The notes under the pieces: generated by a model | What the model was told of the DNA's origin: nothing | Databases searched by the model: none | The model's input: the letters and a program-made list of their open reading frames with translations, nothing else | Source: Vermamoeba vermiformis | Taxonomy: Eukaryota | Direction of reading: 5' to 3' | Length of the DNA: 64,000 bases | NCBI GenBank assembly: GCA_045837725.1 | Contig: JBEWZL010000306.1 | Span: 62,001-126,000, forward strand | Made by a program: the position numbers and the translations under genes | Shown here: in pieces, positions 1-64,000 of the stretch | How the letters are laid out: the number at the start of each line of letters is the position of its first letter | Numbering within the stretch: position 1 is the stretch's first letter

Positions 1-591
1 AAACAACCTGATATGGGCAACGGACGGATCCAAACGAGGTGAAGTTGCATGCAACTTAACGTCCATATTCAACTCGACACAATACAAATATTTCAATATG
101 AGCGTTAAAATCTCTGAGCTAATGTTATCAAAAGTGACGCATTGTTTTGCAGCTTCACTTCCCGACATATCAAACAGCTAAAAAGGAATAAAATTATTAT
201 TTTAATTACGTGTCAGATAAAGCCACGTACAAACACTGAATACCCGAACAACAGTCAATTGCAAGAGCAGAGGCATACGGAATACAAATATGCCTAGAAA
301 AGAACTTAGTCAACAATAGGAACATCAATTATAATATCAGACTCTACAAATTAAACATGTGCTGACACGTGTCAAGGTGACATTCGACGAGTGCTCGCTC
401 GGATTGTGTGTGCATTGGACTGCTTCCCGAACTTTCGAATTGAGGGTTGACTAAGGGGTGGCAACGAGTCCTAGAAGTACCGTGCAATTAGTAACCGTAT
501 GTAGCTTTGTAACAATTGGTAATGCATAAAATATACTAAATACGGTGCACGTGTAAACTTATTAAATTTCAGGTTTAAACGTACGTTACCG

Positions 592-2210
592 CTAGTCGTG
601 AGCAAAGCTTAATCCATGAATCTGGCTCGTTAAAGGCTTCAGAATGGTCATCAATCCTTTGAGATTTTTCTTCGAAAAAGTGTACGTAGGTTTGCTCTCG
701 AGAGCGAATCTGAGCTGGATCTCGCTCTGAGCATCGCATCCAGCGGTTATTGTAACTTTCCTAGTCGCCGAGCTATGCGGGGTAGATGTGTTCTGCTTAA
801 TAGGCGCGATATATTTTTCAATATCGGCGAATAAGGCTTGTACAAGTGATGGTCGAAGTTGAACTGAAGCGGATCTACGAATACTTTTTGGGTTGTACAA
901 GTTTTCATTGATATCGTACCAAAGAGCTTTAACAATACCTATTGATACTATATTAGCATTATAATGAAATATAAATTAATTTTTGTACCAGATGTACTGC
1001 ACTGAAAATCCCATCCGCGATCTCGAAACAGTTCTCGGCCTCGTGGACAAACAGTCGACTATACATATGATTAAACAATTATTATTTACCAATAATTAAC
1101 TTACGTATTCGATTGAGAGCTCTTTATCAGCTTGTTTTTTATATTCTGCCGCAGTCCTATAAAAATTTGTAACTTCCGCAACTATGACAGTACATTTTAA
1201 TCGTCGAATCTGCTAATATTAACACCATCATTAATATATATTCATACATATAGTGTTATATTTAACGTACTGAGTCATCGAGATTACTGCTCAAGTCTTG
1301 GACTGCAACAGTATTATGCAGATCTGCTTCATTGGTTACTTTTTTCACTTTTTTCTCCTCGTTCTTATCTTTGCAGTAATTATATTCTATTTTTAGGTCA
1401 TCAATTTGGACGTCAAAGCGTGTAACATCGGCATCCGCAGTAAACTCGGACAAATGTTCGCTATCATACTCGTTGAGTAATTCTTCTAATTGAGCCTTGT
1501 TGGTCATATTAAACACTTGTAGTATTCTTTTGTGCAGCTTAATAAAATCTTTGTTATTTTCAAACTTTTTTTGCTCATTTTTTAAATTTTCTTCTCGCAG
1601 TTCTCTGTCATTCCTACACCATACAAAATATTTTAAATACTATAATCATATATAATATATTATTATATTGCGTACTTGCGAAGATATAGTTTGTGTTTTG
1701 TAGCGCTGCCATTGCCTGTTATCGTGCAACGGAATGAAGTTTCGGTTTCGTTATCGAATTCGCTTTCATACATAACCGACGAGGCATATTGAACGCTTAT
1801 TCTTTTGTTAAATACACTACTAACCTTTGCAATACGATGTGTGAGTTTAACGAGTTATAATTTCAAGTTGATCCTTCGTACCAAAGATCGGATCTGTTTG
1901 CACGTGCACGCGAGAGATTCTAGCGTCGTATTCGAGCACATAAAAATTACATTTTCGATCATTTCTATCGGAAGTGTTTCCTAGAATTAAGCTAATGAGC
2001 TGGTTTGTATTAATAATTGATTTTTAAGAGGAAATTTTAAAAAACATTAGACGGCTTTAAAAATTCCCGCGAAACACTCGAGCGCTATCTATAACTATTT
2101 TTCAATAATTTACTAATTATTTCAGTAATTCTTGGTGGCTAGCCACGCAGATGTGCCAACGGACTGACCTGGAACAACTTCCTTCTCTTAGATGGCCTCT
2201 CTTCTTCCAT
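592..2210 (-). CDS. F-box-like protein, multi-exon
   Basis: Exon 1 MEEERPSKRRKLFQ (GT donor) splices in phase to ETLPIEMIENVIFMCSNTTLESLACTCKQIRSL, an F-box-like pattern; later exons match ORFs 1262-1516 and 592-900. Internal exons only partly traced. Confidence 0.55.
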
Positions 2211-2349
2211 TTTCTGGTTTGTTTTCTTCACTAAATAAATGAAAAGGCTTTCTGCGTGTGGTATTGCGGTCACTAGAAGACAGATGTTGTGAGCGTACTA
2301 TTTTTTCAGTTTTTGGTGGTTGAAAGGTTTTTATTATTTCATAAGCCAA

Positions 2350-3955
2350 TTATACAAAATCATCTGTATTGTTACTATTACTTTGGATACTAGGCTGAAC
2401 GGTACTTTGTTGTGGTTGGCTCTTATGCATGTCTTCTACGAGCGCCATAGCCTCACCAATGCTCATGTCGCTGTTTAAGTTCACCGAAGAGTTATCGTGG
2501 ATAATAATAGGCTCACTAGTCTCTATTGGCTTTGAACTTTCGTCTTCGAACTCGATCACATCCGCGTTAGTCGTTACATTTGTATCATTTTTCTTATCGT
2601 TCTCTTCCTTATTTTCAATTTCATCATGTATCTCCATATTATCGCCGTTAGTAACATGCTCGTCATTATTATTAGCATTGTTAGCGTTATTTTCAAACTC
2701 CGCTAATTCGCTCTCCAAACACCACCTCGAATCGTTCGATTTGTCCGTCGTGTGATCTTTTTCGCGCAATTCAACGCGTGTCGTTTGATTGTCTGCTGTG
2801 TCCCACGTGACCAAGTGAATGTCATTCGGTTCAATATAGCTCACAACTTCACCACCAAAGTACAAACCAACGTCTTCGAACCAAACCTGGATAGCGATAA
2901 AATTAATAAAAGAATATCTTGTACCACTTTATAGTATCTTTGAGGGTCATAATTATTTCTCCCTTTCAATAAGACGAATAATTATAGGTCTTTTTTTTTC
3001 CGAAAATAATTCGTTCAGCCATGAAGGGTTTACGACACGAAATTAAAGTTCTAATTAGAGTACGTACTTGAACCCTTTTGCCAACCAATGATCGAGCTCG
3101 TTCTCTATCTTCCTATAATATATTCATTATTAGTATCGGTATTGTAACGGAGGATTATGTCGCAAAAGTGAGGTACCTCGGTCGGTCCCGAGGGTCTTTG
3201 CGGTAATTTCTTGCCGGTGGCTGTGGGATAAGGATGTGTTTGCAACAATTGTTTGACGCGTCCTTGATCGTCGTTGATGAGCATGCCTCCTTTCCAATGT
3301 CCCAACATCGTGCCAATTTCTTTGTTTCGTTCAAACTCCATTTCAATATCTGCTTTAGTGCCCTAATTAATCAAAAATAAGTTATTATGAATCGGTAAAT
3401 AAATAAGGTGTATTTTCGGTCTTATAGGATGACATTATTACCTTCCATTTTTCGGCGATGTATTCGACTAAACTTTGACGGCCTAATAATCGCTGTGTTT
3501 TAGCTCGTAACTCTGTAGGAGCCTGAATAATCCCCGAAATTAATATTGCGGAATAAAATAAGCACTAATTATCGTTTTAGGACTTGCCCACTGAGGTAAA
3601 AACTCTTTGACAATTTTATCCCATTCTCCGATGCCAAATTTCTCGATACCACGTGCTAAATAATCTCGTTCTAGTTCTCCCCATTTTCGCATCATTATTT
3701 TGTCTTTTTTGGGCTTGAAATAACTGAATAAATCAAAAATTAATTTTTAAAATTACCAAAAATACTGTAATAATTTCGTAGCGCATTATTATATTATCCC
3801 TATAATACGTACTCTTCATTTATAGCGCCATCCTCTTTAATCATATCTTTGGGACTGAACTTCAAACGCATCTGCCTAACCCATTCTTGTCGTTCCTCTT
3901 CACTCCAATTTCTGGAGTCAGTTCCTTTAAATTTACTTAGTGAACTTTGAGCCAT
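2350..3955 (-). CDS. Homolog of p2 (AMTP2) subunit of the MTA1c/AMT1 6mA DNA methyltransferase complex, with C-terminal Tudor-like domain and acidic low-complexity tail
   Basis: Spliced product WVRQMRLKFSPKDMIKEDGAINEDYFKPKK..KWGELERDYLARGIEKFGIGEWDKI..ELRAKTQRLLGRQSLVEY matches my recollection of the ciliate p2 Myb/HTH-like protein; downstream LVGKRVQ|VWFEDVGLYFGGEVVSYIEPNDIHLVTWD is Tudor-like. Confidence 0.7.
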
Positions 3956-4088
3956 ATTATAATAATATCAAATATGCTGTGTTGATGTTCGAACACTGAT
4001 TTAAAATTGCGCGGGAACGGGATCAAGCACGTGGTTCGGTCAAAATTTTGTCAGCCCAGCCAATTATTAAAAAATAAATAAAGTATAC

Positions 4089-4696
4089 ATGAACACTATT
4101 ATTAGAGGATTAGCTACACAGGTTAATAAAATGGCTGATAAGGTTGAATGGGATAAAACTCGCAAGACTTTCGTATTAAACTTGCCCAACAAAGGTACAA
4201 TTATATCATATTAAAATATAATCATAATAGTATTTACAATGCGTATGATGTAATTTAGAAGCCGCAATGATTACAGAAAATCTTAAAAAATATTTGAAAT
4301 TAATTTTGACGTTTCTAGACGAGGCCATTGTTGAATATGAAGATATCGATGCTAATACGTGGAATTTTGCGCACACTTTCGTACGTAATTTCAATTATTT
4401 TTTTATTGGTGCAGCGCTTAATTTAATGCTCGGGTTTTTAGGTGCCTGAATCCGCTCGCGGAGGTGGTGTTGCAGCTAAAGTCGTCAAGGTGCGTAATCA
4501 GCAGTACTATAATTGTTTAATTTGTCGTGCGACGGAGTTTGAACGAAGATCTGATCGGGCTTACTTTTTTCAGGGCGCCTTTGATTATGCAGTCGAGAAT
4601 AACAAGAAAGTAATCCCTTCATGTTGGTACGTTAAAGACGTATTTTTGCCTAAACATCCTGAATACGCGAAGAACGTGGTCAATGCCAAGATCTAG
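4089..4696 (+). CDS. Small GNAT acetyltransferase, YjdJ/NATD1 (Acetyltransf_CG) type
   Basis: Spliced motif HTFVPESARGGGVAAKVVKGAFDYAVENNKKVIPSCWYV matches the family pattern HTxVPxxxRGxGxA...IPxCxYV; three GT-AG introns. Confidence 0.8.
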
Positions 4697-4780
4697 AACG
4701 AGTTCCGATCAAAAACCATTTTTTTGTACAAAGACGCTATTGTTTATAAATTGACAAATATTATTTACAAGGCGCTTATT

Positions 4781-6406
4781 TTATTGTTTGTATTTTTCGA
4801 TCAAGGCCATCACTTCCTCTTCAGATGCGTTCACTTCTTCGGACTTTGTTTGTAGCGACGACAATTGCGTCAATTCGTCGGGCATTACCTTATTAGGAAA
4901 CTCGCCTAAGCTTTCAGTAACAACTTTAGCAAACTTTGCAGGGTGAGCCGTGCCTAAGCACACTAAAGGAGTGCCTTCAAGATGAAGTTTGGAAACCACA
5001 TCCGATCCGGCTTTAACTCCGACAGCAGTATGCGGGTCCAAAACATATTGATACTTCTCATAATACTCCTTAATAGTCTTCTTAATATCTTCTTCGGACA
5101 CACGCGACGATTTGAAGGCTTGTTGTGCTCGATCCAGAACAGATCCATCGACGGTCAGTTTTCCGGTAGTCTTGAAGACATTCATCCAATCAGATATGGT
5201 GCTCGCACTTGAGTTGGATAGGTAATATAAATATCGTTCGAAATTAGAAGAAATTTGAATGTCCATTGACGGGGTTGATGTTTCTTTGACACCTTCTTGA
5301 TGGTACTCCCCACGCTTGAAAAATCGATCCAAAATGTCGTTTTCATTTGTAGCGACTATTAATTGATCGATCGGCAGGCCCATTGCACGTGCATAGTATC
5401 CTAAAAAGGAAATAAAGTTAGCCTAATCCAAAACGATAAAAATAACTTATCTTCAATTGCTCAATTTTGCAGATATAGTTTCTATATTAGACTATATAAC
5501 TATTATACTATATATTTACCTGCTAAAATGTCGCCAAAATTGCCGGTTGGAACGGAAAAATTGACTTTTTGACCAAGCGTGATCCGGTTGTCGCGTACAA
5601 GTTGATAATAGGCATGGAAATAATATACTATTTGTGCCAATATGCGAGCCCAGTTGATTGAATTGACAGCTGAGATATTGTGACGTTGTTTGAACTCTTG
5701 TCGGCCGAAAACGGATTTGACAATATTTTGAGCATCATCAAAAGTGCTATTTTTGACTGCCAGACAGTGTACATTAGGATCCAATATCGATGTCATTTGC
5801 AGTTCTTGAATAGGACTAACTTTGCCTTGCGGGTATATGATGAAAACTTGAATATTTTTTTTTCCGCGCATCCCGTGAATTGCTGCGCTGCCAGTATCTA
5901 ACCTTGTATTAGTCTCATATAATTAATCAACAAATATCTTATTATCGGTATTTACCTCCAGAAGTTGCACCTAAGATCGTAATGTGTTGATTTTGGTTGG
6001 CTCCATCTGGCTTCGTCAAAAAATATTCAAATAAATTGCCCAAAAATTGGAGAGCGATGTCTTTGAATGAATAGGTAGGTCCATGAAACAGTTCCAATAT
6101 CCAAACTGGTCCAACCGATCGGCAAGGAGCAACAAGTTGAGCTCTGAAATTATCATGATACGAAGCGGTTATAATTCGTTGAAGATCCGCGTCTGAAACT
6201 TCTTTCGGGTCAATATACAAGCGCAAGATATTATAGCAAAGCGATTTGTAATCCAAATTGCTCCACTCGCTGATCTTTGACTGAATCTGCGGGATGTTCT
6301 CTGGAATGAACAATCCGCCATCAGGAGCGAGTCCACCCATTACTACTTGCTCGAAAGACCATCCTGAGACTTGTCCTCTAGTGCTTTTATATGTGTATGT
6401 TGACAT
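4781..6406 (-). CDS. THR4: Threonine synthase (fungal-type, PLP-dependent)
   Basis: YKSTRG, GLAPDGGLF, ELFHGPTYSFKD (PLP lysine), GATSGDTG across an intron, NSINWARILAQIVYYF, VPTGNFGDIL, PSMDIQISSNFER, TAHPAKF; 3 exons. Confidence 0.95.
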
Positions 6407-6474
6407 CTTGAGAAAATAATAAATGAAAATGTTCCGCTATCAAATTTAATTCTGATCTGCCTCGTGTGAACACA
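6407..6474. promoter_or_regulatory. Putative bidirectional promoter between threonine synthase and homoserine kinase
   Basis: Only 68 bp separate the two divergent ATGs; promoter activity is inferred from geometry. Confidence 0.55.
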
Positions 6475-7958
6475 ATGGCAAATACCTCAACTAATGAATG
6501 GCACTTTAATATACCTTGTTCCAGCGCTAATGTCGGTCCAGGGTTTGATGTACTTGGAATGGCGCTTGATCTTTACATGAGGTAAGATAAAACTCGCCCC
6601 TAAATTTTTTAAACAGTCTGAAATTATTATAAATAATAATATTGTGTCCAAAAATGTCAATTCAAAGTATGTTTAAGCGAGCAGATATTTTTTGTAGATT
6701 TTTTCAAAATACTTTTCAAGATCTAGTTGCATATGCAATACTGGCGACTGGTCTTAAGATTCACCGGTATTTTAATTAATTTTTGTATCACTTTAGGGTT
6801 ACAGTACGCAAGAGCACGCAATCAGATGACACGTTGACTTTTAAAGGCCGAGGCAGCGATGTTATCCCTTCAAACAAGACCAATCTCATCTATCAAGCAT
6901 TTATGCACGTAATTAACGAGCTAAAAGTCGAACGAAAGTTCTTTATTGATATTGAAATCAACAACGACATTCCTGTTGGAAAAGGCAAGCACGTTCTTTC
7001 TAGAGCGTAGCTCAAGTTCGAAAATTTGGAAATATTAGTCCGTTTAATAAGCTTATATTTCACCTATCATTGAATGATCGTTCGGTGTTGACTTAATTTT
7101 TCTGACGAGGGACTTTTTTGTTCAGGGCTTGGAAGCTCCGGTGTAGCAGTAGCAGCAGGTGTTATGATAGCCAATAGCTGTTACGATCTCAAATTAGACA
7201 CACAACAAATACTACAACAATGTTTGAAAATCGAAAAGCATCCGGACAACTTTACGCCTACAATCGTCGGAGGCTTTACAGCGTGCATGACATCAGAACA
7301 TGACGATAAGATTGTATATAATAAGATACCCGTTAATAGCAAGGTAACTTATAGCACTTTTAAATCGTCGCGTACTGGTTTTATTTGGCTGAAATTTTTT
7401 CTCCGAAGAAATTTGGCCCAAAATGTTTGATAGAGTCTCACGTATTATTTTTAGATTAAAGCAGTCATAGTAGTGCCTAATTTCGAACTGCCGACTTCTC
7501 AAGCTCGTCAAGTACTTCCACAACACTATTCGAGAGCAGATCTCGTTTTCAATCTCCAACGAGCCGTTACACTCATTTCAGCGTTACAAGGTACCTTATT
7601 CTTCGATATATACTGTGTTAATACCGTATGCCAGGCGATGTTACGTCTGAATCAGTTCAATTTGCTATTCGTGAAGCGATGAAGGATCGCATCCACCAGC
7701 CTTACAGATCTAAACTCGTCCCTGGGCTAACTGAATGGTAACAATATACATATGTAATCTTTTAATACTAATACTGTCCTTAGTATCCAATTAACTATGC
7801 CTGGCCTTCTCGGAGTTTGTTTAAGTGGCGCTGGGCCCAGTATTTGTGCCCTCGCTGTTGACAACTTTGACAGCATCGGCAACAAGATCAAAAGCATTCT
7901 GAAAGACAAACAAATCGACGCAGAGCACTTTGTATTGAATATTATCAAGACAGAGTAA
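6475..7958 (+). CDS. THR1: Homoserine kinase (GHMP family)
   Basis: PCSSANVGPGFDVLGMAL, IPVGKGLGSSG (across GC-AG intron 6985-7125), EKHPDN, DRIHQPYRSKLVPGL, CLSGAGPS. Confidence 0.93.
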
Positions 7959-8154
7959 ACGGTAGTTTATCAGAACTCAGGGTGAATCATCGGGCCGACG
8001 AGTTAATGTTGGCACGTCAAAAGACGGAAAAAAAGGCTACAACTCACGACATTCCTTTACTTCTTCGAAAATATGCCTAACTAGTAGAAAACCTGCGGTA
8101 TGGATCCAGGTAAAAAAGATTAGACTAGAATACATCGTTTATTTTGACGTCTTA

Positions 8155-10262
8155 TTACGCGCTTTGATTAGAAGTAGTACTACCGGCAGTATTATAGCTA
8201 TTCTTACTCCTACGCTGCGTCGTAGTGTTACCAGATCCAGATGGACTTTTGTCGGGCATGAACCAGACTTGAATGAAAGTAATAAGACCTAATAATACGG
8301 ACTCTACATATATCGCTACTAGCTCAAAAATGATGCTCTTGTAAACAATATAATACCGCAGGATGAAAGCGCAGGGAGGATAAATACAAGCAATAATTGT
8401 CGAGATAATAATCGATACACGGCTCTAGATACACTAATATTAATATATATGTACTATTATGGCATTCTAACATTTTGATTTACCTTCATGAGGCTATCTA
8501 GTCGAGGTTTACTATCGGCGTTCATTTGCTCGGATCGATTAATAATCTCCAACGCTTTTACGGCTATCAATATTACCGTTCATTAATATAAGTGGTAATA
8601 TTAATATATAGTAGAACAACGTACCGACAATGATGTAGAAACAAGCGACGGTCATGCCAGTAGCTAACGAAATGGCTCCGAGTGCGACGAAAAGCGGTAG
8701 AATAGTAATGTAGATCAATAGCAAGGCATTGATAGCTGGTAGTATTATAATAATAGCAACGAGGATCCAGAATGGTATCTGCATTCTGATCAAAAAGTCA
8801 GTACGCGAACAAGTTTTATGAATTTCCAAATAAGGCAATACTTACTTCTTGGACAAGAACGCTTGTACTTCTGTGTCTGCGAACTGATTGATGACTTCGA
8901 ACCAGAAGAATGCCATCAGCACCAGTGCTGCGACTGAGAAAATAAAGTTAAGGAATAACTATGAAAAAGTTCAAATTAGCCATCCGAGGGCCGTGCTTAT
9001 ATGAAGGATACAAGACCACGTAGCCGGCCAAGTGTCAATAAACGCGTCGATAGCAGCACTATATATTCCCCAGGTCAAGAGCGGATCTATCCATCGAACG
9101 ATCATCACTGAAATGAAATCGAGGGAAACGTTAGACCAAAACTAAATACATAATAAAGGTTACATATACGTACAAATGCAAAATACCGCTTGAAAGAACA
9201 AATAAACAAAGCTGATATTCCAGATAAAGCCAGTCTCTTTCACTTTTCGGACAAACTTGTAGATCACGAGCGCGAGAAGCAAGAGATAAAATACAAAGAA
9301 TACTGCGTTCAATGCGATGAACCACCATGTGTATGCGATTTTTTTATGCCACATACTGACGCCTGTAATAATTGTCATCAAAAACAATCTCGGTACGTAG
9401 CTTGTTAAAATTATATAATTTTTAGCAGAATTTCTACGCACCAGGAGTAATTTCCAACGTCACGTACGGTGAGTGGGCGAGAAGATCTGTTAACCTTTGG
9501 TAATCCGGTTTTGACACCTTTAAAGGTAGAGTTAGTTTGACAGCTGTCATACTTACGATATAAACACTAATGCTTACCAATACAGCGGGAATCTCAAGTG
9601 GAGATCGGCTGAGCGGAATGCGAGATCTTCTACCATTAAATTCGGGTGGATTCAAATCGCTAATAAGTACTGCAGCTGCTCCAGCTATATCATAAATACG
9701 TTAGTGATGCCGGAATTAATTTATATTGTCTAATTAGAAGCATTTTCTCTGAGAGGAAAGAAATTCTGAGCGAATTTTTCCTATTTTGAAGCGCAGCCTG
9801 AATTATGAGCGCGAGCGACGTACCATTGACTGCTGCGGCATATTGATTCACAGGAGTGCAAGGTCCTATTGGTATAAAAGCAATCATGCCTTCAGCTGAG
9901 TACGGAACGCATCCAGGAGACTGGCAAAAAAAAAAATTAGTAGATCGAACTGTAGGCACTAGATCATTGATAAAATCTACTATAATCTTGTCTTTTGTGC
10001 ATAATACAATAGTAATATTTGTACCTGAAACGTAACATTGCCAATAACTTTGAAATCAGTGGGTCCACCGACAAATCCATTTGTTAGAGTGGGCGTATTG
10101 AACTCAGGATCGCTGTATAATGAATAATGAGTAAATATTACGCATGTTATTTTAACAATTCTAGACAACTTACGGTACGATTGGAAAAATGACGCGGGTC
10201 GCGGATGTGACAGCAAATAGCACAACGACAGTCGAAAACAATAGCCTATGGCGATTCTGCAT
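8155..10262 (-). CDS. Signal peptide + PA domain + ~7TM membrane protein, copy A
   Basis: Hydrophobic N-terminus; PA-like GMIAFIPIGPCT..AAVNAGAAAVLISD..LEIPAVLVS; seven hydrophobic segments ending LLGLITFIQVWF; U12 intron 8934-9011. Confidence 0.75.
8934..9011 (-). other. U12-type GT-AG intron (copy A)
   Basis: 5' GTATCCTT; branch TTCCTTAAC at 8947-8955; removal restores WPATWS|FAALV. Confidence 0.9.
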
Positions 10263-10566
10263 CTCACATATGTAATAAATAACTCGGTCTAGTTGTCATT
10301 TATTGAACTGTTGCTATTTTAGCGTAAACTGAAACTAAACAAGCCTTATTAGGCTTTATCTATTTAAATTATCGGAAATTTGCTTATAATTGACAGTCAA
10401 AATTAGTACATTAGAAGCAGCTGCTCCAGAATAGCTAAGAATGTTGAGCGCGAAACGGTCATTACCTCGTATTCTATTTGTCTTCCTTGCGGCCGTTATT
10501 AAAATAATCGTAATTAATTTACTCCATCGTGCCATTGTCAATAATTCGTGCAACGTTCTCGTAGTA

Positions 10567-12605
10567 TTACAAATGGTTACCAGATCCGGATGGAAGTTTA
10601 TCCGGCATGAACCAGACTTGAATGAAGGTAATAAGACCTAATAATACGGACTCTACATATATATCGGCTAGCGCGAAGATTGAGCTCTTGTAGACAATGT
10701 AATAACGCAAGATGAAAGCGCAGGGAGGATAAATACAAGCAATAATTGTCGAGATAATAATCGATACACGGCTCTAGATACACTAATATTAATATATATG
10801 TACTATTATGGCATTCTAACATTTTGATTTACCTTCATGAGGCTATCTAGTCGAGGTTTACTATCGGCGTTCATTTGCTCGGATCGATTAATAATCTCCA
10901 ACGCTTTTACGGCTATCAATAATACCGTTCATTAATATAAGTGGTAATATTAATATATAGTAGAACAACGTACCGACAATGATGTAGAAACAAGCGACTA
11001 TCATGCCAGTAGCTAACGAAACGGCTCCCAGCGCAACGAAAAGCGGTAGAATTGTAATGTAGATCAATAGTATGGCATTAATCGATGGTAGTACTATAAT
11101 AATACCACCGAGTATCCAGAACGGGATCTGCATTCTAGCCAAAAAGTCAGTGCACGAACAAGTTTTATGAATTTCCAAATAAGGAAATACTCACTTTTTG
11201 GACAAGAACGCTTGTACTTTGGTGTCTGCGAACTGATTGATGACTTCGAACCAGAAGAACGCCATCAGCATCAGCGCTACGACTAATAACAAAAGTAAAG
11301 GAAAAGTTAAAATATTAAACGTGGATTAAAAACGGATAAACGCAACGTATGAAATGGATACACGACCATCTAGCGGGCCACGTGTCAATAAATACGTCGA
11401 TAACAGTGCTATATATTCCCCAAGTCAAAAGCGGATCTATCCATCGAACGATCATCACTGAAAAATTAATGATCGTTAGACATGAATAATTAAGCTTATG
11501 TACGCACAAATGCAAAATGCCGCTTGCAAGAATAAATAAACAAAGCTGATGTTCCAGATAAAGCCAGTCGCTTTGACTTTTCGAACAAACTTGTAGATCA
11601 CGAGTGCGAGTAGCAGGAGATAAAATACAAAGAATATAGCATTCAATGCGATGAACCACCATGTGTACGCGATATTTTGATGCCACAAACTGACGCCTGT
11701 AATAATTGTCATCAAAACAATCTCGGTACGTAGCTTTTAAAAATTATATTATTATTTAGCAGAATTTCTACGCACCAGGAGTAATTTCCAACGTCAAGTA
11801 CGGTGAGTTGGCGAGAAGATCCTTGAGCCTAAAGTAATCCGGTTTTGACACCTTCGAGGTAGAGTTAGCGTGACAGTGTCATACTTCAAATATTAGTGTT
11901 GGGCACTTACCAAGACAACAGGAATCTCAAGCGGAGATTGGCTGAGAGGAATGCGCGATCTTCTACCATGAATTTCGGGTGCATCGAAATCGCAGAAAAG
12001 TACTGCAGCTGCTCCAGCTATATCAGAAATACGTTAGTGATAGCGGTATTTATTATTGTATATCTTTCGTATTGTCGAACAAGGCAGTTTCTTTGATTTC
12101 CGAGTTTTTCCAAATTTGGAGTGCGATCTGAATTTACTGCGCGAAATCGACGTACCATCGATTGCCGCGGCATACTGATTCTCACGAGTACATTGTCCTA
12201 ATGGTATGAGTGGTAGCATGCCTTCAGCTGTGTATGGATCGCATCCAGGAGGCTGGCAAATAAAATTTAGATCGAACTGTCTATCGGTCTTAATCTGTAT
12301 ATTATTGCTAAAAGCTACTATGATTGTATTTAGATATCATACTATAATAGTAAGATGTGTACCTGAAACGTAACATTGCCAATAACTTTGAAATCGGTGG
12401 GTCCACCAACAAATCCGTTTGTTAGAGCGGGCGTATTGAACTCAGGATTGCTGTACAATGAATACATTAGCAAAAAATGCATATTTGATATTTAAAAATT
12501 CTCTTTAACTTACGGTACGATTGGAAAAATGATGCGGCTTGCGGATGTTAGAGCAATTATTAGCACTACGACAGCAAAATACAATAGACCATGGTGTTTG
12601 TACAT
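10567..12605 (-). CDS. PA domain + ~7TM protein, copy B (shortened C-tail)
   Basis: Same exon structure as copy A with long near-identical stretches; ends QVWFMPDKLPSGSGNHL*. Confidence 0.72.
11283..11361 (-). other. U12-type intron with degenerate signals (copy B)
   Basis: 5' GTATCCAT; branch TTCCTTTAC; same position and phase as in paralogs. Confidence 0.75.
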
Positions 12606-12931
12606 CTCTGTGTCACACGTGACATTTGTTATAAATAACTCGGTCTAGTGTCAAGCGTCGTTTGCAAGTTGAAAGGTGCTCTTTTTTGGCTAAAACTTAA
12701 ACTGGGCAAGCCGGATTAGGTTCAAGTTTTGGCTATTTATATTATCAAAAATTTGCTCATAATTGGCACCGAAAATTTGTGTTCGCAATACATAATGTAA
12801 AATTTACTGCTGTAGATTTTTAAAAATCTGTTATAATAATTGAGCGCGAAGATCATTACCTCGTATTCTCTACGCATTTCCTTGCCAACCATTATTTAAC
12901 TAATTTACTCTATTTGAGACCATAGTATAAT

Positions 12932-12983
12932 TCATTTCATTGAATAGTGCAACGGTCTCGTGGTGCATTATTCAATGAAATGA
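12932..12983. repeat. 20-bp inverted repeat with 12-nt spacer
   Basis: TCATTTCATTGAATAGTGCA ... TGCATTATTCAATGAAATGA, one mismatch (G-U pair on the + strand). Confidence 0.85.
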
Positions 12984-13480
12984 TAAAAACAAAATAATTT
13001 GTTTGCTTATGAATGAAAGCACAATGCTACCGGCTCTCACGCGACAGTAAATTATGTTGTTTGCTGTTACGCTTCAAATAATGGTGAAGGCAAATCGATC
13101 GAGTCTCGAACAAATCTGGGTAACTATCAATTAAGCAATTATTTTTCTATTTACAATTTAAATTATATAATTTATGTTCAAAATTTTAACGTGAAGCGTT
13201 AGGAAAACGAAGCGCACAGATTACAAGGGGATGGCGAAAATACCTTACCTTCTTCAATGCCTGTTGCCTGTTTGATATCATCACACTCGTGCCCTCAAGG
13301 AGAAACGGACATTTACAATTGAGCCGAGCGCTTCTCGAATGAAAATAATCAATGTCCGGCCAAACGGAGAAATATAATTGACGCGAGCGAAGGATCCAAG
13401 GCCAAATACAAAAAGAAAAACAGATTAGTAGTCAATCATCAACAACTTAATAGCAACAACAAATACTACCACTGCAAATC

Positions 13481-14407
13481 ATGTCTTCTGCTACTGAATC
13501 AAGAGTTTGGCTCATTACCGGCTGCTCATCTGGATTTGGCTTTGAACTCGTTCGTGCAGCTCTTGCTCGTGGCGAAAAAGTCATTGCTACTGCTCGGTCA
13601 ATCGACAAGATCGAGGAATTGAAGGCCGCCGGCGCTGCTACTCTGAGTTTGGATGTGACAAGTCCTCTTTCTGAACTCAACGCTGTAGCGGAGAGAGCGA
13701 TTGCCATTTATGGAAAAGTTGATGTATTAATCAACAATGCTGCATTCATCTTACAAGGTGCCATGGAAGAGAACACGTAAGTAGCGAGGAAAAATTCGGT
13801 TCAGATCTAACTTTGCCTTTCTAGACCTGAAGAGACCTTCCAACAATTCAACACTAACGTATTTGGATTACTCAACGTCACTCGCGCATTTTTACCTCAC
13901 ATGCGCGCTCGCAAATCCGGAGTTATCGTCAACATTGGAAGTATCGGCGGATGGGGTGGCGCCGCAGGAGCAGGACTCTATTGCTCGACTAAATTTGCGT
14001 TAGAAGGCATTACTGAAGCATTGCGCAGTGAAGTAGCACATCTGGGCATCAAAGTCATAGTCATTGAACCCGGCTACTTTCGCACTCAATTGCTCAAGCC
14101 AGGCAACACGCAAGCCTCTAGTACTATCCAGGACTATGAAGCTAGTGTCGGCCCCGTAAGAAAAATGCTCGAGGCTTATAATGGAAAACAACCTGGAGAC
14201 CCCAAAAAGGCCGCCGAACGCATCGTGGACATTGTTACGCAATCTGGCACCGCGCAAGGCCGAGAAATTCCAGTACGCGTTGCATTAGGCACGGATGCTT
14301 ATGCCTATATTAAAGGCACCATCGAACAGTCGTTGAAGGACTTGGAAGCATGGAAAGATGTTACCATTACAACGGATCACGATGACGTTAAACAAGCAGC
14401 TTATTAA
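13481..14407 (+). CDS. Classical short-chain dehydrogenase/reductase
   Basis: TGCSSGFG cofactor motif, NNA, catalytic YCSTK, IEPGYFRT; one intron near 13777-13824. Confidence 0.92.
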
Positions 14408-14448
14408 TTATTAATTATTCTTGTATTAAATAAATCGCTAATTTTACA

Positions 14449-16616
14449 TTAGACTTCAACTGTTGAATTGGCAGTCGTAGTCGTATTTTCTTTGTCTCTC
14501 ACCGAGTTCAGACTTTGAGATCCCTTACTCGTGGAAGACATTCCAGGAGATTTCTCGGGCATGAACCAAACTTGAATGAATGTAATAAGGCCTAGCAACG
14601 TTGATTCTTCATATAGAACTGCAAGACCGAAGAACAGATTGCCACCGACGATGTAGTAGCGCAAGATGAAATTGCAAGGCGGATAAATACAAGCGATGAT
14701 TGTTGAGATAATGATCGATATCCGGCTCTAATAATATCATTACTATATATATTTGGTTTAGATGAAATTAATTACGTACTCTCATTAACCCTCTGACGCG
14801 AGATTTCTTGTCGACGTTCAATCGTTCGGATCTCTTAATAACTTGTAACGCTTTAACAGCTGAACAAAAGTTATTAGCACAAATATTATTGCTGGCAATA
14901 TACACCTCTATTCATACCAACGATAATGTAGAAACAGGCTACGATCATTCCTGCAGCAAATTCAATGCCCAACAGGGCGACGAACAAAGTGCGAATGGTG
15001 AGAAAGCTCAATAGGATGGCATTAAGAGCGGGCAGCAAGATAATAATTCCGACGAGGATCCAGAAAGGGATCTGCATTCTGATCAAAAAAGTCAGTACAC
15101 GAACAATTAAGAATTTCCAAATAAGGCAATACTCACTTTTTGGACAAGAACGCTTGTACTTTTGTGTCTGCGAACTGATTGATGACTTCGAACCAGAAGA
15201 ACGCCATCAGCACCAGCGCTGCGACTGAAAAATACGAGGTTAAGGAATAAATATGAAAAAGCAAGTTGAATCAGTGGGCAATGTATGAATCGTTGTCAGA
15301 AGGATACATGACCACGTAGCAGGCCACGTGTCGATAAATGCATCTGCCATTGAGCTAATGATACCCCAAGTCAAGAGCGGATCGATCCAACGAACGATCA
15401 TCACTTTGGATCAGTTAGTAAGGCTCGTTATCATGATATGAAGGTACTTACATATACAAAATACTGCTTGCAATCCTAAGTAGACGAAGCTAATGTTCAA
15501 AACGAATCCAGTCGCTCGAACTTTTCGGACGAACTTGTAGATCACAAGTGCCAATAACGCCAAGTAGAATAGGCCATATAGGATATTCAACGTGATGAAC
15601 CAACCTGTGAAGCCAATATTTTTGTGCCATTCGCTTACTCCTACGCATATCATGCGAGATTAATATCTTCTATAAATTTAAAACGCCAAGTATACGAATA
15701 AAATTTAATATCGTTCGATAAAAGATCAATTACCTGGAGTAATATTAATTGTCACATACGGCTCAGTTTTGTTAACAATCATGTCTCTGAGCTTGAAATA
15801 ATCTGGACCCGACATCTGGACAAGAAAAGTCGTCAGATTAGCAGCTGCGGTTCAATACTGTCGAGTAGTACTATGACTTACAATGACTGCAGGGATATCA
15901 AGTGGCGTATTGCTCAACGGAATGCGGGATCTGCGTCCAACAACTCCGGGCACATCGTAATCACTGAAAATAACGCCGGCAGCTCCCGCTACACATAAAA
16001 ATAGGTCAATCGTTAATATTACGCGCGTTCATATTAAAATTGTTACTGTATCAATAAATCGAAATTAAGGCCCGGAGTTACAGAGCCGATTCTAAGTTTC
16101 CCTTTTAAAGAAGAATTAAAATTGCCAAAAATACAAACCTTCTTTCGCCAATTCAAATTGATGTTCACGACCGCAATGTCCGATAGGAATAACTACTATC
16201 ATGCCCGCAGCTGAAAAAGATTCGCAGCCAGGGATCTGGATCAGACCATAAAATTAGTTTAAAATTTTAAAGATGACAACCTTTCGAAATCAATCGATTC
16301 GACATTGTAATGCAAAAATTTGATATGAAAGTCGATCTATATGCCATTAAACGCACCTGTAACGATACATTGGCAGTGACAGAAAAGTCCGTAACACCAC
16401 CGACAAATCCGTTCGTCATGACAGGCGTATTCATTTCCGGCCTTATTGTTGTACAATTAGTAACCATTTGATATCATAATCAAATCAAGTTTGTCTCGAT
16501 AATTCTTCGACTTACATTCCAGGCGGAAAAACATACTGGCTGGCAGATGCGATATTGAACAGAACCAACGTTACAAAAAATAATAGAACAGAATGACCTA
16601 CACGCATTTCGTTCAT
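14449..16616 (-). CDS. PA domain + ~7TM protein, copy C
   Basis: Same exon series and motifs (TNGFVGG, RWIDPLLTWG, MQIPFW, ITFIQVWF); U12 intron 15225-15307. Confidence 0.72.
15225..15307 (-). other. U12-type GT-AG intron (copy C)
   Basis: 5' GTATCCTT; branch TTCCTTAAC at 15239-15247. Confidence 0.9.
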
Positions 16617-17319
16617 TTGTGGTCGTTACTTGGAGCTTGTATTAAATTAAATGGCACCGCCGGACGTAATTTTTTCATGATTTCTTTGCTGCATAGAAAT
16701 TTGCTAATTGGGGCAGTAATTTCAGATTGTGAGCGCTTGAACCACACCGATAAACCCAACGGCAATGCTATATTAAGCTGCGTGTTACCATAATGATCAT
16801 TATGACTATGTCGTAGCTTAACAATCTGGTCTTACTTGGTATTTGAGCTCTTTTAACTATTCATCGCCTTCTGTAAAATTCAAGTTTGAGAACAAACTCC
16901 GCGCCAACACAAGTTTAAACTTGATCCTTGATATACGTACGAAAATTGTTGTTCATACTAATACGTGCGAGGGATGATATATTCTAGCACACTTCGGCAA
17001 AATAAAATAATTAATTCAAAAATTTAAAATTGAATGACCACTGCCAAAATCGTAGCACAAATGTTTGAAAAGTATAGTACGATATTTTGTATATTAGAAA
17101 AAAATTGACGGAAGGATCAAACTCGTTTCGAAATATTGCAAATCAATTACCTGATTCTTTTTATACTAATTACTTGTTTGTCTAAAATCCAGCATTTTTA
17201 ATGCTTGAAGACGCGCAAAATTTACATCGTGTGGTTTGCTCTACGGAATTAAAAAGATATGAAGCGAAATACTTTACTAGGCGCCAAATTAACTATATTA
17301 CATACTATTAGACTACATC

Positions 17320-19464
17320 CTAATTAGAGCTGGTTACGACCTCATGCACCGAATTAGTCGTTATAGTGTCCTTGTGGCGGATCGGCGAAGCCTTCGCTGA
17401 TACACTAGTGCTCTTATCAGGCATGAACCAGACTTGAATGAAGGTAATAATGCCGAGAAACACTGACTCTTCATATAGAACTGCAAGACCAAAGTACAGG
17501 CTATCATAGAGAATGTTGTAGCGTAACGCAAAATTGCAGGGCGGATAGACGCAGGCAATTATTGTTGAAATGATGATCGATACGCGGCTCTAATTAGAGC
17601 AATATTAATGTGAGTGCTATAATTTAAGGTTACATACTCTCATTAAGCCTCTGATGCGAGATTTCTTGTCTACGTTGAGTCGTTCGGATCTCTTAAGTAC
17701 TTGCAACATTTTGACAGCTAAACAACATAATTAGGTTATTATGACATTTGATCAACATTTCTATGCATACCGACGATAATGTAGAAGCAGGCCACAATCA
17801 TTCCGGTCGCGAAAGAAATACCCAGGAGCGCAACAAACAGAACCAGAATTGAAAATGCGTTCAATAGAATCGAATTGATAGCAGGCAGTAGGATAATTAT
17901 AGAGACAAGAATCCAGAAAGGAATTTGCATTCTATAACACAAAATTAATCTCCAGATCCAGATCGATTTCCTTTTTAGGTTAAACTACTAAAAATTTAAA
18001 GTAACGGCAATACTTACTTTTTGGACAAGAACGCTTGTACTTTTGTGTCTGCAAACTGATTGATGACTTCGAACCAGAAGAACGCCATCAGTATCAGTGC
18101 TGCGACTGAGAATCATAAAGTTAAGGAATAAGTATGAAAAAGTGAAGTTAAGGAATAAATATGAAACCCGTTCTGATTAGAATCGAAAAACTGAAGAGTT
18201 GTCATAAGGATACATGACCACGTAGCAGGCCACGTGTCAATAAACGCATCAATCACTTCGCTGTACATTCCCCACGTCAAAAGCGGATCGATCCAACGAA
18301 CGATCATCACTTTGAATCAGTTAGTTATTACAATCACGTAAAACTTATAATACGTACATGCACAAAAGATGCCCTGGAAGATAAGATAGACGAAGCTAAT
18401 GTTCAAAACGAATCCAGTCGCTCGAACTTTTCGGACGAACTTGAAGATCACGAGTGCCAACAACGCCACGTAGAATAGGCCAAATATGATGTTCAATGTG
18501 ATGAACCAGCCTGTTATTGCAACGTTCTTGTGCCATTCGCTTACTCCTACGCATGTCATTCGAGATTAATATCTTCTATAAAATTTAGTAATCTCGCAAC
18601 TATTAAAAACTTAATTTGCCAAGTCTATAATTAGGACCAAATCGTTACCTGGAGTAAGCTCCACTGTTACGTATGGAGCGTTGTTCATTATTTCAAGCAC
18701 CATGTGGTAATCTGGTCCTGAGATCTGACACAAAAGTTGTAGATATCATGACATGTAGCGTTGTATCTCTATACCAAGACTTACAAAAACCACAGGGACC
18801 TCGAGTGGCGTACTGCTAATTGGGGTACGTGATCGTCGGCCATTAGTCTCAGGCGTGTCGACAAAATCGCAAAAAATAACTCCGGCCACCCCTGCTAATA
18901 TAACTTAGTTAATACTCAATATGATAGAGCTAGTTCATTTCTTTGTATATAATATGACCCTTGCCTAGAGCGAGATCGAAATTTTGCCTTAGAAAGAGCA
19001 GACCGAATTCTTAATTTGCCTTTTAAGGTTTTTAAAGCGAAATTATTACTAACCGTCTAGTGCCAATTGGTATTGGTATTCGCGCGTGCAAGGTCCTATC
19101 GGCATAATAGCAATCATGCCTTCAGCTGAGAATGGAGCACACATCTGCACGATAAAAAATTAGCTTGACACGTGCAGCACTTAATTAAATCGATCATTTG
19201 CATAAGTTGATATACGATTGAATATATAGTATTGCTAGTTGCGTACCTGAGCTGTAATGTTTCCAATGACAGAAAAATCCGTCAGACTGCCAATAAAGCC
19301 GTTTGTATTAGCAGGAGTATTTATGTCGTTCCTGTAATCTTTTGATTAGCACTTAATAGTATAATATGACGTTGCTAGGTAAGTACTTACGGCATCGGAG
19401 GAAAAAGTATTTGGCTGGCAGATGCAGCACCGATCAGCACTACGAGCAATATAAGGCGCTCCAT
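17320..19464 (-). CDS. PA domain + ~7TM protein, copy D
   Basis: Starts MERLILLVVLIGAASASQ; same exon series; U12 intron 18106-18213. Confidence 0.72.
18106..18213 (-). other. U12-type GT-AG intron with duplicated branch site (copy D)
   Basis: 5' GTATCCTT; TTCCTTAAC at both 18120-18128 and 18147-18155. Confidence 0.9.
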
Positions 19465-19673
19465 GTGCAAAATCTGCAACCCTTAACCCTCATTTGTGGT
19501 CGTTTGTTCGTTCGTTATTTAGAATGACATGCTAATAAACAAAATTTGGTCCGCTGCAACATTTAAGTTTGTGATTTGACTGAAACAGCGCTAATCATCG
19601 CGATGACTCACAACAGCATACTGCCCTAACAACATATTAATCTCCGTAGTTACCTCTTATAAAGGTCACTAAC

Positions 19674-21415
19674 CTACGCCTCTTCTCGTGATGTAATTGC
19701 CTTCGGCGGATCTGCATGTTTTTCGCCAGCTTTTTTCTTCGAAGGTGTTGCAACACTGCCCGAAGAACAGCCAGTATTCTTATCGGGCAAGAACCAAACT
19801 TGAATGAAGGTTATAATCCCTAATAATACTGACTCTATGTATAATGCCGCGAGTGCATAAACGACACCTCTGTACGCGGTGTAGTAACACAAGACAAAAG
19901 CAATCGGAGGATAAATGCAAGCTATGATTGTTGATATTATGATCGATATCCGACTCTAAATATAGAATATTAGATATGGCCATTGATAGTGTAAATTACG
20001 TACTCTCATCAGGCCCTGAACGCGAGATCTTATCGGCGTTCAATGTTTTGGATCTCTTTATGATTTCCAACGCTTTAACAACTTCAAATGAAAATTAATA
20101 CTGTTGTCTTATCAATTGGCAGTACTTCCTACTTACCGACTGTGATGTAAAAACAAGCTATTAGCATTCCTGTGCCTAACCACACCGCTAACAGCACAAC
20201 GAATAGAGCAGCAATACGGATGTAATTGACAAGAATTGCGTTGATGGCGGGCAATAATACGATGATAGCAGTAAAGATCCAGAACGGGATCTGCATTCTG
20301 ATCGAAAAGTCAGTACGCGAACACAAGTTTTATGAATTTCCAAATAAGGCAATACTTACTTTTTGGACAAGAACGCTTGTACTTTTGTGTCTGCGAACTG
20401 ATTGATGACTTCGAACCAGAAGAACGCCATCAGCACCAGCGCTGCGACTGAGAAACGCAAGGTTAAGGAAAAATACCAGGATTGAATTAGAACGTATAAA
20501 TTCGCTCGGTATGAAAAGGATACATGACCACGTAGCAGGCCACAAGTCCATTAAGACTTCAGCAACTGACGTATATAGGCCCCAAGTCAAGACCGGATCC
20601 ATCCACCACACGATCATCACTAATAATCAATTAATCGCGATTAGTTGTGATCGACCATATTTAATCTCTCTTACGTATGCAAAATGCAGCTTGAAAGTAC
20701 AGATAAACAAAGCTAATATTCAGCAGTACGCCGGTCGCTCTAGCTTTCCGAACAAATTTGTAGATCACGAGCGCGAACAGTGCGATATAAAATAGACCGA
20801 ACATAATATTGAATGTTATGAACCAGCCTGTTATTGCAATGTTCGTATGCCACACGCTAACGCCTTTTCGAAGATAATAATTAGAAATTTCGACTCTTTT
20901 CGTTTGCTATTTTAAGCCTCGTACCTGGTCTAATCTCAATCAATACATTATTATTGCTGATTTCAATGAGCATCTTAAGATCAGGAGCCGAGATCTATCA
21001 AATTAAAGATTTGAAATTGATATTCTCGTCTTGTGGCAAAAATGACACCTGATATACTTACCATCACTGCGGGTATCTCTAGTGGAGTTTTGCTTATTGG
21101 CATGCGCGATCGTCTTCCATTGGTGGCGTAGCTATCAAAATCACAGAATATTACTCCGACGGCTCCCGCTATATTAAGAAGTCAGTATATTTTGCAGCAC
21201 TTTCTATCTGTGTTATTATGGACATAGTAAGTTGTATATGCTATAATAGCTAATTTCTTTGTCTCAGCAAGCTACGGTCCGGATGCGCTTGGTACGTTAA
21301 AAACTTAAAACGACATACATTCTAAAGCCAAGGAATATTGTCGTTCGCTACTACAAGGTCCTACTGTTACTAAAGCTATCATGCCTTTCGCTGTATAAGC
21401 TGCGCATCCAAACCC
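19674..21415 (-). CDS. PA domain + ~7TM protein, copy E, lacking the first two paralogous exons (truncated gene or pseudogene)
   Basis: Homologous exons from GFGCAAYTAKGMIAL onward; the signal-peptide and GFVGG exons were not found before the LRR gene stop at 21552; U12 intron 20448-20523. Confidence 0.6.
20448..20523 (-). other. U12-type GT-AG intron (copy E)
   Basis: 5' GTATCCTTT; branch TTCCTTAAC at 20462-20470. Confidence 0.9.
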
Positions 21416-21551
21416 CTACGTTAAGTTCGTTTCATGAGCATCTTTGGTACGTTACTTGGTTCAGTAACAGCAAATGATGGCCTAAGATGGTCATAAATAA
21501 AAACAAGTCGTTCAACATTTAATTCAATACTGGTGTTGATGTCTGTCAAGG

Positions 21552-23359
21552 TTAAAAACTCAAAAGAGAAACAGCGAATGCCAACAACGGCAAGACAGGC
21601 AGCAAAATCGAACTATCAGAAGCCTTCTTGCAGCCAGACTCGTCCTTGGTAATTGTGACCGTGACTGCTTCAGCTTCATTGTTCTGAGTGGTTTTCAGCA
21701 CCACGCAAGACTGCACTGGATCGAGAATGATTGTCAGAATCGATGCACGTATGATCATACGAGACGCTACTTACGATTACTGTTGACAGTAATAGAACCA
21801 AAGTTGAGGTTGTCAGTGCCGCAGTAGGAGTTGAAAGTGAAGATCGTGCGCTCAATTGAACTCGAAGAACTCAATTCTTTGACTTCATCTTCGGTCAATG
21901 TAAACGACAACGAAGGGGTTCCTGTAGTAATGACTGTTAATACTTTTGAACTTCCCTTATGGCGTTATTCTTACCCTTGACTGTCGCACAGCCGTACACG
22001 ATAAGATCGCCCTCGGTGAGAGTAAGGGCTCCCGAAATAGTAAGGTTTCCAACGATGACAAGATCTCCAATTTCTGCGCCTGATGCAGGCTCGTAGGAGC
22101 CATAGATGGCCCATACAGGCTCTCTGTTAACATTGACTTGACAAACGGCGTTGCTATTAGGCGCAGGTTGAGGGCACGACTTCACACCTGCCAATAAGAA
22201 GTTGATACGCGTACGTTAAAATAATCAAAAGCCAACTTACAGTCGATTTTTGTAGTGTTGCACTTGGGATTGGTTGGAATACAGCACAAGTTGGTGCCAG
22301 AAACATCGCACGTAATAACTGTTGGAAGACTCACGTTGTAGCAGCCAGCGAGAGGATTGTTGGAAATGTTGAACCTGCCAAGGTTCGGGAGGTCTGACAA
22401 TCCAGGGTAGATCAAGCCCGTCAACAAGTTGTTGCCCGCATCAAACACTTCCAAAGTAGTGCACAATGCCAAGTCAGCTGGAATCATGCCGCTCAATTGA
22501 TTTGAAGAGAGCCGGAGGTCAGTCAGTTTCGGCATGTGACCAAGTTGCCAAGGTATAGTGCCAGTGAGCTGATTGCTATCTAAATACAGAGATTTCAGCG
22601 ACGATAACTGCTGAAGCTCGCCAGGTATGGTGCCCGTCAGTTGATTGTTAGATGCGTCAAAATTAATGAGTTGATTAAGCTGCTTCAATTCGGGAGGGAT
22701 GGTGCCAGTAAGTCTATTTTTGTTGATGAGTAGATTTTGGAGCCGTTGCATTCCGCCAATGTATGCAGGAATAGTACCAGTAACGCGAGTATTGTACAGG
22801 GCGAAACCAGTGAGGTTTACGAATGGTCGCAGATCCGGAAAGTCGCCAGTCAGGTCTGAGTCAAGGATTTGGTATTCGCTTAACGGGGAGCGAGCACTTT
22901 CGAGAAAGGTCGGAAGTTGCAGATTCGTCGTCCACCACAGATACAAAGATTGAAGATTTGGGAGAGAACCAATTTCGATTGGTAAAGGCCTCGATAAGGT
23001 CACATTATTGATCGTAATCGTCTGTAAGTAAGGCCAGTCTTTGATCCAATCCCCGATCTCAACCGCAGTTTGCTCTCTAACGTAACTACAATTTACTGGT
23101 TAATATTTTGCTTTATGGATTGCGAAAGAAGATCTTACAGCTCTGTTATGTGCATAGCGCCGTCCACCTCACGGCAAGAAACATAAGAAGGACTGCCGAT
23201 AGCGCATGGGTCTCCGGGAGTAATTGACCAAGTTGGAGGAACCAACGACGCGTTAAATAATTTATACGCATCTATCTCCGTCTTCGGAAGCTCCTGTGCT
23301 GAGCTGCAGACGATGAGAACAAAAATCTGCAGAATCATAAAACAAATAAACCGCCGCAT
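21552..23359 (-). CDS. Cell-surface leucine-rich repeat protein, probably GPI-anchored or C-terminally anchored
   Basis: Signal peptide, Cys N-cap, 24-aa plant-type LRRs (LxxNxLTGxIPxxL), Cys-rich C-cap, terminal hydrophobic stretch ILLPVLPLLAFAVSLLSF with no cytosolic tail. Confidence 0.85.
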
Positions 23360-23935
23360 TGTGGTTGTGGTGTTTAGGATAAAAAGAAAGTGGAAACAAT
23401 ACTAAAAAAAAAAATTTGTTGTTCACAAATTTCAATTTCCTTTTTCGGTAATTCGTTGACATTAAAGTTGTTGCTTCCGTTTAGAATCATGATTCCTTTG
23501 CACACCGCGTACATACTAATTAGGAGCATTGTTAAGGCTAAAAAAGGTTTTTACAAAAAGAATCGAAGGTTTAGGTAAACGTATCAGAACTCTCAAATTA
23601 AGCCCCTTTGCATAAGTTATAAATTAATGTTGTCAATTGACAACAAAGGTTCGGGCGGAGATAATTTCCGCAATCTCTAAATTTAGAACGTTAAACTTAC
23701 AAATTAATTAATGATGAGCCGATAAATTTGGCAGGTTGCCAATTTAGTAGATTTTAATCCATAACTCGGAGTGAGATGCAATACATTTGAATTACCTACC
23801 AACATGGTGCCCGCCACTCGGAATTTTCCGCTACGTTCACGAGATGGATCTACAACGACTGATTTGGGACTTATGGATTATAACTGTTTTAAGTGAAATA
23901 GCGCCTTTCGAGTTTAATATTGTACTAATTGTGCC

Positions 23936-25144
23936 TTACAAGCCTTCAAACAGTCCAAGTGCATACAAATGTGGTGCCGTGTGTCGACATTGAATGCCGT
24001 TCTCGTGCATGTATTCCAAGCAGTCTATGCGAGACAGTTCTGTTGCCACGTCGCACGCTTTGTAGTCCCAATGCGCTCCATTCTCGTGCGCGTAAGTCAA
24101 GCACTCTAGTGATCCGTACGATGCTGCATTTTCGCACGTAGCTTCATCCCATCCAGCACCGTTCTCGTACGCGTAGATCAGGCACTCTAAATTACCGGCG
24201 GCAGCTCTCGAACACACGCGATCGCTGAACGGACAGCCGTTCTCGTGAGCATAGACCAACATGTCAAAGTGACCCAAGGAAGCGCTGAGGTCAGTCACTA
24301 CTTCGTGCCATTCAGCGCCGCTCTCGTGCACGTACTGCAACACTTTAAAATTGCCGGAAAGTACTGCCTCGCGACAGATGTAGACGCTGTTCCAGCCACA
24401 TCCGTTTTCGTGCGCGTACTTTAAGCACTCGAAATGACCGTACTTGACTGCATTGAAGCACACATCTTCGTTCCACGGATGTCCGTGCTCGTGCAAGTAC
24501 TGCAACACTGGCAAATGGCCGTGCTTGGCTGCGAGTGAGTAGGCAACATTGTCTAACGGACAACCGTTCTCTAGAGCGTACTTCAAGCAAGTAACATGCC
24601 CGTTCATTGCCGCACGTGCTGTAGTATCGCTGCTCCATTGGCAGCCGTTCTCGTGAAGGTAGATCAAGACATCGATTTGTCCGCCCATTGCTGCCATAGC
24701 GCAAGTCTTCTCGTTCCATTTTGAGCCAGTCTCTCTTGCAAATTGAAGTCGCGAGAAGTAGCCATTGTACGCAGCGAAGTTGGCCCTGGTCCACATTGAA
24801 TTTTGGGTCAAGCAGAGATGCAACAGCTCGAGGTCTTCAACTCCTTTCAAATGTTCTTGCAATAAATCTCTACATATATTATTCAACTCTTTGCATGATT
24901 GTGATAGCATGTCGCAATTATGAATTAATTGGACGTAATCGTTTTCTTCTTTCGGATTAAAATTCATATATCGCACAATAGCAAGAATTATCTCCATGGG
25001 AAGTGCCAAAAAATCAATTCCTATATTTCCATCATTTTCTGCTAATTTTTGCTCGTTTGTAGACGCGCTGTCCAGAGATTGGTTGCAGATGCGCGCCTTT
25101 TTGGAGGGCTTCTCGCTATCCTCGTGCGCACTCTTTCTTTTCAT
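23936..25144 (-). CDS. Intronless F-box-like + ankyrin-like repeat protein
   Basis: Single ORF from MKRKSAHE; FLALPMEIILAIVRYM is F-box-like; about ten ~25-aa repeats of the form AAxxGHxxCLxYAHENGCxW. Confidence 0.85.
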   Translation of the reverse strand: MKRKSAHEDSEKPSKKARICNQSLDSASTNEQKLAENDGNIGIDFLALPMEIILAIVRYMNFNPKEENDYVQLIHNCDMLSQSCKELNNICRDLLQEHLKGVEDLELLHLCLTQNSMWTRANFAAYNGYFSRLQFARETGSKWNEKTCAMAAMGGQIDVLIYLHENGCQWSSDTTARAAMNGHVTCLKYALENGCPLDNVAYSLAAKHGHLPVLQYLHEHGHPWNEDVCFNAVKYGHFECLKYAHENGCGWNSVYICREAVLSGNFKVLQYVHESGAEWHEVVTDLSASLGHFDMLVYAHENGCPFSDRVCSRAAAGNLECLIYAYENGAGWDEATCENAASYGSLECLTYAHENGAHWDYKACDVATELSRIDCLEYMHENGIQCRHTAPHLYALGLFEGL

Positions 25145-25553
25145 TATAAAATTGTAATGAAGTTGCGAGTGACGTTGATTGAGCTCGGCTTTTGAACCAA
25201 TCAAGTCCTTATAAGGCTTCTCGAGCAATCTTGCGCTTGCTGGTTAATAATACTTTAATTATGCCATTGTGTTGATTTTTTGTTGTGTTTGTGCGTTCTC
25301 ATTGCTTAATCTCTGACTTTTCCGTCGAGGCAATAAAAATCTCCCGTCACGAGTTGTTGAAGCGATTCTCGACCTAAGATTTCAAGATTCGCATTAGAAT
25401 CTCCGCAGCTGTGATTTAACAGATATTATTTTAAATTCTTCCCGTATTTTTAGTTACTATTCGGCTTCCTATTCTTTTGGGATACCGGAGATAAATCGGG
25501 TGATAACTATCAGTCATTGAATAACAAAACTACGAACTCCGCACTCCAACAGT

Positions 25554-26590
25554 ATGGGTAATTCAAAGAGTCAAAGACCTGAAGAGAACAGGGAGGTGGT
25601 GGCAGAGCAGATCGAACCACCTGAGTAAGTCTCCGTAAACACCCTTACAAAGCCAGTCAATTTTAACACTCGTGGTATAGAGTCACTATTAATATTGCAA
25701 TTATTGGAAACAGTGGTAAGTATTTAAATCTTGATCTAAATTTGTACTGACCTCAATCGCGAAAGGCGTTGGAAAAACAGCAATACCGCTTCGCTTCAAG
25801 GTAATTCAAAAAATTTTAAGCACCACTCGTTGTCCAGCCTTTAGCGCCACGAATTATATTAACAGAATTATTTTCAGCAAGGAACATTTGTGGAGCCTCC
25901 GCTTACAATAGGCACGGATTGGATAGAGATAGATTATCGAATTGACGGCAAGCGAGTTAGATTTAGGCTCGTAAGTTGATTAAAAAGGCATTTGGATCTA
26001 GAGGTCGCTAATCTAATCAAAAATGTAGCGCGACACTCATGGCATGGAACGCTTCCGCAGCCTTAATTGGTCCTTTTTCCATCAATTAGATGTCATTTTA
26101 ATCACGTTTGATGTGTCAAATCGCGAAAGCTTCGATCATATTGTGAGTATTTGGTACCAGCAAGGCAGCAAATCTTCAAATCCCAGAACATGCATTGCCT
26201 TCGTTGGGAATAAGACAGTAAGTAATACGTTACTATATAAAGCATAAGTGGACTCCGATTTCGAGTTGTGGATCTTTCATTAAAAAAATTGAGATGAGAT
26301 CTAGTTAGCTCTTAACTGACGTTAAATTTGATAGGATTTACCTCACATGGTTACGAGTGACGAACTCGAGGTAAGTTTAGCTTTAAAGTTCATTATCAGC
26401 TCGATCTCGAATTGAACTGAACTCTATTTTGCAGGCTACAGCAGCTCCATTAGGCTGCGCAAGCATAATGTGCTCGGCAAAAGATGGAACGAACATTGAA
26501 GAGCTGTTCAAGCTCTGTTATGTTAAGGGTTTAGAAAAACAGGAAGCGGATCGGCTGTGCTACGCCACGAACAATAACGGGACCGCGTAA
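25554..26590 (+). CDS. Divergent Rab-like small GTPase, 7 exons
   Basis: Spliced G1 GNSGVGKT, G2 TIGTD, G3 DTHGMERFRS, G4 GNKTD, G5 SAK. Confidence 0.85.
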
Positions 26591-26908
26591 AATATTGCCG
26601 AATAATTATTATTATTTATGTAAAATAAAATGCCCTGAGCATGGTGTATCAATAAGTTAATAAATAATTTTCATAAGTGAATAATGCCTGACGGCAGAAT
26701 TCCAAAGTTGATTGTGTCAATATTAAGACAATATATAATATGTTCGCACTCGGTAATTAAATTAGATTTTACCTTCAAGGAATCAAAACTGACGACGATC
26801 AGATCGTTTCACGTTTCTCGTGGAATCAGAGCTAGTTCTGGACTTATTTCCGCTTAAATTCTATTCATTTACATGCAACAAGCCTAGTAAGCCTAGTTGT
26901 GTTGCGGT

Positions 26909-27998
26909 GGGAGGCGATAAGAAATTACACTGCTGAAACTTACGTGTAATTTATTTTCGTGCAGTGTAAAAATTACACGGACGTGTAACAGTGTAATTTT
27001 TACACGGCACGGCCGTATAAATATGTGATAAAACAGCATCTAAAGAGTTTATTTACATTAAAGTAAGCTAAGGGCTTCACAATACCACCAGATGCAACCC
27101 GATTCTTGAAAAATACCTGTTATTTTCTAAAGTAAGCTACACAGAGTGTTTATGCTTAAATTAGCCATTCATCCAGGTGTTTAATACGTTGGTATATGGT
27201 TGCTAGGTCTTGAAAAGTGAATCGCTGGTGCTGTGCTCTAAATCAGGAAATTATAGATCGAGATCCGGTTCGAGAAGTGCATCTCATCATTTCTTACTAT
27301 TATCCAAGGGTTGATTGGCATCTATTTGGTGACAGGAGATAATATTGAGTGATCTTGGGATGTGTGTCCAGCACTGATCTTGCAAAGTCCAACTTAACAT
27401 CTCCATAACAATCACTACATCGCAGATGGTATTTGCCGGCAAATATGCAAATAAAATCACAACTATAAAGCCAGATTTCAGCTTGAGACGCGCTACTATT
27501 TCATCGATAATCAGCACCAACAAATCTTGCGCGCTTTCGTTTTCACGGGCTTAGCTGGCGACACTATGTCAACTTGTGCCTGTTCTTGCTCTAAAATTAA
27601 ATAATAATTTTAAAAATACGTTAATAGCCGTTATAATAGGGTGGAGTTACCTGTTGTGCTACAGGAGCAAACGGATGTTGGACTAGGTGTCAGATCGGCA
27701 TCAATTCTGTCCGCAATTTTTTCAGCGATTTGTCTTGTGGTAATTATGTTATGAAAATTGAAGGTAAATTTTATGCCTAAGCTCGCTTTGGTCTTTTTTT
27801 GCTTGGGCTGACGCAGATGGAGCGTTCTTCTGTCATTATACGCCTCTTCTATATAAAATATGGCCTATTTCTGATTACACGGTGGTTTTTTGCCGTGCAC
27901 GTGTAATAAATTACACTGTTACACGTCCGTGTAATTTTTACACTGCACGAAAATAAATTACACGTAAGTTTCAGCAGTGTAATTTCTTATCGCCTCCC
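26909..27998. mobile_element. Non-autonomous DNA transposon with long TIRs (Mutator-like by TIR/TSD form)
   Basis: TIRs GGGAGGCGATAAGAAATTACAC... perfect for 91 bp, imperfect to ~105 bp; 8-bp direct repeat GTTGCGGT at 26901-26908 and 27999-28006; no intact transposase ORF. Confidence 0.9.
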
Positions 27999-28057
27999 GT
28001 TGCGGTGCTGGTCCGCTATTCGAAAAAGAACAAAGTTTATTTTTGTTATCAGATCCA

Positions 28058-29879
28058 ATGAGGCGACTACGGTTCTCGCAAGTGCCTATATTGCGAAATA
28101 GGCGGCTACAATTCGCCGTGGTGGTCACTTTCTTATTTATCTTCTTTTATATGCGACCGTCTGATCACACATTAGAAATAGTTACGGATGTTGCTAAACA
28201 GTTGTATAATGGCACAATAATACCTGACGATGTTCCTTTTAGCTTAGATAAATACCCAGGCAAGTATTTGCAAATTTGAAATAATTCCAACGGATCGACA
28301 ACGAAATGGATGACGTTGATAGTCAGTTACAATAAACAATAATAAATTATTTTGAATATTTTAAAATACATCATAATTATTTTGAGTTATTACATCGATG
28401 TTTCAAGCAAAAATACTAAATATAATTTATTTTTAATTAGAGTGGGCCAAAAATGCGGTTGATTTAGGTTTTGTCCTGCCTGTATATATATGGGACGCAG
28501 TATTATGGAATAACTCGAATTCTATCGCATTTCTCGCGCCAACGGCAACAAGAAAGTGGGTGGATCGACATCCAAAGCCTAAGATTACTTATCCAGAGGC
28601 TTACTTCAAAATGAAATGCATATTTGGAGATAGTGCGTCGTATACAGGTAAGAATTTGCCTAATATTACTCATGACAGTACGCGATCGAAATCCACTTTG
28701 CTTGTTAACCAAGTTTTTGCCTTGGCGACAAAGTTCCGTCAAAATTGGTACTAATAATTATTTATAGATGTTACCGTCATACCTGATGAGCATCATAATA
28801 TTTGGATTTTAAGCTGCGATCTCTCGACAAAAGAACAAGACTTCCTGCAGAAGAACCAAGAAGTACGAGTCTCGTTGCTGGATCTGAACTTAGGTGTGCA
28901 ATCCAAGAACTACATGGTCAAGTCATTCGCAAAGACAGAGAAGAAGCATAAAATAGCAGCATGTACGATGATCATGAACGAAGAGAAATACATTGCCGAA
29001 TGGATCGAGTACATGCAGCTAATGAAAGTGACTAAATTCTATTTTTACGACAACGGAAGTACTGATAAGACGTAAGTACCAAACAAGGCCTCAATAAGTG
29101 AGATCCGAAAAACGACATCCAAATTCAATTTCGTTCGTTTGCCTCCTTTTTACTACATAATATATTAACTTGGCTATTATAGATTGAAAGTATTGCAGCC
29201 CTATGTAGATCAAGGCTTAGTAACAGTCGTGGATTGGTCCATGTACCCGTACAAGACGAGCAAGTTCAACTCGCAGATTATGGCCTTCAACGACTGCGTG
29301 TACAGATTTAAAGACTACAGCGAGTTTCAATTGCAATTCGATGTGGATGAGTATCCTTTCTCAAAGAGTGAAGACATTGAGGATCTCGATCAGCTGATCG
29401 AAAAGTACAAAGAAGAGGAACCTGAGTTTGGGCAGCTCCTATTGACTGTAAGTACATATGTTATCATATTATAGTCATGAATAATTCTTTAGATTGCAAA
29501 CTAATCGTGAGCGCATCCGTTACAAATCGATTCAATACTAACTCTTCAATTATAGTTCATGTACTTCGGCACCAATGAATGGGATGACTCAAAACTAGTC
29601 ACAGAAGCATATTGGAGATCGTTACATTGGCCTGGACACCCTGGCAACGCTCTCGGGTATCACCGCAAGCCTATTCTGTGGCTTCAGCACCTCAAAGCCG
29701 TCTCTATTCATACTTTGACTACTGGCGGTCATAGTGTCTACGTTAACGGAGAAAACGAAATGAGAATTAATCACTACTGGCACGGATCTCGTGGCGCTGC
29801 AAAAGGCTTGAACGAGAAATTCGATGACTCCATGAAGAGCTTCGTGGAAATGCTCAAACAACGTCTAGATAGAGAGTAG
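28058..29879 (+). CDS. Type II membrane glycosyltransferase, GT92/DUF23-like
   Basis: N-terminal TM; IAACTMIMNEEKYIAEWIEY..FYFYDNGSTD, QIMAFNDC, FDVDEY (DxD), INHY; GC-AG intron 28260-28440. Confidence 0.85.
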
Positions 29880-30121
29880 GACCTACATTGTTTCGCATTA
29901 CGACCTGGCAATGTTTACACGTGTAAATAAATTTGTATTCTTTGTTTTCGTCGATCGGCTCGTTCGCAACATTGCCATTAATCTAGATGCGAATAATTCA
30001 TATTTAGTTCGCGGCAAACTGCGTATCGAGACCGTCGTACATACCTCCGAGCTTCAAAGTTCCTTTGCGTCGCATAAAAAAATATTAAATATTGCGAGTC
30101 ATTTTACCAAATTTTTCAAGA

Positions 30122-32825
30122 ATGGAACCCATGCAAGACATAAATGATGAAGGACCAGGTTCTTACAGGTTCTTTGATATACTCTCAGACGAGCTAGCCC
30201 TGAATATATTCAAGTTCTTGGATCTCCGCTCTTTATTTGTCTGTTTGGGCGTAAACCACAATTTTCGTCGCTTAATATGTGACCCTAGTGTTGGCGTGGT
30301 AAGTGAATCATATATCATCGTAAATACCTCTTTTGAAATTCTGTCGTTAATTTCGGTTTCAAAAAATATTTGTAAAAATTACATCCAGCTAAAACAACCC
30401 GAAACTCTTTTCAAAATATTGAAGATATATAGAATAATCATTGGTCAAAGTATTAATAATTTTCCGTTTCAGAAAGAAGGAATGATAGATGCAGCTTTCG
30501 AATACATTGACAGGCATCAATATATAAAATCAGTAGTAAGTAAAATTAATACGAGTACTCACGAACATATTATTTATTTACTTATTATCGAATTTAGAAT
30601 GTTTTAAATACGCTGTTACAAGTGTTTCCGCAGTCTTACGAAGCTTGGAAAGAAAGAAGCGTTTGTTGGGTGGATCTAAATGAAACAGAAAAGGCATTAC
30701 CTGACTTATATACAGCACTTAAAGTAAGTACTTCTATGGCAATTACAAATTTTTTTCGTTGCAGTAATTTTGATTCATGAAACAATTTAGTGTTGTACGG
30801 ATCCAGCTTATGCTCACATGATCAAATCGCATATTTATTGGCTTAAAGACGATCTAGAAAAGGCGTTGGAAGAGATGCACAAAGCAGTCGAGCTAAATCC
30901 GAAAGAACCACGATTTTATCATTTCAGAGGTACGCTTTCTAAGCTCTATATCTTTTTAGATCCGGTTGTTATTGAAAAAAGACGAAACGTCGATTCATAT
31001 TAATCTGTAAAGATGAAATTTCTCCGCGAGCAATCAATACTCCGGATCTGCTCACAAAATTCCCAAACACAATTGAATTGAATAGCTATCGTAGTATATT
31101 GATATACTTAGGATTACATTGCATTACAATATAATATACTAATAGAGATTTCGATATATTTTGTTCGGAGATGTTCCTGTTAGAACTATTGCGTTTTAAA
31201 TGTTTTCCGATGCGTGAGATTGCAAATCGTTAATCTGGGCTTTTCGTATAGTAATTTACTCGTTTAATATCTATCATTTGAATAATAAAGTGATCTATAC
31301 GTAATTTACGTCTTTTTTTTCGGTCACAGATCTTCGTTTAATTAGCGACTAACCGCTAGCTATATGATGAAAAGTAGCTTGACTAACGAACCTATATTTA
31401 GCTTATATAAGATCACTTATGGCGCGAAGTAACAACAAGGTGCTGTCCGAGAGCGAGATTGGTGACTACGAAATAATTTTAGGACTTCCTTATAAGGTAA
31501 TTTCTTTTTGAATTGTGCGAATGTGACGTGTATTTACGTCTTTTACAGCGCCAAGCCATCATTTACAGCAATTTAGGCAATGTCTATTGCGCCCTCGAGT
31601 AAGCATTGCTATTTTTTAAAATTTCGATAGACTAACTTTCGGCGATCGTCCAGACAATATGAGAAGGCGTTATTGTTTTTCGAGAAAGCTAATGAGATGA
31701 GACCACAACTGATCGATGGTTACCACAACAAAGCAGTTCTACACTGGAAGTCAAACAATTATCAACGAGTAAGTTTTATCGGATTATATTGCGACTATCA
31801 TTTACTACCGTATATACGATCATATTATAGGCCCTGTCAGAATGTCAAAAGATGTTGGATATCAATCCGGATCTCGTCGATGCCTATTCATTTTGTGGAC
31901 GGTGTGTACCTTTCCGAGCACACCATTGAATTAATCGGTCGCTAATTTATAATGTAGGTGTTATCTATATTTGCAAAAATACCACGATGCGTTCATGTGC
32001 TATATGAAGTGCTTAGGAATGTCTCCTGACAGCATCTTTGATCTGAGCATGTGCACGAGTCTCGGTATAAAACTAGGAAAAGTCGCTCTAACGCTCGAGA
32101 CACTTTACCGGCTGTGCAATATTTATCAGACCACAATCGTACAATTGCAAGAGAAGTATTTATTGCTATTAGCTGAGGACATCAAGAACAAAGAAGACGT
32201 CACTGGACTGCCGCACGAGGTGTCAAACTTGGTCGAGTTTGAAGAGACGGAAGATGATTGGATCGCCAATAACGCCGCAGACAAGCCAGAATGCGCGAGA
32301 GTGCCGTCGTATTTTGTGATGGAACGCTTGAAAGAGTACTGCAAGCTGTTTAAATTCACCAAGAAGAAGATTTGCGAGTTATTATTTTTGACGTGCAGAA
32401 GCGACGAGGCACGAAAAGAAGTCGAAGAGTTGAAGAAGGTATCAAAGCTGTTCACTTTCATCGAACAGTTCTTGCTGCCCCTCGACATGAGCCTCATTAA
32501 GAAAAAAGTGCGAACTATAGGAGAGCTATTATTATACACGGAAACAGTGCAGCAACAGCAGTACCGACAAATCATGGAGGAGATTAAGAAGTTTGGCGAC
32601 GTTTTAGATAATAGCCACGAGATGTTGTACGTGCTGTCGTGTTATGTGGTTAAGACGGGCTCGTTGTGGATACCAGCTGTATCATTCTTAGATATGGACG
32701 CATTTTGGAAGAGCTTGAAAGACAACGCGAATCCGCTGTTTTTGGAAATGAGCAAGAATGCGTTCAGATTCCTCAATTATTATGCCTTTTGGCGAACAAA
32801 TAGACGCTTGCCCGAAGAGCCATAA
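30122..32825 (+). CDS. F-box + TPR repeat protein
   Basis: FDILSDELALNIFKFLDLRSL F-box; TPR-like exons such as LEKALEEMHKAVELNPKEPRFYHFRG and IYSNLGNVY. Confidence 0.75.
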
Positions 32826-32950
32826 TAGTGTACTAATAACGAGAATAAAATTAATAAAGGACTATTTAAAATTCGGTTGCAAAGTTTCTGATTTTTCATC
32901 TCAAAAAGACACTGCAAGCACGTCTCCGTTATTATTGTTCAACTAGTGAC

Positions 32951-34332
32951 ATGGAAGAAAAGAAAAAGAAGGTTGAGTCGCAAAAGGTGGCTCCAGAAAA
33001 AAAAGCAAAGGCCGAGAAAGAAGCCAACCTGTCAGACAAGTCATTGTCAGCATCTGAACCTCCTCCAAAAGCTGAAGCAAAAAAAGGTATTACTTAAGAC
33101 AATTAATTGCAAATATTAAATTCGAGGCGCTTGGAAATATTTAACCCGAAATTCAAATAATAATTCAAATAAATGAAGATCCTGGTAATATTACCTTAAT
33201 ATATTAAGATTGATCAGCGCTATATATTTAAACAAAGTAAAATATATGAAAAATAATTACAATTATTTTTAGCGCCAGCTGCAAAGCCAAAACAAAATGG
33301 CACAGCGCAACCTAACGCCCCTGCAAAGAAAGCCAAGAAAAAAATAGAAGATACTCCACTTACAACTAGTGATGCAATGCAGTCTTATTTCAACGGTAAT
33401 ACACCTCGCTCAGGCGCTGATCCCTCGATCCATACACTGATCTTTGTCTTTCAGGCTTTACTGAGATTAGTCAGTTCATTGATACGGCTATAAAAAGAAT
33501 GCTTGGTTCCAGGGACCTCGTAATTAGCTCATTTCAATCGTTAGAGAGCCGCGTGAATGAACTTGAATCAAAAATAGCGGTGCGTAGCTGAGGCATTAAG
33601 GCTTGTGTTCGATAATAATTAATGTTACAAATTTTAGACGCACCAAGCTACTATCAAGGACCTACGAGCTGAAAATCAAGTGTTGGCTGAGAAGGCTAAT
33701 TTCGCTGACCATGTGACCGTAGAGAACATTCACTTGTTGAAAGAGATTGCTGAGCTGCGAAGTGATAATCAAAAGCTCACTAAGGTCGCCAATCTCAACA
33801 AGGAGATCAGCTCAAAACTTGAAACAGCCGCGAAGGTGAACAAGGAACTGACGAGCAAAGTCGCGGAACTGAAGGCTGAAAAAGAACAAGAAACTGCCAA
33901 GCTGATGCAAGAGATTGATAGAATCGTCGAAGAAAAAAGCAAACTGGTCGAAGAGAATTTGAGATTTCTCGGAAGTAACTTGGACGATTTACCTCTCGAC
34001 GAGCTACGTGCCCTTGAACTCGAGATCCGTAGCATTCATCAGAACATTCAACGAGCTAAAGTAAGTTCTATTGACATTGGATGAATATGATCTTAATAGG
34101 ACTATAGGATAAACGAGAAGCTGAAGAAACTCTTTGTGTTGTCTGCTTAGAGAAGCCAAAAGTGATGGCGTTCTCTGGATGTGGCCACAGGTATGTATTC
34201 GACCGACTTTACGCTCCATCCACAATGCCATTAACAGAAACTATTAGATGCGTTTGCGAAGTGTGCGCAGTGCCCTTGAAAGAGTGCCCAATGTGCAGAA
34301 AACCAGGTGCTCCTATCAAGATCTTCTTTTAA
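32951..34332 (+). CDS. Coiled-coil protein with C-terminal C3HC4 RING finger (putative E3 ligase)
   Basis: Spliced CVVCLEKPKVMAFSGCGHRCVCEVCAVPLKECPMCR; heptad-rich ORF 33680-34084. Confidence 0.82.
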
Positions 34333-34644
34333 CACCGCCTTACCACATCAGCTTATACGACAATGTAACTGCGAGTAACTGAGACTAAGACTGCGCATCT
34401 AAACTCACCGTCTATTGTACGTTACGATAATATAAGTAAATGGATCTCATTTCAAGGTGGTGTACGTTATGCTCGTCTATTAAACGGCGAAATAGTGCAG
34501 AACTTCCATAGTTAATGAAACGGAATTGCTTTAGCATCGCGCTGGGTCACGTGGTTTTATCAAGTTTATGGCGGAATTGGCTTTGCGAAAGCATAGGCAA
34601 GGTTGTTCGCAATTATTGACTGTTATTTTTTTTTTCTTACAAGA

Positions 34645-37600
34645 ATGGCCACACCTGAAGCTAAGCCAACGGTTCCTACTGATTCTGGTGTTGGGGTAAG
34701 TATAGCATCTAGTTTGGCGGATAGCGATAAATATCAAAAAACAATTAATAATCGTATTCGCTATAATACCATTATAACAATAATATTTTTTATGTGGACG
34801 TATTAATTACTTGGCAGATTATTACTTTGGTAGTAACTCTGCATCGAATCAGAAATTTATTATTATTTTCAACTCAATACAATAACGTTTATTTCGCTTA
34901 TTTTATGGATAAATGTGGCTAATACAACGATAGCCGTTATTAATATTATTTTTATTTATTTTAGGCGCCCACTCCCATCCAATCCGAGGAGCAGATTCTT
35001 GATAGAATCAAAAAATGGCAACAATTAAACAGCAAACGATATGCCGAGAAAAGAAAGTTCGGCTATGTTGAACCTCAGAAAGAAGACATGCCTCCAGAGC
35101 ATCTGCGAAAAATTATCAAGGATCACGGTGACATGTCCAGCAAGAAATTCAGACGTGATAAGCGTGTATATTTGGGAGCTTTGAAATATATGCCTCACGC
35201 TATTATGAAACTCATGGAAAACATGCCAATGTAAGTATCATATCCGCGCCAATCTGATGCGTTAACCTCAAATTGTAAAATTATTTGCAGGTCATCTAAT
35301 ATTATTTTTTTCTTAGGCCTTGGGAAAATGTGCGTCACGTTAAGGTCCTTTACCACATTTCCGGCGCGATCACCTTTGTCAACGAAATCCCACGCGTCGT
35401 CGAGCCCGTGTACACCGCTCAATGGGGTACCATGTGGGTGATGATGCGAAGAGAAAAGAGAGATCGTAAGCACTTTAAGCGAATGCGCTTCCCTCCTTTT
35501 GACGACGAAGAACCTCCACTTGACTTTGGTGACAACATTTTGGACGTCGAGCCTCTCGATCCGATCCGCATTGATTTGGACGAAGAAGAAGACGCTCCCG
35601 TCCTCGAGTGGTTCTATGACCCCAAGCCACTCGTAGGCACTCCCTACGTCAATGGTTCCAGCTACAAGAAATGGCGATTGAACACTCCTATCCTCGCCAA
35701 CTTGTACCGCTTGGCCAACCAATTGATGAGCGATTTGGTCGACAAGAACTATTTCTACATGTTCGAAGAGAAGTCTTTCTTCACCGCAAAGGCACTCAAC
35801 AGCGCTATTCCTGGCGGTCCTAAATTCGAGCCTTTGTTCAGAGATTTGGAAGACAACGATGAAGATTGGAACGAGTTCAACGACATTAACAAGATCATCA
35901 TTCGTCACCAAATCAGAACCGAGTACAAGGTCGCGTTCCCGTACCTCTACAACGACAGACCCAGAAAGGTCTACTTGGCCTATTACCACCACCCACCCGT
36001 GTGCTACATTAAGGCCGACGATCCTGACTTGCCCGCGTTCTTCTTCGACCCCCTCATCAACCCCATTGTGTCAGTTAAGGGCAAGAAGAAAGCCAAGAAG
36101 GAAGAATCCGAAGAAGAGGAAGACGACTTTGAATTGCCCGAAGGAGTCAAGCCCTTGTTGAACCAAGACGACTTCGAAATGCCCAAGGGATTCAAGCCTT
36201 TGCTTCGCGAGAGTGTTCCCGACCTCTACACCGAAAACACTGCCGACGGTATTGCTCTTTACTGGGCTCCTAAGCCTTTCAACCAACGCTCGGGACGTAC
36301 TCGTCGTGTTCTCGACGTTCCTCTCGTCAAGACTTGGTACCAAGAGCGCTGCCCTGGAGACTACCCCGTCAAGGTCCGTGTCAGCTACCAAAAGCTGCTC
36401 AAGTGCTACGTCCTTAACAGACTGCACTTCCGACCTCCCAAGCCTAAGACCAAGAAGTCACTCTTCAAGGCTTTCAAGGCTACCAAGTTCTTCCAATCTA
36501 CAGAAATCGATTGGGTTGAAGCTGGTTTGCAAGTTTGCCGTCAAGGCTACAACATGTTGAACTTGCTTATTCACCGCAAGAACTTGAATTACTTGCATTT
36601 GGACTACAACTTCAACTTGAAGCCCATCAAGACTCTTACCACCAAAGAACGTAAGAAGTCTCGCTTCGGTAACGCTTTCCACTTGTTGCGAGAAATCTTG
36701 AAGTTGACTAAGCTCGTCCTCGACGCTCACGTGCAATATCGATTGGGCAACGTTGAAGCCTTCCAACTTGCGGACGCTATTCACTACACCTTCACTCACG
36801 TTGGTCACTTGACGGGCATGTACCGTTACAAGTACCGTTTGATGCGTCAAATCAGAATGTGCAAGGATCTCAAGCACTTGATCTACTACAGATTCAACAC
36901 TGGTCCAGTCGGCAAAGGTCCTGGTGTTGGTTTCTGGGCTCCTTCTTGGAGAGTCTGGCTCTTCTTCATGCGCGGCATTGTTCCGCTCTTGGAGAGATGG
37001 TTGGGCAACTTGCTTGCTCGTCAATTCGAAGGTCGTAAGTCTAAGGGCATTGCTAAGACTGTCACCAAGCAACGTGTCGAAAGTCACTACGATATCGAAC
37101 TTCGTGCCGCCGTCCTTCGTGATATCCTGGATATGATGCCCGAAGGCATTCGTCAAAACAAGGCCAAGACCATTCTGCAACACTTGAGCGAGGCTTGGAG
37201 ATGCTTCAAGGCCAACATTCCATGGAAAGTTCCTGGTTTGCCCGCTCCTGTCGAGAACATGATCTTGCGTTACGTCAAGGCCAAGGCTGACTGGTGGACG
37301 TCTGCTGCTCACTACAACAGAGAACGTGTCCGCCGTGGTGCCACCGTCGACAAGACCGTCGTCAAGAAGAACTTGGGTCGTCTGACTCGTTTGTGGTTGA
37401 AGGCTGAACAAGAGCGTCAATTCAACTACTTGAAGGACGGTCCTTACATCTCGCCCGAAGAAGCCGTTGCTATCTACACCACTACCGTGCATTGGTTGGA
37501 AAGCAGAAGATTCTCCCCGATTCCGTTCCCGCCACTCAGCTACAAGCACGACACCAAGCTCCTGATCTTGGCTCTCGAAAGATTGAAGGAAGCTTACGCC

Positions 37601-40600
37601 GTGAAGAGTCGCTTGAACCAACTTCAACGTGAAGAATTGTCGCTGATCGAACAAGCTTACGATAATCCTCACGAGACCCTCAGCAGAATCAAGCGTTTGT
37701 TGCTTACGCAAAGAACATTCAAAGAAGTTGGCATTGAATTTATGGACTTGTTCACGCACTTGATTCCTGTCTACGAAATCGAGCCGTTGGAGAAGATCAC
37801 CGATGCTTACCTCGATCAATACCTCTGGTACGAAGGTGAGAAGCGCAGACTTTTCCCGAGCTGGATCAAGCCCGCCGACAGCGAGCCTCCACCATTGTTG
37901 GTCTACAAATGGTGTCAAGGCATTAATAACTTGACGGACGTCTGGGATACCTCCAACGGAGAGTGCGTGGTGCTCATGCAATCCAAGTTCGACAAGTTGT
38001 ACGACAAGATCGACTTGACTTTCTTGAACAGACTTCTGCGCTTGATTGTCGATCACAATCTTGCTGATTACATGACCGCCAAGAACAACATCGTCATTGC
38101 CTACAAGGATATGATGCATACGAATCACTACGGTTTGATTCGCGGTCTTCAATTCGCTTCTTTCGTCGTGCAATATTATGCGCTGATTTTGGATATTTTG
38201 ATGTTGGGTCTCTCACGCGCCTCTGACTTGGCTGGTCCTGCTAACAAGCCTAACGACTTCTTGACCTTCCCTGACGTCGCTACCGAAACCAAGTCGCCAA
38301 TCAGACTCTACACCAGATACATCGACAGGTTCTGGATTTTGTTCCGCTTCACTCACGACGAGGCCAGAGACCTCATTCAACGTTACTTGACCGAGAACCC
38401 CGATCCTAACAACGAAAACATGGTTGGTTACAACAACAAGAAATGCTGGCCTCGTGACGCTCGTATGCGCCTGATGAAGCACGATGTCAACTTAGGCAGA
38501 GCCGTCTTCTGGAGCATCAAGAACAGTCTTCCTCCTTCATTGACAACTATTCAATGGGAAGACTCTTTCGTCTCCGTATACAGCAAGGATAACCCGAACT
38601 TGTTGTTCGATATGGGCGGATTTGAAGTCCGAATCTTGCCAAAGATCCGTGCCTTCAACGAAGAATTCACTTTGAAGGAAGGTGCCTGGAACTTGCAGAA
38701 CGAGAGAACCAAGGAAAGAACCGCACAAGCCTTCTTGCGCGTTGGTGACGACTCCCTACGCGTCTTCGAGAACCGTGTTCGTCAGATCTTGATGGCTTCC
38801 GGTAGCACTACCTTCACCAAGATTGCTAACAAGTGGAACACCGCTTTGATTGGTCTTATGACCTACTACCGTGAAGCCTCTGTTCACACGCCCGAGTTGC
38901 TCGATCTTCTCGTCAAGTGCGAAACCAAGATTCAGACTCGTATCAAGATCGGTTTGAACTCTAAGATGCCTAGCCGTTTCCCTCCTGTGGTCTTCTACAC
39001 TCCTAAGGAATTGGGTGGTCTTGGTATGCTTTCTATGGGTCACGTCTTGATCCCTCAATCCGATCTGAAGTACGCCAAGCTTACTGAGCGTGAGACTTCC
39101 CACTACCGCGCTGGTATGAGCCACGAAGAAGGTCAACTCATTCCCAACTTGTACCGCTACATTCAACCTTGGGAACAAGAGTTCCAAGACTCACTCCGTG
39201 TCTGGGCCGAGTACGCCATCAAGAGAGACGAGGCCATGAGCCAGAACAGACGTCTTACCTTGGAAGATTTGGAAGACTCGTGGGACAAGGGTATTCCTCG
39301 TATCAACACCTTGTTCCAGAAGGATCGTCACGTCTTGGCCTACGACAAGGGCTGGAGAGTTCGAACTGAATTCAAGGCCTACCAAGTCCTCAAGCAGAAC
39401 CCCTTCTGGTGGACTCATCAACGTCACGACGGCAAGTTGTGGAACTTGAACAACTACCGTACCGATATGATTCAAGCTCTTGGTGGTGTCGAAGGTATTC
39501 TCGAACACACTCTCTTCAAGGGCACTGGTTTCCCTACTTGGGAAGGTCTCTTCTGGGAGAAGGCCTCTGGTTTCGAAGAGTCCATGAAATACAAGAAGCT
39601 GACCAACGCCCAACGTATGGGTCTCAATCAGATTCCCAACCGTCGTTTCACTTTGTGGTGGTCTCCTACCATCAACAGAGCCAACGTCTACGTCGGTTTC
39701 CAAGTGCAGCTCGATCTTACTGGTATTTTCATGCACGGTAAAATCCCCACGTTGAAGATCTCGCTGATTCAGATCTTCCGTGCTCACTTGTGGCAGAAGA
39801 TCCACGAAAGTGTTGTCATGGATCTTTGTCAAGTCTTCGATCAAGCTTTGGACTCGTTGGAAGTCGAAACCGTTCAGAAGGAAACTATTCACCCGAGAAA
39901 GTCCTACAAGATGAACAGCTCTTGCGCCGATATCTTGCTCTTCGCTGCCTACAAGTGGCAAGTCTCGAAGCCTTCGCTCTTGACCGACACCAACGACTCG
40001 TTCGACTACGGAACTACAACTAAGTACTGGGTCGACGTTCAACTCAGATGGGGAGACTTTGATTCCCACGACATTGAACGTTACAGCAGATCTCACTTCT
40101 TGGACTACACCACGGATAACGTCTCCATCTATCCTTCACCCACTGGTTGCTTGATTGGTATCGATCTTGCCTACAACGCTCACTCTGGCTACGGTAACTG
40201 GTTCCCTGGTGCCAAGCCGTTGATCTCTCAGGCTATGTCCAAGATCATGAAGGCCAACCCTGCTCTCTACGTCTTGCGAGAACGTATCAGAAAGGCCCTT
40301 CAATTGTACTCGTCCGAGCCTACTGAACCCTACTTGAACTCTCAGAACTACGGAGAGTTGTTCAGCAACCAGATCATTTGGTTCGTCGACGACACCAACG
40401 TGTATCGTGTTACCATCCACAAGACCTTCGAAGGTAACTTGACCACTAAGCCCATCAACGGTGCCATCTTCATCTTCAACCCGAGAACTGGTCAATTGTT
40501 CTTGAAGATCATTCACACCTCCGTCTGGGCTGGTCAAAAGCGTTTGGGTCAATTGGCCAAGTGGAAGACCGCCGAAGAAGTTGCTGCTCTCATTCGCTCC

Positions 40601-42070
40601 TTGCCCGTCGAAGAACAGCCCAAGCAAATCATCGTCACCCGTAAGGGTATGTTGGATCCGCTCGAAGTCCACTTGCTCTCCTTCCCCAACATCGTCATCA
40701 AGGGAAGTGACTTGCAATTGCCGTTCCAAGCCTGCTTGAAGATCGAGAAGCTCGGTGACTTGGTACTTCGCGCCACTGAGCCTCAGATGGTCTTGTTCAA
40801 CTTGTACGACGACTGGTTGCAATCCATCTCGTCTTACACTGCCTTCTCTCGTCTCATTTTGATCTTGAGAGCTCTTCACGTCAACACTGACCGCGCGAAG
40901 GAAGTTTTGAGACCGCACAAGGACGTCATCACTGAACCTCACCACATCTGGCCCACTTTGTCCAACGACGAATGGATCAAGGTCGAAGTCGCCTTGAAGA
41001 ACTTGATCTTGGCTGACTATGGCAAGAAGAACAACGTTAACGTGACTTCATTGACTCAATCTGAAATCCGTGACATCATCTTGGGTGCTGAGATTGCTCC
41101 TCCTTCTGAGCAACGTAACGAGATTGCTGAAATTGAGAAGCAAGCCCGCGAAGCCTCTCAATTGACTGCCGTTACTACCAAGACGGTTAACAAGCACGGA
41201 GATGAGATCGTTGTTACTACCACCAGTCCTCACGAGCAGAAGATCTTCTCATCCAAGACCGACTGGAGAGTTCGCGCCATTTCTTCGACTACTCTTCACT
41301 TGCGTACTGGCCACATCTACGTCAACTCCGATGAGGTCAACGAAGAAGGCTACACCTACGTCATGCCTAAGAACATTCTCAAGAAGTTCATCACCATTTC
41401 TGATCTTCGTACTCAAGTTGCCGGTTACATGTTCGGTGTTTCTCCTCCAGGCAACAATCAAGTGAAAGAAATCCGTTGCATTGTCATGCCACCTCAATGG
41501 GGTACTCACTCCTTCGTTCAGTTGCCCAACAGCATCCCAGATCACGAGTTGTTGCGCGACCTCGAACCATTGGGCTGGTTGCACACTCAACCCTCCGAGT
41601 TGCCTCAAATGGCTCCCTCTGATGTCATCACCCACGCCAAGTTACTCTCGGAGAATACCACCTGGGATCCCAAATCTATCTGCGTCACGGTCAGCTTGCC
41701 TGGTGCTTCTGCCTCGTTGACTGCTTACCGCTTGACTCCTGGTGGCTTCGAATGGGGTCGACAGAACGTCAACAGCGAGCGCGAACAGAACTACCAAGGC
41801 TACAAACCTTCATTCTACGATCGCGCACCCTTGCTCTTGTCTGATCGTTTCTTGGGCTTCTTCATGGTTCCTGATGTCGGCAGCTGGAACTTCAACTTCA
41901 TGAGCGTCAACCACAGCGTTAACATGAAGTATAACTTGACCTTGGGCATTCCTAAAGATTTCTACAATGAGAGTCACCGTCCTGCTCATTTCTTGAACTT
42001 CTCAGAGATGGAGAGCACTGCTACCACCGAGGGAGGCGATAATGTTGATCAAGAAGATTTGTTCTCCTAA
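34645..42070 (+). CDS. PRP8: Pre-mRNA splicing factor Prp8
   Basis: Characteristic Prp8 motifs throughout ([43 protein letters not shown]); introns 34696-34964 and 35231-35316. Confidence 0.99.
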
Positions 42071-42619
42071 TTGCAAAAATTTCCGTTGTAAATCCTTAAT
42101 TGTGCCAATAAAGAAAAATAATCTTGTAATAATCTTCGCTGACAAGCGTCAAAATTAATTCAGTAACGATCGAACCGCATGATATACCTCTCGGATAAAA
42201 AGTTTCAGCAGTAGTACGTTGGTAGCTATCCTGCGGAGCTGCTCCGATGTTTTTGCAAAGAGTATACTTCCTGGGATCGAATCTGCTACTTTTCTTGAAA
42301 TTCTAACCGGAAGATTACCAGCAGACCTATGCCTGAAGTCCTCGTGGTGATCATAACTCATTGAGAAGCACAAAATCGAACGCTGAACGGTACAAAATGA
42401 AGGAAATCTCGAGCAAATTCGCAATTTTATGAACGCAAATTTTTTCTCTCCCAGTTCCTCAACCGAACCTCTGATTACCAGCACAAAAGACTATTAGCTT
42501 TGAAGAGGAAGAATAGTACTTTATTGGTTTCGTAGGCTTTCTTGGGTTTTATTTGCCGACAGTGCCAATACTTATCAGATTAGCCAAGAAAGAGTTTGAT
42601 TCAGCGCGAAGTTCATATA

Positions 42620-45467
42620 ATGTTATCCTCAGAGTACTACGCGCATAATGGTGCGTATAGAATATAATTACAGCTGAAAGATTGATCCGAATTATAATTT
42701 AAATCTTATCAACTTGAAATTTTGTTCTAATAATCCAGAATCGAACCAGTAATATGGTTACAATGATATCATAATATCGATTATTTAATTATTACATCGG
42801 AATAATACATACAGTTTTGATTTTAATTAATTTCGAATCAGATGGGTTTGGCGAACCTTTTGATAATGGAAATTTAATACACAATACGCTACTCGCCGAA
42901 GGTGTAGCAGATACAATGAATGGACAATACGCCGTAATGGACTCAGGAGGATCATACTCAGACTCGCCTGATGGTTCACCGACTGACAATGGAACACCAC
43001 CTGGTGCAGGCCTCGCAGGGTAAGTAGTCAAACAATTTCACATACACACTATAATATGATATGGCGCGAGTCAGCACGCGTTTTGTGAACTGCAAGCGCA
43101 AAAGCGCCCGACTACCAAATCTGGTTCAAACTCCGATCAACTTGTGTTTCGTATTTTGAACGCACTAAACTCATATTATCTTTACAGCTATGCCAGGTCA
43201 TCATCTCGCTCGAATAGCGGTACTTTCGAAATGACCGTAATCTTGCTGCATAAACCGCGAGGATCGAAAGGTGTTTGGGAGAAAGTTTTGGATGGAGACG
43301 TTCTGCGAGTAACTAGAGTAAGATTTTATTTTGTGCCACTCTTATTATACAAAAATAGTTCAATATTTGCAAAGCCGATTGTTTTTTTTGGTTTTGGATT
43401 CAAATCTTACTCGCGGAATTTCTATCTTTTGGTACGCTTAAAGCCGCTTTAATTATTGTCAGCGGTGAAAAATGCGCTACTAATCTATTTACAATTTACT
43501 TATTTGAGGTTTTTAACTAACGCACGTGCCTTTGTAGGAGAAAGGAAAACGACTCAAATTACAATGCAGAAGCGAATTTCCATTCGATTATAACAACGTT
43601 AGCATCTATGTCGTAGATTTGGTTAATATGGAAGTCTGCAATGACGGCGTTACGGTAGAGGTAAGTATCAGCCGGCTGAATCCATTAAAATTTTTAATTT
43701 TGTGTCAACTCCTGACAATTTACTTTGAGCCATAAGTGTTCAGTATCTTGTGCGATATTCGGGCAAATGATTTTGCGCATTTTATTTGCAAAACAATTTA
43801 AATTTTCCTTTTATGGTCAAGTTAAAAATAGGGATTTAACCTTCCGTTCATGAACAGAAAGTGACGGCTGATACCACCTCACAACCTGAGTTCGTTATTG
43901 AAATGGAGATCAAGCTCTTCGTTGCTCGCAAGCGGGTTCAACTCACCGTTCAAGCTCCCTTGCGCAACGAGGAAGGAGAAATTGCCGGTCGCACGATCCA
44001 ATTCAAAACTACTAGCAGTGGTGGTGCTATGAAGTAAGTGACTAATCAATATTAGTACCAAGTTCATAAGTCTAACGAACGCTATAGGCCAATGTCGCCA
44101 GCTAATGACAGCGAACACAACGGATCGGATCAAGATGCCTCACCGACCCATGTGCCTAACTACGGCAGAGAGATGCCTCCTCTTCCTCTGCCTCCCGCCA
44201 AGCGCAGACGTGTGGATTCACCGCCTTCTAAGACTGAACCTGACCGCGAGCCTGGTTACACAAGCGCTCACTTGAAAGAGGAGCACGCGATCTCAAACCA
44301 AGCACCTCTCCCGCCTCAAATGGCCCACCAAGCACCGCCGCAACATTATTATAACCCTCATTCAAACGCTATGGACATGAGCAGCACTAGCGTCGCTCCC
44401 ACAATACCGAATCCAGTTCCCAACCAACACGTCATGAACAGTTATAGTGCCCCCCCCTCAACCCGCTGTTAACCCTATGCACTATAGCATTGAAGCACAG
44501 CCCGTTACAGTGGTTCCTAACAGTTTGGACGTCCGCGGCGCCGTTCGAGCGAAAGCTTTCTACCAACTCAGTGACATCCGACTGAAGTTTGACGTGGAAG
44601 AAATCGTCGATGCCTTGACTATTGTGTCTAACTTGGAAGGCAAGACATACAAGTGGAAGAACAACACACCCGAAAGCGAGGAGCACGGTGGCAAGCGCGT
44701 TATTGGTTTTATTGCGCAACAAGTACAAGAGGTCCTGCCTGAAGCTGTGCGCGAAGAAGAAGACGGCTATTTGGCCGTGAACTACGAGTCTATGATTCCA
44801 GTGCTCGTAGAGGCCATGAAACAACACCTGCAAGAGTACCAGACGGACAAGATGGACTTCCAAGACCAACTGGATGATCTTCGCACTCAATTGGATGAAG
44901 GCGCGAACAAGAGCGATGATATGCACAAATTTTTGAAACACTTGCAAGAGCTGATGAAATCTAAGAAACTTACCTTCGCATCTCCAAGACCGAAAGAATC
45001 GAAGAAGAGCAAGTTAAAGCGAATGTTATATAGCAAAAAGTTCCACATTGCCGGTGGTATTGTTGCCGGCCTATTCATTGCAGTCGGCTTGGCTTTGATT
45101 ATCTTCAACAACGTCGTCAACTTGCCCGCGTTGAGTAAGTGTTGCCTACGATAAATCTTTGTCCTATGCGGTACTAACGGTGTGAAACTTAGGCGGACAA
45201 ACAGTTGCCAGTGCTATTCCTGCAGTCAACTTCCTTGGGGGTGTTTCAGCAAAGCCTCCAGCCGTAGGCAAACCTCCCACTGCCCCTTCACCAACCACCC
45301 CAACCAGCACGCCAACCACCACAGCCCCAGATGGATCTATCATAAGCGAACCAGCGTTAAACGATGTATATATTGCGTTGAATGTCGTTGGCAGTATTTT
45401 GCTGTGTCTTGGCATAGCGCTCGGTGTAACAGTAGTCGTTTTTTTCGTCAAAGCACGAAATCGTTAA
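42620..45467 (+). CDS. MYRF-like membrane-tethered protein with peptidase S74 (intramolecular chaperone autocleavage) domain; apparent frameshift at 44450-44457
   Basis: YQLSDIRLK (S-D-x-R-x-K), IGFIAQQVQEVLPEAV, LAVNYESMIPVLVEAMK, coiled coil, two TM segments; upstream NLS-like PPAKRRR and a compact N-terminal domain. Confidence 0.75.
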
Positions 45468-45562
45468 TTATAGAATTGTACAAAGAATAAAACCCTGTAA
45501 TATAGCTTTTATTATCGAATATACAAGCCTTGTTGATTAGATGAAGGATGCATCCATCCATA

Positions 45563-48262
45563 TTAATCCAATTTAACATCTTTGTGGCGCCATAAATGCA
45601 GCAGATCTCGTAAGAAAGCTCGTTCAAATTTGTATCTGAAAGCATAAAGTGCATAAGTATCGTGCTATAATAAATATAACTAACGAAGATACTGAAAGAT
45701 ACGTACACAGCGGCAATTGTGATCAAAAAACTCACTGCGCCGATGCCAATATGTGAGCTGCACTTGTAAAACGACGGAAAGGGTTGATTTTGATTACATA
45801 ACTGTGACTCTGAGATGTACGTCACTATTGAAGCTAATGTAAACGTGATGAAAACACTCTTTGGTGGCACCAGATCCGCCAACAACGCGACTTTGTACTG
45901 CAATGAGAATAAGACATAATCGTCGGCAACATGTTTGAGTTTCCTATCTTTACCTTTGCAAAAAAATATTTGATGAATTCTACGCTGAATATGATCCTCA
46001 TGCCCATATCTGTTCAAATGGCGAATTAGTAAATTAAGAATTTAAACGTAATGAGGGAATAGCTCCAATTAAGGTAAGTCTATATATGTTAGCGTATATT
46101 ACGTACTAATGCAATTGGCGATGACTAAGCCGGAAGTTTCCATTACTTTGATCAAAAAGATGGCTGCACTGACGTAAACAATCGAAAACAAGAGCATTAA
46201 GCGGTTAAATCGTTGGATCTGCTTTTTATCCGCCACAGAATGGGCGAACGCTTCGGTAATGCCTATAATAGTAATTTTGAGTTAATTTCTATAATTAGGT
46301 TCGAAAGATCTGTCAGATCCTTCCCGAAGAGTTATTTTTACATTGCCGATAATTATGGCGCCTGTGATATTTAGGTTACAATGAAATATATGTAGTTACC
46401 ATTGACGCCCATGAACAGCACATATAAGCAGTACCACGATAGAACGGACGTGGCTGCCGAGTAACTGTAGTTACTTCCATAAAGCAGATGTAGCAAGATG
46501 AACGAGTAATTAGGTCCAAATGCAACGAAATAGATACCTGTAAGTAAGTTTATAGAAGTTAGCGCCAATTCTTTTCGAGAGTGATAGCGCAATGAGATCT
46601 ATCAAGCGAAATCCTTACCGACATAGACAACAACTTTAAATAGTGTTCTGAATAATACTTGAGCCTTAAGTACGTTATTACGAGTCTCTTTTGTTTCTTC
46701 AGCTGTTTTAGAAGCAAGATCTGAGTATCGCGTACTGGATTGAATTCGAATCACATCATGTTTCTAATTATTACTTACCTTTTGTTTCAACCGCATTAGT
46801 ATTCGACAAGAGTTTTCCGAATACTTGATAGCAGACCTCTTCAATAGGTTGAAATAAAAATCGAGCCACGAGAGATCCTGCCCAACGGTGGTAAGTCTTA
46901 GATCTGCTTCCAATTGTGAGCTTACCAAAGAAATTGACCACTCCAAATATGCCTTGGTTAACGAGACTAGTCACAGACTTTAATATGACCTTTTCGGCTT
47001 CTTGCAAGATCAACTTTTGAAACGATTGCCATAAGAAGCTGAGACTAAGGCCAACTAATTGAGGATCGAATATAGGACCTCTATTATTGCCAGATAATGC
47101 AGGCAATAGTTGTTTAACTGAAGTAAGTTCTTTGTTCTTGCCTGACCAGATCTCGAGAATAAAGTGGCCGTAATACCCAACGATAAGCGTTAATGAGTAG
47201 ATTATCTGCGCGTATCCGAATGATATTAAGCTCATCTATATTAGGAAGCCATTAGTTCCAGAACTTTAGAGCCACATCCAAACTCCAGTACAAAACTGCG
47301 CATCCGGGAAGAAAAATATATTTCAATAAGACTAATGTACTTACGTTGAACGTATAGACTAGTACAAATGTAGTTATGCACTTGAGAAAGACCGCAGAGG
47401 CCTCAACGCGTACCCGCACCGAGAACAGCATTGAGTTCTGCGCTAGAATATAACCTGGCTCACTAAGTACTTCTAAAAATGTAGCTATACCTATAGTATA
47501 GCATTAGGACGTAAGCAGGGTTTGAAATTGAGATCTGGATCTTACAAGTTAAACCAACAGTTGCGAAGTAGTCTTCAGTGGCCTTTTCTTCTTGAGTGGC
47601 CATTAAAAAGAACATATAACAGACTATAGTCGATACTATAGCACCTAATGGCACGCTAAGCCATGCAACATTCAGTACTTTTGAGATCTCGGATCTACGC
47701 GACAAAATCAGTCTACCAGTGCTTACACCATGTTATATGAATCATATGATACTAATAATAGTATATAAAAAGAGGTTTGATGGAGTTCTTACCGTTTAAT
47801 GTTGCCTTGGTCTGAGGATCTGCCGCAAGCTTTACGGAAAGCCTCTCGTGATAAAAACAAGATCATATTGAGTAATAGTTGTAATTGTACATTAGAGACC
47901 TATGATAAATAAGAGGAACAATTTAGCATTAAAATAACGGGAGTGAAAATCCAGATCTACTTACGCCGATGATTGATTGCGGTAGTTTCTTGGTAATTAG
48001 TATATTTAATCCAAAAGTAAGACCTCTTGATATGAGTTGAAGGCCTATTAAAACGGCATACAGTTATGTAAGTGACACGTCAACAAAAAAATAAACTAAA
48101 AATTCCAATTTGCTTAGAAATTGCATAATGTAGTTAATAATTCTATAATATTGATTATACAACTATAATCTAATTTTAGAAAATAAATTGAAGCTACCTA
48201 CCGACGAGTGCGCGGATCCCGCTAACACCTTTCCCCACAATGTTGCTTTGCTCCGCACTCAT
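45563..48262 (-). CDS. RFT1: Rft1 (Man5GlcNAc2-PP-dolichol translocation factor)
   Basis: LQLISRGLTFGLN, LFLSREAFRKA, QSFQKLILQEAEK, GSLVARFLFQPIEE, FMGVNGITEAF, GLVIANCI; multi-exon. Confidence 0.9.
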
Positions 48263-48840
48263 TTACTATGCTTTATCAATAACTATCTTATTCTGCTAGT
48301 GACTGGCCATCACACTGATATTTATTGGAATTGTTGTCGTTCTGAGGACGTGGCTGAAAACTATCTCCGGCCACAAAATTTCGCGTTTGATGACGTGTGG
48401 TGCAGATGACTTGTCTCACACGCATACCAATTATTTATCTAACTTAACGCTTGACCACAAGATCCGGAGAACACCGTGTCCGCAGGCAAACTCAAAGTTT
48501 TGTTGACAAAGCACATACCTAAGCAGTACTATTGATGGCGCGTCACAATCAATACCACGAATATCACCACCGCGAGAGCCATCATCATACTCATCAACAC
48601 AACAAAGGTACATTAGATCAACGCAGTTACAAGTGTGATAATTTTGAAAGCTTACAAACCACAGAAACTGCTCGTTGCATTTTGGTTTTTTAACAATGAG
48701 CCACGCCTTTCAGCCTGCCTCACTGATAATTTTATTCATGAACCAGAAACAAGTCAATAAGAGCTATTTATAGTATTGCAAATCATAGTAAAACAAATGG
48801 TCGTGAAGTTTGAACGCGGCCGTTCTTCTAAGCCTGGTGC

Positions 48841-51196
48841 TTATTCAGAGTCAGAATCGGCGTTCCTGCAATAAGTGATTAATACTCTGGCCTATAATAA
48901 GTGTGATTTTAATAGGACTTACTTGAGCCATTCAATGAAAGGCTGAGCGGCCTTGCGGATCTTGGCCGAGGCTTCAGGATCAAACTTCTTGTTGGGGTGG
49001 TCGTTCCACTTAAGAAGGATCTCTATATAAAGCAAAAAATCGCGTTAGATTCGCTTGTTTCACAACGTTAAATTAATTTTAAATTTATCACCACGGAAAT
49101 TACGTCCGAATTATTTTCGTTAAAGTTAGGAAATTAAATTAACCACAAAATCACCCTCAATAAATCGTAGGACTATATTAATTGCTAAATATATGAAACT
49201 ACTTTCGTACCTTCTTCGAGAACTTCAGCGTCGTAAAGCGCGTTCAAGATAGTGGGCAGTTTGGGCAAGACAGTCGGTTCACCCACGCACAACTTTTCAA
49301 TGCACAACATGACAATCTTTTGGCGCATTTCGTCAGTCACAAACTGCGAGTAAGACCATGTTAGTATATGATTTACTATAGTCCTAAGCGATGGCAAAGA
49401 CGCACCTTGGCCAAGATCGAGGCACGAGTCTTGAGCTGATCAACGATGTTCTTGTCAAACAACGAGAAGAACACACCTTGGACGAAGGTTCTGTCGCTCC
49501 AGCCCTCGCGTTCTTGGATGGCCTTAGCCTTGGCAATGCTGGCCTTGGCGTTGGTCTTGTCGATCTTGGTCACGATCTCAGCCAACTCATCAGCAGCATC
49601 TACATGAAAACAACATTAATAAGCTGCATATAATAGTAACAGTAAGTGTTGTTATCGCTTCAGATTTGCTCTACGCAGATCTGTTGCTGAAAAAAATTCG
49701 CTCTGGATGTACCAATTTTCGGTACCGATGCGACGTTGATATATGATTGAATTATATAAGAGCCATATAACTTACCCTTGACCTTGGGCTTCTCTTCAGC
49801 AGGCTTTTCGCTGATGTTCAAATCGTTCTGCACGAGGCTGGCCAGTTGGGTAGTTCCATCACCCAACAACTCGCGACGACGTCTCTCCACGGCCTCTTTA
49901 GAAGTGTCAGTGGACCACTGCACGTCATCCTCTTCGTCCTTGGGCGAGGCCTTGACCTCGTTGGTGTTGCCGTTCTCTTCGGGCTTGTCGTCACCGCTGT
50001 CACCATTTTGGTCATCGCCGTTCTCACCGTTTTGGTCCTTGTTCTTCTCAGCGCGGCGTTGGGCCTTAGTCTTGGCAGGCTCGTCTTTCTTCTTGTCTCT
50101 ATTCAATTACGATATTATTAGTAAATTTATCGTGATACGAAAAAACTTCTCGTTTCTGGGTTGCATCCAGAATTCCGAAAATTTGCATATACAGTGATTT
50201 TACAACGTAAAAATGCTGCTCTTCAATTTAATCAATTATAAAAATGAAAATGTAATCATAATTCGTAAAAAAAACTTTTTTGCGATCCGATCGGATGCGC
50301 GAGGTCTGGTGATCATAGTAATTGTCGTATCAAGTACATACTGAGTGGGAGGGTTCTTAACGATGAATGAAGTCAATTTGTGAGCCAAGTCAGTGCGAGT
50401 GACAGTACCACAGGCTTTGCAGACCAAGTCAACTTCACCCTTAGGAGTGATCTTGATCACGGTTTCAGGGTTTTGATCTTGCTTGCACAAAACGAACTTC
50501 TCAATGAATCCGTCCAAAAGCTGCAAATATCATTCGATTAATGCCGGATCCAAGCAGTTTAACAGAATTATCATAAAAAAATTTTCGTTTTGTGACCGTT
50601 GAATGGAGATCAGCCATAGAAAATGTTGTAATATTCATGTAAAATATTAGGACTATACTTACAGTTGCAAGAGACTCGGCAGAGTGGCTTCCGTTAACAA
50701 CGTAACGATCCTTTTCGATCTTAGTTTGAGCTCCAAGTTCGAATCCAAAATACTTGGTGGGGTCTAAAATTTAATTAATTAATACGACGTCACTACCGTG
50801 TATTAAAGTGATCGTTATGGAATGAAAATTGAGCATAAATTGTGGATAGAAAAAATAACTGGAGATCGAGAAGATGCCGGGAATGAATACAACGTTGTAA
50901 AAAGGGTTCGGAAAAATCACATAATAATACAAATATTACTGGCTTATAGTACTTACATGATGGAGGTCGGTCAAGACATTTTGCAATGTCGGCCATGTTC
51001 GTGATCACAGTCTTTATACCATTACCGCGGCCTTCGATCTAATCGCATCAAAGCATTAATTATGAGAAAAATAGGAGTAATATAATAGATTTATAATATT
51101 TACCTTAGCTTGCAGAACAGGCATCCAGTATCTGAAGTGAGGATCTTGGATACCTCTGGGGATAGTAACTTTTCCTTCGTTCTTCTTACTCGCCAT
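48841..51196 (-). CDS. EIF5: Translation initiation factor eIF5
   Basis: [51 protein letters not shown]2 domain ending [16 protein letters not shown]. Confidence 0.95.
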
Positions 51197-51687
51197 TTTG
51201 ATTGTGTAGTCGTTGTATTAAATTAGATTTTAGTTTCGGTGTAGTTGGTACGTTTTATGTCAGGTGAAAACGGAATCGATCTGATTTGCAATAATTTTCG
51301 ATGGTTGTGATAATAAAAATGCATGTAACGCGATATTCGTAGGGATGTATCTGTTGATGGACAACAGTGTTTTGTGTTGCGTTGTTTGTGCTTTTGGTTG
51401 AAATAATTGAGTTCGCTTGACAAAACTTAACCTTTTGTGCATAAAAATTGGACCAATCAGATAACAGCTCGTTAAAATTGATAAAATGTGTAGCGCCTTA
51501 GCCATAACCTCTCCACTTTACTATAGAGCTGTCAGACAAGGATCGGCAAGGGTCCCTTCTGATTCCAACTGAAAAGTCAGGATTTTTCAGGATCCAGACA
51601 GAACGATTAAATTGCGCGCGAATTCATTTAACTTTTATATTTATTGAATAGGCTGTACAACATTAACGTTAACCATGTTAACAAAAT

Positions 51688-54600
51688 TTAAAGCTTGGCG
51701 TAAGCAGGAGGATCCAACTTTCGCTTGATCAGTTTGCCAAGGTAGACAGGCAAGCAGCTGATCGCAGTAATAACAAATACTCTCCATATAAAGCCCCAGC
51801 TAGTAATGAAGGTAATATCTACGAGATAGTGTGTTAGTATTCAGGCTGATTGATAAAAAGCACTATTGTTGAGCGTCAGATCTCGATCCGGTACTTACCG
51901 AAATATGATCTCAAAACAATCATACTGACTACGTAGATGATAATAGTCGCCACCTCAGAGATGATCATCACCAAGTGCCATTTGTGGACTTCAAAGGCGA
52001 CGTTCAACAACTCGGTCAAGATCAGGGTTGTGAATGTGATAGAGACGATGTTCAAGAACGAGTCCTCGAACAAGAAGATCGCCAACAACATAATAACACC
52101 TCCCTGGTAGATGCTCTGGAACACCCAAATGAAGAACGACTTGTACGACAACGCACGGCCCTTTTGAAGTTCTTGATAGAGCTCGGGGTATTTGAAGGCC
52201 TTATCTTCGTCAATGTCTTCGTCAAGCACCAATGAGAACACAGGGAACATAGTGTACCACAAGGAGTAACCAACGACCAACCAGCCCTAGAAGCAGAATT
52301 ATTAGAACCTGAGATCTAACTGTTTCTATTGATAGTCCTTACATTGTAAACAGCGACGGCGACAAAGAAGAAGATTGAAGAGAAAATAGCTTGAATGACT
52401 GAAATGATCAGACCTCTGTGAATAACGAAATTTCCCAATCGAGCTGATCGTTTGTACGAGTTACGGCCGTGCCACACTACCAATAATGTTAGTTTTGACA
52501 CGGTCACATGGTCGTTATGAAGAACTTACGCATCAAACGAGAGATGTAGCTGAATTGCAAGATGGAGAAGTCAGCAGCAAGCGAGGCTTGTTTGCCTTCT
52601 TTGCCGACAATACCGAGACCAACATCAGCAGCTTGAATCATGCTCACGTCATTGCCTCCGTCACCAATGGCAGCAGTTTGTTTTTGAGTGTAGTTCTTGA
52701 TCAATTTGACAATCTCGGCCTTTTGAGTCGGCGAGCAACGGCAGCACACGACAGCAGGAGCCTTGCAAGAAATCTTTGCAAACATTTCGCGGTAGTTGTC
52801 GAGGCAGATCTGCAACGAGTTACCGTCGATGATCAAACAGCAGTCCTTCTTGCTGGCGAAGATGTTCAATTGAGTATAGGCCTCTTGCTTCTCTTTAACA
52901 ACGAAAGAATGAATGTCCTAAATAAAATAATTAGAATAAACAGTAATATTGTAAAATCATTAGCTGGCACGTACTTGTTTCTTGGAAATCAAACCAGCGC
53001 TAATAGCAATGCAAGTAGCAGTTTCAATCTTGTCACCAGTCAACATCCAAATCTTCAGACCGGCATTGCGCAACATTTCAAGGGTCTGTTGAACGCCAGG
53101 TTGCAATTTGTCTTCAACACCAGTGAGACCAATCAACTCGAGGTTCTCTTCCAATGTCTCAATAACAGCTTGCACATTGGCAGCACGGTTTTGAATGGTG
53201 GTCTTGGCCTTAGTCAAACGAGCAGAGAAGTCTTCGTACTCTTCTTCGGTCAAGTCTTTCTTGCCAAAGACGAGCGTGCGCAGACCTTCGCGGGCCATGT
53301 TGCCGCACTCTTCTTCGAGCCAGTCATTTGCTTGAACAATGCGTGCCATGACAGCATCAGCACCCTTCATGTAGAAGGTAATGGTGTTCGTCTTAGTGTC
53401 CTTGACAATGATGCCCATACGCTTAGTTTCGGAAGTGAACGGGAACACGTTCAAAATCTCGTAATCCTAAAGTCACACATTAGTGGCCTGTTGCCGCAGT
53501 ACTAACGAGAAGGTGGCACTTACGAGGAACTCGCCAATAGGATTCTTCAAAGTCATAGTGTGCAACGAGCGCTTGTACAAAGTCATGCCGACAGACTCGG
53601 TGAACTTGACCAACGCAACCTCGTCAGGGCTGCTAGCTTGGTACTCGAGCTTGCCGTGCTCGTCCATGTTAGGAGTGACATTGTGAGCCAAAGCAATCGC
53701 AGTGATGGCTGACAAAGTACGTTGCGAAGCAGAGCGGCGTTGTTTGTTGTCAACTAAAAGCGAAATATCATTAAAATTACCGTCACTACGAGAACAATAG
53801 TTTTAACCTACCGAAGATGCCAGAGTTCTCGCGGCCAGTGTAAGCGTTCTCCAAATTGTTTTCAAGCTCGTCGATGGTGTTGTCAGTGAAGGCAATGCTA
53901 CCAAGGTTCAATCGCTTGAAAATCATTTCGTTCTGAGTGAGCGTGCCAGTCTTGTCGGACATCAAGTAGCTGATTCGACCGAGTTCTTCAGGGATGGTAC
54001 TCGTTCTCACAATAGTGCCAGCGATCTTGTTGTCACGCATAATCCACCACGAGTAAAGTGTCTTGCCCATATCCAAGTTGACACGAAGACTATACTCACG
54101 TTAATAACGAATTTCATGCAAAAAACATCAGTTGTTAGGACGTACCTGATGGGAATGATGGATGAAAAGAGCAACACGAAGCGGAAGAAAATAATGAACC
54201 AAGCACCGTGGAACTTGTTCAACGCGACCAACAAGAAGGCAAGCACGACCAATAAACCGAACAAGACCTTTGAAAGCTTGTTCAACTCTTGATCGAGCAA
54301 TCCGACCTTGGTCTGAGGCTGACTTGTGTTCATGACACTGCGCGTGTCAGCACCGGTGTAAATGGCGAGACCAATCACTGTTCCCGAGGCCACGACGGTG
54401 TTCATCCACATGGTGTTTTCGACGCTCAACGGTTCAACTTGTTGCTGCAAATGAACGAGACATTAGCACAACACAAACATAAAAATATTATCGTATTGAG
54501 GCTAGCGTTATCTTTTCTTACCTTATTGTCGCCGTAGAATCGAGTGAAGTTACCAATAAAGTTGTAAATATCCTTCTTGGGCTTCTCGACATAAACACTC

Positions 54601-56005
54601 GCGCGGATCTTCAACAAACTGTCGTCTGAAGGTAACTTGTGGCAGCTCGGAACAGCACGACTATGGTACCATTATGGTTAGCTCGGCAGTCTTAATATAT
54701 TGCACCGACTTACCGCAACTTCCAATCAGTCTCACCGTCCAATTGATCGGTACGAATGAACGACGCACCAGCCTTCTCGCTTGTCTTGAGCAACAACAAA
54801 TCAGCAGGCACCTATCGGTATATATAAGCACTGTATAAGAGAGTAGTAATATCGTATATAGGACGTACACGTTGGTTAGTGTTGACGCGGATCAGATCTC
54901 CAACTTGAATGTCAGAGCTGGGAATGGAGACAAATCCACCGAGCGTCAATTTCTCGTACATTTGACTGTTGGCTTCTTTGTCTCGCTTGTATCGTTTGTA
55001 ATCGTCATAAGCTTCTTTCGTGATAGTTACTAACAACACAAAAACGAGGGGTGACACGTAAGTGAACAAATAGCCTAAGGGAGCGTAATAGTTAGTATGA
55101 GAGCTAGTGAATTATTTTCGAAGAATTTTCTTACCGATTTTCAACACGGGGATAAATTGAGACAAGGCGACCAATAAGAAATACAAATTGAAGAAAAATT
55201 TGAATTGTTCGTACAAAATAACAAACAAGAAGGTCCACGGGCTATATTAAATCATATTAGTATCTACATAATCCTAGATATCGACATTTCGATGCTAATT
55301 TCTACATTTTAGCGCAATTCCCGCTCCGATGAACAAAAATTCGAAATTTTGTTAGTAATTACGACTTACTTGTATTTTTGATTTCTGATCACGTTTTGAG
55401 CCAATTTAGTTTCGTCCGTAACGACATTAGCTTTGCCTAATTGCAGCTCAATAGTCCTATTTTAATAACGAATTTTCGAATTAGAATTTTTTGAATTATT
55501 TGTCTAAATAGGGTTATTATAATCGTACCTTGAATAGTAGACCTTGCGTTTTCTGCATGCGCACATGACACGCTTCATTTTTTCTTTCCAAGTCGCTGGA
55601 GGCGCATCTACTTCTTCGACATCCTCTTTCTCGTGCACCAGAGAATTGTCTTGCGATTCATCGAGATTATCGCCGTCTTCATCTAATGCAACTTGGTTCT
55701 CGTCATCTTTGCGTGGATCGCCCACGCCAATATATTCCTTAAGCAAAAACATAAAAATCAGAAATTATTATTTTTCGTAGATAATTTAGAATTCGCAAGT
55801 GAGGCATGATATAAAATGAGTTATTGTAGTAAAGATAATTTTAGTATTATTTGCAAATAAGAAAAATTATTCTTACCACATCTGAACCAGATCCTCCAGC
55901 ACCGTGTTCTATTTCATGATCTTCTTCAATAATTAACGATTCTGAATAATTATTATTTCTAATAACATTCAAAGGCTGGTCTTTAATCTTCTTTCTATCA
56001 GCCAT
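51688..56005 (-). CDS. ATP9: P4-type ATPase phospholipid flippase, ATP9/NEO1 subfamily
   Basis: [59 protein letters not shown]. Confidence 0.92.
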
Positions 56006-56245
56006 TTGATAATCAATCTCAGTCCCAATTAATTATCGCTCTGGATCTTCGGTATTTTACGGTTCTACCTCTTTGAAGATAAATAACAGTGATTGTATAT
56101 CAATATAAATATGTCGGGCTTGTATGGATCTCAAAGCCAACGGCAAAACACAATAAATCGAAAAACGAAAAAAAATAATTTGGCTTGAATTTTGCCGGCC
56201 ACAAAAATCTGCTATTTGCTTAGTTTACTGCTATAAAATACAACA

Positions 56246-56863
56246 CTAGGGTTTAAATGCGATTGTTTCATTTAGCTCGCCGATCACAAAGGTACCGTTT
56301 GTGGATTGAGTCAGATACCGCTCAATGAAGACTTGGATCGCAGCTGTTATAGGCACATTGTCACCCACATTAATGAATAAGGCGGGTCCTTGTGATTTGA
56401 TCGAGATAGTATTGGGTTGGACGCCTCCTTTGTTTTCGGTAGGTAGATTGAAGTGTTTGTAAATCAGCTCGCTAAAACCAACCTAAAAATTATTATTATA
56501 ATTAAATATGAATATTTATCGTGAAAATTTTACGTAATAATAACTTACGACAACGGGGATTCTAGATTGCGTCGCATTAAAGTCTTGGTGAAATGACACG
56601 TTTCTAAGCCATACTACGTCCTTTACTGGATGAAATATACGACCTATAAATTAATTTCACATTAATAAAGATAAATAAGCAACAAAGTTACAATTTTTCA
56701 TTCTTTCGATCTGCATGCAGAGCATCTTACCTGATATCTTAGTGATGTGCTCGATAAGTAATTCAATTGCTTTATCATTTTCTTCGTTGCCATCGATAGG
56801 CGATATAATACAATGCGTTGTTGGTTTGAACACCAACCCAAATAATTCAATGCTGTTACTCAT
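56246..56863 (-). CDS. Hypothetical protein, 3 exons
   Basis: ATG at 56863 and two GT-AG introns give a continuous frame to TAG at 56246; no family recognised. Confidence 0.55.
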
Positions 56864-57108
56864 CACGATAAGTTGAATCAATTAATGTTAAACTAATGAA
56901 CCTGCCTTAACTTATTAATATAACCGACTAAATATGTCACTGGTTCACCGAAATTCGCCTAAAATAGCCGAAAGTCAGGCCCGACCTCCAGCTACAATTA
57001 ATGCCTCGAAGAGTTATAAAAACTAGCAATATACAATAATATGGTATTATTTACAATCGATACGCTATTTAATACAAGGTAAGTCTAACGGGTTTGAGCT
57101 TTTTTGAG

Positions 57109-58735
57109 TTAGATGTTGTCTTCGTCCTCCACAACGGCATTGATGAAGTTAATCACCTCGCGATGAAATTCTTCGAATTTTTCAAACTGACAGACGTGGC
57201 CTGCGCCTTTAATCACCACAATCTTTGAATGATCGCCTTTCAATGCTGCTTGGAACTTTTCTTGCGAGAATCTAAAGTCGCATAGCGATCCATTAGTAAA
57301 TAATGCTTAAATAGTAATAAAGCGAGATTAACTAGCCATCGTACGAGTAAATAAAGCCAATGAACAAATTCAAAATTTTGGATCAAGATCTGCGCGAATA
57401 AATTTGGACCTCTAGAGGGTTGTAATAGTATATAACCACGTACCGCATATCTTTCTCTCCTGAAATCATCAATTTAGGAATAGTAGGCACGCCTAAGCAC
57501 TCTGAACTGTATTCTGGTGTCGGATCCATCATGAGAGCAGTACAATCGAGCCACATGTCCATATCCATTTGACTTCGGAATATGGCGTCTTTCATAAGCT
57601 ATATAGAAGTTAATACGATATAATTGCTTAATTTATTGTTTGAGTACTTACTGGAAATGCCTCCTTGGAATAGTTCCAAGTGTAGCGGTATTCATACGCG
57701 CGAGGCGTCAATTTGTAAATAATATTGGCGGTATTACTCATCATCTTTAACTCTATAATAGAATATTAATATAGCGCTGATAGCAAAGTATTTTTGGAGC
57801 GCATCTGAACTTACTGAGCGGAGTCCATTCGTTCAAAGCAGCGCCCATAATAGCACCTCGTACTAAATGAGGATACTCTTTACATAGAGCCATCGTTACG
57901 TAAGCACCCATTGAATGGCCGTAAACAAATGCTCTTTTTTCGGGCACTTGTTGTTCGATCACATCCACTACGGTCCGTAACGCGGATTCGCGAGTCAATT
58001 TTTCTCCACGACGAGATCCTAAACCAGGCAACTCAACGCTAATAACGCGGTAGTGTTTAGAGAGTTCTTTGAGCGACGGCAAACAGCCCATCCGAGTCGT
58101 CATTGCTCCAGAAATCAAGACGACGGTAACTTCCGCATTGGCAGGTCCAGCAATATCGACTGAATATAGAGGTTAATTGGAATTGATTCACGAATAAATT
58201 TCTGAAATTGAAATATTTTTTCAAATAAATTGCGGTGAACTGGTGCGGATTGAGCTTGAAACGGTAAAAATAGCTAAATAAAGTACTTACAGTGTCTAGT
58301 ATAGTCCAAGTTAGAATATCTCTTCAAGCAATCGTCGCAAACACGTTGTGGAACGTCATAGTCGAAGTTATCTGATCCAAACGTCATTACGTTAAACAAC
58401 CGATTTTTCAATAACGAAGCAAATATTAAATTAATATTATACTACGAGTATATTACTACATTGCGCGGATTAAACAAATTCTAAGGTTTAAGTGTTGCAG
58501 ATTTGGCATTTTTCTAATTTTACGAAGCGTAACAAAGAAAATAAGAGGTATAGTTACCTGGCAGTAATATAAAGACATCGGCACATGTTTTGCAAAATAT
58601 AAAGCCGCACGCCATGCAGTGGTATTTAATCGAGAAGAATCCAAACTCGGATTTGCATCGATTGCATTTGTCGGCCTTGCTCTTCTCTTGAAGCACTGGC
58701 TTTACTCTTCCTATTATAACAGGCCCTTGTTCCAT
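57109..58735 (-). CDS. FYVE-like zinc finger fused to alpha/beta-hydrolase
   Basis: CNRC..YHCMACGFIFCKTC..RVCDDC; hydrolase nucleophile GHSMG, acid in SGEKD, His in GAGHVC. Confidence 0.85.
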
Positions 58736-58834
58736 CTTGTGTTGTGCTTCTTTTTCGTGAAAGTTTTAAAATCAAGCTGCGCCATCCAGTTCGTTAGTAT
58801 TATTTTTGTAACGGAATGGTAAACATATGACGGA

Positions 58835-61818
58835 ATGACCGAGGAACCTAAGGAGACTAGTCAAGGAGTTAAGCGCAAAGAGGCTCCTGAATTGGGTGAG
58901 GATCTGCCCGTTAGTCCTGTCAAAGTAAGTTTTTTCGACGATCGTCGGTCAGATCGCGCCAAAAAAATCTATCGAAATATTAAGCAAATAAATAATACAT
59001 ATATAATATATTATATTTATGATATTCATTATTTGATCGATAATTATTAGCCGGTAACTAATATTCTAATTATTATTTTTTTGATCGCGAAGAAATTAAA
59101 AGAAACGCATGAAGGCGATATTATCCAAAAATTCGTAGAAATAAAACAAGAGCCACAACAAATACCAATTATTATAGAACCTCCACCGATACCAGACCCA
59201 ATTGCCACATCCGCATCTCCAAAACCTTTAGATGCAGTTACACCACCCCAACCAACAAATATACCACCCACAAATACAGAACAGTCTATTATGCAGCAAT
59301 CAGCACCAGTTCTACGAGCTGAACAGCCTCAGAATCGAATATTATCGAGCGACGAAGAAAAAGAATTATTAGAGCAATTACAAAATCAAGAAAAATCCAA
59401 TCCTGTATTAGCACGATTTCGGAGGAAATTGGCAATACGACAGGTATGATTATAAGACCATATATAATATTTTTGATTTAAATAATTTTTTTGGATCACG
59501 ATTGACGTTAGGCCGATCCCGCACAAATTTATCAATATTTATAATATTAAATGATTTATAATTATACTTGTGCAATAGTATACTTAGATTTTAGAAAAAT
59601 TAGAGCTATTTTTAAATAACAAAATTATTCCAAAATAGGCAAAGAGGAGTCAAGGCCACGAAGACAAAATTTTTGATTTGGAGCAATTAATTACAACATA
59701 TACCAACACTACGGAGAAAAAAGAACGAAGATTAGTGCAATTTTATCCTAAGAAACAGATCTACAATTATCTCAAGTCAATGCCTTCCCCGAAAAAACTC
59801 AAATCGAGCAGCAATGGCACTGCAAATGTGAATATAGCGAGCAATGGTAGTATCGGCCATAGCCATGCGATTGCGATTAAAAAAGAACACGATCCAAATA
59901 AGAAACCGATCGCGAGTGTCACGGGGACTGGCAACATCAGTGCCATCAAGCCTATTGTTCCGCCGACGACAGTAGCGACAGGATTGGCTGTCAATGTCAA
60001 GCCCAGCACGGCCAACAACACGAATGTCATTGCTCGTCAAGCCACTGCGACACCCATCGGCGTCAAAGTACCCGGATCCAACGCCATCAGTACGTCTCAC
60101 AAAAATCCATAATATTCATTCAAATACCATATCACAATCATATCCAACATATATATTATAATATTAGTATTAATATTGGCGTTAATGTGATTTTAATTTG
60201 TGTTTAGGTATCACGAACCAAGCTTACATTACAAGTGCCGGCAAGACACCAATTTTGATTCCAGGACTCAAGCCTGGCACAGGTGTCTTGGCTGGCAATG
60301 TAGTCACCGCGGGCATGCTCACTGGTGGTATAGTCAAAGGTGCTGGTAATAGTAAGTCGATCATACATGACCGGATCCAAAACATTTTTTTCCTTCCATC
60401 GAAATTTCATTAATAGGCGTTATACTATTGGTTAAATGTCACGTGCTAATTGTTATTTTGCAGCGCCGATTGCGGTGCGAGTGCAAGGTCCCGGCACGAC
60501 GCAAGTGCAAGCAGTGACAGTGCCCAATGCCCTGCCCAAAGGCAACATTGCAGTGGTGCCCGTGCAAGTGCCCAAAACAGGCACGAAAGGCATCACGCCG
60601 ATCTCCGTGCCCAAGCTCTCCACGCAAGCCATCACAGCGCAGCAGTTGATTATGAACCCGAAATTGGGTCAAGGCGCCACGCCAGTCCAATTGAAGCCCG
60701 TGACTTTGACAGCGGCCAACGCAAAGATGTTGGCGGGTGTGGTCAAGAACCCGAACGCCGTGGCAATTCCCAAAACAGGAAATGTCGTGGCAGTGGCTGG
60801 GTACCCGACAATCACAACTGCCAATGGGAAAAATCCAGGGTCTACCACGGGCCAAGTCATTACTGTTGGCGGAAGAACAGCCGTTGTGGTGCCAGTCTCC
60901 GCGGCTAAATTAGGCCAAGCGATGCCTAATGTCAACAAGCCAGGCACCACGACAGCCAGCGTGTTGAGTCCGACTGGCCGCGGCACAGCCATCGCAATCA
61001 GTCCGTCAACTGCCTCAGCTATTGCAGCCGTGACGGGTGTTGCACCGCCAGGGGGTGTCAAGGGCCAGCCAACACCTGCGTCAGTCAAGACAGTGCCGAT
61101 AATACAAGCCGCACTTGCCAAGACTTCCGTGCAGTCCGCAGTGCCCGTGCCAACCACCGCTGCTCCCAAACAAATTGCCATTCAGCCCAAGACCGCCACA
61201 CCCGTGCCATTGGCTCCCAAGCCCACGCCCATCGCACCGAATGTCAAATCACCCGTGCCCGTGACACCTGTCACAGTGACACCTGTCATCAGCCAACCAA
61301 TCCCCGCGACAGTCACACCTGCCGTCAATCCAGCCACAACCAACACGAATGTAGACAATACTAAGCCCGCTGAAGCCTCAGCAACGAATACCAATGTCAC
61401 GTCTAAGCCCGAAAGTGCGACCAATTCACCCACGACCACGACAAAAACTACCCGCCAAATTACTGCCAAAGCCACTGCCCCGACACCTGCGACTAGTGCC
61501 GCTAATCAAACTGAGAATAAGAACGATGCTGATAAGCCCGGCAATGACAAAAAGGCACCTGTTGCAGCGTCGAAAAAAGAAGCGCCGAAAGGGAAAGCGA
61601 CAAGTGCCGCAGCTGCAAAGAAAAATAATGCAAAGACTGCGAGTGAAGAGAAAGAAAAAGAAGAGAAAGAAGAACAGTCTAACAATAACGACAACGAAGA
61701 TGACACGGAGTCACCGTCACGGCGAAGAACAACGCGATCATCTGCGGCTAAAGCTGCGCCTGCTGCCAGTGCTGCGCCCAAAAAAGGAAACAGCAAGGCT
61801 AAAAAAGGCAAAAAATAA
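58835..61818 (+). CDS. Mostly low-complexity nuclear-type protein with a short helical motif resembling KAT14/CSRP2BP
   Basis: Spliced EEKELLEQL..LARFRRKLAIRQ|AKRSQGHEDKIFDLEQL; the rest is P/T/A/V/K-rich with a basic tail. Confidence 0.6.
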
Positions 61819-62138
61819 TATTTTTGTAAATAAGTTAAAAATAAACGACCTGTACTGTAATTAATTGAAACCAAAAGCTTATGTTATATATTATAAAGAG
61901 TGCTTAGTATTTCGATTTCAATCATTTTTTTATTTACAATTTTCAAAAAAGAAGTGACAATTATTCATAAATTCAAAATAAGAAAATTATGTTTCTTTCT
62001 TTACATGGCCGTCAACTTCTTCTTTTTTTCTTTTTTTACGTCAATTCCTTCTTCTTCTATTATTCCTATGTGACATTGAACTATATTACATTATTTAAAA
62101 ATTTGCTTTGATTTTTTTTTTGGGTCGATCCAGATCCG

Positions 62139-64000
62139 CTAACTATCGCTATCACTGCTATCGCTGCTGTCACTACTATCACTACTATCACTACTATCAT
62201 CATCATTCATCATTGCAGCAGTATTGATCGCCTGTGTAGTCGTATTCGTCGGTTGTGAACTGAAATCCAGTGGATCGAGCACATCCATCGGATCCGCTGG
62301 TTGTGGCTGTGCCCCAACATCTTCCATATGCTGATCATTGCTATTATTGTTATGGGTTGGCTCAGGCGGTGGGATATAATCAAAGCTCATGATATCTCCC
62401 GCTGTCAGTTCACTCTCCTTGGTGCCACTGCCGTGCTCGTTGTTGCCGTTAAAATTGTTGTCCACGTGCGCCGTGTCATTGTCGCTCGATCCGTTCGAAT
62501 GGCTGTTCTCGAGTTCATCTCCCAAAAGTTTCGCAAAGTCTTCAAGTTCCGCGTCTTCGTTCGTCTTTTTCTTTCCCCGACCGTACGCACTGAGAGTTTT
62601 TCCGCCTCGTTTCGGATGTGCCGCCGGTTGTTTCGTCTTGGCGCCGCGTCCTTTGGCGGGTTTGGGCGCAGGAGCTGTTTCTTTCTTTTTGCTCGCCGTG
62701 CTGGCCTCGGGCGGTGAGACACTTGAGTGCGAGTTGACCGTGCCTGGTGGTGTCTGCACGGACTGTGGTGTCGTTGGTTCTGCCCCGCCCGGCGGTGTGA
62801 TTGGTGGTTCTATAAATAGATCACATTAATCGCCCGTCACTGTCATAAAAAAACCTCTCAAACATCACGTGTCAAAAATTTTTCACACAAGATCCAAACA
62901 CCATGACATCTCGATTGATAAGTATAACTGGCTTATATATATTCGTTACTATAATATAAAAATAACTTACTTCCATCTGCGCCATGTGCCCCTGGAACTC
63001 TGAGCTTGATCCGAACCTGTGAAAAAAATACGTGTCAATTACAATGTGAAAGTTAATCGAATGGTTAGGGCGCGATGATTTCCATAAAAGGCAATAGAAT
63101 CAACTCTCGGACGTACTCCACCAGCCTTTTTCGTGCTCGAGTCAGGCGTGACAGGTTGACCCCCTGCATTCGGCGACGACCCCGCGCTGTTAGTATACGG
63201 ATTATTGGGCTGCACGAGTGTGCCCTGTACTGTCCCCGTCGATGCCGCGACAGCACTGTGCTGCACGGACTTGAGTGCCGAGGCTGTGCTGCATTTAATT
63301 TGTTCCAACCGCATCGTGCCCGTCGTACTGTCAAACACGAGAATGCATTCGTTTTTGGCTGAATCATCGTACGTGCCATCAAAATGCTTAGGCTCGCCCT
63401 GGTTACGACGTTAGACAATGTTTCCTAAAAAGGAAATTGTGTTCATGAAAGAAAAAGTTTTGCAAAGTTAGGGTTGGAAAGATCTAGTAAATTCAAACTT
63501 GCCGAAACTAATAGAGATATAGTTATATATCTATAATATAGTATAATAGAAGTGCAATAGTATTATTTGCAAATTATTGTATTGTTCATAAGAGCAGTTA
63601 AGATTCAAGATTACTTAATGTATGGACACGAATTAAAATATTCCCATTCTTTCGTTATTTAATTAATTATTAAATAATAATATGATATATATGATTATTA
63701 AGGCTCAATATTTAATAGAAAAATTATTCCGATTTGATTTTTGAACGGGATCATGATTTTAGCGAATTACCGAAGCTTCCAACGATAAAAAAATTAAGTA
63801 GAGTATAAAGTATATGGAGTATATATATATTTTTCAGTATTAATTGGATTAAGCTTTGCAGTCATCGAAAATTAATAATTTGTGGCAAGATCGAGTGATT
63901 ACGATTTTAGCGGGAAGAATTTTGTCTTGTATTATTGATTATTACTATAATTATATTATTACCTGACTAGTTTGATACTGCAAATTAATATGCCGATCAC
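62139..64000 (-). CDS. Probable EAF (ELL-associated factor) family protein, 5' end outside window
   Basis: HFDGTYDDSAKNECILVFDSTTGTMRLEQI resembles the EAF domain C-terminal half; disordered middle and terminal (SSD)n tract. Confidence 0.55.

Follow-up and report, generated by a model that had tools for sequence, protein, structure and literature searches.

Histone-methyl readers are known from cytosine methyltransferases, where the PWWP domain of DNMT3 and the chromodomain of plant CMT enzymes lie within the catalytic polypeptide. For N6-methyladenine (6mA), the widest survey reports that across eukaryotes the AMT1-written mark lies shortly after transcription start sites, in the stretches that separate nucleosomes marked with H3K4me3, and its authors describe guidance of 6mA by the histone mark as an unresolved question (PMC12695648). 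According to the same source, the accessory subunits p1 and p2 were found exclusively together with AMT1 across 231 eukaryotes, and p1 of ichthyosporeans carries a PHD finger that, in the authors' proposal, may connect H3K4me3 with 6mA (PMC12695648).

[quoted passage not shown] In Tetrahymena p2, Tyr41 is described as contacting the loops of MTA1 and opening its SAM pocket (PMC9174199). A reader of histone methylation is found in Arabidopsis RDM15/PDS5C, whose Tudor domain (PDB 7DE9, with H3K4me1) is reported to hold an aromatic cage of W616, Y623 and Y641, to bind the monomethylammonium group through D643 and D645, which gives specificity for monomethyl-lysine, and to hold H3R2 through E647 (PMC8184781).

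Here we analysed a 64,000-nt window of the Vermamoeba vermiformis genome (contig JBEWZL010000306.1, positions 62,001 to 126,000 of the forward strand) and describe a gene whose product shares the three p2 elements of the ciliate chains and is ~210 residues longer, the extra length comprising a linker, a predicted Tudor domain and an acidic tail. We consider that this gene probably encodes a p2 (AMTP2) subunit of the AMT1/MTA1 DNA N6-adenine methyltransferase complex joined through the linker to an RDM15/PDS5C-type Tudor domain and a disordered acidic tail, a subunit that would assemble into the complex and dock on histones. The extra domain is a point of difference from the small ciliate p2 and gives no ground for excluding the protein from the family. 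No p2-Tudor fusion was found in the literature searched, and nine supplementary files of PMC12695648 contained no mention of Tudor, Vermamoeba or Balamuthia; Supplementary Fig. 5 of that survey, which draws the domains of partner proteins and is not among these files, might show one.

Gene structure and the p2 part

The p2-Tudor gene runs on the minus strand from 3955 to 2350. The model rebuilt from window coordinates comprises six exons and five introns and encodes 375 aa, with a coding length of 1128 nt in frame, stop included. Exons 1 to 6 measure 143, 136, 81, 186, 45 and 537 nt, and introns 1 to 5 measure 89, 65, 79, 64 and 181 nt. All five introns end in the acceptor AG and four of the five begin with the donor GT, the donor of intron 2 being GC (GCAAGT). 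The first-pass annotation had read the same stretch as six exons joining into a p2-like part, a Tudor-like part and an acidic tail, and the rebuilt model reproduces this layout, with both of the peptide strings quoted there present in the translation.

Exon 1 (3813..3955; residues 1-48) opens with the ATG at 3955-3953 and contains the p2 N-terminal helix, a stretch that aligned with the N-terminal domain (NTD) of the solved p2 chains in a profile search; its join to exon 2 is carried by P0152, a full-length relative. Exon 2 (3588..3723; residues 48-93) encodes the YFKPKK loop, with Tyr49, and helices 1-2 of the Myb-like DNA-binding domain. The GC-AG intron 2 follows on the same minus strand (3523..3587), and transcript P0001 has the flanking exons joined; the 86-aa gene call P0002, from a relative, reads through at the equivalent position and the join is absent. 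Helix 3 of the DNA-binding domain, with the TQRLLGRQSL stretch, lies in exon 3 (3442..3522; residues 94-120), and exon 4 (3177..3362; residues 121-182) supplies the p2 C-terminal domain (CTD), made of a long helix and the WKGG hairpin, together with the first residues of the linker. Exon 5 (3068..3112; residues 183-197) completes the linker and begins the first Tudor strand. The first part of exon 6 (2668..2886; residues 198-270) extends from the end of Tudor strand 1 to strand 5 and a following helix, and includes the candidate cage residues F200, F207 and W225 together with the conserved loop ahead of strand 5. The rest of exon 6 (2350..2667) encodes residues 271-375, an acidic, Asn/Ser-rich tail, and the stop at 2350-2352; the tail is predicted to be disordered (mean pLDDT of 42-57 per 10-residue block from residue 271), and the closest relatives share one conserved block near its end. 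Because the introns split the domains, Pfam matches on single exons were weak, exon 2 alone giving weak Myb/HTH matches.

By sequence and predicted fold, residues ~17-165 are a member of the p2/AMTP2 family. A phmmer search of P0001 against the PDB gave Paramecium p2 at 3.7e-6, p1 at 1.1e-4 and Tetrahymena AMTP2 at 1.5e-4, and at this single-sequence level, where the p2 chains ranged from 3.7e-6 to 2.3e-4, p1 was not separated from Tetrahymena p2. A 70-sequence family profile (A1) matched the four solved ciliate p2 sequences with E values of 4.8e-23 to 1.9e-22 over residues 5-127 of the 128 in the p2 chain, covering NTD, DNA-binding domain and CTD, and matched p1 at 3.7e-8, SNAPC4, the next protein outside the complex, at 6.3e-8 and TRF2 at ~1e-4. 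A profile built from only seven fused or Tudor-bearing sequences still found p2 at E 3e-14. The assignment of the N-terminal part to p2/AMTP2 in the first reading thus held, since its closest matches are solved p2 chains and not unrelated Myb/SANT proteins (5e-23 for p2 against 3.7e-8 for p1).

Structure comparison agreed with the profile searches. In the AF2 model, most 10-residue blocks between residues 20 and 160 had mean pLDDT values of 93-98, with 79 for residues 51-60, and a Foldseek search returned p2 chains at all of ranks 1-9. VIA-align superposed the p2 part on p2 with Z 14.8 and an rmsd of 1.0-1.5 Å over 89-91 residues at 28-31% identity, whereas p1 reached Z 11.1 and a TRF1 Myb domain Z 5.8. 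Tyr41 of Tetrahymena p2, in its YF motif, aligns to the family consensus YF and corresponds to Tyr49 of the window protein.

The Tudor part and its candidate cage

Residues ~186-270 are predicted to form a Tudor-like, five-strand SH3-like barrel of the RDM15/PDS5C type. In the AF2 model (pLDDT ~80), strands were predicted at 194-199, 204-214, 219-225, 231-237 and 251-253, and a second model, from another lineage, showed the same strand order. The best Tudor match in Foldseek was 7de9_A, the RDM15 Tudor domain (E 2e-3, TM 0.79, rmsd 1.8 Å). Superposition on this chain gave Z 7.8 with an rmsd of 1.5 Å over 57/58 residues for the window protein and Z 7.0 with 1.6 Å over 52/58 residues for the second-lineage model, values that fall in the middling range of the tool's own scale for a 58-residue barrel.

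In sequence searches, the Tudor part matched the solved RDM15 chain at E 6.6e-4 and 5.7e-5. The Pfam family PF21743 (PTM_DIR17_Tudor) matched P0001 at E 0.034 and 14.4 bits against a gathering score of 27.2, and Pfam Tudor families matched below their gathering scores in three of the seven members, at best with E 6.3e-5. In the ESM Atlas, all scores for the Tudor part were below 0.9 and included Tudor-type families, which we take as a lead only. The annotation made from the DNA letters had proposed a Tudor pattern of the PDS5/MSH6 type with aromatic residues, and this reading held: an SH3-like barrel is predicted in two independent models, and RDM15 is the best solved match by sequence and fold.

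At the level of individual residues, RDM15 W616 is matched by F200, Y623 by F207 and Y641 by W225, so that the window protein has an aromatic residue at each of the three cage positions at an overall identity of 29-32%, with Phe in place of W616 and Y623 and Trp in place of Y641. F200 and W225 are invariant in 7/7 sequences, and at the F207 position six sequences have Phe and P0047 has Ser. D645 aligns to Asp229 and is kept, D643 aligns to Thr227 and E647 to Gln, the alignment of D643 and D645 being less certain as the length of this loop varies among relatives. Because only one of the two aspartates behind the monomethyl specificity of RDM15 is kept, the methyl state and the lysine that would be read are not fixed by this comparison.

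We also weighed the reading in which the protein is a true p2 subunit whose Tudor domain reads no histone mark and instead binds another subunit, a methylated non-histone protein or DNA/RNA, or stabilises the protein only, with the loop and helix around strand 5 as the working surface. Fifteen Tudor-region columns are invariant in 7/7 sequences, and the most conserved stretch, invariant or nearly so in all seven, is the loop ahead of strand 5 with strand 5 itself and not the cage; this loop is longer in the amoeba domain than in RDM15. Of the RDM15 contact residues, two are changed, and SH3-like barrels of other roles scored only slightly lower than the Tudor match (Z 5.8-6.8 for a TraI domain and 5.7 for Sm/Hfq). 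Nevertheless, the aromatic character of all three cage positions, the invariance of two of them and the fact that a histone reader is the closest solved relative by sequence and fold argue for a reader, and we regard a Tudor domain blind to histone marks as an unlikely alternative to the putative methyl-lysine reader.

The host of the domain sets the amoeba protein apart from its Tudor relatives. The Tudor domain of plant MSH6 is of the same type as that of RDM15/PDS5C. Like MSH6, the amoeba protein would join a reader to a machine that acts on DNA (10.1101/2024.10.15.618488). Whereas the hosts of RDM15-type domains are a cohesin or mismatch-repair factor, the host in the amoeba is a probable methyltransferase subunit.

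Proposed targeting of adenine methylation

In the mechanism that we propose, the p2 part would belong to an AMT1-AMT6/7-p1-p2 complex like that of ciliates and would activate cofactor binding and help to hold DNA, and the Tudor domain would anchor this complex to nucleosomes with a methylated lysine, H3K4 being the likeliest site. Downstream of transcription start sites, ApT 6mA would then be set or kept up in the linkers of active chromatin that bears H3K4 methylation. As in DNMT3 and CMT, a histone-methyl reader would aim a DNA mark at a chromatin state, but theirs is 5mC written by the polypeptide that holds the reader, whereas the amoeba case would be 6mA with the reader on a non-catalytic subunit.

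In the most specific form of this proposal, H3K4 methylation would be the mark read by the Tudor domain, the AMT1 complex would thereby be brought to promoter-proximal nucleosomes, and a natural fusion would record direct histone-to-6mA targeting; we put this form forward tentatively and hold it to be somewhat less probable than its negation. The overlap of 6mA with H3K4me3-marked nucleosomes reported in the survey is consistent with the general mechanism (PMC12695648). The same source reports that in Acanthamoeba castellanii, also an amoebozoan, 6mA was not reduced by inhibitors of H3K4me3, and a strict order from H3K4me3 to 6mA is therefore not general (PMC12695648). If the specific form is true, the conserved overlap of 6mA and H3K4 methylation would be instructed by chromatin and would not be a by-product of transcription.

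The nearest parallel is the ichthyosporean p1-PHD protein, which is likewise an accessory subunit of the AMT1 pathway with a domain type that reads histone-tail methylation. The amoeba protein differs in that the subunit is p2 and not p1, the reader is a Tudor barrel and not a PHD zinc finger, and the host belongs to Amoebozoa and not Opisthokonta. If both are functional, the two would represent independent acquisitions, with p2-Tudor as a second case beside p1-PHD, and accessory subunits of the 6mA writer would have gained histone readers repeatedly. More generally, p2, a small single-purpose subunit in ciliates, can be a platform for added chromatin modules, and the fusion hints at how 6mA could be aimed at active chromatin. 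With its own putative methyl-lysine reader on a writer subunit, the fusion allows the guidance question to be tested on a single protein.

Fusion to a new domain can accompany a change of function, and the p2-like module could in principle have been co-opted for another chromatin task in this lineage, as part of a Myb-plus-Tudor protein that has lost its tie to an adenine methyltransferase. We judge this improbable, and more so than a Tudor domain without a histone ligand, because the parts of p2 that contact MTA1 and not DNA are kept at the family level (N-terminal helix, Tyr loop and C-terminal domain) and because of the reported restriction of p1 and p2 to eukaryotes with AMT1. In the window, no MT-A70 domain was found in the 33 scanned of its 64 long open frames, and the literature searched held no record of 6mA in Vermamoeba and nothing on AMT1 in the genus.

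Transcripts and distribution of the fusion

Three lines of evidence independent of the splice choices in the model indicated that the p2 and Tudor exons are transcribed together. P0001, a V. vermiformis Trinity transcript from EukProt, contains the joins from exon 2 to exon 6 at 89.8% identity to the model, and P0152 (371 aa), a full-length member of the same cluster, contains all five joins at 85.7% identity. A 267-nt contig of run X8 maps to 3294-3176, 3111-3066 and 2884-2783 with at most two mismatched letters per piece, links exon 4 to exon 5 and lacks exactly introns 4 and 5, the skipped stretches having CT..AC ends. Raw RNA from three runs labelled as the same species (X21-X23) contributed 6, 7 and 24 reads, mostly 90-95% alike, with depth in exon bins and none or almost none in bins wholly inside introns 1 and 5; at this number of reads, and from a strain merely 90-95% alike, no joint was listed. 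The p2-Tudor gene is thus a single transcription unit and the fusion is real, which bears out the in-frame joining of the six exons in the initial annotation.

In a second lineage the two parts share one uninterrupted frame: P0008 and P0010 are single open frames that take in the last part of the p2 domain as well as the Tudor domain, and locus L002 aligns to residues 105-344 of P0154 in one tblastn segment. Although the join in the window depends on introns 4 and 5 around an exon of just 45 nt and the raw reads list no joint, a modelling or assembly artefact in which neighbouring p2 and Tudor genes were wrongly joined can be dismissed as extremely improbable in view of the joined forms in transcript P0001 and in P0152, the X8 contig and these uninterrupted frames.

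Beyond the window, at least three more clusters at 50% identity contained the fusion (P0003/P0154, P0008 and P0010/P0156, all with both p2 and Tudor parts), some of them without an intervening intron. Four p2 homologues from named amoebozoans (Balamuthia, Thecamoeba, Phalansterium and Clydonella) gave no match to the Tudor profile, and the reader domain is therefore dispensable for p2 in relatives. P0047 and P0077 are Tudor-only fragments, and a metagenome scan with alignment A3 gave two loci and did not recover exons upstream of either fragment. In word-indexed searches, the Tudor region of P0152 matched P0001 solely, and alignment A2 gave nine matches under one organism name. In a tree of the p2 domain (67 rows and 130 columns), built by a quick method with the careful search unfinished and 32 of its 64 inner branches open, P0152 grouped with Balamuthia (support 91), and P0154 fell in the same 13-row group (support 85).

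Gene model and transcription as one unit

Translation by coordinates of the minus strand within positions 2200-4100 joined six exons (3955-3813, 3723-3588, 3522-3442, 3362-3177, 3112-3068, and 2886-2350) into a 1128-nt coding sequence of 375 codons plus a stop, and both peptide strings cited in the first-pass annotation were present in the product. The introns were 89, 65, 79, 64, and 181 nt in length, all five with an AG acceptor and four with a GT donor, the remaining one being intron 2 (3523-3587, minus strand), a GC-AG intron with the donor context GCAAGT. Two alternative GT donors for intron 2 were checked by hand; both led to stops, and none kept the frame. In P0002, an 86-aa relative from a prokaryote-style gene call, there was no join at the equivalent of intron 2 and the frame continued beyond it. 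Pfam searches exon by exon returned weak Myb/HTH matches on exon 2 only, a near-empty result consistent with the earlier remark that the ORF track was blind to the N-terminal domain.

Using exon 2 alone as query, we retrieved P0001, a 249-aa Trinity transcript of Vermamoeba vermiformis from EukProt, which spanned exon 2 to the Tudor region with joins identical to those of the window model and 89.8% identity to it, and the exon 1-2 join was also present in P0152 (371 aa, same cluster as P0001; 85.7% identity to the window model). A 267-nt contig of sequencing run X8, presumed to be RNA, aligned to 3294-3176, 3111-3066, and 2884-2783, with skipped ends CT..AC (GT..AG on the minus strand); the absence of exactly introns 4 and 5 is hard to explain other than by spliced RNA. 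Three raw RNA runs carrying this species name contributed 6, 7, and 24 aligned reads, with depth over exon bins and zero or nearly zero depth in bins wholly inside introns 1 and 5; these reads were too sparse for any listed splice joint and, being 90-95% alike to the window, came from another strain. These matches place the origin of the window in Vermamoeba or a near relative. Thus, the joined forms in P0001 and P0152, together with the X8 contig, established that a p2-family protein and a Tudor-like barrel are expressed as one transcript, as the earlier reading of a fusion had implied.

Identity of the N-terminal domain

We considered whether the best matches of the N-terminal domain were unrelated Myb/SANT proteins. 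Comparison of P0001 with all PDB chains by phmmer placed Paramecium p2 at the top (3.7e-6), followed by Tetrahymena p1 (1.1e-4) and Tetrahymena p2/AMTP2 (1.5e-4 to 2.3e-4), and Myb domains of telomere factors appeared only from 0.018 on. Among 1.84 billion representatives searched exhaustively with phmmer, 253 proteins matched at E ≤ 0.001 (90 at E ≤ 1e-10), mostly 110-250 aa long and matched to P0001 residues about 14-116. Named members came from Balamuthia, Thecamoeba, Phalansterium, and Clydonella in Amoebozoa, and elsewhere from chytrids, Glomeromycotina, a green alga, Corallochytrium, and Diphylleia; p2 homologues beyond ciliates have already been published (PMC12019607, PMC12695648).

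With a profile built from 70 of these homologues (A1), all four distinct p2 sequences of known structure scored between 4.8e-23 and 1.9e-22, in alignments extending from the N-terminal helix to the chain end (Paramecium p2 residues 5-127 of 128), whereas p1, matched via its Myb part, reached only 3.7e-8. Over the p2 part, the AF2 model of P0152 averaged pLDDT 93-98 in blocks of 10 residues (79 for residues 51-60), and Foldseek ranks 1-9 with this model were all p2 chains. VIA-align scored the p2 part at Z 14.8 against p2 (rmsd 1.0-1.5 Å over 89-91 residues), 11.1 against p1, and 5.8 against the TRF1 Myb domain. Profile and structure scores thus argued for the proposed assignment to p2/AMTP2, more than a Myb domain. 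Chen et al. 2022 (PMC9174199) divide p2 into NTD, DNA-binding domain, and CTD, and describe Tyr41 and Thr44 of the NTD as gripping two MTA1 loops to hold the SAM pocket open. In the A1 alignment, Tyr41 aligned with the conserved Tyr of the family YF motif (Tyr49 in the window protein), and the equivalent of Thr44 was Pro; the Thr44 contact with MTA1 is described there as main-chain. The coverage of A1 and the Tyr41/Tyr49 match therefore indicated that the enzyme-touching parts of p2 are conserved, beyond the DNA-binding helices.

The C-terminal Tudor-like barrel and its recurrence

Beyond a linker predicted with low confidence at residues 170-177, the P0152 model contained strands at 194-199, 204-214, 219-225, 231-237, and 251-253 and a helix at 254-269, with pLDDT about 80 for all of these elements. 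The first Foldseek match outside p2 was 7de9_A, the Tudor of Arabidopsis RDM15 with H3K4me1 (E 2e-3, TM 0.79 on target, rmsd 1.8 Å), followed by Tudors of PHF19, LBR, SGF29, Spindlin, PHF1, and SMN. VIA-align of the barrel with 7de9_A gave Z 7.8 (rmsd 1.5 Å, 57 of 58 residues), and for a second model, from P0077, a fragment of another lineage (alignment A3), 7de9_A was again best at Z 7.0 (rmsd 1.6 Å, 52 of 58 residues; runner-up Z 5.8), both middling by the tool's scale (Z < 8). At the sequence level, the 83-residue Tudor part of P0152 matched 7de9_A at 6.6e-4 and no other PDB chain under E 1, a 7-sequence profile reached 5.7e-5 against 7de9_A, and Pfam Tudor models gave sub-threshold matches only. 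The predicted five-strand barrel, with the same best solved match in two models and by sequence, agreed with the Tudor-like second domain of the first-pass annotation, and we regard the identity of both domains as highly probable.

In RDM15, W616, Y623, and Y641 form the cage, D643 and D645 bind two protons of monomethylammonium, and E647 and Q654 hold H3R2 (Niu et al. 2021, PMC8184781). Counted along the alignment, the cage positions correspond to F200, F207, and W225 of the window protein, aromatic at all three, and D645 is kept as D229, whereas D643 and E647 are changed to T227 and Q231. From these residues, a methyl-lysine cage appears plausible, and monomethyl specificity like that of RDM15 does not. 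The best-conserved piece of the C-terminal region was the strand 4-5 loop plus strand 5 (2668-2790, minus strand; residues about 230-270), whose pattern D-x-T-T/L-x-x-x-N-x-x-R-W-C-x-E was invariant or nearly so in all seven fused or Tudor-bearing relatives; this long loop is absent from RDM15. Within the low-complexity acidic tail (2353-2520, minus strand), a block of ~25 residues close to the C-terminus was conserved in the nearest relatives (P0004, P0006, and P0152), preceded by short hydrophobic runs between acidic residues, and may be a short linear motif.

We ran a local Tudor-region profile on 174 collected proteins and the window model. Tudor and p2 sequence occurred together in the window model, P0152, P0001, P0003, P0154, P0008, P0010, and P0156, representing four 50%-identity clusters; Tudor-only fragments came from close relatives (P0004, P0158, and P0006, exon-6 pieces) and more distant ones (P0047, P0157, and P0077), and three unrelated multi-Tudor proteins (P0119, P0131, and P0133) also matched. 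In P0008 and in P0010, one open frame contained both the last part of the p2 CTD and the Tudor, metagenome locus L002 encoded P0154 residues 105-344 in a single tblastn segment, and locus L001 was split like the window gene, with p2 exons then Tudor on the same strand. Fifteen columns of the Tudor region were invariant in 7 of 7 sequences, including VWF (strand 1), WD (after strand 3), and the loop-plus-strand motif ending RWC. The Tudor profile had no match in any of the four named p2 homologues from Amoebozoa, two of which are possibly incomplete transcriptome ORFs that stop within a few residues of the p2 domain end, and the p2-domain tree was too poorly resolved for counting fusion origins. 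These data demonstrated that the p2-Tudor fusion is conserved in several lineages.

Proposed role in 6mA targeting and neighbouring genes

In our working model, the p2 part would bind the AMT1 helical arm and SAM-pocket loops and line the DNA channel, as suggested by ciliate biochemistry (PMC9174199), and the Tudor would dock on a histone tail through a methylated lysine, as suggested by its closest reader, RDM15. In their survey, Romero Charria and colleagues (PMC12695648) report that p1 and p2 are found only alongside AMT1, that 6mA fills the linkers between H3K4me3-marked nucleosomes, and that ichthyosporean p1 carries a PHD finger, all of which fit a reader-guided writer; 6mA in Acanthamoeba was not lowered by H3K4me3 inhibitors in the same survey, so a hierarchy from H3K4me3 to 6mA is not universal. 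On balance, we consider the full model moderately likely. The concept of an AMT1 partner that carries a reader is already published, as p1-PHD, and our full-text literature searches and the text-form supplements of PMC12695648 yielded no p2 with a Tudor. The p2-Tudor fusion offers a defined handle on 6mA targeting and is no surprise in kind.

The remaining scanned parts of the window held ordinary eukaryotic genes. A small, divergently oriented short-intron gene (4100-4500, plus strand), with its start roughly 180 bp away from the ATG of p2-Tudor, had deeper RNA coverage than the p2-Tudor gene in runs X21-X23, and probably shares a short bidirectional promoter region with it. Threonine synthase exons (4784-6436, minus strand) adjoin a GHMP-kinase fragment (7092-7427, plus strand), possibly a homoserine kinase, and the two may form an adjacent threonine-pathway pair. 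PRP8 occupies one unbroken open frame of 2256 codons (35300-42067, plus strand) with every PRP8 Pfam domain present, flanked by small genes with many short introns. An open frame at 44438-45151 (plus strand) matches Pfam Peptidase_S74, the 'chaperone of endosialidase' domain, at E 4.8e-17; this module is characteristic of MYRF-type proteins and of the tail fibres of phages and giant viruses, which is of note in a host amoeba that harbours giant viruses.

Follow-up and report, generated by a model that had tools for sequence, protein, structure and literature searches.

What kind of protein is encoded by a cluster of adjacent genes in Vermamoeba vermiformis that seem to join a PA-like domain to seven hydrophobic segments, and what might such proteins do? 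The cluster lies at 8155-21415 of the window (the whole 64-kb stretch of DNA that was analysed), and a first-pass annotation had read it as five tandem paralogs. This reading was borne out: five copies (A-E) are found, all on the minus strand, and there is no further copy in the window. When the whole window was searched by tblastn with P0002, a 469-aa homolog that shares 61-70% identity with each of the five copies, the matches were confined to 8158-21409, on the minus strand throughout. Spliced alignment to P0002 gave the following gene models.

8155..10262, minus strand: paralog A, 446 aa in 11 exons with a single terminal stop; the product has a signal peptide, PA domain, 7TM and Ser/Thr-rich tail
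10262-10174, 10112-10025, 9920-9824, 9684-9578, 9517-9442, 9362-9174, minus strand: exons 1-6 of A
9107-9012, 8933-8846, 8785-8625, 8563-8484, 8424-8155, minus strand: exons 7-11 of A
10567..12605, minus strand: paralog B, 426 aa in 11 exons, intron positions as in A
14449..16616, minus strand: paralog C, 454 aa in 11 exons
16616-16516, minus strand: signal-peptide exon of C
16441-15734, minus strand: PA-domain exons of C
15640-14563, minus strand: 7TM core of C
14562-14452, minus strand: cytosolic tail of C
17320..19464, minus strand: paralog D, 439 aa in 11 exons
19674..21415, minus strand: paralog E, 389 aa from PA domain to stop in 9 recognisable exons

The alignment recovers 11 exons in each of A-D and 9 recognisable ones in E. 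Exon lengths of 189, 96, 88 and 161 nt are kept in all copies (5 of 5), and another exon measures 80 nt in A-D versus 82 nt in E. The 48 introns of A-E range from 46 to 159 nt and their positions are conserved among the five copies; all of them (48 of 48) are GT..AG, but this form was required by the aligner. Frames of A-D are open through all 11 exons, where the only stop is the terminal one. A and B are 84% identical and form the youngest pair (dS 0.23-0.30). C is the copy nearest to P0002 (69.5% identity), and its last exon retrieved this homolog (E 8.2e-23, 83% identity).

The domain set first assigned to the family, from signal peptide to tail, stands for A-D but not for E, which is without the signal-peptide exon and carries two further defects.

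21451..21541, minus strand: decayed exon 2 of E (direct reading, ORF lists and spliced alignment)
20020..20030, minus strand: frame change in exon 10 of E, in the part coding for ICL3, relative to the other four copies (tblastn frame switch and direct reading)

Exon 2 of E opens with DINT as exon 2 of D does, then diverges, and has a stop codon in another frame. It starts 10 nt past the stop codon (21554-21552) of an upstream LRR gene, so neither exon 1 nor a promoter could fit in between. The copy is in frame only if exon 10 is spliced at a donor shifted by 4 nt and an acceptor shifted by 2 nt, both downstream from the ancestral sites.

Introns are missing from the contigs of X1, and for this reason we took X1 as transcript-derived, its label ‘RNA?’ being a guess. 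Among the contig pieces aligned, 7 of 12 have at least 99% identity. Spliced joints in these contigs show 6 of the 48 junctions directly, in D (17589/17638, 17717/17771 and 18724/18785) and in E (20447/20524, 20862/20924 and 20994/21062), with a coverage that excludes the exon 10-11 junction and the 5' end of E. Copy E is transcribed and spliced despite its defects; it is a pseudogene that is still expressed or else a truncated variant, and it is probably decaying. Runs X4-X6, which bear the same species label, are sparse (56-89 reads each, mostly 90-95% alike) with joints that jump across paralogs (e.g., 8785/11195), and the one junction that they support is the conserved exon 8-9 joint in the gene of a relative.

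The array might be largely non-functional, either a decaying lineage-specific expansion or a set of homolog-guided splicing artefacts, which we regard as highly improbable. The state of E speaks for it, as do the forcing of GT..AG and of P0002 similarity by the aligner and the loss of the tail in B, where 13 residues with 15% Ser+Thr follow TM7. The Ser/Thr-rich tail proposed for the family therefore holds for A, C and D (35-41% Ser+Thr) but not for B; the value is 21% in E. However, the frames of A-D are complete, dN/dS in the membrane core is 0.09-0.17, six junctions are confirmed in transcript-derived contigs, and the same architecture of PA plus 7TM is spanned by 47 of the best 150 hits of an exhaustive search. 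For A-D, this reading is largely refuted.

The N-terminus of A-D consists of a hydrophobic segment followed by TSA or ASA, in line with the signal peptide predicted for these four copies at the outset, and one N-x-S/T sequon occupies a common position of the ectodomain. For the ectodomain, we used the AlphaFold model of P0002 (pLDDT 87.8), whose full-length pTM of 0.84 suggests a fixed arrangement of the PA domain on the bundle. In Foldseek, the ectodomain falls on PA domains that have no catalytic role, those of VSR1, ZNRF3/RNF43 and GRAIL (3icu); these and the PA domain of PaAP take ranks 1-31 of 32 matches at E<=1e-3, with a TM-score on target up to 0.73. The best VSR1 match is 9b1r (E 3.9e-5), and 4tjv reaches a TM-score of 0.60 on target. 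Several of the matched PA entries are ligand complexes by title.

Profile searches agree with the PA-like domain first suggested. The Pfam PA profile (PF02225, cut-off 23.9 bits) gives 21.7 bits for P0002 and 22.5 for P0003, below the cut-off, and 34.3 for P0005, above it; among 102 wider relatives, 30 are over the cut-off and 41 match at E<=0.05. A profile of the close family (A1) finds P0061 (E 6.8e-10) and P0077 (E 1.7e-8), which score 2e-57 and 5.2e-74 with Pfam PA. In a PDB sequence search, A1 yielded 14 rows at E<=10, weak PA matches with RNF128 as the best (E 0.059), and nothing for the membrane part; two integrin rows are chance matches. Judged by modelled fold and by profile, the ectodomain is a PA domain.

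Since its closest structural relatives, VSR1, ZNRF3/RNF43 and GRAIL, bind without protease activity, we propose that the PA domain here may bind a peptide, protein or glycan ligand. A different use of such binding would be cargo sorting, in which the PA domain would recognise the sorting peptides of lumenal proteins and so catch these in Golgi or endosomes, as in VSR1 and RMR, and the seven helices would be a mere membrane anchor and a coat or adaptor platform toward the vacuole or lysosome. Foldseek ranks VSR1 PA domains highest for the ectodomain, several of them with cargo peptides by title; RMR receptors recognise cargo with a lumenal PA domain (PMC12552968), and relatives of the bundle act on endomembranes: TOM1 co-purifies with the small GTPase ARL8 (PMC3234234) and GPR137 is described as lysosomal (10.1101/2025.04.15.649019). 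However, the PA sorting receptors that are known cross the membrane only once, the conserved seven-helix bundle with its invariant polar residues D236 and E273 (P0002 numbering) and conserved ICL3 exceeds the needs of an anchor, and changing external ligands would account at least equally well for ectodomain divergence in a tandem family. On inspection by eye, no sorting motif of the YxxΦ or acidic dileucine type was seen in the tails. We consider cargo sorting doubtful; the proteins are probably ligand-binding receptors.

The seven hydrophobic segments noted in the first place form seven long helices in both AlphaFold homolog models, that of P0002 (178-209, 215-235, 246-277, 289-315, 319-357, 362-398 and 401-424) and that of the TM-only homolog P0004 (pLDDT 88.9), and the motifs described with them, RWIDPLLTWG, FFWFEV and ITFIQVWF, are present in the sequences. 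VIA-align superposes 252 residues of the P0002 model on CMKLR1 (Z 19.6, rmsd 3.8 Å), and the TM-only model gives the same picture (Z 19.2, rmsd 4.1 Å, 257 aligned). The best 50 matches listed for P0002 are all class A GPCRs or designed GPCR-like folds, at Z of at least 17.3. None of the 50 matches listed in either search is a GOST, Frizzled, cAMP-receptor or fungal pheromone-receptor structure, which leaves room for a relation to them. Two independent models, both of homologs (P0002 and the TM-only P0004) and not of the window's own proteins, thus uphold the GPCR-like fold that had been suspected, with Z of 17-19.6 to class A over about 250 residues.

Taken together, A-D encode type-I-oriented seven-helix membrane proteins, in which a predicted cleavable signal peptide would put the PA domain, which is non-catalytic and about 130 residues long, outside the cell or in a lumen, and a conserved juxtamembrane stretch, ITPG-x-S-x-W, links this domain to the GPCR-fold bundle. 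The predicted cytosol-facing loops are rich in Lys/Arg. A GPCR fold alone shows no function. DRY, NPxxY and CWxP, the motifs that define class A signalling, occur in none of A-E or P0002-P0005, so G-protein coupling is without sequence support; the Pfam profile 7tm_1 gives no match for P0002 at E<=1. Several membrane profiles were judged to match hydrophobic segments. PFF1_TM hits 5 of 102 relatives, all under its cut-off of 32.3 bits (best 27.3), and a true relationship with the membrane domain of PFF1 is still conceivable. Frizzled hits 4 of 102, all under 22.3 bits, and 7tm_1, Sru and Tetraspanin give single weak matches below threshold among the same relatives.

The bundle had also been called TOM1-like, and profile comparison points the same way. 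A1 was aligned by hhalign with five dictyostelid THH1/TOM1/TOM3-domain proteins (A4), two of which were rescanned and score 39.3 and 33.4 bits on PF06454 (THH1_TOM1-3_dom, cut-off 25 bits). The probability is 93.5% (E 2.3e-7, 201 columns, 17% identity), and it is 98.8% (E 1.4e-16) for a wide family of 79 sequences, compared with 0.1-1.0% for four reversed controls. PF06454 itself gives no match at E<=1 for P0002, P0003, P0004 or P0005; among the 102 wider relatives, P0147, which was retrieved by the A1 profile, scores 33.8 bits (above the cut-off) and P0048 24.4 bits (just below). The seven helices that characterise PF06454 are found in both AlphaFold models. On these profile alignments, the bundle appears to be distantly related to the THH1/TOM1/TOM3 domain proteins. 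Proteins of TOM1/THH1 type are known chiefly as host factors in the replication of tobamoviruses; what they do for the cell itself is not settled, so relatedness to them tells little about function.

This homology could also mean that the proteins sit on the vacuole or lysosome, sense the state of its lumen and regulate a small GTPase there, in the manner of GPR137B and Rag or of TOM1 and ARL8. No heterotrimeric G protein would be involved, and the PA domain would report lumenal content such as peptides. The absence of class A G-protein motifs and the long, basic and conserved ICL3 agree with such a role, and published work connects TOM1 with ARL8 (PMC3234234) and GPR137 with mTORC1 (10.1101/2025.04.15.649019). 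However, at 17% identity the TOM1 homology is remote and its function may not carry over, and we hold this role to be quite unlikely.

Our preferred reading is a PA-domain ligand-binding receptor that signals through its TOM1-like bundle, to which we give a probability of about 0.5. Ligand occupancy would be relayed via the bundle, set in either the plasma membrane or an endolysosomal or vacuolar one, to the cytosolic face, and a long, basic and highly conserved TM5-ICL3-TM6 extension, together with the Ser/Thr-rich tail, would engage a partner there, with a small GTPase or a heterotrimeric G protein as candidates. The five copies would represent diversified ligand specificity.

The divergence among the copies bears on the last point. 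As had been noticed from the letters, the ectodomain is more divergent than the core, both in amino-acid identity between copies (46-78% vs 67-91%) and in dN (0.11-0.44 vs 0.045-0.21), and its dN/dS ranges from 0.09 to 0.50. Gene conversion may partly lower the divergence of the core, because dS between C and D is 0.70 in the core versus 1.76 in the ectodomain. Tandem duplication with faster ectodomain change suggests diversification of ligand specificity, and the array offers a natural variant series for studies of it.

The architecture of PA plus 7TM is not confined to the genome of Vermamoeba vermiformis. In the Atlas, Endomyxa and Zoopagomycota are the commonest taxa among the nearest clusters, which is a lead only. 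None of 20 looked-up homologs bears a functional name, and an NCBIfam scan of P0002 gives a chance-level match only (E 0.14). The closest database homolog has the automatic name ‘ABC-type uncharacterized transport system fused permease/ATPase subunit’, which is misleading. No description of the architecture was found by a full-text literature search, nor by a term search of a fungal and a choanoflagellate GPCR catalogue (10.1101/2025.04.15.649019 among them), consistent with the first impression that it has not been characterised; as far as these searches go, it is a gap in these catalogues. We tentatively suggest that PA-TOM1 proteins could be an old, unrecognised GPCR-fold receptor class that amoebozoans have in common with other protists and with early-diverging fungi, and in which an ectodomain that binds ligand drives the TOM1/THH1-type bundle. 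If this is true, orphan TOM1-like proteins would descend from, or still act as, lumenal or extracellular ligand sensors, and the tandem expansion here would read several different ligands. A branch of the TOM1 superfamily with a well-understood ligand-binding module gives a way to ask what these bundles sense and whom they signal.

Compared with known PA proteins, the family resembles VSR1, RMR, ZNRF3/RNF43 and GRAIL/RNF128 in having a PA domain that is non-catalytic, faces the lumen or the cell exterior and comes directly before the membrane. However, those receptors have one TM helix with EGF repeats or a cytosolic RING, whereas here there are seven helices and no RING. A PA-TM-RING E3 ligase (RNF13, GRAIL, ZNRF3, RMR) was rejected, with no RING pattern, no RING Pfam match and seven helices, and so was a VSR, which has a single TM helix and EGF repeats. 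SPPL2 likewise joins a lumenal PA domain to a polytopic membrane domain, but an identity with SPPL2 or signal peptide peptidase was also rejected: GxGD is absent from the 9 sequences checked, there is no Pfam peptidase, and the helices are seven of GPCR fold, not nine. YD and PAL are absent or at non-equivalent places, and a motif search of A-E found no GxGD, HExxH or RING pattern, as the first-pass annotation had stated for protease and RING motifs.

With class A GPCRs the proteins share the fold (Z 17-19.6, rmsd 3.5-4.3 Å in the top rows, about 235-265 residues), the N-out/C-in topology and a Ser/Thr-rich C-tail, but the sequence identity is 4-13%. For the GOST proteins (GPR107/108, TMEM87, GPR180), which combine a GOLD domain with a 7TM, P0002 has no Lung_7-TM_R or GpcrRhopsn4 match, and its ectodomain is PA by fold. 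Another 7TM family catalogued of late, the RSF (‘Rémi-sans-famille’) GPCRs from choanoflagellates and further protists, is reported to be tied to TOM1 only weakly by structure, to lack domains beyond the 7TM and to have a short additional helix with NxLQxxMNxL between TM6 and TM7 (10.1101/2025.04.15.649019); NxLQxxMNxL was not seen on reading the sequences here, and a PA domain is present. With THH1/TOM1/TOM3 proteins, a D-P motif after TM2 and an aromatic-rich TM3 align. The dictyostelid members have a Cys-rich N-terminus with weak EGF-like matches (E 0.016-0.54) and plant TOM1 is not described as having an ectodomain in the sources searched, whereas the proteins here carry a predicted signal peptide and a PA domain.

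The ORF lists of the array region contain a five-fold repeat of many short minus-strand frames with few long open frames, and this repeated pattern is that of an intron-rich eukaryotic gene family. When the last exon of copy C (58 aa; window 14554-14727, minus strand) was used as query among longer proteins, it found the 469-aa database homolog P0002 (E 8.2e-23, 83% identity; 1 match from 22 candidates). Gene models were made by a custom splice-aware protein-to-DNA alignment with P0002 as guide, in which GT..AG borders were obligatory and introns were 35-400 nt long; as this procedure forces GT..AG and rewards likeness to P0002, junction residues in the models may mimic P0002. The final models, all with a terminal stop only, are:

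10262-8155, minus strand, copy A, 446 aa
12605-10567, minus strand, copy B, 426 aa
16616-14449, minus strand, copy C, 454 aa
19464-17320, minus strand, copy D, 439 aa
21415-19674, minus strand, copy E, 389 aa counted from the third exon

The guided alignment gives 11 exons in each of A-D and 9 recognisable ones in E, with intron positions conserved among all copies. Exon lengths of 189, 96, 88 and 161 nt are common to the five copies, while an exon of 80 nt in A-D has 82 nt in E. The N-terminus of A-D is a hydrophobic segment that ends in TSA or ASA. No sixth copy was found by tblastn with P0002 against the whole window. The PA-7TM family is tandem-expanded here, and the five tandem paralogs described in the first-pass annotation stand, with a correction for copy E, whose exon 1 is gone, and for copy B, whose Ser/Thr-rich tail is gone.

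Other genes and open frames noticed in the window are:

13454-14407, plus strand, short-chain dehydrogenase-like gene, named from sequence reading, at least two exons
21552-23099, minus strand, leucine-rich-repeat (LRR) protein with plant-like 'LTGTIP' repeats
23936-25243, minus strand, 435-aa open frame with about 10 repeats of about 33 residues around 'YaHENGCpW', ankyrin-like in spacing
35300-42070, plus strand, intronless uninterrupted open frame of 2256 aa

The dehydrogenase-like gene sits between copies B and C on the opposite strand. In the last exon of the LRR gene, a Ser-rich stretch is followed by a hydrophobic tail resembling a GPI-anchor signal. The 2256-aa frame, which we take to be Prp8-like (spliceosomal), shares the window with 7TM genes of ten introns each.

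The LRR gene lies upstream of copy E, whose counterpart of exon 2 begins 10 nt past the LRR stop codon, with no place left for a signal-peptide exon. The exon 2 counterpart opens with DINT as in exon 2 of copy D, then diverges, and has a stop in the alternative frame. In exon 10 of copy E, the tblastn matches switch frame between 20030 and 20020, and the frame is kept only if, relative to the ancestral sites, the donor of this exon is shifted downstream by 4 nt and the acceptor by 2 nt. Copy E, nevertheless transcribed and spliced, is an expressed pseudogene or else a truncated variant. Copy B stops 13 residues after TM7. The Ser/Thr-rich tail that was first ascribed to the family is thus present in A, C and D (35-41% Ser+Thr) and absent from B, while the share in E is 21%.

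Splicing was compared with the contigs of run X1, which are probably transcript-derived because introns are missing from them, the RNA label itself being a guess. Identity is at least 99% in 7 of 12 placed pieces, and joints coincide exactly with 6 of 48 modelled introns, all in D and E:

17589/17638, 17717/17771 and 18724/18785, spliced joints in copy D
20447/20524, 20862/20924 and 20994/21062, spliced joints in copy E

Three loose ends (11134, 20297 and 20360) continue into the neighbouring exon. In the RNA runs X4-X6, which carry the same species label, reads are sparse and for the most part 90-95% alike, and they contribute little to the splicing support; the deepest cover of this related-species RNA (up to 3.7, bin 13724-14200) falls on the dehydrogenase-like gene. 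One X1 contig runs from the third exon of copy B into the second exon of copy A (12252 to 10025, 'goes back 2228'). This joint is most simply an assembly chimera of near-identical paralog transcripts, and warns against paralog-specific expression calls from contigs.

Overall identity among the copies is 59-84%, and the closest pair is A-B (84%), followed by C-D (70%). As first noticed, the ectodomain diverges faster than the membrane core, both in amino-acid identity (46-78% versus 67-91%) and in dN (0.11-0.44 versus 0.045-0.21). The array is under purifying selection, with dN/dS at 0.09-0.50 in the ectodomain and 0.09-0.17 in the core; dS is above 1 and hence saturated in 14 of 19 computable ectodomain and core estimates. 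Lower dS values are found for A-B, the C-D core and the C-E ectodomain. Between C and D, dS is 1.76 in the ectodomain and only 0.70 in the core (15640-14563 and 18546-17430), so part of the core likeness may stem from gene conversion of their membrane part.

A Pfam scan of P0002 gives PA alone, at 21.7 bits (E 2.3e-4), and the homolog P0003 scores 22.5 bits; the cut-off is 23.9, and the more distant P0005 reaches 34.3 bits. The four-sequence close-family profile A1, run exhaustively against 1.84 billion representatives, reaches bacterial proteins with multiple PA domains (A1 E 6.8e-10 and 1.7e-8; Pfam PA E 2e-57 and 5.2e-74). PA is found at E <=0.05 in 41 of 102 scanned A1 matches, 30 of which exceed the cut-off. 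The predicted fold of P0002, computed from an 80-sequence alignment, has pLDDT 87.8 and pTM 0.84, and PA domains occupy ranks 1-31 of its 32 Foldseek matches at E <=1e-3, including VSR1 (9b1r, E 3.9e-5), ZNRF3/RNF43, GRAIL and the aminopeptidase PaAP. Judged by profile and by this fold computed on a homolog, the ectodomain is a PA domain. The nearest matches are non-catalytic ligand-binding ectodomains, and several are titled as complexes with cargo peptides or R-spondin; ligand binding that leads to cargo sorting is a conceivable working for such a domain, although we consider it unlikely. No protease or RING family matches P0002 in Pfam, and motif check found no RING, GxGD or HExxH signature in A-E and no GxGD in P0002-P0005. 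Both the PA ectodomain and the lack of protease, RING or GxGD motifs therefore agree with the first reading.

A G-R-R-S-R loop is kept in A-E and P0002, and its glycine in 67 of 69 wide-family sequences. The R-R-S-R in this PA loop (for example residues 113-116 of copy C, exon 15988-15882; RRAR in P0003) fits the minimal R-x-x-R of furin/Kex2-type processing sites, or may instead form a basic patch for ligand binding.

The P0002 model contains seven long helices (178-209, 215-235, 246-277, 289-315, 319-357, 362-398 and 401-424), and the same helices are found in the model of P0004, a homolog with the membrane part only (pLDDT 88.9). Using VIA-align against 48,161 chains, class A GPCRs are among the matches listed for P0002 at Z 19.6-17.3 (on CMKLR1, rmsd 3.8 Å over 252 aligned residues), and the TM-only model gives Z 19.2-17.0, both above about 13, the Z at which the tool advises caution with helical bundles. 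The likeness is one of fold, not of class A membership: sequence identity is 4-13%, and DRY, NPxxY and CWxP are absent from A-E and P0002-P0005 by motif check. P0002 and P0160, the closest database homologs, are automatically named 'ABC-type uncharacterized transport system fused permease/ATPase subunit', a name without support from Pfam or from the fold.

Pfam gives no match to the membrane part of P0002-P0005, while THH1_TOM1-3_dom is found in 2 of 102 wider relatives (P0147 at 33.8 bits, cut-off 25; P0048 at 24.4). Relatives of P0147 are dictyostelid proteins with the source name 'THH1/TOM1/TOM3 domain-containing'. In profile-profile comparison with five of these proteins, A1 matches at 93.5% probability (E 2.3e-7, 201 columns), pairing a D-P motif after TM2 and an aromatic TM3, and the 79-sequence wide family, with P0147 left out, matches at 98.8% (E 1.4e-16). 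Because these matches are positive and four reversed controls give 0.1-1.0%, the bundle is a remote TOM1-family relative beyond the reach of the Pfam model. The structural interpretation of the first-pass annotation, with seven TM segments, a GPCR-like fold and a TOM1-like bundle, is supported. Four dictyostelid proteins with TOM1-domain matches (P0156-P0159) have a Cys-rich N-terminus with weak EGF-like Pfam matches (E 0.016-0.54), so TOM1-like bundles may carry lineage-specific ectodomains.

The close family is tiny, with 4 proteins at E <=1e-3 in a word-indexed search (5.8 billion clusters, 8,000 scored candidates). The exhaustive A1 search gives 4 representatives at E <=1e-30, 47 at E <=1e-10 and 187 at E <=1e-3. 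Among the best 150 matches, PA stands together with most of the bundle in 47 and by itself in 14; 58 have the bundle only, many as fragments or with a different N-terminus, and the other 31 are partial. Names that indicate a function are lacking in all 20 matches that were looked up. Nematostelium gracile and Protostelium nocturnum, which we take to be Amoebozoa, are the labels of two EukProt transcriptomes among the sources, one cluster includes an MMETSP transcript, and the remainder are unnamed JGI/IMG or Logan contigs. In Atlas, the taxa most often listed for the nearest clusters are Endomyxa and Zoopagomycota, which is only a lead. The architecture occurs in several lineages of protists and probably of early fungi.

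The data establish the architecture, the fold that homologs adopt, a remote homology, and the presence of purifying selection and of transcription; the working proposed here goes beyond these points. In it, the PA domain would bind an extracellular or lumenal ligand. A firm hold of this domain on the bundle is suggested by the high pTM of the full-length model and by a conserved N-x-W next to the membrane. In the cytosol, a partner would be contacted by the Ser/Thr tail and by the TM5-ICL3-TM6 extension, which is basic and conserved. Ligand binding that leads to signalling is the best of the readings, at a probability of about 50%.

Full-text literature searches found no paper that describes the fusion of a PA domain with a 7TM or TOM1-like bundle. 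'PA domain' and 'protease-associated' do not occur in the main text of a choanoflagellate GPCR catalogue (10.1101/2025.04.15.649019), and neither these terms nor TOM1, GPR137 and Zoopagomycota occur in the main text of a fungal GPCR classification (PMC12842992); the supplements of both may list families unnamed there. The architecture, at first not recognised as characterised, is accordingly not described in these searches and catalogue texts. In passages of the choanoflagellate catalogue, GPR137 is described as lysosomal and free of extra domains, and the RSF family as having a weak structural link to TOM1 and no extra domain (10.1101/2025.04.15.649019). Ligand binding that regulates a vacuolar or lysosomal GTPase is still more doubtful than cargo sorting, and signalling stays our preferred reading. 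The family is a new and uncharacterised combination of two known modules, a PA domain and a TOM1-related bundle.

Follow-up and report, generated by a model that had tools for sequence, protein, structure and literature searches.

The locus raises the question whether a short intron found at the same site in five neighbouring membrane-protein genes belongs to the minor, U12-dependent class, and how it came to be present in every copy. In the account given by 10.1101/2020.10.12.336362, U12 introns are defined by two elements that base-pair with minor snRNAs, a donor [G/A]TATCCTT and a branch site TTCCTT[G/A]AC located no more than about 45 nt from the 3' splice site. The original prediction had assigned the intron to this class and had proposed that gene duplication multiplied it. 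We examined gene models, motif statistics and homologues for the window, i.e. the whole 64-kb stretch of DNA that was analysed.

The paralog array and its seventh intron

Using tblastn of the window with the c3 model, five tandem paralogs (c1 to c5) were located on the minus strand at about 8.2-21.4 kb. The models consist of projected and subsequently refined coordinates with c3 as the reference, and they comprise 48 introns, of which five are copies of intron 7 and 43 are others (Table 1). The predicted products, receptor-like membrane proteins, combine a signal peptide and a PA-like ectodomain with seven membrane helices. For c5, exons 1-2 were not found, and its exon 10 is 2 nt short compared to the other copies, which shifts the frame. 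This copy is probably broken, being either a pseudogene or an assembly error.

Table 1. Positions of the paralogs, their seventh introns, the motif occurrences and the exon 8/intron 8 blocks in the window
Feature	Position	Strand	Description	Basis
Paralog c1	8155..10262	-	11 exons, 446 aa, intact ORF; predicted signal peptide, PA-like domain, 7 TM helices	projected/refined model, tblastn
Paralog c2	10567..12605	-	11 exons, 426 aa, intact ORF; C-terminal tail shorter	projected/refined model
Paralog c3	14449..16616	-	11 exons, 454 aa, intact ORF; reference	model, tblastn query
Paralog c4	17320..19464	-	11 exons, 439 aa, intact ORF	projected/refined model
Paralog c5	19780..21415	-	model covers exons 3-11 only	
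Intron 7 of c1	8934..9011	-	probable U12-type GT-AG, 78 nt; donor GTATCCTT 9011-9004; branch site TTCCTTAAC 8955-8947; branch A 14 nt from last base	
Intron 7 of c2	11283..11361	-	79 nt, U12-like, both signals weakened (donor GTATCCAT, branch site TTCCTTTAC); 13 nt from branch A to end	
Intron 7 of c3	15225..15307	-	83 nt, probable U12-type GT-AG; donor and branch site both perfect; 15 nt from branch A to end	
Intron 7 of c4	18106..18213	-	probable U12-type GT-AG, 108 nt; perfect donor; branch-site block twice	
Intron 7 of c5	20448..20523	-	76 nt, probable U12-type GT-AG; donor and branch site both perfect; 15 nt from branch A to end	
GTATCCTT, minus strand	9004-9011, 15300-15307, 18206-18213, 20516-20523	-		motif count
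TTCCTTAAC	8947, 15239, 18120, 18147, 20462	-		motif count
Exon 8 + intron 8 block, c3	15079..15224	-	about 150 nt, homogenised among copies	
Exon 8 + intron 8 counterparts	c1 8786-8933; c2 11135-11282; c5 20298-20447	-		copy comparison
Exon 8 + intron 8 block, c4	mainly exon 8 (18018-18105) and start of intron 8	-		copy comparison

In all five copies intron 7 lies in phase 1 after the first base of a Phe codon (W-S|F). The site falls into the third membrane helix, with S260/F261 of the homologue P0001 located within helix 246-276 of the P0001 structure model. The coordinate models thereby agree with the original prediction of a common phase-1 site, and their lengths match the predicted introns of 76-108 nt that start with GTATCC in every copy. 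The ends are GT-AG throughout (5/5). Both the donor GTATCCTT and the branch site TTCCTTAAC are perfect in four of the five copies, while c2 carries one mismatch in each. From c1 to c5 the branch A is 14, 13, 15, 15 and 15 nt away from the last intron base; counted from the end of the motif the spacing is 13-14 nt, as had been claimed for the four copies with both canonical motifs. The optimum distance for U12 branch sites is roughly 10-15 nt. In c4 the branch-site block occurs at 18155-18147 and at 18128-18120, 27 nt apart, and only the downstream block is positioned 15 nt from the AG. This doubling was not reported by Tandem Repeats Finder; it is visible directly in the sequence. The presence of this intron with these signals in c1-c5 is confirmed.

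The 43 other modelled introns have at least two mismatches to GTATCCTT and at least three to TTCCTTAAC, compared to none or one each for intron 7. The U2-type branch sites of the c1-c5 introns read CTAAC or CTGAC. Since the last five bases of TTCCTTAAC, TTAAC, resemble these host sites, the branch site alone is less diagnostic here than in animals.

Within the window GTATCCTT is present five times compared to 1.75 expected occurrences, a count that was reached in 2 of 100 shuffles. Its occurrence at 29351 (+) sits inside a coding exon and was rejected as a U12 donor. For TTCCTTAAC five occurrences were found, all on the minus strand, compared to 0.58 expected, and none of 100 shuffles reached this number. 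The bare hexamer GTATCC, which gives the c2 donor at 11356-11361, was without enrichment (16 versus 18.6 expected). A scan of the 64 kb for [AG]TATCC with a branch-like motif behind it provided no further candidate intron, in line with the earlier inspection by eye, which had found no other U12 intron in the window. Its three extra matches were located in exons or at an acceptor. Among the discarded sites, GTATCC at 7783 (+) straddles an acceptor of the GHMP-kinase gene, ATATCC at 35240 (+) is part of the PRP8 ORF and ATATCC at 15586 (-) belongs to exon 6 of c3.

Conservation of the motifs and removal of the intron

Intron 7 is selectively conserved in its motif columns and drifts elsewhere. 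There are 17 such columns, 15 of them invariant and the other two identical in four of five copies. Among the ungapped columns outside the motifs only 17 of 54 agree in at least four copies (naive P about 3e-9, whereby the five introns are not independent observations). The interiors were described as largely divergent beforehand, and indeed their pairwise identity of 0.56-0.70 among the copies equals that of unrelated U2 introns. The spacer between branch site and AG is different in every copy, and exon 7, which adjoins the donor, exhibits ordinary divergence.

Homologues outside the array extend this comparison. P0001, an uninterrupted protein of 469 aa with 61-70% identity to c1-c5, is joined W-S|F-A-A-L as predicted, and P0002 is joined at S|I, again as predicted. 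Judging from its source and naming, P0001 would be a cDNA rather than an intronless gene; its exon 7 is identical to that of P0015, an unspliced genomic form. In-frame read-through of intron 7 yields W-S-C-I-L in the window (W-S-C-I-H for c2), and genomic read-through ORFs on other contigs contain ...ATWS-CILF (P0015, P0022) and ...VSWA-CIL (P0003, P0008). The donor T|GT-ATC-CTN is common to homologues down to 46% identity to P0001, with the peptide read-through fixing only part of the donor bases. Checking the intron position in homologues thus returned the same site and a donor translated as C-I-L. Because homologues at such distance have the same donor, intron 7 should already have been part of the gene from which the family descends. 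No genomic DNA of relatives was confirmed in two metagenome scans that used P0001 and P0056, and a word search with exon 7 plus its read-through gave no candidate.

Intron 7 of each c1-c5 gene is thus probably a genuine minor-spliceosome (U12-type) GT-AG intron, which is ancestral and was inherited through duplication. U11 and subsequently U6atac would read the donor GTATCCTT, and U12 would read the branch site TTCCTTAAC, which precedes the AG by 13-15 nt. Pairing of such motifs with the minor snRNAs is established knowledge. The remaining nine or ten introns of each gene would be of ordinary U2 type. Each tandem duplication of the gene would have copied intron 7 with it; the site and phase common to five tandem copies bear out the proposed multiplication by gene duplication. 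Its phase 1 fits the bias reported for minor introns (1 > 2 > 0, PMC10639083). In c2 both signals may have taken the first steps of decay, or conversion may have altered them. For the organism we infer a working minor spliceosome and splicing of the five copies at the predicted junctions.

The ORFs of c1-c4 (426-454 aa) are intact only if intron 7 is removed at the W-S|F sites. With the intron retained, read-through reaches an in-frame stop, such that truncated proteins would result. The 76-nt intron of c5 contains no in-frame stop, so that its retention would shift the frame instead. Slow minor splicing might in this way limit the expression of the whole family, as suggested by the original prediction. 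Rate-limiting minor introns have been proposed as a general precedent (Patel et al. 2002, cited in PMC8329584). However, the U12 introns of Physarum polycephalum are described as not being retained more than U2 introns (10.1101/2020.10.12.336362), and neutral processes may, according to PMC10639083, explain much of minor intron evolution. We consider such a throttle unlikely.

Alternatively, the major spliceosome could remove intron 7, in which case the motifs would be relics or tolerated sequence and the minor spliceosome might even be absent. This would be compatible with the GT-AG termini, with the fit of TTAAC to the U2 branch consensus of the neighbouring introns and with the c2 ORF, which is intact despite one mismatch per motif. 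Also, no minor snRNA was matched in the 64 kb searched: Rfam returned 0 matches both at the gathering threshold and with E relaxed to 5, a result that is uninformative on the rest of the genome. Likewise, two ORF scans of the window, one of 8 large ORFs and one of 134 ORFs of at least 75 aa, found no minor-spliceosome protein, which is uninformative on the genome. However, unused motifs would not keep 17 columns fixed while the interior drifts to background level, nor would homologues only 46% identical to P0001 still carry them, and GTATCC differs from all 43 U2 donors in c1-c5. Removal by the major spliceosome is therefore quite improbable.

At the locus, three RNA runs labelled as this species contributed 9, 6 and 12 reads, mostly as partial fits. 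Being mostly 95-99% alike and fitting only in part, these reads derive mostly from other paralogs, and 0 of them spanned any of the five intron-7 junctions. One read joint was listed, from 8785 to 11195; like the loose ends, it stems from other paralogs.

In a PRP8 tree (FastTree, one gene, 27 sequences) the window grouped with transcriptomes and Acanthamoeba at an SH-like value of 99, which tentatively places it near Acanthamoeba and the Amoebozoa. Its full-length PRP8 identity was at most 82% to any of the 27 tree sequences. A Haematococcus-labelled PRP8 (P0076) was dismissed as close relative, since its identity is about 70% and its high score results from a model that is duplicated internally. 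U12 splicing has been reported for the Acanthamoeba lineage (PMC2846911), which together with the tree speaks for the U12 reading of intron 7.

Host family and known minor-intron systems

In the AlphaFold model of P0001 (pLDDT 71.7) the N-terminal domain is PA-like, and seven helices lie between residues 179 and 424. Among the Foldseek matches listed the best was neurotensin receptor 1 (E 1.8e-3, target TM-score 0.47), and ZNRF3 ectodomains were also among the best. All listed matches were weak, with E no better than 1.8e-3 and target TM-scores of about 0.4-0.65, none reaching E 0.001. The model would hence resemble PA-domain ectodomains of the ZNRF3 type in its PA-like domain and class A GPCR folds in its seven helices, though with weak matches only and with a membrane part that no family covered in a Pfam scan of the homologues. 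The PA domain PF02225 has a gathering cut-off of 23.9 bits. P0001 scored below it (21.7 bits), while 6 of 16 scanned homologues passed (P0016 28.9, P0019 36.0, P0028 27.2, P0036 26.2, P0042 24.2, P0003 29.0), and 14 of 25 alignment members matched at E up to 0.1. Single c3 exons gave no Pfam match. A relationship to TMEM87/GOST proteins with an ancient minor intron was rejected, as no such chain was among the Foldseek matches listed. The family is lineage-restricted, its known members coming exclusively from transcriptomes of protists and from environmental data.

Intron 7 shares its donor and a branch site near the 3' end with the canonical U12-type GT-AG introns known from animals and plants as well as from some fungi and protists. 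Like these it is without extended pyrimidine tract, in phase 1 and a single minor intron among U2 introns. It differs in being very short (76-108 nt) and in its host, a lineage-restricted, tandemly expanding membrane family instead of an ancient housekeeping gene. To our knowledge, Physarum is the sole amoebozoan studied in depth for U12 introns; it may belong to the same supergroup as the window organism, provided that the PRP8 placement near Acanthamoeba holds. As reported in 10.1101/2020.10.12.336362, Physarum paralog pairs carry a minor intron at a homologous position that was inherited by duplication, as in c1-c5, and PMC8329584 names MAPK8/9 and TMEM87a/b as gene pairs with minor introns. 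Passing on a U12-type intron by gene duplication is a known pattern, of which the array is an ordinary case. The framing as unusual was overstated, since U12-type conservation between paralogs is already documented. Compared to the known pairs, the array consists of five tandem copies with signs of gene conversion, including one copy with decaying signals (c2) and one that is probably broken (c5).

The GT-AG subtype is the main one in Physarum as well as in the window, with 3,021 perfect GTATCCTT compared to 627 ATATCCTT donors being given for Physarum (10.1101/2020.10.12.336362). According to the same source, Physarum relies on TTTGA at a distance of 9-12 nt to the 3' splice site together with a co-changed U12 snRNA, whereas the window keeps the classic TTCCTTAAC. 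Physarum has about 20,900 such introns in that account, while in the window 5 of 48 modelled introns are U12-like, all within one family. The c1-c5 introns thus provide a clean example of classic U12 signals in a seemingly sparsely sampled protist lineage. They bear on how minor introns persist and spread, as duplication adds copies without new insertion; the knowledge of minor splicing as such is unchanged.

The homogenised block downstream of intron 7

Exon 8, directly downstream of intron 7, is 92-100% identical among all copies, with synonymous sites that are nearly frozen in all five, and intron 8 is 84-95% identical in four copies. Between c1 and c2, exon 10 and introns 9-10 are 98-100% identical. 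Gene conversion clearly acts in the array and reaches exon 8, which abuts intron 7.

The exon 8/intron 8 block could beyond gene conversion be a cis-acting exon-definition module that the minor spliceosome needs to find the very short intron 7, such that the whole family would be switched together through minor splicing. Such a module would comprise a perfect U1-type donor and exon sequence, possibly base-paired across intron 8. We regard this reading as very improbable.

That gene conversion or recent duplication, rather than selection, kept the intron-7 motifs alike, so that their conservation would say little on function, is in agreement with the near-identity of these blocks but least probable of all, given the spacer that differs in each copy, the interior at background identity, the ordinary divergence of exon 7 and the donor kept in homologues outside the array.

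An exon-8 hairpin was not established, its stem changes being one-sided and G-U-compatible with no compensatory pair. The 211-nt region folds with a z of -3.6; exon 8 alone reaches z -1.0 to -2.7 and has a different fold in c1.

U12-type signals at a common intron site

The window is eukaryotic, with a G+C content of about 40% and numerous introns of 48-160 nt. In it the U12 donor motif GTATCCTT occurred five times, compared to 1.75 expected; positions 9011, 15307, 18213 and 20523, all on the minus strand, account for four. The U12 branch-site motif TTCCTTAAC was likewise found five times (0.58 expected), exclusively on the minus strand and each time 50-90 nt downstream of a minus-strand GTATCCTT donor, with the intron at 18213 containing two. 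GTATCC alone was not enriched; its occurrence at 11361 flagged the fifth homologous site. The fifth GTATCCTT (29351, plus strand) was rejected as a U12 donor, as it is located in protein-coding exon sequence of a gene for a GT92-type glycosyltransferase.

A tblastn search with the model of c3 as query returned five tandem paralogs (c1-c5), which are predicted to encode receptor-like membrane proteins of a putative PA-7TM family. The five loci were aligned with MAFFT, and exon ends of the other copies were projected from this alignment and subsequently refined by coordinate. The encoded proteins were 57-71% identical in pairwise comparison, and 84% for c1 and c2. For c5, exons 1 and 2 were looked for upstream of the modelled part and not found. 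Compared with the other copies, an A-run in its exon 10 (20004-20081, minus strand) has a 2-nt gap that puts the last exon out of frame, and we found no shifted splice site that restores the frame. This copy could be a pseudogene or the product of an assembly error; the U12 signals of its intron 7 are perfect despite the frame-shifted exon.

Models of the five copies with their intron 7 and exon 8/intron 8 block (all minus strand)
Copy	Model	Reading frame	Intron 7	Exon 8 block
c1	projected and refined	intact, 446 aa	78 nt	8786-8933
c2	projected and refined	intact, 426 aa	79 nt (11283-11361), one substitution per motif (GTATCCAT, TTCCTTTAC)	11135-11282
c3	reference, 14449-16616, 11 exons	intact, 454 aa	83 nt	15079-15224
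c4	projected and refined	intact, 439 aa	108 nt	18018-18105 (exon 8)
c5	from exon 3 onward only, upstream limit 21415		76 nt	20298-20447

In all five copies intron 7 interrupts the Phe codon of W-S|F after its first base. Of the 48 modelled introns, these five alone had 0-1 mismatch to both GTATCCTT and TTCCTTAAC, while the other 43 differed by at least 2 from the former and at least 3 from the latter. Motif counts, gene models and mismatch scan thus cleanly confirm the original prediction of an intron with U12 signals at a common site in all five paralogs. The branch A was located 13-15 nt upstream of the last intron base. A preprint on Physarum gives [G/A]TATCCTT and TTCCTT[G/A]AC, the latter no more than about 45 nt from the 3' splice site, as canonical U12 motifs and describes both as pairing with minor snRNAs (10.1101/2020.10.12.336362).

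Judged from the sequence, the strongest argument for a U12 type is the pattern of conservation, in which the motifs are fixed and the remainder has diverged. Fifteen of the 17 motif columns were invariant and the other two alike in four of the five copies, a level reached by 17 of the 54 ungapped columns outside the motifs. All five copies differed in the stretch that separates the branch site from the AG, and the identity of the whole intron (0.56-0.70) equalled that of unrelated U2 introns. Phase 1 agrees with the phase bias reported for minor introns (1 > 2 > 0; PMC10639083).

The c2 reading frame is intact despite a mismatch in both motifs, and its intron 7 may represent early signal decay or conversion to U2 type. 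Just upstream of it c2 has Arg in place of Thr (A-R-W-S). In c4 a block of about 22 nt including the branch site is doubled at a distance of 27 nt (18120-18160, minus strand), with just the downstream copy close enough to the AG to be usable.

Homologues, transcripts and host protein

No named protein was recovered as a relative of the family. A search with exon 11 gave a single match, P0001 (469 aa), with 61-70% identity to the five copies. P0001 was in turn the query of an exhaustive search without a profile, which provided 53 proteins at E ≤0.001, 16 of them at E ≤1e-10; all members of the ten clusters looked up trace to JGI environmental data, to Logan or to a single MMETSP transcript. Both P0001 (W-S|F-A-A-L) and the homologue P0002 (W-S|I-A-A-L) are uninterrupted across the intron-7 site. 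In four shorter ORFs from other contigs the match ends exactly at this site and continues with C-I-L (ATWS-CILF in P0015 and P0022, VSWA-CIL in P0003 and P0008). Since in-frame read-through of intron 7 in the window likewise yields W-S-C-I-L (W-S-C-I-H in c2), this indicates that these four are genomic and unspliced, and that they carry the donor T|GT-ATC-CTN. Identity of P0003 to P0001 amounts to only 46%, which indicates that the donor is older than the tandem array. Exon 7 is identical in P0015 and P0001, and on this sequence evidence the two apparently show one gene in its genomic and its joined state; from its source and prokaryote-style product name we infer that P0001 is a cDNA. The homologue P0048 enters exon 8 from the 3' side with a peptide that fits a U12 or a U2 branch site alike.

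RNA runs labelled as the same species contributed only 9, 6 and 12 reads on 8000-21600, most of them partial and 95-99% alike and thus probably transcripts of other paralogs; none spanned an intron 7 junction of c1-c5. These few reads showed splicing at junctions of the intron 6 and intron 8 type and differed from all five copies, so that at least one further expressed paralog must be located elsewhere in the genome. Metagenome scans revealed no genomic DNA of relatives.

The PA-domain match of P0001 was weak (21.7 bits, cut-off 23.9), with 6 of 16 homologues scanned passing the cut-off. An AlphaFold model of P0001 built on a 25-sequence alignment (pLDDT 71.7, pTM 0.71) has seven long helices (residues 179-424) in addition to a small domain at the N-terminus, with S260/F261 at the intron-7 site in the third helix. 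Foldseek returned weak rows only, for neurotensin receptor 1 and ZNRF3 ectodomains (E 1.8e-3 or worse). We would call the host a putative PA-ectodomain protein with a predicted seven-helix, GPCR-like membrane part.

Minor introns common to paralogs are well documented: they are reported as 34-45-fold enriched in Physarum (10.1101/2020.10.12.336362), for the pairs MAPK8/9 and TMEM87a/b (PMC8329584) and for ancient paralogs with a common U12-type intron (PMC9120149). Intron 7 of c1-c5 is therefore most probably a further case of a known pattern. That it also rate-limits the PA-7TM family, as had been suggested, finds no support here; as a hypothesis, rate-limiting minor introns have been put forward in general terms (Patel et al. 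2002, cited in PMC8329584).

Conservation of exon 8 and intron 8

Exon 8 (88 nt) starts at the U12 acceptor and was 92-100% identical among all copies, compared to other exons with mean identities of 0.59-0.80; for intron 8, identity was 84-95% among c1, c2, c3 and c5. Where amino acids were identical, the codons also agreed in 243 of 265 pair comparisons for exon 8 (0.92) and in a fraction of 0.44-0.64 for other exons. The block is confined to the five copies, and outside it synonymous sites of the paralogs are saturated.

We prefer gene conversion as the origin of this block, in which a strongly constrained peptide would retain sufficient identity to seed conversion. The segment from intron 9 to intron 10, with exon 10 in between, was 98-100% identical in c1 (8425-8624) and c2 (10774-10973, both minus strand), compared to 61-94% for their remaining introns. 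This suggests that the two copies recently underwent gene conversion or a partial duplication, and conversion thus appears to be active in the array. A weaker case can be made for a role or constraint at the RNA level right after the minor intron: a 211-nt region folds with z -3.6, but exon 8 by itself yielded z -1.0 to -2.7 and its fold contains no compensatory pairs.

Spliceosomal genes, placement and neighbouring genes

Rfam gave zero matches on the 64-kb window, and Pfam scans of 8 large ORFs and of 134 ORFs of at least 75 aa in it detected no U11/U12-specific proteins. The scans found threonine synthase, GHMP kinase, SDR, LRR, ankyrin, GT92, F-box, PRP8, Rft1, eIF5, P4-ATPase, hydrolase, FYVE and EAF. 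PRP8 is a core protein of both spliceosomes. Residues 1-700 of the window PRP8 were at most 79% identical to any match except its own 100% row. In a FastTree phylogeny of 28 sequences it was sister to a EukProt transcriptome (82% identity), followed by a Logan sequence, and this group joined Acanthamoeba and one more sequence with SH-like support of 99. This single gene tentatively places the organism near Amoebozoa, for which U12 splicing is reported in Acanthamoeba and Physarum and reported lost in Dictyostelium and Entamoeba (PMC2846911). In Physarum the branch site is given as TTTGA at a distance of 9-12 nt from the 3' splice site (10.1101/2020.10.12.336362); the organism of the window differs in having kept the classic one.

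The PRP8 gene (34965-42067, plus strand) consists of a short first ORF and a single 2256-codon ORF with apparently one short intron, compared to about ten introns in the genes of its neighbourhood; its G+C content is about 50%, that of the surroundings about 40%. An ORF at 44438-45151 (plus strand) encodes a Peptidase_S74 (chaperone of endosialidase) domain (E 5e-17), best known in phage tail spikes and MYRF-type proteins. The threonine synthase gene (4784-6436, minus strand) and the GHMP-type kinase gene (7092-7960, plus strand) are arranged head to head. The latter possibly encodes a homoserine kinase, in which case two consecutive steps of threonine synthesis would be neighbour genes in a eukaryote.
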